From positions 62,001 through 126,000 of the forward strand of contig JAWMAR010000475.1 in NCBI GenBank assembly GCA_036785375.1: a DNA stretch of 64,000 bases. The letters run 5' to 3'. Below are positions 1-64,000 of this stretch, in pieces (position 1 is the first letter of the stretch; every line of letters begins with the position of its first letter). This stretch comes from Leucoraja ocellata. Taxonomy: Eukaryota. The translations under genes and the position numbers were made by a program. The notes under the pieces were generated by a model. It searched no databases. It was not told the origin of the DNA and saw only the letters and a program-made list of their open reading frames with translations.

Positions 1-1663
1 TATGTTTCTATGTTTCTATTATCATTCAAACACCTACTTGCATCAATCAAACTCTACCTGGACTTGCTAAACAAAAGTTGTAATAACAAGCAGCTTTTAC
101 TGACCATAGAAGATGTATTAAAAACATTTACAATTCAAATTTCAGTATCTCTTGAGTAAAGTTAAAATTTTCCAGAGCAATTTTTAATTATTTCAAAATC
201 GTGTTTTCCAATACTTTACAGTATAATTGAAGCTTGTAGTGTTACTCATTAATCACTATTGTAACATCAGTATAATATTGTTCTGAAATACTATTCTGAG
301 AAATTGCACATATTGTACACTATCTTCTAGAAAATAAGGCAATATATATTTTCCAAACAGACCAAATCTTCTCACCTACTGAACACTCTGAAAAAGATAC
401 ATTGATTACTATTTTAAATTGTGTAAAAGCAATGAAAAATCACTCTAACAGTCCTTTCCCATAATACTTATTCCAGGGGATGCTTAGCCCTTTATATCAG
501 GAAGGATTCATTGGGATCCTGCAGTGCCAACCAGGAGGGATCCATCCACAACCACTGGATGTGAATACCAACCTAGAACTTAGAGCTGGAGCTCCATCCT
601 TCATTCACCTAGTCTGCCATGAAGAGTTCATACTTCCTCTGACTTAGAAGCAGCAACACTGCCATTAGCCCAAAGCTTCGTCCCCTATAAAGTTACTTTT
701 CTTACATGTGGAGTTATTCTTATGTTTGTTATGTTAGGACATATTTCACTACAGGGTTTCAGAATTGTGAAGAACTGTCATTAAGAAACTTAATTGCATT
801 AAATAATCAAAACTCAATAATCAAAATTACCCAGACTTCCATCTATTATATCCACGTAATGAAATTTGGAACTGTAATGTGTATTGTAACTGTAATTTTT
901 AACATTTTTTTAAAAACATTTTTAATATTTAATATAATCTTTAAACATCTCCTTCACCATTTTGCCTTTATAGATATGTATATAGCGCCACAGAATTGTG
1001 CACCTATCCCCCCCCCTCTCCCTTTTGTTTTTGTTTTCTGTTTCTTGTTTTTTGTACTAAATTATATGTATGCACTGAGTACGAGCTGCTTTTAATCTCA
1101 TTGTACATGTATAGTGACAATAAATGGCAAATCTATATCTAAAAGGATCATTTGCAATGATGTAATTACAAGAGGGATTACAGTGGGTTAAAAAGGTAAT
1201 TACTACAAAGAGGGTAGTTATGAAGAGGAATTTTGGGCTGGGAATCATTGTTAAAGCAGAATCCATAAATTATTTAAAAATAGAATTAGTGAAAGGTATT
1301 CTAAGTGGGCAGAATTATGGGATAAGGTGGAGAAAAGCCAGAACGCAGATTTGTTGGACTAACGTGTGCATTGTAACATCCTGGTATTCTAATATTTAGG
1401 GTAAGGAAGTGAGGCTTTGTACACAGCTTTAACTAACCAGTAAATTATCAAAATCCAAACTGGTTATTTATTTACGCAAGTCTTTGAACTTCCAGCAAAC
1501 TTGGCTTGTATAATATTGTAGATTCCAGATTTCTTGCATAACAATCATTGCAACGGGTTGAACCGATGACGTACAGGTTCTGACAAAATGTATCAGCCTA
1601 TCTGAGTGTGCTCAAATTAATTACAAAATTAATGTAACCCTTGGAATAACACAGCAAAAACAG

Positions 1664-2421
1664 GAAAGTAGACTATTATCTGAATGGTGGCCGATTAGGA
1701 AAATGGAAGATGCAACGAGACCTGGGTGTCATAGTACACCAGTCATTGAAAGTAGGCATGCAGGTGCAGCAGGCAGTGAAGAAAGCAAATGGTATGTTAG
1801 CATTCATAGCAAATGGATTTGAGTATAGGAGCAGGGAGGTTCTACTGCAGTTGTACATGGTCTTAGTGAGACCACACCTGGGGTAGTGCGTACAGTTTTG
1901 GTCTCCAAATCTGAGGAAAGACATTCTTGCCATAGAGAGAAGGTTCACCAGACTGATTCCTGGGATGTCGGGACTTTCATATGAAGAAAGACTGGATAGA
2001 CTCAGCTTGTACTCGCTAGAATTTAGAAGATTGAGGGGGGATCTTATAGAAACGTACACAATTCTTAAGGGGTTGGACAGGATAGATGCAGGAAGATTGT
2101 TCCCAATGTTGGGGAAGTCCAGGACAAGAGGTCACAATTTAAGGATAATGGGGAAATCGTTTAGGACTGAGATGAGTAAAACATTTTTCACACAGAGAGT
2201 GGTGAATCTCTGGAATTCTATGCCACAGTAGGTAGTTGAGGCCAGTTCATTGGCTATATTTAAGAGGGAGTTAAATGTGGCCCTTGTGGCTAAAGGGATC
2301 AGGGGGTATGGAGAGAAGGCAGGTACTGGATACTGAGTTGGATAATCAGCCATGATCATATTGAATGGCGGTGCAGGCTCGAAGGGCTGAATGGCGTACT
2401 CCTGCACCTATTTTCTATGTT
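1664..2421 (+). mobile_element. CR1-clade LINE, 5'-truncated 3' end
   Basis: RT C-terminal motifs (LSYEERL..LYSLEFRRLRGDLIE; FFTQRVVNLWNS) plus 3' UTR ending CCTGCACCTATTTTCTATGTTT. Confidence 0.9.
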
Positions 2422-4355
2422 TTTATCAATTCTTACCTAGGTTTCTCATTGCTGTTTCCATTATCCTTTGGGAGTTACCTTAGCTGTGTGCATTCAGATT
2501 TGTGGTAGCTTGTTCAAGAAATTCTCCGCTATAATACCAACCGTTCTGACAGAAGATGAAATAGAACCTGCCCATTATTAATTTCCCTGGTGTCTTTTGG
2601 AGTGAAACTGTAATTCAATCAAATACCATTTTTTTGTGGGGTTTTATAGTCCTTTTATTGAGGTGGTGGGTGGTGACACAAGCTTGTGTTCCAAGCAATT
2701 CATGTTCCGAATTCCTTTTAAGTTCCTTTAAATCAATACTTTTACTATCACTGAATAACCTTTCCAAGTGGAAACTGTCAGCTCAAATCTTTGCTTCCTA
2801 TCTTCCCAAAGGCTCATGATACTTTTGCTATCTCTTAAAAACATATGTTTGAGAGAACTTTGCTTGTACCAGATTTCATTTAAAAACAAAAAAAAAATGA
2901 TGGGATATTACTAATCCCATGAATTAAAGTTTAGTTCCAATTCTTGCTCAAATGGTGAAAGACAAAGAAATGCAAAAAGCCACTGGCAAGAGATGTAATT
3001 AGCTCGATTATCTTCAAAGTATGCATCTGACCTCTGGTGTGGCCAAGCATAACTCAAATGTTCATTCATGATCAGTGTGGTACTTCCTAATTTTAAATAA
3101 TGAGCTTTTCTCCATCTCTGTTAACAATGCTGTTCTCAAGGCTGGAGAAACGGTTGTTGGGCTCTTGATTATTTGGGCTGTGCACATCGGCCCAAGCTGC
3201 AACCTTTATTTGGTTCCACCTTTCTTTTCTATCATCTGGTGAACCAAATGCCACATCATTGAGATTTCTGAATAACTGTTTAGCATATTGAGGTTTTATT
3301 GTAGAGCAATGATTTGGCAGAGTAAAATAAATGTCAAATTACTAAGCATTATGATGACATTAAACCAAGCAGGACTGTGAATATGTCAGAGCATGTGAAG
3401 AGTCCTCAGAGAGATGTCAACAAGCTGAGTGAGTGGACAAGAACATGGCAGAGGGAATATAATATGAAGTTATTGTCTTTGGTACACAAAGTAGTAAAGT
3501 AGCTCGCTTTTTCAAATGTTGAGCGAATCGATAATATTGATGTTCAAGGGGACCTCGGTGTATTGAAGTCAGCAAAAGGCAAGAAATAAATGCAGCATGC
3601 ATTTAGTTAAATGAAAATCACAAAAAATTGAAAATCACAAAAGAAAACCTTCAGACTCCAGAAATCTGAAACAAAAACTGAAAACACTGGAAAAAAATTA
3701 AGCAGGTCAGATGACATCCACAGAAATAAAGAAAGGTGATTGTAATTGTAAAGGATGGTGTGACTTAAACTGGAGCATTCTGTATACTGTAGTTTTTGTC
3801 TCACTACCCAGGAAAAGATATATATGGCAGACAGAAGTGATGCAAAGTGGTGGGATATTGCGTTGGGGAATGGGTTGCGTTGGGGGACCAAGCCTCCCGT
3901 GTGACTTAGTCTAGTCACTTACTGTGAACATCAGATTGGATACATATAACATAGTAAATTTCAAAACCGTTAAATATTCATGAATATTTGTCCAACTTCT
4001 TTGCTCTCAATCAATCTGTAAAATAACTTGGACATTGAAGATAATATAAAATAAAGCATTAGCAAATTGAAATTGCAAATGTGTGCATGTTTTAATAGCA
4101 TATTAATATTATAATAAAGGAAAAGATGGAAAAGGTCAAACTGATCATATACTATATTGATAAAAATCGGCAAGCAAAGAAGAGTTAATGAACAATTTGA
4201 AGGATCAAAGGAATTAATGATGAAAGTTTGATAAAATTACTAATTTATATGCATTTCATGTTTTTTTCTTTTAATATAATTCCTCTGGTTATATTGTGAA
4301 CTAAGTTTATGTGGCTGGGTTTAAAAAGTTACTTTGCATTTCTATAACACTTCTC

Positions 4356-7300
4356 ATACGATACGATACAATAGAACTTTATTTATCCCAGGAAGGAAAT
4401 TGATCTGCCAACAGTCAAAAAATACAAGATACATGAAACATTAAATTAAACTGGTGAGTAGAAAGGATTGGTGATGTGCAAAGATTTGGGAGGGGGTGGG
4501 GAGGAGTCAGTCTCCCCCACGACAGAAGGGGGAGGAGTTGTACAGATTGATAGCCTCGGGGAAGAAGGGTGTTGTGTGGCGTTCTATACTGCATCTTGGT
4601 GGAACCACTCTGTTGCTGCGGGTTGGCCTCAGGTTGTCTAGTGTGTCATGGAGGGGGTGAGCTGTATTGTCCAAAATTGAGGAGCATCCTCACCTCCAAG
4701 ACCACCACCCATAAATCCTACTCTGCCCCCAAGACGGACCCAGCCTTCCTGATAAGTTTGTTAATCCTGTTAGCGTCCGTGGCCTTTGCCCTGTTGCCCC
4801 AGCACACGACAGCGAAGGAGATGGCACCGGCTACCACCGATTGGTAGAACATCTGCAGCATCTCACTGCAGACATTGAAGGAGCAGAGCCTTCTAAAAAA
4901 ATACAGCCGGCTCTGTCCCTTCTTGTACAGGGCCTCAGCGTTCCAGGACCAGTCCAGTTTACTGTCCAGGTACACTCCAAGGCATTTGTACTCCTTGGTA
5001 AAGTGCACATCCACGCGATTGATGGAGACAGGGGACAGGGGTGTTCTTCTCTTCCTAAAGTCCACCACTAATTCCTTAGACTTGTCGGTGTTGAGCTGCA
5101 GGTGATTCAGCACACACCAGTCAACAAAGTCGTTGACTACACCTCCGTATTCAGCTTCCCACCCCTTACAGATGCAGCCCACAATTGTAGTCATCTGAAA
5201 ACTTCTGTAGGTAAAAGGGGTCCGAGTTGTATCTGGTCTGAGGTGAAGGGAGAGAGGACCATCCTCTTTGGAGCCCCTATGTTGCTCAATACCATGTCCA
5301 AGACACAGTTCTAAAGCCCTACACATCCAGTCAGGTAGTTGGTGATCCAGGACACCAATGGAGCATCCACCTGCATCTTTATCAGTTTGCTCCCTGGCAG
5401 TGCAGGCCAGACTGTTAAGACATCAAAAAATCTCACAGTGCTTCACGGCTTATCCAGGTGAGCATAGGATCGATTCAGTAGGTAGATGATGGCATCCTCA
5501 ACCCCTATCTTAGTTTGGTAAGCGAACTGCAGGGGGTCCAGATAGGGTTTAACCAGTGGTCACAGGTGATTGAGCACCAGCTTCTCCAGGGACTTCATGT
5601 GTGGTCAACGTCACCGGTCTGTAGTCATTGGAGGAGCCGGGAGGCGTCCTCTTTGGTACAGAAACCAGCCAGGATGTCTTCCACATCACAGGAACCCTCT
5701 CCAGGCTCAGGCTCAGGTTGAAGATATGCTGGAGTACTCCGCACACTGGCTGGCACAGGCATTGAGTACTCTAGGCCTGACACCATCGGGACCCGTGGCT
5801 TTGCCTGGGCGGAGTCTGCTCAGCTCTTTACTCACCTGCTCAGCCTTGATGGGCAGGTGCGACAAAGATAGGGCAGGAGAAGTGGACCAGGGGGATTGAG
5901 GGGGAGAGTCTGTCGGGGTGTAGGGGGGAGGGTGGGCAGAGGCCCCTCCATCAACTGTTTAAAAAAAACAGGTTTAGCTCATTGGCCCAGTCCTGATTGC
6001 TTTTACTCCCCAGGCCACTGATCTTCTTGTAGCCTGTAATGCTCTTCATACCACTCCACACATCCCTCATGTTGTTCTGCTGAAATTTCAGCTCCAGCTT
6101 CCTCCTGTAGTCATCCTTGCCCTGTCACAGTCTCGCCTCCAGGTCTTTTTGCACTTGTTTCACCCCCTCCGTCACCATTCTTGAAGGCCCTTTTCTTCTG
6201 GTTGAGAAGTGCCTTTATTTATTTATTTGTTATTTATTTATTTTTTTGTTTATTTTATTAGAAGTTAATACAGTACAAAACAGTACAGTGGAACCTAATT
6301 TTAGGTGCCAACTATGTCATACCGTAATCCATTCTATGTACAACCTCTAGTTTTATGTTATGAAAAGGAAGTAAGCAAGACAAGAAAAAGAAAACAATAG
6401 AAAGAGGAAAAAGTGGAAAAATAGATGGTAGAGAGTAGAAAAACGTGAAGTGTGTATATAAAAAAGAAAAAAAGAAAAAGAAAAAGTGGAAAGTAGAAAT
6501 AGGAGAGATGGCCCCTTAAAAGAGAATTTTTCAAATCTATATTCGGAGATGTAGATCTATCCGCGTCATGAACTGAAATCAGCAATCTTTACGGTGCCGC
6601 TGCATCACATGATTCCAAAAAGTCGATGAAAGGAGACCAACTCCTTAAGAATTGGTCATATTTATCCATTAGTCGGAGTCTCATTTCTTCAAGGCGTGCT
6701 ATGTCCATCATATTCCTAGAGAAGTGCCTTTATGTCACTGTTGACCCAGGGCTTGTTGTTGGGGAAACAGCGTGCAGTCTCCTCAGGACAACGTCATCCA
6801 CACAGAACTTTATGTAACTGGTAACACAGTCCATGAGTCCAGCAATGTCCTCACCATGGGGACTACAGAGTGTGTCCCAGTCTATGACATTAAAACAGCC
6901 CTGTAGGGCCTCCTGTGACCAATTCCTCAATCACCCTGTGGTCACAGGCAGCCTGTTGACCATTGGCTTATATCTGGGTAGGAGGTGAACCAGGTTGTGT
7001 TCGGATCTTCCCATGTGGCGGAAGGGCTATATGCCTCTTTAACATTACCATAGGGCAAGTCCAATGTTTTCATATCTCTGGTGGGAGAGTCAACAAACTG
7101 AGTGAAAGTGGGTAGGGTAGCATCTAAAGTCATGTGGTTTAAATCCTCCTCGATAGCAATGCAAGCACTCGGGTGTTAGGTCTGGAGTCTTGCGGTGACT
7201 GTGGACGATGTCACTCACACGCAGCGGGTTGGCGGATAGAGGAATGTAAACAGCCACCACAATGGCATGTGAGAATTCCCAAAGCATATAGTATGGACAC

Positions 7301-7440
7301 AGCCATCAGTTCAATGTCCGGGCTACACACAGGCTCCTTAACCATGATATGATCAGGGTTGCACCATATGTTGTTAACAAGAATAGCAACTCGCGATGTC
7401 CTCGCGGAGCCATGTCGCCGTGAAACACATCACAGTATAC
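4356..7440 (-). mobile_element. Rex1/Babar-type LINE, decayed ORF (endonuclease to RT), interrupted by an L1 fragment
   Basis: ORF pieces NDYRPVTLT, LQLNTDKSKELVVDFR, YKCLGVYLDSKLDW and AVYIP (endonuclease); short (GTATC)n-like tail. Confidence 0.85.
6219..6718 (-). mobile_element. L1-clade LINE 3' end with 15-bp TSD
   Basis: GAGAAGTGCCTTTAT at 6204-6218 and 6719-6733; (TAAA)n/A-rich tail. The - strand encodes ...DIARLEEMRLRLMDKYDQFLRSWSPFIDFL, a fish-L1-type ORF2 C-terminus. Confidence 0.85.
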
Positions 7441-7999
7441 CTCAGTATATCCAAAATCAGGTGATAATATAATTCTGACGTGTAGTCACTGTTGTACAGG
7501 CAAAAATAAAACATGGCATCTAGTTAGTACACAGCAAATTTGAAAACACCAGCCTGGTACGGTCAGAAATCACTTTTATTGATTTGATTGAGGATTCACC
7601 ACTATTGTTCTTCAAATTAATACAAGGACCCTCCCCTCACCAGTCCGCCAATAGCAGATGCATATGTTCACAATAGCATTTGTAGAATAAACCAAATCAC
7701 AATAATTGGGGAGACAAAGTTCTGTCTTCACCATGTTGAGTGGCACTGAAATCATATCTAATGAGATACATTAATAACAGATCTGGGACCTGAACATAGG
7801 GCAATCATGAGATTCCATAAACGATAGGCAGTTGGAGAAATGTCCAGCAGCACAATCTATAATCTTGTGGAATGGTATATCCCTCATTTTTCCATCATTA
7901 CCAGCAGTCATTCAATGAGAGGTGGAAGAGAGCCTCCTGGAAGCAGAAACAGGTGATACAAGCGCCTAGTCAAGCTGCAATGCAGGACCACCAAAACGA

Positions 8000-10330
8000 A
8001 CATACAATAGATACATAGATACAGACAATAGATGCAGGAGTAGGCCATTCGGCCCTTCGAGCTAGCACCGCCAATCAATATGATCATGGCTGATCATCCA
8101 CAATCCTGCCTTCTCCACATATCCCTTGATTTGGCTAGCCCGAAGAGCTCTATCTAACTCTTTTTTGAATGCATCCAGTGAATCGGCCTCCACTGCCTTC
8201 TGAAGCAGAGAATTCCACAAATTCACAACTCTCTGCGTGAAAAAGTTTTTCCTCATCTCAGTTCTAAATGGCCTACTCCTTATTCTTAATTGGTGGCACC
8301 TGGTTCAGGAATCCCCCAACATCGGGAACATATTTCCTGCATCTAGCGTGTCCAATCACTTAATAACTTTATATGCCTCTATAAGATACCCTCTCATCCT
8401 AAATTCCAGTGAATACAAGCCCAGTCGCTCCATTCTTTCATCATATGACAGTCTCGCCATCCCGGGAATTAACCTCGTGAACCTACGCTGCACTCCCTCA
8501 ATAGCAAGAATGTCCATCGTCAAATTAGGAGACCAAAACTGCACACAATACTCCAGGTGTGGTCTCACCAGGGCCCTGTACAACTGCAGAAGGACCTCTT
8601 TGGTCCTCTACTCTTGCTATGAAGACCAACATGCCATTAGCTTTCTTCACTGCCTGCTGTACCTGCATGCTTACTTTCAGTGACTGATGCACAAGAACAC
8701 CCAAGTCTCGTTGTACTTCCCCTTTTCGTAACCGGACACCATTCAGATAATAATCTGCCAATAGACAATAGGTGCAGGAGTAGGCCATTCGGCCCTTCGA
8801 ACCAGCACCGCCATTCAATGTGATCATGGCTGATCATCCCCAATCAGTACCCCGTTCCTGCCTTCTCCCCATATCCCCTGACTCCGCTATTTTTAAGAGC
8901 CTATCTAGCTCTCTCTTGAAAGCATCCAGAGAACCCGCCTCCACTGCCCTCTGAGGTGGAGAATTCCACAGACTCACCACTCTCTTGTGAGAAAAAGTGT
9001 TTCCTCATCTCCTAAATGGCTTACTCCTTATTCTTAAACTGTGGCCCCTGGTTCTGGACTCCCCCAACATCGGGAACATGTTTCCTGCCTCTAGCGTGTT
9101 TAAACCCTTAACAATCATATGTTTCAATGAGATACCCTCTCATCCTTCTAAACTCCAGAGTGTACAAGCCCAGCTGCTCCATTCTCTCAACATATGACAG
9201 TTCCGCCATCCCGGGAATTAACCTTGTAAACCTACGCTGCACTCCCTCAATAGCAAGAACGTCCTCCCTCAAATTAGATGACCATTAGGTGCATTCCCGT
9301 TCTTGCCACCAAAGTTGATAACCCCACATTTATCCACATTATAGTGCATATGCCATGCATCTGCCCACTTACCCAACCTGTCCTGCATCCTCTTCATAGT
9401 TGGCACTGCCACCCAACTTTGTGTCATCTACAAATTTGCTAATGTTACTTATAATTCCTTCATCTAAATCATTAATGTATATTGTAAATAGCTGCGCTCC
9501 CAGCACCAAGCCTTGCGGAACACCATTAGTCACTTCTTGGCATTCTGAAAGGGACCCATTAATCCCTACTCTTTGTTTCGTATCTGCCAACCAATTTTTT
9601 ATCCATGTCAATACTCTGCTCTAATTTTGCCCACTAATCTCCTGTGTGGGACTTTATCAAAGGCTTTCTGAAAGTCCAGGTACACTACATCCACTGGCTC
9701 TCCCCTGTCCATTTTACTTGTTACATTCTCAAAAAATTCCAGAAGATTTGTCGAGCATGATTTTCCCCTTCGTAAATCCATGCTGACTTGGACCGATCCT
9801 GTTACTGCTATCCAAATGCGCCGCTATTACATCTTTAATAATCGACTCCAGCATCTTCCCCATGACTGATATCAGGCTAACTGGTCTATAATTCCCTGCT
9901 TTCTCTCTCCCTCCTTTCTTGAAAAGTGGGATAACATTAGCTACTCTCCAATCCACAGAAACTGATCCCAAATCTATAGGTACCTGTTCAACTGGTCTGC
10001 CATTTCCTTGTTCCCCATAATAAATTCACCTGTTTCTGTCTTCAAGGGACCCACATTTGTCTTAACTAATTTTTTCTTCTTCGCATACCGTACCTAAAGA
10101 AGCTTTTACTATCCTCCTTTATATTCTTGGCGAGCTTACCATCATACTTCATCTTTTCTCCCCATATTGCCTTTTTAGTTACCTTCTGTTGATCTTTAAA
10201 AGTTTCCCAATCCTCTGGCTTCCCGCTCATCTTTGCTATGTTTTACACCTTCTCTTTTATTTTTATACTGTCCTTGACTTCCCTTGTCAGCCACGGTCGC
10301 CTCTTACTCCCCTTAGAATCTTTCTTCCTA
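8000..10330 (-). mobile_element. Two abutting CR1 LINE fragments (about 8000-8757 and 8758-10330)
   Basis: Two CR1 3' UTRs (GGTGCAGGAGTAGGCCATTCGG); RT motifs NYRPVSL, GVPQG and ISKFVDDTKLGG. Confidence 0.9.
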
Positions 10331-11435
10331 AGACAAAGAAAATTAATCTCACAACCAATACTCTGCAGTCCTATCACATCCGGTTGTAGAAAGTGGTTGA
10401 CAATTAAGCAGCTGAAGAGAAGGGGAGGCTCCAAGAATATCCCTCAGCAATGGGTTGTTCCAGAACGTGAATGCAAAAGACAAGAGTAAAGTATTCACAA
10501 TCAAGTTCAGACAATAATCCGTCAGCTTTCCCTGAAACCTTCCCCAACTCAGAAGCCTCTCTTCTTGGGAACATAGAATGCAGTAAAACCTATGGGGGTA
10601 GACTGCAGAACGAGGTTGGATGCACTTGCATCATTTTCACTGGAGTTTTGGAGGTTGATGGGTGACGTGATAGAAGTACAGCAACCCTCATCATTAACAG
10701 ACCATAGTGGGAGGAATGGTGTCCGTTATTGCCGATTGTCCACTATAACTGAGTATGGTATTATCAATGTATGTTGTTGAAACAAAGAACTGCAGATGAT
10801 GGTTAATACACAAAATGACACAAAGTGCTGGAGTAACTCGACGGGTCCGGCAGCATCGCTGGAGAACATGGATAGGTGCCGTCATGACCCTTTTTCAGAT
10901 TGATTCAGTCTGATGAATTACTCCAGCACTTTGTGTCGTTACATTTAAATACTAGTCACGGATGCCGATGGTCAAGCCCATCTTCACCGGTTAATGGGGC
11001 TGTTAATGTAGCTCACGTTGTGGCCCCTGGCCGGCAGCACTTTCCTCAGGCCGCTACCACCAACAGGTTTGCTTGGTCACCGGGGGGCTCCCTACTCTCT
11101 CACCTGCTGCTGCTTCTTCCTTCCCTTTGTCCACTGCCTGCTCTACCAGTGTCTCCTCCTCCCTCAGGGGGATGGAAGTTGATGCCAAGTGGTCAAAGCG
11201 ACGTCTGACAGGAAGGGTCAGCAGCTGGTAAGAAGGAAGGGAGCCCCATAGTGACCGAGTGCATGCTATTGGTGGCAGCATCCCAAAGCGTGTCCCCAGA
11301 GGTTACAATATGTGCCACAACAGGCATGTCAACTGGACTGTGAGGTAGGTGAAGAAGGGCTCCCTAGTGTACCTTGCGAGCCTGAGATGGCATCGGAAGC
11401 TGAAATATAAAATACCATGGAAATGCACGATACCA

Positions 11436-11722
11436 GTGGTGGCGCAGCGGTAGAGTTGCTGCCTTATAGCGCCAGAGGCACGGGTTCAATCCTGACTACC
11501 GGTGCTGTCTGGACAGAGTTTGTACATTCTCCCCGTGTCCTGTGTGGGCTTTCTCCGAGATCTTCAGTTTTCTCCCACACTCCAAAGCCATACAGGTTTG
11601 TAGGTTAATTGGCTTGGTATAAATGTTAATTGTCCCTAGTGTGTGTAACATCCCCTTGCGCGGGGATCACTGGTCGTTGCAGACTCGGTGGGCCTGTTTC
11701 CACACTGTTTCTCTAAACTAAA
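11436..11722 (+). mobile_element. tRNA-derived SINE (V-SINE-like)
   Basis: A box TGGCGCAGCGG, B box GGTTCAATCC, central GAGTTTGTACATTCTCCCCGTG domain and (CTAAA) tail. Confidence 0.85.
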
Positions 11723-13462
11723 TATTCTTTATGCGGAGTGGTAGAAGCCTGGAACACACTGCCAGGGGAGGTGGTGGAAGCAGATATGATGCAACATTTA
11801 ACAGGCATATAGACAGGTATATGAACAGGCAAGGAACAGAAAGATAAATGTGTAGGCAGATGGGATTAGATTGGCATCATTATTTACACAGACATGATGA
11901 ACGGAAGGGCCTATTCCTGTGCTCTATAGTTATTTGTCTTGTTTTCTTTCCATCAATCAATCCTCAATCTAACCCAGTATATTACTCCAAAACTATGTGC
12001 ATTCATTGTGTTATGGAATCTCCTGGGCACCTTTTTGAAGATGCTCAGTGGGTCTAAATACACATCAACTAATTATTTATTCTGGACCATGAATGGTCAA
12101 AGTAAGGCCAGTTGACCAACCATAGCCTGCAGTATTCATATCTTGAACTGCTGAAGGTGCACTCCTGAAGAGCAGTTTCAGCTATTCTGCTGTGTGTGAC
12201 GTTCAAAGCATTGTACACAGTAGAATTGACCTTTACCGTTGAGATCTTCCTTCATTAAGAGAGTAGTTCATGAAGGAAATGAGTTAGAATAAGATTCAAA
12301 ATAGCATGGGGCAAATTATTGTGAGGGAAGCATCAAGAATGATGGGACAAGACAGGGTAGGGTATCAGCGAGACCATAACACCAGCAGTTTTGAGCAGAT
12401 TATGACAGATTTGGGCAAGGAATTGAGTTGGTTATGGAAGATGAGTGGAACAAAAAGTTATGCAGGTGGCTGGATTGGGGAAATGGTGGAGTTAAGGAAG
12501 AAATAGGTACAATATTTGTAGTTCAGGTGAAAGATCAGATTGGATTTGAGAAAGAGGTCAAAGCAGATTATGGGGGGGATGAGGGCACAGAGTTATGGGC
12601 ATGTCTGAAAGAAAAGGAGAAAAAACGATCAAACAATTAGGAGGTGGGCAGGATGCTGCGTATCCTGTGCTACGCAGCTAGCTCCGGTGCTCACTACAAT
12701 ATTCAAACTCTCCCTGGCCAAGTCTGCGGTCCCTGCCTGCTTCAAAAGATCTATCATTGTACCGGGACCTAAAAATGCCTCCCCAGCCTGTCTGAATGAC
12801 TACCGTCCGGTGGCCCTCACCTCGGTAGTCATGAAATGCTTTAAGAGGCTGGTGAAGAAACACATCTGCGCCTTCCTCCCTCGCAACATGGACCCGTTAC
12901 AATTTGCATACCGTCCGAACAGATCGACGGACGATGCGGTCTCTGAGGTTCTGCACACCGCTCTCTCTCATCTTGACAGCCAGAATGGGGGCTATGTGCG
13001 GATGCTGTTCATAGACTTCAGTTCAGCCTTCAACACCAGTCCCCACCAGACAGGCTGAGAAGCTGCTGGAATTGGGGCTCAACACCCCCCTGTGTGCCTG
13101 GGTCCTGGACTTTCTCACCACCAGGCCCCAGGTAGTCAAGATGGGGGGAAATACCTTTACAGTCCCTCATGGAGCACAGGATCCCCCCAGGGTTGCGTCC
13201 TCAGCCCCCTGCTGTACTCCAACTCGATAATCAAGTTTGCTGATGACACTGTGATGGTGGGCCTGATCTCAGATAACGATGAGAAGGCCTACCGGGAGGA
13301 GGTGGCTAATCTGGCACTCTGGTGTCAGGACAACAGCCTCCTCTTGAACATCAAAAAAACTAAGGAGCTGATCGTGGACTTTAGGAGGGCACATCATCCG
13401 AGGACGTACACACCATTGAAGATAAATGGGGATCCTGTGGATAGGGTGAGCTGTTTTAAATA

Positions 13463-15570
13463 CAGGTGCACAACCTTTTATCCGAAGATCCAAATAACGA
13501 AAACCTCCGAATAGCGACATTTTTTCGGTCCTTGAAGAAAGGTCCTTGAAAACGTTCACCGAGGGCGGCCCGCAGAGGTGACAGCGGAACCTCCGGTCGG
13601 TCCTCGAAGAAAGGGGAACTAAATCCCCATTCATAAAAGAGAAGGTGAGGGTATATTGCGCGGGATGGTTAATAATTGACAATCTGCTGCTGCCTGCCCG
13701 CTGAGTTAAAACGTTCCCACGGTAGACTCACGATACACAGTGTATCGTGAGTCTTGCATGAGAACTTTTTAACTCAGCGGGCAGGCAGCAGCAAATTGTC
13801 GCTCCCTTAAGTTTCACCCCACCTACACCCCTCTGCTTCCCGGCCATGTGTGTGACCCCTTCCCTCCCCTCTCCAGCTCCCCGCCCATTGCACCGGCGCG
13901 GGTGTTTTGCACTGTCTTCACGTCGGAGCCAGTGCCAGTCACCAGAGACGTCAGGACCAACGGGACACTGGCCCCCAGGCCCACTGCAAGCACGGAGATC
14001 CCAGATCACCAACTCCAGCCTAGCCCCGTTCCAACTCCAGAGGAACACGCTCCCCGTATGGGCAGAAGCTGATGGTGTGCAAGAGATACGTCTTGTTCTT
14101 GGGGTGGCGCAGCTCGGGCTGTGGGCGAACTGCCACTTGTCGCCGTAGCGGCCCATCGGGGAGCGGATTCCTCTGGAGTTGGAGGGGGAGGGGGGTATTG
14201 TGCTGTTTGATCGCCCCCTATTATTCCAGGGACAGGGAGACAGGACGTTCACCGAGGGCGGCCTGCAGAGGTGACAGCGGAACCTCCGGTCGGTCCTCGA
14301 AGAAAGGGGAACTAAATCCCCATCCATAAAAGAGAAGGTGAGAGTATATTGCGCGGGAGGGTTAATAATTGACAATCTGCTGCTGCCTGCCCACTGAGTT
14401 AAAACGTTCCCACGGTAGACACGATACACAGTGTATCGTGAGTGTTGCGTGGGAACTTTCTAACTCAGCGTGCAGGCAGCAGCAGATTGTCGCTCCCTTC
14501 AGTTTCACCCCACCTACACCCCTCTGCTCCCCGGCCATATGTGTGACCCCATTCCTCCCCTCTCCAGCTCCCCGCTCATTGCACCGGCGCGGGGGCTTTG
14601 TACTGTCTTCACGTCGGCGATGGCAGCCAGCAGGCTAGTGCAGTCACCGGAGACGTCAGGACCAATTGGACGTCGACCACCAGGCCCACCACAAGCACGG
14701 AGAACCCAGAGACCCACAGCCAACAGCAGCCCAGCCCAGCTCCAACTACAGAGGAACCTGGGTTGCGGATGACGGGGCGCAGCTCGGGGCGTCGTAGGGG
14801 CCCATCGGGGAGCGGGTTCCTGTTGGTCCTGACGTCTCCGGCCACCTGCTATCCTCCGGGAACTGTACCGCCCTTGCAGGAGAGTGGGGTTGTTTGCAGT
14901 TGCAGAGGGAGGGGGCAAGGGCGGTACAGTTCCCAGTCTCAGCTCCAGTCCAGGGGGGTGTCCGGAGACATCAGGACCAACGGGACAGCGACCCCCAGGC
15001 CCACTGCAAGCACGGAAATCCCAGAGACCCACAGCCAGCAGCAACTCCAGCCCAGCCCCGCTCCAACTCCAGAGGAACACGTAGGGGCAGAAGCTGATGG
15101 TGTGCAAGGTGTTCTTGGGGTGGCGCAGCTCGGGCTGTGGGCAAACTGCCACTTGTCGCCGTAGCGGCCCATCGGGGAGCGGATTCCTCTGGAGTTGGAG
15201 GGGGAGGGGGGTATTGTGCTGTTTGATCGCCCCCTGCTATCCCAGGGACAGGGAGACACAGCGGCGTTTTAGACTGGTGGGCAATCACTTCCAAAGTTCT
15301 GCCCACACAGTCAGTACACCTCTCCTACACTGCATTTCATACAAACATTTATTCTGCATGAAAAAACGACATTGAAGACTCAAACTCGCGACCGAGTAAC
15401 TGCCGGGATCAAGGCGCAAACTCGCGACCTTGCGGATATGAGCCGAACACTCTACCACTGAGCCAGCCATTAAAATATACGCTAAAAAAATTCCATTCCG
15501 AAGACCGACAAATTCTGAATTACGAAAAGTGTCTGGTCCCAAGGCTGTCGGATAAAAGGTTGTGCACCTG
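13463..15570. mobile_element. Non-autonomous Tc1/mariner-superfamily (Tigger/pogo-like) DNA transposon, 2108 bp
   Basis: Perfect 23-bp TIRs CAGGTGCACAACCTTTTATCCGA (13463-13485 and 15548-15570). TA duplication at 13461-13462 and 15571-15572. No transposase ORF seen. Confidence 0.92.
15400..15469 (-). pseudogene. tRNA-Met(CAT)-like sequence inside the DNA transposon
   Basis: TGGCTCAGTGG A box, D arm GCTC-AGTGGTA-GAGT, anticodon arm TTCGG-CTCATAT-CCGCA, variable AGGTC and a degenerate T arm. No acceptor stem. Confidence 0.6.
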
Positions 15571-16714
15571 TACCTGGGATGTGGACATGACATGAACATC
15601 ACACGCTGCAGCACTCGTGAGTAAGGCAAGGCAGCGCCTTTACCACCTCAGGCAATTAAGGAAATTCAGAGTGTCTCTGAGAATCCTCCAGTGCTTCTAC
15701 TCAGCGGCTGTGGAAAGCATCTTGTCCGGAAATATCACGATTTGGTTTGGGAACTGCTCTGCCCAGGACAAGAAGGCTCTGTAGAGTAGTGCGTTTGGCC
15801 GAACGCACTATGGGAACTACACTTGCCCCTCTGCAGGAACTATACATCAGAAGGTGCAACTCCAGCCAACAAAATCATGGGAGACCCCTTCCACCCCAGC
15901 AACGGACTGTTCCAGCTGCTACGGTCAGGCAAACGCCTCCGTTGCCATGCTGTGAGAACGGAGAGGATGAGGAGTTTTTTTCCCAGAGGCCATTACGACT
16001 GTAAACTCCTATCTCACCAGGGACTAACTTTACTGTACCATTCTACTGTTGTGTGGTGTCTTTTTAAAATTGATGTTTTATCCTTTTTTTCCCTCCCACA
16101 AATATGTAATATGTGAATAAACTTGACTTGACTTGACTTGATGGTGGCAAGTAGTTGGGTCAACAAACTGCAAAAGTTGGAGCCAGATTGAATGGGTGAG
16201 GGAGAGGGGAATGCACCCTCATCCCTTCCTATTATCAATATGATTTCCCCGCTTCCCGCTTTAATAGGAAATGATTAAGATTATTAGCAGCGAAAGGGAT
16301 GAGGATTATCAATAGTGTAAAGCACCACTCTCTGGCAGTGACTCAGGTAGTGAAGACGTTTAATCAATGTCAAAGTAGGTCTCAATCTTCCAGTTTTTAA
16401 TGCTCGTCAGCTTTACAGCTCATTAGAATTTTGTACAAATGTCATCTAAAATATCTTTCATCATTTGACATCACAGTGTATGCCCAAAGCCCCCTCAATC
16501 CTGCAATTTTCTGCTCCAATATGAAAATGGGAAAATATATATGCACCTCTGCTGCAGTTTTAGCTCTTTGTAACTGTAAATCTTTTATTTTCAAGTTATA
16601 GTTCAGCAATAATATTGCTTCGCTAGCTGCATGACTTTATACTTAGGTGGCTGCAAAGTAATGCTCAGTACATGGTAAATTTCACAAATTCAGATTTATT
16701 TCCATATGTAAGGT

Positions 16715-17010
16715 TTGCAGTGGCACAGCTGGTAGAACTGCCGCCTCACAACATCCTGACCCAGAATGTCTTCTGTGTGGAGTTTGCATGATCTCCCTGT
16801 GACCATGTGGGTTTCCTCAGGGTGCTCCGGTTTCCTCCCACATCCCAAAGATAAGCTGGTTTGCTGTTTAATTGGTCCTGTAACTTGCCCCAGGTGTGTG
16901 AAGAGAGTGGATGTGAAAAGTGGGGTAAATTATAACCAGCGGGAATGGGTGATCGATGGTTGGCGTGGACTCAGTGGGCCAAAGGACCTGTTTCTATGTT
17001 GTATTTCTAA
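16715..17010 (+). mobile_element. tRNA-derived SINE, diverged
   Basis: GTGGCACAGCTGGTAGA head and GTGGGTTTCCTCAGGGTGCTCCGGTTTCCTCCCACATCCC core. Confidence 0.75.
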
Positions 17011-17246
17011 TCATTCAACTGAATGTGCAAAATTATGATCACTGCTGATAACTGGAAACTTTCTTGTTTGACACTAGCTATCAAGTGAGTTATCAATGCA
17101 AATTCTGTTATTTTTTATTTGTACATCATTCGGCAATTCATTGTACAATAAGCAAAAAGCAAAGCCAAATTAATTTTAATAATAGCCAAAGAACAATTAT
17201 TTAGGATATATCATATGACAACATATATTGTGGCAGGGGACTAAAA

Positions 17247-18389
17247 CTATTCACCAGCATTTAGCTTCTTTAATTTTGCTTCAAATCTTCTTCTACTCGA
17301 ATCCAAAATTGTAATGCCATGTTTTCTAAAATCATATCCAACTTTTTGCAATTCCTTTATGCGATTTTTCAAATTCTCTGCACTGAATTCCAGTACTCTG
17401 GGCTTCTTTAATAGTTGTTTAATATTAATATCTTTTTCCAGAAGGCAATCAACTTTATTGGAAACTTTTTCAAAAGAAGCAAAAAATGCTGGTGGATAGT
17501 CAATAAAAAATTTCTTCACTTCTTCAGGTGTGCACCCTAATGACTGTAACTGTTCACTCATATTTTTGTAATTTCTTTTCATGTAATCACTGGAAAGGTC
17601 CAAAATCTCAGCACCGTGCCCTTGAAGTAGTTTTATAAGTTCACTGTTGCTTAGTTTAAGTGCTTCAGTGAAAAATTCAACGTTTGTTTTAATCCGTTTA
17701 GTGCTTCTTATAAGTACGTAGGCATTTTTAGTGATGATCCGTTTAACAAATTCATATGGATTCTGGACAGCCAAACTAACAGCAAGATCTTGGAGGAATG
17801 TTACCATCTGCTTGTTAAGTTCCAAACTGTTTGAAAATGTTCGGGGAGCAGTAGCCAACATACGATGTAAGTCGGCTGCGGTCAAACCAAGAGAACTAAG
17901 AAAACTGATGTTTTTTTCAAGATTTTCATTATCACTTGAACGAAAATACGATTCTGGAGAACGTTGAATGATACTTATGATTTCGGAGTCAGCCTTAAAA
18001 ATACTTCGCCATAATTGCCATCTTTCTTCAAGGTGGCTAGAGGATCGTGTAATGGCTCGAGGGTATCTTGAAATAATACTGGCAATGGCATTGTTATTGG
18101 CACCTTTACTTCTCAAGAATTCCACAACACATTTTTCATTTGTAATCGATTTTCTCAACACTCCTGGCTGTCTCCTCCTGGCCATCTTAATATCCACACC
18201 CAAAACAGTCAAATTGTTTATTAAACTTCCATTTTCTAGTTTTTGGATTGTCTCTGTTGATTGATCATGACTGGAAGTGCTCAGGTAAGTTATCTTCAAA
18301 AGTGCAGCAGGACAAATATTAGGTGTAAAGAATGAATGTCTTACTCCTGGGCACAAACGCATCACTTGTGTTGCCACCCTACCTGCCAT
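17247..18389 (-). CDS. MTERF1: Mitochondrial transcription termination factor 1 (380 aa, single coding exon)
   Basis: Intact ORF with vertebrate MTERF1 signature segments (LGVDIKMARRRQPGV, IASIISRYPRAITR, RSPESYFRS, APRTFSNSLELNKQMV, RFEAKL) and a basic N-terminus resembling a targeting peptide. Splice acceptor (TTTCCTCTGTATGCAG|) opens the exon at 18439; AATAAA on the - strand at about 17114-17119. Confidence 0.96.
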   Translation of the reverse strand: MAGRVATQVMRLCPGVRHSFFTPNICPAALLKITYLSTSSHDQSTETIQKLENGSLINNLTVLGVDIKMARRRQPGVLRKSITNEKCVVEFLRSKGANNNAIASIISRYPRAITRSSSHLEERWQLWRSIFKADSEIISIIQRSPESYFRSSDNENLEKNISFLSSLGLTAADLHRMLATAPRTFSNSLELNKQMVTFLQDLAVSLAVQNPYEFVKRIITKNAYVLIRSTKRIKTNVEFFTEALKLSNSELIKLLQGHGAEILDLSSDYMKRNYKNMSEQLQSLGCTPEEVKKFFIDYPPAFFASFEKVSNKVDCLLEKDINIKQLLKKPRVLEFSAENLKNRIKELQKVGYDFRKHGITILDSSRRRFEAKLKKLNAGE

Positions 18390-18889
18390 TATTTTCCAAT
18401 ACCCCAGCTGACATACAACCTGGTCACAGTCATTTAAACCTGCATACAGAGGAAAGAAACAGTAGTTGTATTTGTATTGTAAGGCAACTCTAACAGACAG
18501 ACATTTACTTTTTCCTCACCCAGTCAAAAATTGCCATCACTTAGGACCTGTCTGAATTCCACAAGCATAAAGAACTTGAAAATATGAACTATTTGGCCAA
18601 GCATGTTTTAGGTGAATTACATATTACTGCTCATTATTGGCAAGGTGTCTATATAAAAAGGGGGAAGACATATAAGACCAGTGATAACTAACAAAGAACA
18701 ATTCTTAAATAAATGTGAACCAAAGAAAAATATTGGAAGCATATGTAAAGACACGTTGTTGGGGAAAATAGCTGAAAACCTATCCATGATTAACTAATCT
18801 ATTAGTTAAAATAACTGGCAATTAGGAAACATGCCCAATATTTCGTCTCATTAATGACAACAATCATTTTCCCCAATGTTTATCGCCAG

Positions 18890-19473
18890 ACTGGAGAGAG
18901 AATCAGGCTGACATGGACAACACACACTGCCGAACTGGTGAGAAAGGCAGCTGAGGAAATTCAGAGTCTCTCTGAGGATCCTTCAGTCCTTCTACTCTGG
19001 TGCAGTAGAAAGTATCCTGACCGGAAACATCTCGATCTGGTTTGGCACCAGCTCTGCCCAGGCAGGACAGGAAGGCTTTGCAGAGAGTAGCGCGTTTGGC
19101 TGAATGCACTAAGGGAACTACACTCCCCGCCCCCCCCCCCCTTGCAGGACCTATACACCAGGAGGTGCAGATCCAGAGTCAGAAAGATCATGAAGGACCC
19201 CCACCACCCCAACAATGGACTGTTCCAGCTGCTACGGTCAGGCAAGCTCCTCCGCTGTCATGCTGCGAAAACTAAGAGGATGAGACGGAGTTTCTTCCCA
19301 CAAGCCATCAGGACTCTGATCTCACTGGGGCGTAATTTTGTGCTGTGTCTTCTAAAAAAAAATGTAAATACTGGTTTTGTTCTGTTCTGTTCTTTTGCAC
19401 AATCCTGCAGGCATTACCACTTTCATTTCACTGTACATCTTGTATGTGTATGTGACAAATAAAGTTGACTTGA
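18890..19473 (+). mobile_element. Rex1/Babar LINE 3' fragment in the MTERF1 intron
   Basis: [22 protein letters not shown] and SFFPQAIR; tail AATAAAGTTGACTTGAC. Confidence 0.85.
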
Positions 19474-19934
19474 CGATTTGCTGCAAAGAAAGATTTTGAT
19501 AGAGTGGAGAACAATGCAAAAAGAGGCAGGATGTGTATAATCATTACCAACTTCATGGAATTTTTCAACCTATGACCTACCCAGCCTTCCAGACACTTCC
19601 TGCCCTCATTTTGAGTTTCAGCCACCGCAAAACTGGAGTGGAATCAAGTCAGTCACGACTTCGAGCAACTCTTAATGAGAATTCAAAACTTGCAGACATT
19701 TTACTTTCTCAAAACTACCTGGACTGCATCTGTAATGAGAGAAAACAAAATCACTCTCTGGTACATTGCAAAACCACTGATGATAACAACGAGGTACAAA
19801 ATAAACTGTAGATGCGGTAATCTTGAGCAAAACATAAAATGCTGCAGGAACTCAGCGGGTCAGGTAACACCTGTGATGGGAAGAAAAGCCTCGACCCGAA
19901 ATGTCACCTATCCATGTTCTCCAAAGAAGCTCCA

Positions 19935-20484
19935 AAGAGTATTGTGTACAGTTTTGGTCTCCTAATTTGAGAAAGGACATCCTTGTGATTGAGACAGTGC
20001 AGCGTAGGTTCACGAGATTGATTCCTGGGATGGCGGAACTGTCATATGAGGAAAGATTGAAAAGGTTAGGCTTGTATTCACTGGAGTTTAGAAGGATGAG
20101 GGGGGTCATACAGAAACATATACAATTATAAAAGGACTGGACAAGCTAGATGCAGGAAAAATGTTCCCAATGTTGGGCGAGTCCAGAACCAGGGGCCACA
20201 GTCTTAGAATAAACGGGAGGTCATTTAAGACTGAGGTGAGAAAAAACGTTTTCACCCAGAGAGTTGTGAATTTATGGAATTCCCTGCCACAGAGGGCAGT
20301 GGAGGCAAATCACTGGATGGATTTAAGAGGGAGTTAGATAGCGCTCTAGGAGCTAGTGGAGTCAAGGGATATGAGAAGGCAGGCACGGGTTATTGATAGG
20401 GACGATCAGCCATGATCACAATGAATGGCGGTGCTGCCTCGAAGGGCCGAATGGCCTCCTCCTGCACCTATTTTCTATGTTTCT
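19935..20484 (+). mobile_element. CR1 LINE 3' end inserted in a PLE-derived repeat
   Basis: EYCVQFWSP..QRRFTRLIPG and a CR1 3' UTR. The flanks (about 19800-19934 and 20485-20526) are contiguous PLE-repeat sequence. Confidence 0.85.
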
Positions 20485-20559
20485 AAGCTGCCTAACCTGC
20501 TGAGTTACTCCAGCAATTTGTGTCCATATGTGGAGGGAAAGAACAGGAGGAGAACATCT

Positions 20560-21060
20560 GCAGAGTCGACATGCTTTGAGATTTCGTAGTGGAACCGTAA
20601 AATGGTCTGAAGGTGGGCGCCGACCCGAGTTACAGGGTTGCACCAAACCAAAGAACCGCTATAGGATCTTTGCACAAAACAGCCTCCCATTTCCCCCACA
20701 GCTGCTGCCTGGTCCGCTGAGTTCCTCTCTAGCACGTTGTCTTTTGCTCGGGATAATATCTCCGTTATTTTTTCCACTCTCCGCAATCTGCCGACAAACC
20801 GTGAAAATAAAATAAAGCAGCAAACAAAGATCCGTCCCACGGCACGGCACGGCACGGCACGGCAAACATTGAAAGATTAAAACCTGCCCGCTTGCATCTG
20901 CAGCTCCGCTGGTGCAGAAGCGGCGGCTTCCGGGAACCGCTCGCGAGGACGGCTGGGGGCTGGGACCTGGGAGCGGCTGCGGAGGTGGGACAAACCTCTC
21001 TGACAGTCCAATTAAAACAAACCTCACCAATGCTGACACGTCTCTTTTGTGCCTGTAGCT
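20560..21060. promoter_or_regulatory. CpG/GC-rich island; likely MTERF1 promoter and non-coding exon 1
   Basis: Local CpG enrichment about 2.3 kb upstream of the MTERF1 acceptor. Candidate - strand donor CATTG|GTGAGG at about 21027. (GGCAC)n repeat at about 20838-20864. Confidence 0.55.
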
Positions 21061-21179
21061 AAATCAAACACGGATGATGCTCCGTACAGAGGAATATGTG
21101 ATAGAGGATTTGATTTTTATATTCTGTTTGGTCAAACTACACAGATCCACAACGCAACACAACGCAATAACTACAAATA

Positions 21180-23212
21180 AATTAAACTGAAGAAGGGTCT
21201 CGACCCTAAACGTCACCCATCCCTTCTCTCCAGAGATGCTGCCGGTCCCGCTGAGTTATTCCAGCATTTTGTGTATACCTTCGATTTAAACCAGCACCTG
21301 CAGTTCCTTCCTACACAAGAATTTAAAGTAATACTTAAGATTGAGATCTTCATGCAGAACAATACATTGAAGATTTAAATAGGCAACACAAGAGACTGCA
21401 GATGCTCAGCTGGAATCGTGCAAAATGATAAACTGCAGTTGGAACTCAGCCAGGTCAGGCACAGGACTGAGAGTGTGGAGAGGATAAAGTGAGTACCATG
21501 ATGTGATGAGGGAGGAGTATAGGAAGGAATCGCAGATGCTGGTTTATACAGAAGATAGACACAATATGCTGGAGTAACTCAGCGGGTCAGGCAGCATCTC
21601 TGAAGAAAAGAGATAGGTGATGTTTCGGGTCGGAATCCTTCTTCAGACAGGGCAAGATTCATTCAGAGTGAGAGAAGGATGGGATGAGAGAAGAAAAGAG
21701 GCAGATAGGGTCAGATCAGGCAGGGCAATAAAACTGGGAGATGGGTTGCTGGAGAGAGGGGAGGTTGGGAGAACTTGGATGGGCCAGGAGACAGAAAGGA
21801 ACACAAAGGGTGTGGGTAATTTAAAAATACAGTGTTTATACCGTAAGGTTGTAGGCTACCCAGACGGAAAATCAGATGTAGAAACAAGAACCATTATGAT
21901 TAAATACTTGAAACTTATTAACTGTATTGCGCTTCATTTGCGATTGTGTTGCGCGTTCATTTATTCTCTAGAATATCATATTTCACACATCACTGACTGG
22001 AATGCAAATCCAATTGTATTCAGTTTGGTTTTCAGTTATAAGTAACCAATGTGGAGTCAAATGGAGACACAAGGAACTGCAGATACTGGAATCTTATGTA
22101 GGTGCTGGAGTAACATAGGCAGCATCTCACGAGGATATGGATAGGTGGCGCTGCAGGTTGCAACACTTATAGATGGAAGGGGCCAAAGGAAGGGGATGGG
22201 GTAATGGGGGAAATGAGTACGCACCAGGGTGATGGAGGAGCACAGGAAAGAGATAGAGGAAAAAAGCGGGGTTGTTATCTAACATTTTAGAATTCAATTC
22301 AATTCAAGCTAACCAAGTAGAATATATAGTGCTATTCCTCTGGTTTGTGTTAGTCCTCACTCTAGCAATAGAGGAGACCAAGGACAGAAAGGTCAGTAAG
22401 AGAATGGGAAAGGGAGTTAAAATTATTAGCAACTGGGAGATCCAGAAGGCCTTGGCATAGGTGTTCGGCGAAATGGTCGCCTAGTCTATGCTTGGTCTCA
22501 CCTATGTAAACAAGGGCACCAAATGCAGCAGATGAGTTTAGATGTAGTTCCAAACTGCTTTGAAAAATGTAACTATATTTATTCTTAAAGCCATGCTGGG
22601 TCTCTGTCTAACTAGCTCACATTTAGACTTTAAGATCAACACAAAATGCTGGAGTAACTCGGCAGGACAGGCATCATATCTGTAGAGAAGGAATGGGTGA
22701 TGTTTTGGGTTGAGACCCGTCTTCAGACTGAGAGTCAGGGTAGAGGGACACTAGAAATGTGGAAGGGTAAGGTGTGAAACGACAGATCAAAGCAGACGAT
22801 TATCAAGGAAATGTAGACTAGTTCATTATTGGCTGAGGGAAAGGTGACAATGCTGCGTACAATCTGTAAAATTAATCAGGAGGATAGTGAAACTAGTCAG
22901 AGAAGTAGAGTGGGGGAAGGACAGAGAAAGAGGGAAAGCAAGGGTTACTTGAAGTTGGAGAAATCACATTTCATACCACTGGTTTGTAAGCTGCCCAAGT
23001 GAAATATGAGGTGCAGTTCCTCCAATTTGCGTTGGGCCTTACTCTGATAGTGGAGGAGGCCCAGGACAAAAACGGTCAGTATGGGAGGGGGAGTTAAATT
23101 GTTTAGCAACAGGGAGATCGCCGAGGCATAAGCAGACTGAGCGAAGGTGTTCAGCGAAACAATTGCTGAGCCTGCGCTTGTTCTCGCCGATATATAGGAG
23201 TCCACACCTGGA
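21180..23212. mobile_element. Cluster of Penelope-like element fragments (pLTR pieces and GIY-YIG remnants)
   Basis: - strand ORFs 22362-22553 (YIGETKHRLGDHFAEHL) and 23039-23308 (LLYIGENKRRLSNCFAEHLRSV); repeated TGCTGGAGTAACTCAGCGGGTCAGGCAGCATCT termini. Confidence 0.8.
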
Positions 23213-23224
23213 TACTTTACACTT

Positions 23225-23516
23225 TTTAGAGTTTAGAGATACAGAGTGGAAACAGGCCCACTGAGTCCATTGCAACCTGCGATGAACCACTAACATTATC
23301 TTACACACTAGGGATAATTTACAATTTCACCAAATCCAATTAACCTACAAACCTGTACAACTTTGAAGAGTGGGAGGAAATCGGAGTACCTCGATAAAAC
23401 CTAATGGTCACAGGGAGAATGTACAAACTCCATACAGACATCACCCATAGTCAGGATCGAACCCCGGTCTCTGGTGGTGTAAGGCAACAGCTCTATCTCT
23501 GCGCCAGCATGCCGCC
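23225..23516 (-). mobile_element. tRNA-derived SINE
   Basis: Reverse complement shows TGGCGCAGAG / GGTTCGATCC boxes, the same core as 11436 and a (CTAAA) tail. Confidence 0.85.
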
Positions 23517-24299
23517 CCATTAAATCACTCAGTCACTTTATACGAAAATCAGATTTAGTAGTTTCCTCACAGCTAAAGCCAATGCGTAATATAAAATATA
23601 TATTTTTAAGATTTAGATTTGGTATTAATGTCTTAATTGGTTCTTTTACATTTTATTTCATTTCTAAATGTCATTAGTTGCTTTAACATATGAGCATAAG
23701 ATATAGGGGCAGGTGTAAAGCCTTTGAGCCTGCTCTGCCAGATATCAAGACTATAGTGGCAGATTATTATATTGTTCATGGATTTGCTCCCTCTAACCAC
23801 TAGGAGGATACACGGGGTAAGGAGATAGTGTCGTTTTACGCATGGGAGCTCTCCACATGACATTCAAAGCCGTCGAAAGATAAATCTTCCAAAACACAGT
23901 CTATTGATTAATAGTTTCTATATTGTCGAAGTAAAACAGTAAGATATTCATCCAACTCCTTCTTGTTGGGTAAATCTTAGTGTTACTCATCGTCAAAACT
24001 CCAGCATATGGCTCCGACATGTTAGAAAACTCTAACCATATTAGAAAGCACCAAATGGCTTCACATGTGGCTCTGACCCTTCTCTCGAAAGCTCCGTACG
24101 GTCGAAAGATATGCCTTCCCACCATGCTTCCTCCGAACTAACTAAAATGACAAGCTTTTCCCCAGAATCCCAGCAGCAAACACGCCTCCGACTACGTAAT
24201 AAATCCCACATAATTACAGGCAGACAAAATTTAAAGGCAAAGGCCACAATCTATGACACACATAATTAAGCCAAAAGGCCACTACAAACACTATGACTG

Positions 24300-25070
24300 A
24301 TCTTCGAACTCAAGGCCATTTTTTTTCAGTACATTCCTTGATTTCTGCAATATCAAGAAATCTGCCCATCTCTTCTTTTTTTTGCAAAGAACTCAACAAT
24401 GGAGCCTTCATAGTCCTCTACTTTAGACTTCAAAGTTTCACCACCTTCTGCTTAATAAATTTCTCTTAATCACAATACAAACTGTCTACACAATTCATAC
24501 ACTGTGACCCGGTCTGAAACTCTCTGGCAGGGGAAACATCATCCCCGCATCCAGTTTGTCAAGTTTTGTAAGAATTCTGTAAGTTTCAATGAGATCTTCA
24601 CTCTTTCTTCGAAATCTAGAGAACGGAGGTCGAGCTTCCCTAAATTCTTCTAAGATGACAACTCCAATATTCCTGGAATCAGCAAATGTTTCTATAGCAA
24701 ATGTATCCTTTCTTAGATAAAGGAATCAAAATTGCACATAATACACTTTTAATGGGCTTACAAAGGCTCTTGACAAGTGCAGAAAGTCATATTTTCTCAA
24801 GAGCTGAAATGCTCGTAATAAAAACTAACATACTATTTGACGTCTTAATTGCTTATTGGACCTGAATGTTGACTTTTGGTTACACGAGTAAGATCACACG
24901 TTATCTGGCCCTTCTGATCATCAAAACTATCCACTCGCTTACATAATGAAAAAAAATTGTACCTCGTTATGTGCACCAATATGAAAATGCTCACATATTT
25001 TCAAATTATATTCTGCCTGTCATGTTATTGCCCACTCAATGTTCATATCATTCCATCCTTTGTGCAAATT
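24300..25070 (-). mobile_element. Old, highly diverged CR1 fragment
   Basis: Residual CR1 RT-end sequence (e.g. reverse complement TATGTGCAATTTTGATTCC, CTGATTCCAGGAAT). Confidence 0.55.
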
Positions 25071-25089
25071 GCACATCTGATTTAGCATT

Positions 25090-25846
25090 GTTCAAGTAGG
25101 AACTGCAGATGCTGGAAAATCAAAAGTAGACAAAAGTGCTGGAGAAACTCAGCGGGTGAGGCAACATCTATGGAGCAAAGGAAATAGGCAACGTTACGGG
25201 CCAAAACCCTTCTTCAGACTGATGTAGGGTGGGGGGGGGGGGGGAGGGGAGAAGACAGGAAGAGGAGGAGTCAGAGGGCTGAGGGAGAGCTGCAAAGGGG
25301 AGGTAAAGCAACAAGTATAGCATCTCCTGTGGTTGCAAGGGAAAGTGGCTACCAGAAATTGGAGAAGTCAATGTTCAGGCCGCTGGGGTGCAGACTGCCC
25401 AAGCGGAATATGAGGTGCTACTCCTCCAATTTCCGGTGGTGCTCACTCTGGCCATGGAGGAGGGCCAGGACAGAAAGGTCGGGTTCAGAATGGGAGGGGG
25501 AGTTGAATTGATGAGTCACAGGGAGATCATGTTGGTTAATGCGGACCGAGCGGAGATGTTCGGCGAAACGATCGCCAAGCCTACCCTTGGTCTCACCGAT
25601 GTAGAGCAGCTGACATCTAGAGCAGCGGACGCAATAGATGAGGTTGGAGGAGGTGCAGGTGAACCTCTGTCGCACCTGGAATGACTTTTTGGGTCCTTCA
25701 ATGGAGTCGAGGGGGGAGGTAAAGGGGAATATATTCCCCCCCCCCCACATCAGTCTGAAGAAGGGTTTTGGCCTGAAACGTTGCCTATTTTCTTCGCTCC
25801 ATAGATGCTGCCTCACCCGCTGAGTTTCTCCACCACTTTTGTCTAC
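25090..25846 (-). mobile_element. Penelope-like element, 5'-truncated with inverted terminal copy and 16-bp TSD
   Basis: GIY-YIG ORF (FTCTSSNLIYCVRCSRCQLLYIGETKGRLGDRFAEH). About 110-bp inverted ends. CATCTGATTTAGCATT at 25074-25089 and 25847-25862. Confidence 0.92.
25752..25785 (+). ncRNA. Minimal hammerhead ribozyme motif in PLE inverted end
   Basis: CTGAAGAAGGGTTTTGGCCTGAAACGTT. The opposite-strand copy at 25187-25220 has GAAA changed to GTAA. Confidence 0.6.
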
Positions 25847-26589
25847 CATCTGATTTAGCATTTATATGCGTAAGCAGCAGCTTTGGCTTAATGATTTCTT
25901 GAATGTTCTTTATGTTTTTTCAATTAAGCTGCATTGCCTTACAACTATTTGCTTAAATTACAGAACACGAGACGCTACTTCACCTTTAAAATAATAATTA
26001 ATAGAATATACTTGTATGGGCTATACACGGCCACTCCTCCAATCATGAAAACAAAACTGTATTTAGGAGTAGCATTCTCTATGATCTCTGTTAGCTGAAG
26101 TACTATAATTTTCCAATTGCCTCGTCTCTAATTAAACCTGAAATAACTTGCACTGGCAGAGCTTTGTTTAAGAACCTTAGGAGACTCTAAAACATTGTTG
26201 CCAGAATCTAATGGATTGTTGTGTATGCAAGGCAGTTGTCAATTTGTAAGAAACAAGGCATCAGAAACAGTAACAGGAAATATGACCTGATGAGGTATAG
26301 TTAATTGAACCAAAAAAGTACTCCCTTTAAACAATGCCATTGGGTCTTTTATGCATAAATACACAGTAGTAAGTCTTCATTTAACATCTCATTCAATAGA
26401 TGAGAACTAAAATTGCCCAGCACCCCCATTCCAGGACTGTACTGCAGCATCAACATGGCTTTTGCACTGATGTCATAGGATCAGATGTAATCCATTAATC
26501 TTGAATTTAAGAGGTAAAAATACTTTTCCTTATCTCAATATATATATTTATTCATTAAAAAATGTCTAAGTATCCGAACAAAATATTTC

Positions 26590-26822
26590 AGTCAACATTT
26601 CCACAACGTAAATCGAGTCTTGAGCCAGAGATTCCCAGGAGTGAGTGGGGATATTGAATTTCTTTAAGGAGACTGAATATATTCTTTGATCTTTTCCATT
26701 AACCATCTGCTAATCTCGCACTTCAGAACACAACAAAAAATCTTGTGTCATGCATGCAAACAATGCACCTGCCCAATGTGGATAACTCTGGGTGAGTAGG
26801 GCTTCAATACTGATGATGTCGG
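26590..26822 (-). mobile_element. Old RTE-clade LINE fragment
   Basis: The - strand reads SIEALLTQSYPHWAG, resembling the RTE SIEALL..QLRWAGHV motif. Confidence 0.45.
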
Positions 26823-28197
26823 TACGTTTCGGTTAGCTTATACTCTCCGTGAATTTGAAGCAATTTATGACTGGCATACAATCTTTGCTCCTTTGAAGAC
26901 GAGGGTATTTAAAGATCAAAACCTTAGTCCTTGCAATTGGGATGTATCGTGCAGCAGTTAACCATGCCCATCCATATGCTTCTGAGATTCGGATTTCCTC
27001 CAGCAGGCTCCTCCAAGGCACTAGAAAAATACCACCCATGCTTTCTCCACAGATAACCATATAACCATATAACAATTATAGCACGGAAACACTAGGAATA
27101 TAAATGTATTATGTTAAGATAATCAAAAAGGATGATGGAATGTTGAACTAAAACAAACTTTGAGATTGAGGGGTGGTGTATTGGTTTGTGCTGCTGCTTT
27201 GGCTCCAGAGACTGGGATTCCTTCAGGTGCCTCAGAATTGCTGGTTATATGAATTAATTAGAGAATCTGGGGAGTTAATGGAGATGCAAGAGGAGAAAAT
27301 GAAATACATATATTTGGTGTTTGAGGGTTGGTCAGCACAGAATGTAGCGGGTCCTTGGCTCTTTTCCCATATGGTATAATTCTATAAAAACTGCGACAAT
27401 TTAAATGTCAGAATTTAGAATATATTCCTAGTGTACATTTTAATGAACTATGATCAATCCATAAGAATTTTACAAAATAATTGATACAGTTAAGATCATT
27501 TTTGTCTCGCGGGTGTGGAATAAATAGGAATATAAGCTTGTAATCAGAGCCACACTAGTGAGTGCACCGTGCATACACATAACATGGCAGAACTGGCCAT
27601 AGTACGGGGAAAATGAATTGGAGTAAACCCTTGATGTAACAGATCGGGGGGGGGGGGGGGGGGGGGTGATGTTGCCCATTACTGCCAATTGATGGCTATA
27701 ACCTAGTAAGGTAATATTATTGTACTAGAAATCAAAAACAGCAGATGCTGGTTAATACACTAGAGGACACAAAGTGCTGGCGTAATTCAGCAGGTCAGGC
27801 AGCATCTTTGGAGAACATGAATAGCTGAGATTTTAGGTCGGGATCCTTTTTCAGACTGATTAAATCTGCTGAGTTACTCCAGCACTTTGTGTCGTTTCAA
27901 CTTAAAACTAGGCACCGATGCCACTGGTCTGCACCAGCAAGCTTTTCTCCACCAGCTGCCGCACCATCCAGTTGAAATGGCTGTTTTTGCGGCTCATGTT
28001 GTAGCCCCTGGGGCCAGCACTTTCTTCAGGCTGTCGCCACCGATAGTGCGCGCTGCCCCCCCCCCCCCCCCCCTCCTCAGCAGCTGTTGCTTCGTCCTGT
28101 TGGCCGTCACTCCTCCTGTCTGCTCCTCCACCGCCATCTCCTCCTTCTTCCGTCACTTTGTCCATTTCGTCACTCACCTCCTCCTCCAACCCCCAGT

Positions 28198-28478
28198 CTT
28201 AGTTTAGTTTACAGATACAGCGTGGAAACAGGCCCTTCAGCACACATTTACACTATCCTACACACACAAGGGACCATTTACAATTTTACCAAGCCAGTGA
28301 GCCGACAAACCTGTACGTCTTTGGAGTGTGGGAGGAAATCGGAGATGGCGGAGAAAATCCACGCAGGTCAAGGGGAGAATGTACAAGCTCCGTACAGATA
28401 AGCACCATAGTCAGGATCGATCCCAGGTCTCTGGCGCTGTAAGGCAGCAAATCGACTGCTGCGCCACCGTGCTGCCCC
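28198..28478 (-). mobile_element. tRNA-derived SINE inserted in a GC-rich foldback repeat
   Basis: GGTGGCGCAGCAG A box, GGATCGATCC B-box variant and (CTAAA)n tail. Confidence 0.85.
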
Positions 28479-29143
28479 AAAGTCACCGACATTTTCCAAG
28501 CTGGAGTATGTGGGCAACTCTGGGGGAGGAAGAGGAGGAGGTGGGGAGAGGTCGAGTGGACAAAGTAATGACCAACAGAAAGAAGTGACAGCTGGTGAGA
28601 GGGGAGGTAGCCCCATGGTGAACAAGTCCTGTTGATGGCAGCAGCACAACAAAAGTGCAATCACCAGGGGCTACAACGTGAGCTGCAACAACAGCCACTT
28701 CAACCTGACCGTGCCACAGCCGGCGAAAGAAGGCGAGCCAGGGGTGGTGTTAGCAGGTCAGTCCACGATAACCAAAATCCATTACAAGAGTTCTGTTAAA
28801 ATGAGGGTTTACTATATGATGCTGTTTGGAAACAAAAGGAACTGCAGATGCTGGAATCTTGAGCAAAACACAAAGTGCTGGAATAATTCAGCAGCTCAGG
28901 CAGCATCTATGGAGGAAAATGCACAAACAATGTTTCTGATCCTTTTCTTTAGACTAGGATACCGATCCAAAATGTCATCTGTCCATTCTCTCCACAGATG
29001 CTGCCTGGCCCGCTGAGTTACCACAGCACATTGAGTGTTAGTAACAAGCTAATGGTCGGCACCAGTCTGCCGCCCATCTCCTGACATGGGGAAGATGGTG
29101 TCACCTCTGGACGGGCCTGCGACGAGGCCTCCCGAGTTACCCA

Positions 29144-29355
29144 TGCATGAAGTTGTGATAATAACGACGTTGTTTTACTTCATATAAAGTTTATTGACTA
29201 CGGGGCATCCAGACTACATACAAAGCCCCTGCATCCAGCCTCGGTGCTGCCCGTCAGAACCTCCCCTGGGTGGCACACATGCGCCAGATACCTTCCTCCA
29301 GGAACGGTCTCTATGAACACTCAACATGGACTAGGAATACAGTGACTGATCTACA
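29144..29355 (-). repeat. Gypsy 3' LTR (212 bp) preceded by polypurine tract AAAGAAAAGAGGA
   Basis: TG...CA ends; PPT appears as TCCTCTTTTCTTT at about 29356-29368 on the + strand. Confidence 0.92.
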
Positions 29356-29416
29356 TCCTCTTTCTTTAGCTCATGCCCCTTAAAATAAAAGCAAACTTAC
29401 AAACATTTAATTATAA

Positions 29417-31614
29417 ATGAGATTTTTGATTGGAGAAAGGCTAACTTTGATGAGATGCGAAATGATTTAAAAGGAGTGAACTGGGACATTTTGTTTTATG
29501 GGGATGTAGAAGAGAAATGGAGGACATTTAAAGGGGAAATTTTAAGAGTACAGAATCTTTATGTTCCTGTTCGGTTGAAAGGAAACAGTACAAATTGGAA
29601 AGAGCCCTGGTTTTCAAGGGAAATTGGACATCTTGTTCGGAAAAAGAGGGAGATCTATAATAATTATAGGCAGCATGAAGTAAATTAGGTGCTTGAGGAG
29701 TATAAGGAATGTAAAAAGAATCTTAAGAAAGAAATTAGAAAAGCTAAAAGAAGATATGAGGTTGCTTTGGCAAGTAAGGTGAAAGTAAATCCAAAGGGTT
29801 TCTACAGCTATATTAATAGCAAAAGGATAACGAGGGATAAAATTGGTCCATTGGAGAGACAGAGTGGATAGCTATCTGCAGAGCCAAAAGAGATGGGGGA
29901 GATATTGAACAATTTATTTTCTTCGGTATTCACCAAGGAGAAGGATATTGAATTATGTGAGGTAAGGGAAACTAGTAGAGTAGCTCTGGATACTATGAGT
30001 TTCAAAGTAAAAGAAGTACTGACACTTTTGAAAAATATAAAAGTGGATCAGGTCCTGACAAGATATTCCCTAGGACATTGAGGGAAGTTAGTGTAGAAAT
30101 AGCCGGGGCTATGACAGAAATATTTCAAATGTCATTAGAAACGGGAATAGTCCCCGAGGATTGGCGTACTGCGCATGTTGTTCCATTGTTTAAAAAGGGT
30201 TCTAAGAGTAAACCTAGCAATTATAGACCTGTTAGTTTGACTTCATTGGTGGGCAAATTAATGGAAAAGATACTTAGAGATAATATATATAAGCATCTGG
30301 ATAAACAGGGTCTGATTAGGAACAGTCAACATGGATTTGTGCCTGAAAAGTCATGTTTGACTAATCTTCTTGAATTTTTTGAAGAGGTTACTAGGGAAAT
30401 TGACGAGGGTAAAGCAGTGATGTTGTTTATATGGACTTTAGTAAGGCCTTTGACAAGGTTCCTCGTGGAAGGTTGGTTAAGAAGGTTCAACAGTTGGGTA
30501 TAAATGCAGGAGTAGCAAGATGGATTCAACAGTGGCTGAATGGGAGAAGCCAGAGGGTAATGGTGGATGGTTGTTTGTCGGGTTGGAGGCAGGTGACTAG
30601 TGGGGTGCCTCAGGGATCGGTGTTGGGTCCTTTGTTGTTTGTCATGTACATCAATGATCTGGATGAAGGTGTGATAAATTGGATTAGTAAGTATGCAGAT
30701 GATACCAAGATAGGGGGTGTTGTGGATAATGAAGAGGATTTCCAAAGTCTACAGAGTGATTTAGGCCATTTGGAAGAATGGGCTGAAAGATGGCAGATAG
30801 AGTTTAATGCTGATAAATGTGAGGTGCTACACCTTGGCAGGACAATTCAAAATAGGACGTACATGGTAAATGGTAGGGAATTGAAGAATGCAGTTGAACA
30901 GAGGGATCTGGGAATAACCGTGCATAGTTCCTTGAAGGTGGAATCTCATGTAGACAGGGTGGTAAAGAAAGCTTTTGGTGTGCTAGCCTTTATAAATCAG
31001 AGCATTGAGTATAGAAGCTGGGATGTAATGTTAAAATTGTACAAGGCATTGGTGAGCAAATCTGGAGTATGGTGTTCAATTTTGGTCGCCCAATTATAGG
31101 AAGGATGTCAACAAAATAGAGAGAGTACAGAGGAGATTTACTAGAATGTTGCCTGGGTTTCAACAACTAAGTTACAGAGATAGGTTGAATAAGTTAGGTC
31201 TTTATTCTCTGGAGCGCAGAAGGTTAAGGGGGGACTTGATAGAGGTCTTTAAAATGATGAGAGGGATAGACAGAGTTGATGTGGACAAGCTTTTCCCTTT
31301 GAGAATAGGGAAGATTCAAACAAGAGGACATGACTTCAGAATTAAGGGACAGAAGTTTAGGGGTAACATGAGGGGAACTTCTTTACTCAGAGAGTGGTAG
31401 CGGTGTGGAATGAGCTTCCAGTGGAAGTGGTGGAGGCAGGTTCGTTGGTATCATTTAAAAATAAATTGGATAGGCATATGGATGAGAAGGGAATGGAGGG
31501 TTATGGTATGAGTGCAGGCAGGTGGGACTAAGGGAAAATAATTGTTCGGCACGGACTTGTAGGGCCGAGATGGCCTGTTTCCGTGCTGTAATTGTTATAT
31601 GGTTATATGGTTAT
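29417..31614 (+). mobile_element. CR1 LINE (RT half) nested in the Gypsy 3' region
   Basis: NYRPVSLTS, DFSKAFDKV, GVPQGSVLGP and KYADDTKIGG; (TTATATGG)n tail. Confidence 0.95.
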
Positions 31615-34246
31615 AACAATGCTTATACAAAATGAATAAAATTATATGCTAACTGATAACTATAGGGAGGCTATACAAAATGATCAATATAGTAAAGAAA
31701 AACATTCAGTCTTTGTATTTGGGATTTGGCTTGCTGCCTGTAAAACCCCTCTGTGGTGTTCAAAGGCGATCTAGCCACAGGCACAGACGCCTGGACCTGA
31801 GACTGCTCAATGTCCATTGTTTCTCATCCATCCCTTGTGATAGCGTTCTCATGTTCTGACCCCATTCCAATATCCTGGTAATCAGTGGTAACATTGCATG
31901 GATTTTGCTGTACATGGGCGGGCTCGCCTTCAGGCAAAATAAGTCTGCGATTCCGCCTGTATAGCTTTCCTTCTGAGCGAATAACGTAAGCCCTGGGTTC
32001 CTGGCGTATCTTCTTTACCACATGCCCGTTCGGTTGTTGCCTTGCGGGGTCTGTAACCGGACAACCTGTCCTTCCATCAAAGGCTGCTCAACTTGGTTGA
32101 TCATAACATGCTTTCTGTGACAGCCTTTTAGTGAGAAGCTGGGCGTGAACCTCCTGAGTTTTACGCATATGTGGTTCAAACAGTTTCCTCGAGACTGGGA
32201 GGGTAGTACGTGTTTGCCTTGACATTAGTCATTGTGGCGGAGATCCAAGCGTGGTATCATGTGGCACATTTCTAAGATTGAAGAGATTTATGAAAACATC
32301 TGATCTGTCTCTGTAAGATTTCTTCATGACTTGTTTAGTGCTGCAGACTGATCATTCAGCTAACCCATTAGATTGGGGATCCTCTGGGCTGCTGGTGACA
32401 TGAGTGAAGTCCCACTGTGTCGCAAAGTCTTTAAAGCGCTGGCTTGTGAACTGTCCAGCATTGTCTGATATGATGGTATGTGGTGCTCCATAAACTGTAA
32501 AGTGTCTCTTCAGTTTTAAAATGACACCTGCTGAAGTAGTATTGCGAAGCAGGTCGATCTCATACCAACCGGAATATGAGTCCACAAGCACCAAGTATTG
32601 TTGATTGTGCCATTCAAAAATTCCTGTTGCCACCATTGCCCACGGCAGTTCTGGAACTGGATGCAGCAGAAGTCGTTCTCTCTGCTGGTGTGACTTTGTG
32701 CTGTTACACACCGAGCAGGATTGTTCCTCCTGGTTGATATCCTCTGTCATTGTAGGTCAGAAAACAATGCCCCTTGCTCTTCTTATCATAGCTACTGCCC
32801 CAGGATGCCCTCTGTGCACGATGCTGACGTACTCCTTTTGTAGTGAGACCGGGATAACTGATTTGTGGCCCTTCGTGATGACCCCATCTTCAATGGTTAA
32901 TTCATCTATGAAAGGAAAATAAGGGCGAACAGCATGCGGAAGCATGCGTTGTTTGCTGGGCCATCCATGTTTGATGATAGTGGAAATGTGATTGACCATC
33001 ATGACATCAGAACTGTCTTGCTCAGCAGCATGCTGGGCTGTGGACCGCCTGGGAGCTCAAGACAGAGTGTCCGCCAGGAACATTTGTTTTCCACATTTGT
33101 AAATGAGGGTACTTCTGAGATCTTAACATCATCCTGGTGCTGCATGTATGGGCTTGTTCAGTATAGTGACCAGTGGTTGGTGGTCCGTTTCTATGGTCAC
33201 TGGCTTGCTATAGATGTAGTCATTGAACTTAGTACACACAAAAACCACCGCCACCAGCTCTTTTTCAATTTGAGCATATCTGATTTCAGGGTTCGTCATC
33301 GTCCGAGAAGCAAAGGCAACAGGCTTTCCTTCCTGCAAACATGCTGCACCAAGGCCATACTGTGAAGCATCACAAGTAAGTGTCACTGGCTGCTGACATC
33401 ATAGTAAGATAGAACAGGTGGGCAGGACATATGCCGCTTCAGTGCCTCGAAGTGTTGCTGCTGCTCATGCCACGTCCAAGAAGTGTCTTCGTGTGTGAGT
33501 TGTCGCAGAGGAGCCGACAGCTGACTGAAATTGTGAATAGATTTTTCCAAGGTAATTGACCATCCCCTGAAACCTTTGCAGAGCGGGGACATATGCTAGT
33601 GCTGGCATCTCACTGATTGCCGTTGTTTTGGAAGGGTTGACTTTGAGACTGTCACTTGTAAAAAATGTGACCTGGTTCAGCCGGAACTTGCACTTGAGAG
33701 GATTGAGCTTCAAGTGCACATCTCTGGCCCGATTGAGCACTTTTCTTAAATTAGCATCGTGTTCTTCAAAGTCTTTACCTGCAATTATGACCGTCGATGA
33801 TGATCGCGCAGGGATAACCTTCGAAAATCTGTTCCATGGCACGCTGGAACATCTCACTGGCAGAGTTGAGTCCGAATGGTATCCATAAGAACCTATATCG
33901 ACCAAAAGATGTGCTGAAAGTGGTTAGCATTGAAGACGTATAGTCAAGCGAAATCTGCCAGAAGGAGCTCTTAGCATCTAACACAGAAAATGGTGTTACG
34001 TTTGCCATGCATGCAGCCACTTCTTCCACGATGTGCATAGGGTGGTGTGGCCTTTTCAGAGCAGTGTTCAGGTCTCTTGGATTGATGCATATTCGGATTT
34101 CTTGTTTGTTCTTTTTGTTGGTGGCAACTGTAGATGACCCCCAATTGGTTGGCTCCGTCACAGGCATGATGACACCCAATACCTGCATTCTATCTAGCTC
34201 AGCTTTGACTCTGTCCTTCATAGCCACATGAATGCAATGTGCAGGA

Positions 34247-34970
34247 TCAGTTCACTTCAGTTCAGTTTTATTTGTCATTTGTAGGTTAACACAGGGTCAA
34301 CGGTACAATGAAATGTTTTTGACAAGACACCGGGTCACCTCAGCAATGATATTATAAGAATAAAATTAAGGTAAAAAAAATATAAGATAAGTGACATTGG
34401 TAGGTAAAAGACAACAGTAAGTAAAATAATCAACATACTGTATATGATGTGTTTATGAGTTCAGAAGTGATGGCATGATGATAAAAACTGTTCTTAAGTC
34501 TGGTGGTGCGTGCAGCCATACTCCTATACCGTCTGCCTGACGATAACAAGGAGAACAGTCTGCGTGCTGGGTGGTTGTGGTCCTTGATGACGCTGTGTGC
34601 CTTCCGCCGGCACCACCGGTGGAAAATGTCCTGAATGGCCGGGAGACAGTTGCCAGTGATGTGCTGTGCCGCCTTCACCACTCTCTGTAGTGATTTGCAG
34701 CTGTGGGCAGACAGTTCCTGTACCAGACCATGCAGCCCATCAGCAGATTCTCGATGATGCAACTGTAGAAGTTTGTGAGGATGTTGGCGTTCATGCCAAA
34801 CTTCCTCAGTCTTCTCAGGAAAAAGAGACGCCGGCGGGCTTTCTTTGTTATTGTGACCATGTGCAGTGTCCAGGAGAGGTCCTCAGTGACGTGCACACCA
34901 AGGAACTTGAAGCTGCTGACCCTATCAACCTCAGCATCACCGATGTGGATGGGGAGGTGACCACTCCCCT
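34247..34970 (-). mobile_element. Rex1/Babar LINE 3' fragment nested in Gypsy pol
   Basis: [27 protein letters not shown] and RRYRSMAARTTRLKNSF; (CTGAA)n tail. Confidence 0.88.
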
Positions 34971-36482
34971 GTTGAACAACAGGTCTCACATCCGGGTCCA
35001 GTGTCGTAAAATAGGTTACAGGCAGCTTTCCAAGCTCATCAATGAAGAGATCGCTGTATTCCATTAGAATTTGGTGTGATGGATTGTCTTTAGCGGGGTC
35101 AACTGGTGAACATCCTTGCTGAATGATATCAGCCCCAATTGCTTGCATGCGCATAGTAGTGGTAGAGCACTGTCATGGAATGACATAAAATGGTAGTGTG
35201 TATAACTGTCCCTCTAGGTAGCACTACAACTTTATCATACTGACAGGTTTGATCTTGGTGCCACCATACGCAATTAGGGTAGTGGCTTTACTGGATGCTT
35301 TCATTTGTTCGTCACCCTGTAGTTGCATAAATGTCTTTTGCGACAACACATTACACTTGATGCCTGTGTCTACTTTCATTTCAGCTGAAGTACCATTAAC
35401 CTGCACCGTGACCAAAGTTTCATCATTTTTTACTATCTGTGCATCAATTTAATTCATTTGCAGTGTTATTCCATCGACACAGACTAATTAATCAGCACTA
35501 CTGTCAGTTTGGTCTGGTTCTAGCTGGTGAACAGGTTGCTTAGGTTTCTGCCTGTTGTAGACTTGCTGTGTGGACTTGCAGCATCTCTTAAAATGATTCC
35601 GTTTTTTACAGGCATGGCACTGTTGACCAAAAGCTGGACATTTTTCTCTTTTAGCTGCATGACTACCTCCACAGTTGTTGCAATTGGCAATATACCGTGT
35701 TTCAGTCTTTTCTGACTGAATTTTCATCATTATCTCAGGCTTACATTCTCTCAAGAACAGCCTGAACTGCATCGATATTTGCGACAGATCGTTATGGAGA
35801 GGCTAGCGTTTTGTTATGCTCTTTTTAGTCATCTCATGAATTTGACAGATAGAAATAGTCTTAACCAATGTCAAATTACTATCACGCAGTAGCGCCTTCC
35901 TCAGATCATCATTATTGATACCACAGACCAGTCTATTTCTAATAAGCTCCTCACAGAGATCTCCAAATCTGCAGTTTTTTGCTTCTATCTTTAAAGCACT
36001 GACATATGATTCAATTGTCTCGCCAGCCTCTTGATTCGGTGTGTTGAACTTGTGCCGTTCCATAGTAAGATTGGTTTGAGGGCTGCATAGCACCCTGAAA
36101 TTTCTTCTTGAGGCATTCAGGATCCTCTTTTGATACAGCGGGGTTGAGGACATCTTCTCCTTCTCCCTCTGCAGGATGCCTCACCTCCTCCGCATAAACA
36201 AAAGACCTTTCACGTTCAATAGCCTCCGGCCCCACAAGATTGAGAAGAATGTATGCTTGAGTGCGGGGTGGCTTATCAGAGTGTGCTGCCGCGATGAAAA
36301 TGTCATATTCTTGCTCGAAGATGCGCCATCTCTCACCGATGTCGCCGTCGAAGATGAGTGGGTCCAGTCTCCGGAATGCATCTGCCATGTTTTTTTAGCA
36401 AGCAAGCTTTTCATTCTCTCTTGGAGAAAAAAACTCAAGAAACTCAAGTGGATGAAGATCCGGAATAACATTTCTGACACCA

Positions 36483-36697
36483 TGTATGAAGTTGTGATAA
36501 TAACGACAATTTGTTTAACTTCATATAAAGTTTATTGACCTCAAGGCATCCGGACTACAAACAAAGCCCCCCTGCATCCAGCTTCAGTGCTGCCCATCAG
36601 AACCTCCCCCGGGTGGCACCAATGCTCCAGATAACTTCCTCCAGGAAGGTCTCTACGAACACCCAACATGGACAAGGAATACTGTGACTGATCTACA
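36483..36697 (-). repeat. Gypsy 5' LTR (215 bp) followed by tRNA-Leu-type PBS TGGTGTCAGAA (36472-36482)
   Basis: Aligns by eye with 29144-29355. The PBS is complementary to the ...TTCTGACACCA 3' end of tRNA-Leu. Confidence 0.92.
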
Positions 36698-36977
36698 ACC
36701 CGCTGATTTGGTAACAAGGTGCTGCCCCTTGTTGGCAGGGAGAGCGGAGGAGGTGAGAGCCATGCTGCCTGGGCTCAGGCCCCTGACAACATCAGCCTCG
36801 CACACCCTGCAAACAAATACTGGGGCTGCAAACATTGCCTGGCCCCAGACAACGCCGGCCACACAGACCCTTCAGACCACACAGGGCACTAAACAACCCC
36901 CCAAGACAGCGTTGGGATGCCCAAACATGACACTGACTCCTAGACTATGCTAGGGCCCCAAACATCTCCCCCCACTC

Positions 36978-37304
36978 TCGGGTTGCCAACTGTCCTGTAT
37001 TAGCCAGGACATCCCATATTTTGGGCTAAATTGGCTTGTTCCATACGGGACCGCCCTTGTCCCACATTTGACTGCTACTATTTGGGTAGAGATGACTGTC
37101 AGGTCGGAATGCCACATCCAGCCCCGCCTCACCCGTCCTGACATAGTGCAGCAGCAGCGCCTCGCCCGTGGCCCCGTCAGTCGGCAGCCCGGCCAGCTGT
37201 CCGACCTTCGGACCTTCGCTTACCGCCGACACCACCACCCCTCCTTCTCATGGCCGATCATCGGTTCATGTGCCGGACTTTGCGTGAGAAAGTTGGCAAC
37301 CCTA
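36978..37304. mobile_element. hAT-superfamily MITE, 327 bp
   Basis: 14-bp TIRs T(A/C)GGGTTGCCAACT with one mismatch; perfect 8-bp TSD CCCCACTC at 36970-36977 and 37305-37312. Confidence 0.92.
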
Positions 37305-37844
37305 CCCCACTCGCAAGACAACGCGGGGGCTCTCAAACATTGCTCTGACCCCCAGACAACTCCTGGCCTCCCAGACCACGCCGGGACTCCAGCCTCCTCA
37401 TTAACCGAATGTCAACAGGCATCTTCCCTGTCTTTTTTTGTTCCCTGTTCAGCGCTGGTTTAAATGGTTGATAAATGGTTTAAAACTCAGACCAGCAAAG
37501 GGCCAATGTCAGGGTGCGTTCTTAATATTTTATCAAAAACAAACTAGCTATACTGTGGGGTGAAAGTGCTGGAGGAAGTCAGCAGGTCAGGCAGCATCTG
37601 TTGAGCAGAATGGACAGACAATGTTTCGAGTCGAGCTCTTATTTAGATTTTGTGGTTTGCTCGAGATTCCAGCATTTGCGGACTCCTGTGCCTACAGATA
37701 CTGGAAATCTGAATAAGACTCTGAAAATGATTGAATTACTCAGCAGGTCAAGCAGTAAATATAGCAAAAAAAATCAATTAACGTTTTAGAGAAAGGCAAG
37801 AGACACAAATGTTGAACAAAAACCAGGGGTCACAGTTAAAGAAT

Positions 37845-38152
37845 TCCGGAACAGGGGGTCACAGTTTAAGAATAAAGGGTAGGCCATTTTGGACTGAGAT
37901 GAGGAAAAACTTCTTCACCCAGAGAGTTGTGAATCTGTGGAATTCTCTGCCACAGAAGGCAGTGGAGACCAATTCACTGGATGTTTTCAAGAGAGTTAGA
38001 TTTAGCTCTTAGGGTTAAAGGAATCAAGGGATATGGGGAAAAATCAGGAATGGGGTACTGATTTTAGATGATCAGCTATGATCATATTGAATGACGGTGC
38101 TGGCTCGAAGGGCTGAATGGCCTGCTCCAGCACCAATTTTTCTATGTTTCTA
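37845..38152 (+). mobile_element. CR1 LINE 3' end
   Basis: GHSLRIKG..FFTQRVVNLWNSLP and a CR1 3' UTR. Confidence 0.85.
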
Positions 38153-38864
38153 AAAAAACAAGGTGCTCGAGGAATTTAGCAGGTCAGGCAGCATCCGTGA
38201 AGGACAATGTATCTGGTTGAGACACTTTGGTTCCCCCAGCAATTTGTTTTTTGCTCAGTTTATATAACAAATTGATGACCTATCACCAGTTCTGCAGCTA
38301 CTATCGTCTGAATACATTCTGCTGCAATGTTACGCTGTCCACGCAAACCTGGTCTGAAAATTGATCAAATTAGAGCAGACTGCATCCATAGCTGGGTCTC
38401 TAGAGGCTGATCCAGAGGTACTAGTTCTGAAATGTTCACCATTATAAAAGCACTTTGAACAGATGTAGATGGAAGACTTTTTACATTTCGATGATAATTG
38501 AATGCAGTAAACCCAGTTCAAGTAGTGTTAAAAAACTATCTATTTCATATATAAAACAAAGGAATGTTTTAATCTGTAATTTTAATGCAGTGCCAATAAT
38601 CAAGAAATGCCTCAAGTGCACCTGATATGTTCTTTAGTTCCATGAATTACCCCAGTGCCAAGCATCCTTCCAGAGGACGGTAAAACATCTTTCAAATGCA
38701 TTAAAAATAATTAAGATTAAGATTTTTTTAATTCAATTTTAAATTCAACTGCAATCCTTCTATTTTAGTTATGATTTAATTTCTATTTTTAGTGTTTTCC
38801 ACTGATAAACAAGCAACTCAAACTACAACAAACCTGAAAGTAAGTGAAGCATAATCAAGAAAAG

Positions 38865-40322
38865 ATGACTGAAGGGTTCTCAAAATTGGATGAAGAAACA
38901 CTTGAGAAAGTTATGCATTTCCTGTTTTCGGAAGATGATGATTCGCAAATTGATGAAAATATAGTGGATAAAGTTGAATACATACAACTTAATGGAAGGA
39001 AGTTAAGCTCAATTCCATCAAATCTCTACCGTTTTAGAAATCTAAAAGCATTAGATATTAGTTCCAATAACATCACATTGATTCCAGAGGAAATTGCTGT
39101 ACTTAACGAAATGATTGACCTTAATATTAATGAAAATAATATTTCAAAGTTACCCATTGAAATTGGACATCTGAGTAAATTGGAAATGTTAAGTTTGAAG
39201 GGAAATCAATTAACCTATCTACCAGAAACCGTGGCCAGGCTGAAGCATTTGCAAGTTCTTAGACTGAACAATAATAGGATATTTGTCTTCCCAAGAATCG
39301 TATGCTTGCTTCCTGAGTTAAGGAAACTTTATCTTTCAAAAAACTCACTTCAAAGTTTACCCAAGGAGATCTCTGAGTTGAAAAATTTAAGAATTCTGTC
39401 CTTGAATAATAACAAGTTAACATTTTTGCCATTGCAGTGTTTTGAGTTGTGCTACCTCGAGGAACTAATGTTGAATGGAAATCAGTTGACTGCTCTTTCC
39501 GAGAAAATAGAGAAACTGCAGGAACTACAGGTTCTGCAAATGAAGAATAATCAATTAGAAGAACTCCCAAATGAAATTTCCAGTTGTATAAACATTAAAC
39601 AACTTTTACTTGATGGAAACAGGATCACTCACTTGCCTGCAAAGATTGGAAATTTGTATCATCTGACTGATTTCTCTGTTAGTAATAACAAACTAAAACA
39701 TCTGCCAATTGGCTTGTCACATATCATTAACCTGACAAGTTTGGACATTTCTCATAATGTCATGGAAGAAGTTCCTATTGAATTCAAAAACTGTTTTAAG
39801 GTCACGACCATCAACTGTAGCCACAACTATTTTACCCAATTTCCCGGTGCATTATGCTTGATTGCTGGATTGCGGTATTTAAATCTTAGTTGCAATCATA
39901 TCACTGAAGTACTTGCAGATGTGTGCTGCATTACGAACCTGGAAACCCTTGATCTAAGTGCAAACAATTTCACCATGTTTCCCATTCATATATGCCATCT
40001 AACAAACATGGAATATTTGGATTTGAGTAAAAATCGTATTGGGAATGTTCCAACACAAATTTATGGTTTATTCCGACTTAAGTTCCTTTATCTTCAAAAG
40101 AACAATTTTACTGACTTTTCCAGTAATTTATGCCGACTAGCCAGTCTGAAGACACTTGACATTTCTGACAACAAAATAGAACATCTTCCAAACGATATTG
40201 TAAACCTTAAACAGATTACAGAGGTTAATCTTTCGAATAATCATTTTGGCTTTTTTCCAATTGAAATAAGTAACCTGACAACACTGGAGAAACTGATAAT
40301 CAGTCAGTCAGATGGGATTAAG
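38865..40322 (+). CDS. LRRD1: Leucine-rich repeat and death domain-containing protein 1, large LRR exon (486 codons)
   Basis: About 19 tandem 23-aa LRRs (LxxLxLxxNxLxxLPxxI). ATG at 38865 has A at -3, with an in-frame TAA at 38841. Acceptor TTTTTAG at 38792 and phase-0 donor AAG|GTAAGA at 40322. Identity supported by the downstream exons and proximity to MTERF1. Confidence 0.85.
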
Positions 40323-40789
40323 GTAAGAAAACTACACTATAGAACAATGATTAAAATAATTTGTACAAAGTGGCTTTGGTATATTGACAGTGGAGGGTGA
40401 ACCATTACATTTTGCTAGGGATAAATATGTGAAAAGGAAGTCAGTTGACTTCATTTGTAACCGAGGTACAGTGCAAAGCTTTTTGCTGCGTGCTAACCAG
40501 TTAGCAGAAAGACTACATGGTTACAATCAAGCTGTCCACAGTGTACAGATACATGATAAAGGGAATAACGTTTAGTGCAAGATAAAATCCAGTAAATTCC
40601 AATTAAAGATAGTCCGAAGGTCTCCAGTGTCCCCAAGTGACACAAATAAAATCCAAGGGTCTCCGATAACACTAGTTATTAGTATTACAATAGTAGTATT
40701 ACAATAGTATGCTACTATACATTAAAATGTCAGGAAGCACTCCATTAGCCCTTTTGGTTCAAAATGTCTTCCTCTGACTTGAATGGTCC

Positions 40790-43130
40790 ATTTCTTTTAT
40801 TTTCTTTTTTTTTTTTAATATTTTTATTAGAAGTAGACATATTATAAAGTATAGTTACATATTATAGTAAGAAGACTTTTCATATACATCAGTCATACAT
40901 TATTAAAATTTTCAATTATCAATTACTTCTGCTTCTAGTGTTTTTATTTTTTTTATAGAAAAAGAGAGAAAGAGAGGGTAGAAAGTTACAAATAAAAAAT
41001 TAAAAAAACCCAGAAAAACAAAGGAGGTGGAATGGATTACCTGTAATACGTCAATGGAGATAGGTTCGTAGATTATAAAGTATAGCTTTTCATCTGATCC
41101 TGAGTTCAAGTTTCAGTTGGGTCCTCGTGCTGTGCCAATCTATCCCTTCAGATAGTTAATGAATGGAGCCCAGATTTTATCGAAAAGGTCTTGTTTGTCC
41201 ATTAAGACAAGTCTAATTCTTTCTAAGTATAGGGTCTCCGACATTTCTGTAATCCACATTTTAATTGTGGAGGTCGTAGGGCCTTTCCAAAATTTTAATA
41301 TTAATTTTTTCCCAATTATTATACTGTAGTCGAGGAAATTTCTTTGGTTTGTTGTGAGTGTTAAACTTTGTTCTGATATTCCAAGTATTATTAATTTCGT
41401 GTCTGGGTCCAGTTTTGTATTAATAACTTCTGAAGTTATTTCAAAAATATCAGTTCAGAAATGTTTATGTTTTATACAGTTTGTAAACGTATGTGTTAAA
41501 TTAGCCTCTAGATGTAGATATTTATCACAAATAGGAGAGATTTGTGGGAAGATTCTATTTAGTTTTATTTTAGAGTAGTGTAGTCTATGTAAGACCTTGA
41601 ATTGGATTAAAGTATGTCTGGCATTTAATGAACATTGATGTATTTGTTGTAAACTTTCGTCCCACATATCTTTCGTTATAGGGTGACCTATTTCATTTTC
41701 CCATTTGTATCTATATGGTTCGGACGGTGGTACCTCGTTGTTTAGTAGGGTGTTATAAATATAAGCTATTAGTTTTTCAGTATTGGGATGCTTGTTCAAA
41801 CATTCATCAAGAATTTCTGATTCTCTACTCCTGTAGACTTGTGTATTAGATTTAACATAATCTCTAATTTGTAGATATCTGAAGAAATTATTTGAGTGCA
41901 GTCCATAATTCTGTTGTAACTCTTGAAATGAAAGAAAAGTGCCTTTCCCATAAAGATGTCCTATATTTTTGATTCCATAATTTTTCCATTGCGTGACACC
42001 TTTGTCCATAAAGGATGATTTGAATAAAGGATTATTTACAATGGGAAGGCATAGTGGTATATTATTCAATTTTAAATATTTTTTTATTTGTTTCCAAATT
42101 CGTATTCCATTATGTATTATGGGGTTTTCTTTATAGGTTTTTTTGTGCAGTTTTGTGGGGGCAAATATGATCGGTCCAATTTCAAAAGGTAGACAGTCTT
42201 CCTTTTCCATCATTAACCAATCTGGTTGTTGATTCATTTCTTCCAGCCAGAAATTCATGTTTTTAATATGCACTGCCCAAAAATAAAATAAGAAATTTGG
42301 CAAAGCCAAACCTCCATTTATCTTTGACTTACATAAATGTTTTTTACTTATTCTATGATTCTTATAATCCCAGACAAAACTTGTAACAATGGAGTCGACT
42401 TTTTTGAAAAAAGTTTTTGGGATATATATCGGAATTAATTGAAGTAGGTACAGCAGTTGCGGTAAAAAAATCATTTTTATAGCATTAATTCTCCCAAGCA
42501 TAGAAATAGGGAGTGTTTTCCATTATTGAATATTCTTATGTAGTTTATTCAGTAAGGGTGGGAAATTTAGTTTAAATAAAGAGATATATGTCTTAGTTAC
42601 ATAGATTCCTAAGTATTTAAATTTATCTTTAACTTTTTTAAAAGGGGATTGTTGTATTGTATGTAAATTGAATTTTGTTATTGGCATGATTTCGCTTTTA
42701 TTCCAATTAATTCTATATCCCGAAAACTGACCAAATTGAGTTATTAGATTTAATAGGTTTGGAATACTAGTTTCTAACTTTGTAATATATATTAGTACAT
42801 CATCTGCATATAAGGAGATTTTATTCCTTGTGTCTCTAGTATTGTATCCAAATATTCCTGGATGGTTTCTAACGCTTTCTGCTAGGGGTTCGATTGCAAG
42901 AGCAAATAATAGTGGGGATAGTGAACATCCTTGTCTACAGCCTCTAGAGAGATTAAATTTAGTTGATAACATTTTGTTTGTTAATATTCTGGCTGTTGGA
43001 TTAGAATATAACAATTTAACCCATGTACAGTATTTCTCTCCTAGTTTAAATTTTTCCATCACCGAAAATAAATATGGCCATTCTACCTGGTCAAATGTTT
43101 TTTCAGCATCTAACGAGATAATTGCTAGAA
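40790..43130 (-). mobile_element. L1-clade LINE, 5'-truncated ORF2 (RT to C-terminal) in the LRRD1 intron
   Basis: RGCRQGCSLSPLLFALAIEPLA, ISLYADD, FKYLGI, GRINAIKM and GGLALPNF; Cys/His C-terminal region; A-rich tail; in-frame stops. Confidence 0.92.
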
Positions 43131-43364
43131 ATGGCTAAACCATTTTGTTGCACTGAAAAGTGCAATGACAATAACATTGAATCCAATCCAAAATGGCAGA
43201 CGTTTTCAGGATATTTCTAAGATTTGAGACAGGCATATCAATTTTGAATGCATCATTAGAGTTCTTGGTGGCGAAGATCCAGAGAAAGAGGGATAGTCAG
43301 GACTTCATTTCCTCCCTCTACTCGTCCTCACCAATTTCACCTTCTCCTGTTATGTCCTCTGAAG

Positions 43365-44599
43365 TTCAGATTCAATTTTAATTTAATTGTCATTGTCAGT
43401 GTACAGTACAGAGGCAACGAAATGCATTTAGCATCTCCCTGGAAGAGCGACATAGCAAACGATTTGAATGAATAATAATAAGTGTCCGGGGGGGGGTGGT
43501 GATTGGCAGTCACCGAGGTACGTTGTTGAGTAGAGTGACAGCCGCCGGAAAGAAGCTGTTCCTCGACCTGCTGGTTCGGCAACGGAGAGACCTGTAGAGC
43601 CTCCCGGATGGTAGGAGGGTAAACAGTCCATGGTTGGGGTGAGAGCAGTCCTTGGCGATGCTGAGCGCCCTCCGCAGACAGCGCTTGCTTTGGACAGACT
43701 CAATGGAGGGGAGCGAGGAACCGGTGATGCGTTGGGCAATTTTCACCACCCTCTGCAATGCCTTCCGGTCGGAGACAGAGCAGTTGCCATACCATGCTGT
43801 GATGCAGTTGGTAAGGATGCTCTCGATGGTGCAGCGGTAGAAGTTCACCAGGATCTGAGGAGACAGATGGACCTTCTTCAGTCTCCTCAGGAAGAAGAGA
43901 CGCTGATGAGCCTTCTTGATCAGAGTAGAGGTATTGTGGGTCCAAGAGAGGTCATCAGAGATGTTGACTCCCAGGAACCTGAAGCTAGAAACACGTTCCA
44001 CCTCCGTCCCGTTAATGTGGATGGGGGTGTGCGTGCCGCCTCTGGACTTCCTGAAGTCTACAATGAGCTCCTTGGTCTTCTTGGAGTTAAGGGCCAGGTT
44101 GTTGTCAGCGCACCATGCTGCTAAGTGCTGGACCTCCTCCCTGTAGGCCAGCTCATCGTTGTTGCTGATGAGGCCAATCACCATTGTATCATCTGCATAC
44201 TTGATGATGGTGTTAGTACCATGTACAGGTGTGCAGTCATAGGTGAAGAGGGAGTAGAGGAGGGGGCTCAGCACACAGCCCTGTGGAACGCCGGTGTTCA
44301 GGGTGAGGGTTGAAGAGGTGTGCTTGTCTAACCTCACAGACTGGGGTCTGTTGGTTAGAAAGTCCAGTATCCAGTTGCAGAGGGAGGGGTCGATGCCCAG
44401 GTTACCGAGTTTGGTGATCAGTTTTGATGGTATAATGGTGTTGAATGCTGAGCTGTAATCGATGAACAGCATTCTTACGTAAGTGTCTCTGTTGTCGAGG
44501 TGGGAGAGGGCGGAGTGAAGTGCCGTTGAGATGGCATCCTCCGTACTCCTGTTCTTGCGGTAGGCAAACTGATAGGGATCCAGTGTGGGGGGTAGACAG
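43365..44599 (-). mobile_element. Young Rex1/Babar LINE, 5'-truncated, uninterrupted RT-to-stop frame
   Basis: The 371-codon ORF 43510-44625 has no stops through [26 protein letters not shown] and FLG. Confidence 0.95.
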
Positions 44600-45635
44600 C
44601 CCCCCACACTGGACCCTTGGAACAAGTGCAGATAGCAACAACTAACCCGATTCCACTCCGCTCAACCTCATCTTTCACTCTCTTTCAAAGCTCTAACAAG
44701 ATATCAATGACCAAGCACCATCGTTTAGTTTCTCATGACTCCTATAAGATGCCAAGTGGAATTTAACTGTAACAGTGTGAAGTTTTGCATTTTGGTAAGT
44801 CAAACCAGGGAAGGTTTTATTCCGTAAATGGTAAGACCCAGGAGAGTATTATAGACACACTGGTATACAGGGTGGTGAAGAATGCTGCATTTATTGGTAA
44901 GGGTATTGAGTACAGGAGATAGGACATCATACTACAGCTGTGAAAAACATTAGTGAGATTGCTTTGATTTAAATGGGAGGACGTTGCTTTTCTGGAATGG
45001 GCTGCCAAAGGAAAACTAGAGGGAGTACAATAGTAATGTTTTAAAGACATTTAGACAGGTACATGGATTGATAAGATTTGGAGGGATATGGCCGAAATGC
45101 TTATTTATAAAATCTGGTCATCATGAAAGAGTTGGATGAAGCGCCTGTTTCTGTGCTGCATGACAAAATAACTCTAAGACAGAGTAAAACTGTTTTATTA
45201 AATTACCTCTGAATATTCATACTAACATTTGGCTATCCCTGTATCATAAAAATTCTACTGTCGGTAAAATATTTTAGCTAATCTGTACTAGCTCCTGACA
45301 TGCCTGTCTACGCCCGACTGTGGAATCTTTTCCCTGGCAATGCAATCATCAACGACTTCTGTAACTATCTCTCCTTGTTGCAATGGCGCTCTGTTATGGA
45401 ATGCATTCCTTTGAGGTACCACCACCACCATTACCAGTCTTAAAAGCTGAACACTAGTTTTAGATAACCGTCATCCAGAAGATTTGTGCAATTACAACCT
45501 TTGGGATGGCTACCCATTTACTGTCCTGAACTTGCAGGATAGCCAGGTCTTATAACTTTCAACTAGAAAATCTTAGCTTTCACTGTTCCCTTTTGGAAAT
45601 GGTGATTGGTCCCCTTGATTAACAGTGTGTTAATC

Positions 45636-46048
45636 TTTCTTTGGAGCGCAGAAGGTTAAGGGGGGGACTTGATAGAGGTTTTTAAAATGATGAGAGGGAT
45701 AGACAGAGTTGACGTGGAAAAGCTTTTCCCACTGAGAGTAGGGAAGATTCAAACAAGGGGACATGACATGAGAATTAAGGGACTGAAGTTTAGGGGTAAC
45801 ATGAGGGGGAACTTCTTTACTCAGAGAGTGGTAGCTGTGTGGAATGAGCTTCCAGTGAAGGTGGTGGAGGCAGGTTCGTTTTTATCATTTAAAAATAAAT
45901 TGGATAGTTATATGGATGGGAAGGGAATGGAGGGTTATGGTCTGAGCGCAGGTATATGGGACTAGGGGAGATTATGTGTTCGGCACGGACTAGAACGGTC
46001 GAGATGGCCTGTTTCCGTGCTGTAATTGTTATATGGTTATATGGTTAT
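45636..46048 (+). mobile_element. CR1 LINE 3' end
   Basis: RGNFFTQRVVAVWNELP; (TTATATGG)n tail. Confidence 0.9.
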
Positions 46049-46577
46049 TATATTACCAATTTGTGCTGAATATGATGCCTACTTAAACTAATCACTTCCT
46101 TTCTGCACATGATCCATATTACTCCATTCCCTGCATATTCATTAAGACTTAAAACTGAAACTCTATCAGACTTTTGCAACGGAAAGATATTATCCAGGTG
46201 GACAGAAGAAAATTATCCACGAGTAATTGCAACATCCCCACTGACTCCTGGGAATTTCTGGCCCCTGACCAGTTTAATTAAAAGATGAGCATTCAGGCTG
46301 GTATTGAGACCCATAGACCCACTAAACAATCAGAATAGACGACAAACCAAGTTCCACGATAATTCTCAACAAGAGAATTCTTGCCCAGCAAGAATGCGTT
46401 AGCAGCCTCTTACTCTACCTATCCACTCATAACTGTTGCAAATTCTGCTCTAACTCCACTTACATTTGCTGCTGACACCACCGTAAAGGGGTAGAATTCA
46501 AACAATGTTGAGACAGAGCACAGGAAAGAGTTAGAGGGCTTAGTAACATGGCATCAAGACAACAACCTCTCCTTTAA

Positions 46578-47089
46578 GGTTACACAGAAAAGCTGGAGAA
46601 ACTCAGCGGGTGCAGCAGCATCTATGGAGCGAAGGAAATAGGCAACGTTTCGGGCCGAAACCCTTCTTCAGACTGATCGGGGGTGGGGGTGGGTCGGAAC
46701 AAGAAAGGGAAAAGGAGGAGTAGCCAGAAGGCTGGAGGGTGGGAGGAGATAGTAGGGGAGCTGAGGAAGGGGAGGAGACAGCAAGGACTAACAGAATTGG
46801 GAGAATTCGAATTCTCATATAACATCGAATTCTCCCAATTCTGTTAGTCCTTGCTGTCTCCTCCCCTTCCTCAGCTCCCCTACTATCTCCTCCCACCCTC
46901 CAGCCTTCTGGCTACTCCTCCTTTTCCCTTTCTTGTCCCGACCCACCCCCACCCCCGATCAGTCTGAAGAAGGGTTTCGGCCCGAAACGTTGCCTATTTC
47001 CTTCGCTCCATAGATGCTGCTGCACCCGCTGAGTTTCTCCAGCTTTTCTGTGTAACCTTCGATTCTCCAGCATCTGCAGTTCCCTCTTA
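46578..47089. mobile_element. PLE-derived foldback insertion: 235-bp inverted arms, 14-bp TSD
   Basis: Arms 46576-46810 and 46825-47059 differ by one base seen by eye. TSD AACCTCTCCTTTAA at 46564-46577 and 47090-47103. Confidence 0.93.
46961..46994 (+). ncRNA. Minimal type I hammerhead ribozyme motif (PLE-associated)
   Basis: CUGAAGA-A-GGGU(UUCG)GCCC-GAAA-CG-UU: intact core boxes, helix II with a UUCG loop and palindromic AACGUU at helix III. Mirror copy on the - strand at 46641-46674. Confidence 0.7.
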
Positions 47090-48184
47090 AACCTCTCCTT
47101 TAATGTCAGCAAGAAAAAAGAGCTAGTCATTGACTTCAGGAAACAAGTTAGTGTACACGCCTTGAGTCAGCAACAATGGTGCTGAAGTGGAGATGGTTGA
47201 GTGCTTCAAGATCTTGGTGTAAATATCACTAACAATTTTGCCTGATCCAACCACAATAACACAACGGCCAAGAAAGTGCACCAACTAATGGAGCTGCTGC
47301 CTCACAGTGCCAGACACCCGGATTCGATCCTGACCTTGGGTCTTGTCTGTGCACATTCTCCATGTGGCTGCAGGGTTTCCTCTGGATGCTCCGGTTTCCT
47401 CCCACATTTCAAAGATGTTTGGGTTTGTATGGTCAACATTTACACTTCCTTGAGAAAGCAGCCAACATAATCTAGAAGCACGTATCCAGTCATTCTGTCC
47501 TCTCCCCTCTCCCTATGGGCATGAAAACACATACCACTAAATTCAGCAATAGCTTCTTCCCTGCTGTTATTAGATAACTGAAACAACCTCTCATAAGCTA
47601 ACGATGTAGTAACGATTTCTCAACCTACCTCGTTACATCCCTTGCACTTTTTTTCATCTGCACTTTCTCTGTAGCTGCAACACAAGATTCTGCACACTAA
47701 TTACTTTACTCTCTGCATGATCTGTTGTACTTGTGCATGGTGTGATTGTATTCATGTATGGTATGATTTGACTAGGTAGCATGAAAGACATTTTTTTACT
47801 GTGCACACATGGCAAAATAAACCAATACCCTTTCCTGCTGTGCGTCAGAGTCAGTTTTGGTACCACAGACCTGGCCACCGCTGCTGTTTTCTCCTGAACA
47901 GTCACCACCCCCAACATCCATGGAATCATACAGCATGAAAACTGTCACTTTGTCCAATTCATCCATGCAAACCAAGATGCCGATCTATGCTAGTCCTGAT
48001 TTCTCACATTCGACCCATATCCCCCCAAACACTTTTTTATTCATGGACCTATAAAATATATTTTAAATGTTTCTATTGTACTTGCCTGAATCACTTCATC
48101 TTGTAGCTCGTTCCATATAGATACTGCCCTCTGTGTGGAAATGTTGCCCCTTAGATTTTCATTAAATCTTTCTCCTCTCACCTT

Positions 48185-49732
48185 AAGAGAGTCTTTTCAG
48201 AGGACAAAAGAGCCGGAAATCTCCAGGACCTGACAATGTTTTCCCCTCTACTCTTAAGCTCTGTGCCAAACAGCTGGCACCGGTCTATACAGACATTTTT
48301 AACCAGTCCCTGAAAACATGTACTGTCCTTGCCTGCTTCAAAGTCTCCACTATTGTCCCTGTACCCAAAAAGGCAAGGATTACTGGTCTTAAAGACTACA
48401 GGCCTGTCGCACTGACCTCTGTAGTCATGAAGATACTTGAAAGGCTTGTGCTGGCCAAGCTGAAAAATATCACAAACCCTCAGATGGATCCTCTGCAGTT
48501 TGCATATCATACCCATACATCTGTGGATGATGCAGTCAACCTGGGCCCGCACTTCATCCTGCAGCACCTAGACCACCAGGGGACCTATGCGAGGATCCTG
48601 TTTGTTGATTTTGGCTCTGCATTCAACACCATTGTGCCAGAACTACTACACTCCAAACTTTCCGAGTTGACTGTGCCTGAACCCCTCTGTCAGTGGATCA
48701 CCAACTTCCTGACAGACAGGAAGCAGCATGTGAGGCTGGGAAAGCACATCTCGGAACCGCAAACGCTCAGCATAGGAGCACCGCAAGGCTGTGTACTCTC
48801 CCCTCTCCTCTACTCTCTCTACACCAACGACTGCACCTCCACAGACACCTCTGTCAAGCTTCTCAAGTTTGCGGACGACACAACCCTGATTGAACTGATC
48901 CGGGATGGGGAGGAATCTGCCTACAGACAGGAAGTGTCACAGCTGGCATCCTGGTGCTGTAGCAACAACCTAGAGCTCAATGCTCTTAAGGAGGTGGAAT
49001 TGATTGTAGACTTTAGGATAGTTCCCCCTCCCCTCACCCCACTCACCATCAGCAACACCACAATCACATCTGTGGAGTCCTGGGAACCATCATCTCCAAT
49101 GACCTTAAGTGGGGGGGCTACCATCGACTCCACAGTAAAAAAAGGCACAAGAGGATGTACTTCCTACAGCAGCTGAGGAAGCACAATCTACCATAGGCAA
49201 TGGTGGTCCAATTCTACACGGCCATCGTAGAGTCTGTTCTCACCTTCTCCATCATGGCCCGGTTTGGCTCAGCCACCAAGCACAACACCGGAGGCTGCAG
49301 CGAATCATCCGATCAGCAGAGAAGGTTATTGGCCGCAACCTTCCCTCGATTGATGAACTGTACACTGCAAGGGCCAGGAAGCGAGCGGGCAAGATCATCT
49401 CTGACCCCTGCCACCCTGGCCACAAACTCTTTGAATCACTTCCCTCTGGAAGGCGACTACGGATTGTCAAAGCTGCAACAGCCAGACATAAAAACAGCTT
49501 TTATCCACGAGTAGTTGCTCTACACAACAGCCAAAAATTTGTAGCCTCCCTTTGATCTGGTATTTTGTTGGTTCACATGCTTGATCAATGGTGTTTTATC
49601 ATTAATGTTTTATTATTATTAATGTTTAGTGTTTTCTGAGTCATTCGTAACTGTCACTGTATGTCATGTTGTTACTTGTGGGTGGAGCACCAAGGCAAAT
49701 TCCTTGTATGTGAATACTTGGCCAATAAACTA

Positions 49733-49792
<60 letters not shown>
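48185..49792 (+). mobile_element. Rex1/Babar LINE fragment with (TTAC)n tail
   Basis: 249-aa RT ORF 48427-49176 (DPLQFAY, GAPQG, FADD); AATAAA followed by about 15 TTAC units at about 49733-49791. Confidence 0.92.
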
Positions 49793-50889
49793 GCCCTTTA
49801 TCATAGAGTGATACAGTGTGGAAACAGGCCCTTTGCCCAACTTGCCCACATCAGCCAACATGTCCCAGCTACACTAGTCCCATCTGTCAGCATTTGGCCC
49901 ATATCTCTCTAAACCTGTTCTATCCATGTCTAACTATTTCTTAAATGTTGGGATAGTCCCTGCCTCAACTACACTCATCTGGCAGCTTGTTCCACGCTTT
50001 GTGTAAAAAAGTTACTCCTCAGGTTCCTATAAATCTTTTCCCCTTCACCTTAAACCTATGTCCTCTGGTCCTCAATTCACCTACTCTGGACAAGAAACTG
50101 TGCATCTACACGAGACTATGCATCTATTCCTCTCATGACTTTATACGCCTCAATAAGATCACCCCTGATCTTCCTGCACTCCATGGAATAGAGTCCCAGC
50201 CTACTCAACCTCTCCCTATAGCTCAGACCCACCAGCCATGGCAACATCCTTGTAAATCTTTTCTGTACCCATTCCAGCTCTGGTCTTTGATTTCCCTACC
50301 CTGGATAAACGATTGTCTGCATTCATCCCATTGATGTCACTCATGATTCCATACACCTCCTGAAGATCACCGCTTCTTCTTCTTGCGTATGGCGTGCACA
50401 GCCTAAAGTTGTAAGACAAATTGTTCCGTTTGATCTTCTGTTTGTGCATGCCAGGTTGATTGCATTTATCGAAACAGAGTGGACCAGTTGAAGGTTGCAA
50501 TCTCCTACCCCAAGATCACCGCTCAGTCTTCTATTCTCCAGGAACAAAGTCCCACCCTGCTATATCAATAGCCTCTCCTCTGCTCTCAAATCTAGCATCA
50601 TAAACAATAAGCTCATCTGGTAGATGGGTGCTGTTGCCAGAGATAGCCCCCAATTTTGGTTTGTAACCCATGATGGTATTCTGGTCCTGCCACAGTCATC
50701 TAGAATCTACTTGATCAAACCAAGTCTCCAACTTACTTTTGAAGCCTCTCTTGGCATTGCTGATCATTTAATGGAGATCATACTTGGCCTTTTGTACAAT
50801 GCAAGACCATCCATAGGTCTGGCAAGAACTCAGGGCATGGATAGGAATGTGTGACAGAGACGTTATAGCCATTATAGATTTTGGCTAAG

Positions 50890-52465
50890 GGAGGGACACG
50901 ACAGGATCAATGTTCCAGAGTACAGGGGCTACAGCCAAGATAGAGATTGGGGTAAAACAAGAGAGGTGATTGCTTTATTGATTAAGGAGAACATAACAGC
51001 AGTTGTCCAAGATGACTTTCCTGAAAAATCAACAGTGAATCTACATGAACAGTACTGAGAAATAAAAAGTGGATTATCGCCTGATACATAGATACATAGA
51101 TACATAGATACATAGAAAATAGGTGCAGGAGTAGGCTATTCGGCTCTTCGAGTCTGCACCGCCATTCAATATGATCATGGCTGATCATCCAACTCAGTAT
51201 CCCGTACCTGCCTTCTCTCCATACCCCCTGATCCCTTTAGCCACAAGGGCCACATCTAACTCCCTCTTAAATATAGCCAATGAACTGGCCTCAATTACCT
51301 TCTGTGGCAGAGAATGCCAGAGATTCACCACTCTCTGTGTGAAAACTGTTTTTCTCTGATTGTGATTGTTCCATTAACCCGCAAATAGTCAATGGGAATT
51401 GCAGAAACAAATATGTCATGAGGTTGCAGACAGCTGCAAGACTAAAAGCATTGTCATAGTTGTGGATTTCAACCGTACTAATATAGATTGAACTGCCATA
51501 CAGTTAAGGGCTTAGATGGGGTGGAATTTATCATGTGTGTTGAGGAAGGTTTCCTCAGGTAATTTAAAGAGAGCCCTACAAGGGAGAGGGCAATGCATGA
51601 CATGCTCAGGGAATAGGGCAAGGCAAGTGGCAAAGTTGGTGAACTTTTTGGAACCAGCGACCCCTCTTCTATTAGCTTTAAAATAATTATGGATAAGGAC
51701 AGAGTTGATCCAGAAGTTAAAGTTCTAATTTGGGAAAAGCCAGCTTTGAGCCTGCAAAGTTGTTTGCAGTACCGGTAGTTGGTCGCTGTAAAAGGGATGT
51801 CCGGAAAGTGGGATGCCTGTAAAAGGTCATAGAGCAAGTTCAAGGTATGCATGTTCCTGTTATAGTGAAGGCCGAGGCATGTGGTAATAAGAATCCTGGG
51901 ATGGTGAGAAGTATTGAGCCTCTGGTTAGGAAAAAGGAATTAGAAAGAAGGAAGCTTGATCTGATTAGGTAGCTGGGATCAAGTGTATCCCTAGAGGAGT
52001 ACAGGGGATTGAAGTGCATACTTAAGGGAATCAGGAGGGCAAAAGGGGCGCCCGAGTAAGCCCAGACAGATAATATTAAAAAGAATCCAAAGAGATTTTA
52101 TACTAAAGGAAAAAGGGTAATTGGAGAGAGAATAGTGCCACTCAGAAACCAAAGTGGTCATTAATGTATGGAGCCACAAGAGGTGGGCAAGGTCCTCAAT
52201 GGATATTTTTCTTCTTTTTACTGCAGAGAAAGACATGAAGACTAGGCGGTTTATGAAAGTTAGTGGCAATGTCTTGAGGACACTCAGTGTTACAGATGAG
52301 GAGGTGCTAAATGTGTCATACAATGTAGAAAGGTATATAAATCTACCAGGAATCTACAAGACTAAGAGGTATTGCTTTTTGGGAAGTCAAACAAGGGCAG
52401 GACATTCGCAGTGAATGATAAGGCCCTGGGGACTATTGTAGAGCAGAAGGAACTCAGAATACAAG
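50890..52465 (+). mobile_element. Old CR1 ORF2 fragment with a younger - strand CR1 3' end nested at about 51085-51355
   Basis: Degenerate endonuclease and RT-linker sequence (GGVALLIK-like, GDFN-like, NPKRFY). The nested piece has a (CATAGATA)n tail. Confidence 0.7.
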
Positions 52466-52539
52466 TGTCAACAAAGTTGGCCCCTGGGCTTGTCTCATTT
52501 GCCTGCATTTGGACAATATCCCAATATCCCTTCCTCTTG

Positions 52540-53165
52540 GATCGGTGGGGGCGCTGCAAGCCGGCAGACCTGTCAGTAGCGTGTTAGTTTTTTTCAACTT
52601 TTTTTTTTTAGTGTGTTTAAATGCATGTTTTTAATGTTTCTCTGTGTGTCTAGTGTGGGGGTGGTGTGGGGGGGTAAGGGGGAAACCGCTTTGGTCGCCT
52701 CCTCCATGGAGAGGCAACTTTTTCCATGTCTCCTCCCCCGGGGCCTAACATCGAGGATCGGGCAACTGGAGACGTGCCCGGGGCTTCAGCTGCGGGCGCA
52801 GCATGGACTCTCGGCGTGGAGCGGGCGAGCCGGAATGGAACGCTCCGTTTCGCTGGCCCGCGGTAGCCTGAAGCCGCGGCGCGGTCTGCAGTGCTCCAGC
52901 TGGCGCGGCATCCGCAGCCTGGGAATCCCTCATTGGAGACCCGGGAGAAGAAGAAGCTCCCGCGGCCCACTTCTACCACGGGCGTGGCGGCGACTTACCA
53001 TCAGGAGTGGGGTCCCTCGCCGAGGACCCCTGGAGGGGAGCTTCAACCGCCAGCCCTGCGGTCTGTGGTGCTTCTGGCTGTGGCCTGGCGGGAACTTTAA
53101 ATCTTCGACCGCCGGCCTGAGGCCTACACCAACATAAAGCCGCGGTCTCCGGTGGTGGAGACACC
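52540..53165. repeat. Unclassified CpG-rich interspersed repeat
   Basis: Sharp GC/CpG-rich block between unrelated TE fragments; no recognisable protein in any frame. Confidence 0.45.
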
Positions 53166-53175
53166 ATTTCAGCAC

Positions 53176-54240
53176 TTACCTTGACTCTTTGTAGTATTCG
53201 TCATGTAGCGATGAGGGGATCATGACATTGTGGCCCTTAACTATGACACCATCCTGTATTACTAGTTTGTCGCGGACTAAGAAGAACGGCTGCACCTCTG
53301 TTGGTACGCTGGATTGTCTGTCTCGCCAGCCTCTTTTGATTATGGATGAAAGTATCTGGAGGGTAGCGTCGGCAGCTGTGTGTTCGGCTAAGCGGCGCAG
53401 TTGTTTTGTAGGAACAAAGTCAATGCTGAGAACCGTAAACTTGTCTTGTTCATTAGGGGTGTCGTTCGTTGGATGCCCATGGTGCGCAAGAGAGAGTGTC
53501 CGCAACGAGCATGTCTTTACCCTTCTTGTAAACAAGTTTAAAGTCAAATCGTTGGAGCTGCAGCATCATACGCTGCAGACGTGCAGGTGCTGCGTGAACA
53601 GGTTTGTTGACGATCGTCACCAGGGGTTGGTGGTCTGTCTCGACCGTGAAAACATTGCCAAAGATGAAATCCTTGAATTTGGAACAAGCGAAGACAACAG
53701 CCAGCAGCTCCTTCTTGATTTGCGAGTAGCGCTGTTCGGTGTTGGTCATGGTACGGGAGGCATAGGAGACAGGGCGCAAAGTTCTATCGGCAGATGATTG
53801 TAGGCAGGCTGCGCCGAGTCCGAATCATGAGGCATCGCAGGTAACTGTCACTGGGTGCTTCATGTCAAAAAATGTCAGGTTGGTGCGCTGGTCAGCTTCA
53901 ATCTGGAGGGTGTCCCCTGCTGCCATCTCACTTCTGGGTTCACCACCTCCTTTTAATTTTTCTGGCGAAGGGGGAGAGGACTTGGTCCGTACGCATTCAG
54001 GCCGTATTAGTTGACCGCCTAACAGATATGGCGAGTATGTTTGAATTCTCATGACATGTGTGCTTACCATATTCACTCTTTACGGGGAAGGATGTAGATT
54101 GGTTTATGCATGAGAACCAATCATAGTAGAATAGCATCACTAACACCACCCTACTGTACGATTTATGCTAACACCCACTTCCTACATTAGTCAGTCTTGG
54201 AAGCGGTCACGATGTACTAACAACTAACGACCTGCTGTAC
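53176..54240 (-). mobile_element. Second Gypsy fragment (RNase H/linker), apparently internally deleted
   Basis: VTVTCDAS, PVSYASRTMT..YSQIKKELLAVVFAC and ETDHQPL..RLQRMMLQLQRFD. The upstream end is approximate. Confidence 0.8.
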
Positions 54241-55242
54241 CCTTATAATATGGACACTGATTAAAGATGATCTTGAACTTCAGATTGTATTCTTTGGCTA
54301 TTTACACTTACCATCTCAATCATCTGACTAAATCTCCACAATAGTTTGCACGTTAAATATACAAGAATAATTTGAAAATATCTAAATTAAATACCATTTT
54401 GTTCTTCTGTACTATTTCCCGCCTTTGGTGAAACTGTAAATGCAAGTGGTAACCCCTGACATGCAGGTTTCCCATTATAATGATGAGTAATTGCTGAAAC
54501 TTCAGACCATTTCTGGGGAGTGTGAAATATGGGAGATGTTCACAGTTACTCAAAGTCATCAAAGATTAGTAGTTTCACCACTAGCTTCCGACACATTTGG
54601 GCTATCATAACTAATGTGAAATTGCACAAATCCAGATCAGCAGCTAAAAGTGGTGAAACCCAGCTTATGGTATTGTGTACACTGGTAAAGGGCATTGATT
54701 AAGTGCTAGAATGATAGAAAAGGGGTACAGGGAAGTTACCAGCATCTGGTCTGACTAGTTATGTGATGTGTATTAATCTCCACACACTGGGCAATAAATA
54801 AAATTGAGAAGAGAAATCGTTTACTTGCAAAAATAAATCAGCTTTATAGCAGTTCATAGCCAGTTTGAAACCTCGCAGCATGATCATTCCATTAATAGGG
54901 CCTTGGATGCCATTAGCAGTCCTCCAAGCACAAGCTGTCTGGGCCATTCTCTTTTTTTATTTTAAATGGCATGACTCATTTCATTCTTCTGAAGGTGGTC
55001 ACTATACCTTAAACTCATAGAAATTTAGTTGATTTCCAATTGCGCTCTGAAATGGTTATTCTATACAAGGGTATTTAGGGATAGGCAATGGATGCTGACC
55101 TTGACAGTGCCGACTACAACCTTTATATGAATTAGAAATATTACTGCTCAGTACCGGAGGAATTCAGTTTGCTAATTGTATAGTGTATCATTCTGGACTT
55201 ATTAACAATTAGATTGCCCTATAAAAAGGATGATTTACTTTT

Positions 55243-55996
55243 ATCTTACATGGTAAATGGTAGGGAATTGAAGAACAGAGGGATCTGGGAATAACTGTGC
55301 ACAGTTCCCTGAAAGTGGAATCTCATGTAGATGGGGTGGTAAAGAAAGCTTTTGGTGTGCTGGCCTTTATAAATCAGAGCATTGAGTATAGAAGTTGGGA
55401 TGTAATGTTAAAATTGAACAAGGCATTGGTGAGGCCAATTCTGGAGTATGGGGTACAATTTTCGTCACCTAATTATAGGAAGGATGTCAACAAAATAGAG
55501 AGAGTACAGAGGAGATTTACTAGAATGTTGCCTGGGTTTCAGCAACTAAGTTACAGAGAAAGGTTGAACAAGTTAGGGCTTTATTCTTTGGAGCGCAGAA
55601 GGTTAAGGGGGGACTTGATAGAGGTCTTTAAAATGATGAGAGGGATAGACAGAGTTGACGTGGATAAGCTTTTCCCACTGAGAGGAGGGAAGATGCAAAC
55701 AAGGGGACATGACTTGAGAATTAAGGGACAGAAGTTTAGGGGTATCATGAGGGGGAACTTCTTTACTCAGAGAGTGGTGGCTGTGTGGAATGAGCTTCCA
55801 GTGAAGGTGGTGGAGGCAGGTTCGTTTTTATCATTTAAAAATAAATTGGATAGTTATATGGATGAGAAAGGAATGGAGGGTTATGGTCTGAGCGCAGGTA
55901 TATGGGACTAGGGGAGAATACGTGTTCAGCACGGACTAGAAGGGTCGAGATGGCCTGTTTCCGTGCTGTAAATTGTTATATGTTATATGTTGTTAT
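55243..55996 (+). mobile_element. CR1 LINE 3' fragment, ending about 170 bp upstream of an LRRD1 exon
   Basis: 204-aa intact RT C-terminal ORF 55297-55911; TTATATG tail. Confidence 0.93.
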
Positions 55997-56162
55997 ATGG
56001 TAAATCTTAGAGAAATAGAAATCCACGTGGGGGGAATGATTCTGGTGAGTGTGAAATGCAGGAACATTTCGGTACAGGTATAATGGGATTCCTTTGGAGA
56101 ATAATGCAGCTGAGAATACAGAATTTTCCCTAATTTTCCAGTGTATCTTTTTCCTTTTACAG

Positions 56163-56361
56163 ATAAAAGTGTTACCCAATGAATTATGTAATTTGACAAA
56201 TATAAAAGAACTGGACATATCAAACAATGCGCTGAAAACCCTTCCAACCAAGATTGGAGAAATGAAGAATATGGAAAAGCTTATAGCAGCATATAATAAG
56301 ATAAATCATCTCCCCAAATCCCTGACAGAACTTAGCAAACTCAAATGCATTAACATGAGAG
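56163..56361 (+). CDS. LRRD1: LRRD1 internal coding exon (LRRs; phase 0 to 1)
   Basis: TTCCTTTTACAG| acceptor and G|GTGAGA donor. Encodes IKVLPNELCNLTNIKELDISNNALKTLP...KCINMR in frame with the previous exon. Confidence 0.9.
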
Positions 56362-57699
56362 GTGAGACTGCTGTATAAATACAATGGGGTTTTTTTTAAA
56401 GAGCATTGTTTTAAGATAATGTTTTTCCTTCAGAGGATGCAGTTGTTAGTGTGGTATATGCAAACAATTGATTCCTTTGTTAAGGAACTGGAGCTGCTGC
56501 TGGATCACCTCAGGATTATATGAGGATGTGAGAGTGTCAGTGAAGTGGTCATGACTAAGGTGCAGGCAGGAAATATAGGTGCAACCTCCAGGAGAGGAAG
56601 GAGGCATCGCTCTGCTTGACTCCAGTTTAAATGGTAAAGTGTTTCATAGCACAGCAACTGAATGGGATGGAGGCAGTCATTTGAAGATGTGTTGACTTTA
56701 GATCAGATGAATTTCTCATAGTCATGTAGATCATAGAGTCAAAGATTATGTCCAAACCAGTCAGGATGGAAAATCATGTTCATAGTATCTCTGGGTGATC
56801 TGCACCCACATTGGACATGGAAAGGTTCCTAGCCAACAAGGCACATTTCCATCAGTAGGATTTTAACACAATTTTGAGAAAATCAGGATAACATATCCAG
56901 AGTAATAATTCAGCAAGTGACCCTCTAGCTGCTATAAAGCTGTTGCCTTTACTTGTTCTTTTCGCTCTTGGTTATATTCTTTGTTTGTTGCTCATATGCT
57001 TAATGGAGAATGAAAATTTGATGTCTAAAAATTCTGCAATGAAATATGAAACTGGCTAAGTTTTATTAATGATATTGCAAGTTTGTATTTGCATGCCAGT
57101 CATATGTTCAAGCGTGGTCATGGTAGAGTATGTTTCGTAATATTTCTGCTTTGTTTGTTTATAGAGATATGATTGAGTAGTTTTGCCAAGATGACAACAG
57201 TTAAATTTGGTGTCCCAAGATTGAATCCATGAATTGCTGCATAACTACAAATAATGATTGCATCCAGGGTTGTTGAAAGCTATTAGGAGAAATGCCGAAT
57301 CCATACAATTGTAAATGCCTCGTTGATAAATTAGGAGCTTTTGAAAAGCATTAAACCACGATGAAGATGTCAATTAATTTGTGTCAACTACATAGGTGCA
57401 ATGACAGTGGATATGAATCATCCCCTTAAGACGGTGCTACAATTCTCTTCAATCATGATATTCTTCTTAAGCTTTCCTCCAATTAGTAAACAATTTATGG
57501 GAATCCAAATATGATGCCTATTGGTAAGGTTGGAAAAAATATCACATGATAAGCTGCATGCAAAGAGTTCCTGTTGCAACAATAAACATTTTCGTTAAAA
57601 TTGTTCATATAAGCTTTCCCAGATATAACATGTCTGCTCATTTTGGACATGGCCTTATGTGACTAAGTTATAAGAAAGAAGCAACTTCATAGTATAGTA

Positions 57700-58385
57700 A
57701 TTGAGTCATAGAGCTGTACAGCACGGAAACAAGCTCTTCTACCAACCTCTTCCATGTCAACAAAGTTGGCCTTCTGGGCTTGTCTCATTTGCCTGCATTT
57801 GGACAATATCCCAATATCCCTTCCTCTTCATATTTATTTTGAAAGTTGTAATTGTATCCGCTTCTATAGCTTCTTCTAGAGACTCGTTCCTCTAACCTGG
57901 AATAAAATACTGTGACCGTACACTGTATCCATGATCATGTACATCTCAATAAGATCATTCCTCATCCTCCTATGTTCCAAAGAAAAAAGTCTCAGCCTAG
58001 CCAGCCTCTTCCTATAATTCAAGCATGCAAGTCCGGGTAATATCCCTGGTGAATGAATCACTTCTGTACCCATTCCAACATCCTTCCCATAAATGAGCAA
58101 CCAGAACGGCATATACATAGAAACATAGAAACATAGAAAATAGGTGCAGTAGTAGGCCATTTGGCCCTTCGAGCCTGCACCGCCATTCAATATGATCATG
58201 GCTGATCATCCAACTCAGTATCCTGTACCTATAGTTCTCCATGTGTGGTCTCACCAACGACTTGTACTCCTGTATCGTAATATCCCAAACCTTGTAATCA
58301 ATACCTTCTTAATGAAGGCAAGTGTGTCAAATTCAATTTGCCATTCCTTCGCCCACTTTCCCAACATCTAAACCCTGTCATAAAT
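57700..58385 (-). mobile_element. Old CR1 3' fragment with a short younger CR1 end nested at about 58115-58230
   Basis: RLRLFSLEHRRMRNDLIE; nested (CATAGAAA)n tail plus CR1 UTR. Confidence 0.7.
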
Positions 58386-58691
58386 TTAGCCATCCTCCTG
58401 CAGCCATGTCTCTGTAATCCCCACAATGTCATATCTACCAATCCCTGACTGAGCCTCAAGCTCATCCACTTTACTTCTTATACTTCGCGTAATCATATAT
58501 AATAATTTTAATCCATTACTCACCTGACCTTACACATTGATTCCTATTTCACTTGGCCATTCTCTCCTATCCTTTCGTGAGCTTTCTGTCCCATTAATTC
58601 TGGTGTCTTTCTCCCCCCCCCATCCCCATCACCCATGTACCATGTAACCGTGGCAAACCTGCCTGCCAGAATGCTGGTCCTCTGCTTCTAA

Positions 58692-61600
58692 CCATATAAC
58701 AACCATATAACATTTACAGCACGGAAACAGGCCATCTCGGCCCTACAAGTCCGTGCTGAACAACTTTTTTCCCCTTAGTTTATTTTTAAATGATACCAAC
58801 GAACCTGCCGACACCACTTCCACTGGAAGCTCATTCCACACCGCTACCACTCTCTGAGTAAAGAAGTTCCCCCTCATGTTACCCCTAAACTTCTGTCCCT
58901 TAATTCTGAAGTCATGTCCTCTTGTTTGAATCTTCCCTATTCTCAAAGGGAAAAGCTTGTCCACATCAACTCTGTCTATCCCTCTCATCATTTTAAAAAC
59001 CTCTATCAAGTCCCCCCTTAACCTTCTGCGCTCCAGAGAATAAAGACCTAACTTATTCAACCTTTCTCTGTAACTTACTTGTTGAAACCCAGGCAACATT
59101 CTAGTAAATCTCCTCTGTACTCTCTCTATTTTGTTGACATCCTTCCTATAATTGGGCGACCAAAATTGTACACCATACTCCAGATTTGGTCTCACCAATG
59201 CCTTGTACCATTTTAACATTACATCCCAGCTTCTATACTCAATGCTCTGATTTATAAAGGCTAGCATAACAAAAGCTATCTTTACCACCCTATCTATATG
59301 AGATTCCACCTTCAAGGAACTATGCACGATTATACCCAGATCCCTCTGTCAACTGTATTCTTCAATTCCCTACCATTTACCATGTACGTCCTATTTTGAT
59401 TTGACCTGCCAAGGTGTAGCACCTCACATTTATCAGCATTAAACTCCATCTGCCATCTTTCAGCCCATTCTTCCAAATGACCTAAATCACTCTGTAGACT
59501 TTGGAAATCCTCTTCATTATCCACAACACCCCCTATCTTGGTATCATCTGCATACTTACTAATCCAATTTACCACACCTTCATCCAGATCATTGATGTAC
59601 ATGACAAACAACAAAGGACCCAACACAGATCCCTGAGGCACCCCACTAGTCACCTGCCTCCAACCCGATAAACAGCCATCCACCATTACCCTCTGGCTTC
59701 TCCCATTCAGCCACTGTTGAATCCGTCTTGCTATTCCTGCATTTATACCCAACAGTTGAACCTTCTTAACCAACCTTCCATGAGGAACCTTGTCAAAGGC
59801 CTTACTAAAGTCCATATAGACAACATCCACTGCTTTACCCTTGTCAATTTCCCTAGTAACCTCTTCAAAAAATTCAAGAAGATTAGTCAAACATGACCTT
59901 CCAGGCACAAATCCATGTTGACTGTTCCTAATCAGACCCTGTTTATCCAGATGCTTATATATATTATCTCTAAGTATCCTTTCCGTTAATTTGCCCACCA
60001 CTGACGTCAAACTAACAGGTCTATAATTGCTAGGTTTACTCTTAGACCCCTATTTAAACAATGGAACAACATGCGCAGTACGCCAATCCTCCGGCACTAT
60101 TCCCGTTTCTAATGACATTTGAAATGTTTCTGTCATAGCCCCTGCTATTTCTACACTAACTTCCCTCAATGTCCTAGGGAATATCCTGTCCGGACCTGGA
60201 GACTTATCCACTTTTATATTTCTCAAAAGTGTCAGTACTTCCTCTTCTTTGATCCTCATAGTTTCCATAGCTACTCTACTTGTTCCCCTTACCTCACATA
60301 ATTCAATATCCTTCTCCTTGGTGAATACCGAAGAAAATAAATTGTTCAATATCTCCCCCATCTCTTTTGGCTCTGCAGATAACTGTCCACTCTGACTCTC
60401 TAATGGACCAACTTTATCCCTCGTTATCCTTTTGCTATTAATATAGCTGTAGAAACCCTTTCACCTTACTTGTCAAAGCAACCTCATATCTTCTTTTAGC
60501 TTTTCTAATTTCTTTCTTGAGATTCTTTTTACATTCTTTCTACTCCTCAAGCACCTCCTTTACTCCATGCTGCCTATAATTATTGTAGATCTCTCTCTTT
60601 TTCCGAACCAAGTGTCCAATTTCCCTTGAAAACCATGGCTCTTTCCAATTTTTACTATTTCCTTTCAACCGAACAGAGACATAAAGATTCTGTACTCTTA
60701 AAATTTCACCTTTAAATGTCTTCCATTTCTCTTCCACATCTTTCCCATAAACCAAAATGTCCCAATTTACTTCTTTTAAATCTTCGCATCTCATCAAAGT
60801 TAGCCTTTCTCCAATCAAAAATCTCAACCCTAGGTCCAGTTCTGACCCTCTCCATAATTATACTGAAACTGATGGTATTGTGATCACTGGTCCCGAACTG
60901 TTCCCCAACGCATACCTCTGCCACCTGACCCGTCTCATTTCCTAACAGGAGGTCCAGCACTGCCCCTTCTCTAGTAGGTACTTCTATGTATTGCTGCAAA
61001 AAACTATCCTGCACTCATTTTACAAACTCCAACCCATCCAGCCCATTTACAGAATGTGTTTCCCAGTCTATGTGTGGAAAATTGAAATCTCCCACAATCA
61101 CTACCTTGTGCTTACTACTAATATCTGCAATCTCCTTACATATTTGCTCTTCCAAGTCTCGCTTGGCGGTCTATAATACATCCTTATAAGTGTTGCTACC
61201 CCTTTCCCATTTCTCAGTTCCACCCAAATAGCCTCCCTAGAAGAGCCCTCTAATCTATCCTGCCTAAGCACTGCTGTAATATCTTCCCTGATAAGCAATG
61301 CAACACCTCCGCCACTTGCCCCTCCAATTCTATCACACCTGAAGCAACGAAATCCTGTAATATTTAGGTTCCAATCACAGCCCTCCTGCAACCATGTTTC
61401 ACTGATTGCCACAACATCATACTTCCAGGTGTCAATCCAGGCTCTAAGTTCACCCACCTTTCTTACAATGCTCCTAGCATTAAAATATACACATTTAAGA
61501 AACGCACCATCTCTTATTCTCTGTTTATTTTCTTTTTCTTCTCTCTCCCCTACATTTTGGGTCAGAGTGCTACCATTCTCTGCCTCCTGCCTTACACACT

Positions 61601-61985
61601 GACTGCTAGCTTTCCCAATTTGAGTCCCTCCCCCCAACCATACTAGTTTAAAGTCTCCCCAGTAGCCTTTGCAAATCTCCCTGCCAGGATATTGGTCCCC
61701 CTCGAGTTCAAGTGCAACCCATCCTTTCTGTACAGGTCGCACCTTCCCCAAAAGAGGTCCCAATGATTCAGAGACTTGAATCCATACCCACTGCACCAGT
61801 CCCTCATCCACGCATTTATTCTCCACCTCGCTCCATTCCTACTCTCACTGTCGCGTGGCACAGGCAGTAATCCTGAGATTGTTAGTTTGCAGTCCTTCTC
61901 CTTAACTCTCTACCTAACTCCCTAAATTCTTCTTTCAGGACCTCTTCTCTTTTTTTTACCTATGTCGTTGGTACCTATATGTACC
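58692..61985 (-). mobile_element. Near-full-length CR1 LINE: ORF1 SGNH-esterase remnant, endonuclease and RT
   Basis: ORF1 DLYRKDGLHLN (61643-61861); APE endonuclease CVYFNARSI, DVVAISETW and GGGVALL; RT DFSKAFDKV, PQG and YADD; frameshifted. Confidence 0.95.
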
Positions 61986-62173
61986 ACAACATATGCATTA
62001 AGAAATGGCTCCTTACTGCATCCTGTTAATTGCTGGTTCAATGTAAACTTATTCTCAATTTCCCAATTTCATAATCATCTCAATAATAAAATCTGTTATT
62101 GTTTTGACTGTGATTCATTAAAATAGACAAACACAATTCCAACCTTTGAAAAAACTTATTTTGTTCTATATAG

Positions 62174-62335
62174 GAAATAAATTAACCTCACTACCAACTG
62201 ATTTTGGACAGCTGCATGCTCTGGAAGAGATAGATCTGAAGGAAAACCCACTAGTAAGACCTCCAATGCTGGTTTGTGATGGGGGAAAATACATTGAAAT
62301 AGAGCAGTACTTGAAATATGCATATGCCAGAGACA
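62174..62335 (+). CDS. LRRD1: LRRD1 internal coding exon (last LRR plus C-cap; phase 1 to 1)
   Basis: TATATAG| acceptor and A|GTAAGT donor. Encodes GNKLTSLPTDFGQLHALEEIDLKENPLVRPPMLVCDGG...YARD. Confidence 0.9.
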
Positions 62336-63099
62336 GTAAGTATATAATGCTCAATAATATATCAGGCAACATTCTGTTTATCTGTTTATTATTAACAGTG
62401 CAAAATCTAATTATGTGACAATGGCTTACAGGTTCTTTAATTCAATCAACGTCATTTTAATTCTAAATGCCACTGTCCTGCCTGAGACTTCTTGCATGAG
62501 GCTTAACGAACAACATTATCTCACCTACTATCTGGGCACTTGAATTCCTCAACTTTAGGTGACTCACTCACTCTGACTGCATCAGGACTGGTCATTTATA
62601 TGTGACATTGATTTAATTTTTCTCTCTCCATTATCGAACCTAATGTTCTGGGCATGTCCCACTCCTAATAGCAATACAAAACACAGATCAACAAGGATAC
62701 GTCACCACTAATCCATTCGATCTAGTATCAAACTATCACATATGTTCCCTTTGCCCTATCCATACCCGTCACCACTTTCTTTGCTACTTTTTTTAATCTC
62801 TTTCGAAACAATAAACTGCAGATGTTGGCCTAAAAAAAAGTGCTAGAATAACTAGCTGATGTGATGTTTCGGGACGTTTCAGGTCAGGAGAAGAAAATCC
62901 TGAAGAAGGGTGTCCGAGCTTTACCTATTCACGATCGCCTGACCCCACTCCAACACTTTGTGTCTTTTTTTGCATAAACCCTTCCCCAGATCTGACAAAG
63001 TGTAAACCCAAAATGTGAAACTTTTTTCTACAAATGCAGCCTGACCTGCTGAGTGTTTCTAGTATTGTCTGTATTTATTTTATTATTCCTTTATTTCAG

Positions 63100-63220
63100 A
63101 AAAGTTTATGGACAATGTGTTACTATTAGTACCCAAAAGCATCCCTGCTGATGACTTTGACCATTTCTGTAAAAAGCTTCACCTACCTACTGCTGAAATT
63201 AATTCACTTGGAAAATTAAG
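63100..63220 (+). CDS. LRRD1: LRRD1 coding exon, start of death domain (phase 1 to 2); not in the supplied ORF track
   Basis: TTATTTCAG| acceptor and AG|GTTTGT donor. Hand translation KKFMDNVLLLVPKSIPADDFDHFCKKLHLPTAEINSLGKL resembles the human LRRD1 death-domain start as recalled. The gene continues past the window end. Confidence 0.8.
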
Positions 63221-63469
63221 GTTTGTTCTTTTGACTTTATTTAAATGTAGCATTGATCCTGTTTGCATGGGAACATTCTGATGAGACCCTGCTTTGAGCG
63301 TAAGATGTATGAAATCCTTTGTTTAGTGATTTGATTTTAATTGATTAAAATGACAGACACAAAGTACAACAAATACTTTCCCTCGTAATTTTCTTGATAT
63401 TTCCCTTTTTCTGAAAAGGTAGTAAAGAGTCAACCATATTGATGGGTCTGGAGTCATGAACAGGCCATA

Positions 63470-64000
63470 GCCCCTGTCCCACTTTCACGATCTAATTGCC
63501 GACCTCTGCCGAGTTTGCCCTTGACTCAGCATGGTCGCCACGAGGTCGTAGGAGGTCTTCGTAACTCTTCCTCATGCTCGTGAGTGGTCTCCGCGTACTC
63601 GTGGCCTCAAGTAGGTCGCGGCGTTTTTTCCAGCCTGATAAAAAATGTCCACGAGTAAAAAAATAGGTCGGCAAGGAAAACATTGATACTTTTTACTCGT
63701 AGGTAGGTCGTAGGTAGGTCATAGTAGGTCGTGATGATAGTCGTAGGTAATCGTAGATAGTCGTAGGTAGTCGTAGGTCGGCAACTGGCCCGAGAAAAAA
63801 AATGCAAACATGACATGATTTTATCATGTGATAATTTTCCACTCGTAGCTAGTCGTAGTTGCTCTTAGGTGTAGAAGACTGAGGTCGAGGGGGGGGTCAT
63901 AGGAGGTCGTAGGAGGTCGTAGGAGGTATTTTACTTTGTCGAGTCAACACTACCTTGACATTTTTTTCAACGCGTCTAGGGTCTTCTAAACACGTGGATT
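63470..64000. mobile_element. Left end of a probable non-autonomous DNA transposon (PIF/Harbinger-like) rich in TCGTAG(G) repeats
   Basis: Abrupt start GCCCCTGTCCCACTT, CpG-rich interior and many GTCGTAG units. The other end lies outside the window, so the superfamily is unconfirmed. Confidence 0.45.

Follow-up and report, generated by a model that had tools for sequence, protein, structure and literature searches.

The host locus

The window (the whole stretch of 64,000 nucleotides that was analysed) is repeat-rich vertebrate DNA that contains an mTERF gene and an LRR gene. The former is seen as a single-exon ORF on the minus strand (17247-18515), and the latter as a multi-exon gene on the plus strand (38844-62300) with a large first coding exon and further exons near 56163 and 62174. 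For the LRR gene the initial annotation used the name LRRD1, which rests on synteny with MTERF1. Protein searches leave this name unconfirmed, two being without a match and one giving generic LRR proteins; in one search with the LRR gene an LRRD1-like cluster appears, but at rank 11 only. Copies of a tRNA-like SINE are found at 11432-11505 and 47288-47430, the latter about 200 bp downstream of the insert described below (ARAGORN: one tRNA-Tyr). A GC-rich imperfect tandem region occupies 13552-15258, with short internal inverted repeats at 13678-13800 and 14371-14491.

The insert lies inside a 15.8-kb intron of the LRR gene, where it splits a decayed LINE reverse transcriptase (Table 1). The two flanks of the insert overlap at residues 188-191 of the query, which corresponds to the TSD, and the LINE fossil is contiguous across the insert.

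Table 1. Positions of the insert, of its parts and of related PLE sequences in the window.
Feature	Position	Strand	Remarks
LRR-gene intron holding the insertion	40323..56162	+	GT..AG, phase 0
Host LINE reverse-transcriptase fossil, left part	46326..46575	+	up to query residue 191
Host LINE fossil, right part	47090..47299	+	resumes at query residue 188
Left TSD, 14 bp	46564..46577	+	last 2 nt (AA) match the element too
Left arm, without tail: PLE 3' end as an inverted and 5'-truncated copy	46576..46810	-	
Junction palindrome, 16 bp	46801..46816		
Junction filler, ATTCTC + ATAT	46811..46820		family contigs have endonuclease-coding letters at the same place
PLE GIY-YIG endonuclease ORF, last 8 codons and stop (NIEFSQFC*)	46821..46847	+	P0003 ends GMNIEFSQFC; sibling copy ends NIDFSNF
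Pyrimidine-rich 3' untranslated part of the PLE	46848..46956	+	
Minimal type I hammerhead motif, right arm	46957..46998	+	cf. Cervera and De la Pena 2014
Minimal type I hammerhead motif, left arm	46637..46678	-	core starts at 46671; limits mirrored from the right-arm motif
PLE tail, right arm only	47060..47092	+	30 nt (33 including AAC common to the TSD)
Right TSD	47090..47103	+	contigs beginning exactly at 47090
Head-to-head pairs (seven)	10784-10938, 19802-20529, 25097-25856, 27735-27894, 28836-29038, studied insert, 62812-62972		
Older sibling insertion	25074..25862		TSD 15-16 bp, one-arm tail, endonuclease fragment, short tail-less inverted arm

Structure of the insert

The left arm is complementary to the right arm (46825-47059) at 234 of 235 bases, the sole mismatch being 46698/46937. 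The divergence between the arms is 0.43% (1/235; 95% interval 0.01-2.4%), and with only one mismatch between them the insertion is young, provided that no later homogenisation of the arms took place. Between the arms lies a spacer of 14 nt, ATTCTCATATAACA, and the arm junction carries the perfect palindrome GAGAATTCGAATTCTC. The window contains 16 perfect palindromes of at least 12 bp and three of at least 16 bp, of which GAGAATTCGAATTCTC is one. The TSD, AACCTCTCCTTTAA, has two occurrences in the whole window, and its chance probability is about 3e-7 over 61 candidate positions. It is clear that the 235-nt arms with one mismatch, the 14-nt spacer, the palindrome and the 14-bp TSD were all described correctly in the initial annotation. 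The symmetry that it had ascribed to the foldback applies to the arms, but not to the insert as a whole, given that the right arm alone runs 30-33 nt further into the PLE tail (47060-47089/92). The reported lack of an ORF is likewise correct for a full ORF, but the stretch 46821-46847 encodes the end of the PLE endonuclease (NIEFSQFC*, the asterisk being the stop).

Public sequencing runs were examined over 46785-47500, and comprised four of the 24 listed: the DNA runs X2 (second sample of organism A), X4 and X7 (organism C), and the RNA run X23 (organism B). The best-matching runs, X1 and X3 of sample S1, were left out. In the three DNA runs, 56, 49, and 20 family contigs have endonuclease-coding letters upstream of 46821 (agreement 0.69-0.79), and for this reason positions 46811-46820 of the insert are read as junction filler. 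The first six of these letters, ATTCTC, are the reverse complement of the GAGAAT just before them; this right half of the palindrome is non-family sequence at that position, and was presumably made as a snap-back copy.

An ATG within the pLTR (47014-47055) opens the frame MLLHPLSFSSFSV*. Other copies contain similar frames, which may mark where the PLE ORF begins, as is the case in further PLE pLTRs. Compared with 1007/3404 RNA reads, the insert shows one additional base at 47054.

The PLE family and inverted pairs in the window

The PLE origin proposed at the outset is borne out by the endonuclease C-terminus, the tail and the hammerhead motif of the pLTR. By its sequence, the insert derives from an EN+ PLE with a C-terminal GIY-YIG endonuclease. 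The sibling region 25421-25720 matches GIY-YIG with an E value of 6.5e-4 and 20.4 bits, under the cut-off of 22.6, and is 61% identical to the RT+EN protein P0002, which lies above the GIY-YIG cut-off. In protein searches a PLE fragment matches Leucoraja erinacea and Rhincodon typus best, which points to a cartilaginous fish as the host. A CX4CxxC linker is present in relatives (P0001, P0002, and 25293-25349), the linker region being outside the insert itself. The Neptune clade is marked by a CX2-5CxxC linker ahead of GIY-YIG together with CCHH; such a linker is shared with Nematis and absent from Penelope/Poseidon according to Craig et al. 2021 (PMC8557442). The linker in the relatives thus points to a family nearer Neptune/Nematis than Penelope/Poseidon. 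A literature search, mostly of papers free of subscription, found no description of this PLE family in skates or rays, and patterns made from the hammerhead region gave no matches in metagenome contigs, prokaryote genomes and viral contigs.

A profile of the PLE 3' module was run on the window and gave 25 hits at E<0.01, nine of which are the profile seeds, with none below E 1.6 in five shuffles. These hits include seven head-to-head pairs in which both partners have E<0.01, pairs being defined post hoc by orientation and adjacency. Six of them are independent: the pairs at 10784 and 27735 (P1/P4) have the same junction and the same flanks and were counted once, while the junctions otherwise differ. 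Two pairs with a weak partner, 37647-82 (E 0.22) and 38230-55 (E 2.5), were excluded from the seven, and 10 profile hits have no partner in this count. The tail is found on exactly one arm in 7/7 pairs, and the other arm ends at profile position 95-107. The pair 19802-20529 is interrupted by another repeat. A recognisable TSD is kept in two of the nine candidate pairs and missing in the other seven, and arm-to-arm local alignment gave no information for P2a, P6, and P9.

The older sibling insertion has a 16-bp palindrome at its junction, GGGGAATATATTCCCC (25724-25739), around AT-only filler, and this palindrome and that of the studied insert are two of the three perfect palindromes of at least 16 bp in the window. 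After the endonuclease stop the sibling carries a coding fragment of the linker zinc finger (25293-25349, minus strand), which suggests a template jump. The regions 10716-10973 and 27669-27929 have common flanks and an old PLE inverted junction, at 75% identity, and it seems that a PLE stump was carried and amplified there by another repeat. A cluster of older PLE pieces at 21184-23212 includes some in partial-tandem (direct pLTR) order, together with minus-strand fragments of the endonuclease. At 37563-37786 a degenerate pair is seen, made of a long tail-less arm and a tail-only partner and followed by another antisense copy.

Origin of the insert

Both outer ends of the insert are the PLE 3' end, one with the tail and one halting at the tail boundary. 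We are confident that a PLE with an endonuclease inserted here recently, in 5'-truncated form and as a single event, and we consider it fairly probable that this insertion was formed by twin priming. By this route the element's enzyme would have cut the two target strands with a stagger of 14 bases and copied PLE RNA from each nick, so that both target ends would bear 14-nt 3' overhangs. The bottom-strand nick would have primed at a start site at the tail end and the top-strand nick at one about 30 nt inside, either on a single RNA template or on RNAs of one source locus. The cDNAs would have halted within 4 nt of each other (46821 and 46825), and would have been joined at the self-complementary GAATTCGA through a 6-nt snap-back copy and the ATAT filler. 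The target homology of the outer ends is only 2-3 nt.

Twin priming is favoured because the two outer ends of the insert match the two RT start sites of PAc, a PLE of Anolis: its purified protein nicks and extends both strands, and reverse transcription begins at two sites that bracket the tail (PMC11167929). Both arms share the minority letter G46940, where about 97% of the family depth in X2 has C, and this, together with the presence of the tail on one arm only, suggests that priming was coupled on one RNA or one source locus. If the ends chose their start sites independently, the one-tail rule would have a probability of 0.5^6, about 0.016, and coupled priming is therefore an extra assumption of this explanation. 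It also counts against twin priming that the junction can equally be read as a single cDNA folding back, and that the element studied in vitro belongs to the Poseidon clade, whereas the family here looks Neptune-type. A stricter version, in which twin priming is obligate and an RT-endonuclease dimer uses one RNA on both strands, at the two start sites on either side of the tail, with an AT-filled snap-back join, is put forward only tentatively; if true, it would account for the strict one-tail rule and for the 16-bp palindromes in both copies with an intact TSD. No paper that proposes twin priming for PLEs was found in the literature search, which was mostly of papers outside subscription.

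The same one-off insertion could have been made by fold-back self-priming of one cDNA, in line with the single fold-back event considered in the initial annotation; we regard this as less likely, but as a serious rival. In that case the cDNA primed at the tail end would have stopped at 46821, gained ATAT and re-copied GAGAATTCGA. Its TCGA end would then have paired with an upstream TCGA, leaving a 14-nt loop, and would have been self-copied back as far as a resolution at the tail boundary, with the other target end joined via AA/TT. The almost identical arms with minority letters common to both, the arm ends no more than 4 nt apart and the junction palindromes of the insert and of 25724-39 are all in line with this route. 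Indeed, Arkhipova et al. 2013 (PMC3846280) take such palindromes as a sign of self-priming, and the tailed arm is the longer one in the sibling 25074-25862 and in P1/P4, as the model demands. Nonetheless, self-priming needs a separate cause for the stop at the tail boundary, a position that in another PLE is a start of reverse transcription in vitro (PMC11167929). It also cannot make the pair 37563-37682, with its long tail-less arm and tail-only partner, although this partner is weak (E 0.22) and the region complex; the degenerate pair would, if real, suit twin priming. Genome-wide counts of young copies could separate twin priming from self-priming.

Hammerhead motifs and predicted RNA fold

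The hammerhead cores proposed for each strand are both present, with CUGAAGA starting at 46964 on the plus strand and at 46671 on the minus strand. The right-arm motif consists of CUGAAGA (46964-70), an extra A, helix II (GGGU-UUCG-GCCC), GAAA (46984-87), and CG-U-U, and the predicted cut follows GUU, after 46991. It has the consensus features of the minimal hammerheads of PLEs, agreeing with the descriptor CUGANGA(N), helix II of 3-7 bp, GAAANNUH and palindromic 15.2-16.2. In helix I only U-G and G-C are contiguous pairs, followed by A x C, so that the helix has 2 bp and falls below the at least 3 bp of the published descriptor. The assignment as a minimal type I hammerhead is kept, with the motif filed as a 2-bp helix I variant, of the kind published for D. 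virilis and Oikopleura, and not as a descriptor hit. A reading of GUU as a defect of the motif was dropped, GUU being common in the published alignment of minimal hammerheads (PMC4209133). An Rfam search gave no hammerhead match at E<=10, and sub-threshold miRNA-like matches were dismissed as chance or structure-only, caused by the long hairpin.

In isolation, the motif has a predicted probability of about 0.002 of adopting the hammerhead fold. The predicted fold of the whole insert has -522.6 kcal/mol (z = -47 versus 100 shuffles), and within it the predicted pairing probability of helix II is about 1e-20 on both strands, with the core at most 0.3% unpaired. Each strand has one motif and the antisense copy is transcribed before it. 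For a minimal hammerhead tested by others, the monomer was inactive and the dimer weak (PMC4209133), while the Anolis motif required protein and was dispensable for insertion (PMC11167929). With a single dimer-dependent motif per strand, preceded by its exact antisense, self-cleavage at the locus is unlikely, and the working ribozyme that had been envisaged here is not supported. In the host pre-mRNA the insert is predicted to form a 235-bp hairpin that would bury the hammerhead. This agrees with the earlier expectation of about 235 bp of dsRNA in the pre-mRNA, as a predicted hairpin in an intron of a plus-strand LRR gene, the name LRRD1 being unconfirmed.

An effect of the insert through RNA in the host gene, either by self-cleavage of the pre-mRNA or by editing or dicing of the hairpin with a regulatory outcome, is considered very unlikely. 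The intronic position in a plus-strand gene, the very stable predicted hairpin and the intact catalytic residues would allow it. These are set against the predicted burial of helix II and of the core on both strands, the single motif per strand, the short helix I, and a site that is apparently empty in other animals and hence not conserved. The insert encodes no protein, and with the hammerhead buried in the predicted hairpin it probably rides along passively in the host gene. If polymorphic, an intronic hairpin of 235 bp would permit an allele-specific test of RNA editing. None of the listed RNA runs carries the stretch. The RNA run X23, which is fragmented, comes from another species and was read to about 5%, has 11,575 family reads, equal on both strands, with none in the junction bin and no pile-up of ends, and says nothing on editing or cleavage at the locus.

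Copy number and empty sites

Each DNA run gave about 80-93 thousand contig pieces on 46785-47500. The summed contig depth, which is not equated with copy number, is 1.7-2.3 million at 46833-56 and 27-47 million at 47001-24, with the 3' module about 15-fold deeper than the endonuclease end. The junction-side bin (46785-808) has depths of 17.6 (X2), 0 (X4), and 61.6 (X7), and contigs of the unique flank have 21-50. The junction region is thus at no more than about single-copy depth. The source of the non-zero values in X2 and X7 is untraced, and hairpin contigs may drop out in assembly. An amplified junction would nevertheless be expected to be far deeper than what is seen in these three DNA runs.

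The initial annotation had left two options, a one-off event or a MITE-like family, non-coding and with ribozymes, whose whole foldback would multiply as a unit, mobilised in trans. The depths argue for the former, and the latter is now highly improbable. MITEs and foldback DNA transposons are short non-coding inverted repeats flanked by a TSD. The dominance of short non-coding copies, seen in the deeper 3' module and in unrelated letters upstream of the hammerhead, is what such a family would give, and the untraced junction-side depth in X7 and X2 could be counted in its favour. However, that depth stands against 1.7-2.3 million in the neighbouring arm bin, and the loose ends at 46821 run on into endonuclease sequence and not into junction filler. 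The junctions also differ between pairs, and the junction shared by P1/P4 comes with shared flanks, so that another repeat carried it. Unlike those transposons, the insert is the 3' end of a retroelement with asymmetric termini, which together with the 14-bp TSD suit PLE integration, and it begins inside an autonomous ORF. Amplification of the whole unit, with the same junction between different flanks, was not encountered in the window and the three DNA runs.

Two flank contigs of X2, of 120 and 95 bases, show no difference from the window. A contig of 573 nt from X2 aligns from exactly 47090 with no differences, the 453 bases before being unaligned, and a contig of 1837 nt from X7 aligns from exactly the same position with 3 differences, after 1725 unaligned bases. 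From where these alignments begin, the site is read as apparently empty in X2 and X7, which represent a second individual and a related species. The insertion is real, young and probably polymorphic, and its youth, claimed from the start, is upheld by the single arm mismatch and by these apparently empty sites. No listed contig or read of X2, X4, X7, and X23 on 46785-47500 spans the central junction, and the runs of sample S1 were set aside, but an assembly artefact from a fold-back read chimera is barely credible for an insert that returns to unique flank, is bounded by an exact duplication of 14 bp with which the frame of the host LINE is restored, carries a one-sided tail and one arm mismatch, and has the same architecture as older neighbours.

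At 46958-46974, immediately upstream of the hammerhead, the letters of many family contigs are unrelated to the family, and in X4 antisense family letters occur before 46974 in 72 contigs. Breakpoints may cluster at the hammerhead, or the near-palindromic helix II may have affected the mapping.

Comparison with known systems

The inverted copy, one-sided tail, TSD, palindrome and opposite-strand hammerheads are all already in print. Published PLE insertions have an inverted 5'-truncated copy with a tail of 30-40 bp at one end (Craig et al. 2021, PMC8557442), or an inverted pLTR with a 9-bp TSD, a 31-bp tail and junction palindromes (Arkhipova et al. 2013, PMC3846280), and dual minimal hammerheads lie on opposite strands 100-700 bp apart (PMC4209133). 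The insert is alike in its 5' truncation, adjacent inverted copy, one-sided tail, TSD (variable among EN+ PLE insertions), junction palindrome and pLTR hammerhead. It is unlike them in that only the last 8 codons of the ORF are kept, which results in a near-perfect 0.5-kb foldback, and its TSD has 14 bp versus 8-10 bp in the Adineta examples. It is therefore an ordinary product of PLE insertion, of the usual kind for its family in the window, and not a new mobile family. The value of the insert is that of a clean specimen, in which the TSD, both putative start positions of reverse transcription, the junction filler and an apparently empty allele can all be read. The origin of tandem and inverted PLE structures has been called undefined (PMC8557442), and tens of thousands of family pieces with polymorphic empty sites could settle how PLE inverted repeats form.

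In L1 twin priming, an inversion is made at insertion without duplicating the 3' end.

PAc, a Poseidon element of Anolis carolinensis (Frangieh et al. 2024, PMC11167929), resembles the insert in its ends at two positions bracketing the tail, an AC-containing sequence downstream of the hammerhead, an AT-rich target and little target homology (2-3 nt in the insert). It differs in that relatives of the insert's family have the Neptune/Nematis CX4CxxC linker, and the start sites of reverse transcription are here read from the insert ends. With the metazoan PLE minimal hammerheads (Cervera and De la Pena 2014, PMC4209133) the insert shares CUGANGA with an extra base, G10.1-C11.1 and GAAA-CG-U-H, without helix III, and GUU is common in their alignment; the difference is the helix I of 2 contiguous bp against the 3-bp descriptor. 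The word shark is absent from the main text of that paper, and a search of one supplement file gave no occurrence of shark, Leucoraja or Callorhinchus. Non-LTR retrozymes, reported in one chondrichthyan (Li et al., bioRxiv 10.64898/2026.07.22.740005), are also non-coding, PLE-derived and equipped with a type I hammerhead, but they are built of tandem units with at least two hammerheads on the same strand, while the insert has one per strand in inverted arrangement. With one intact core per strand and no tandem same-strand units, identity with a retrozyme was excluded.
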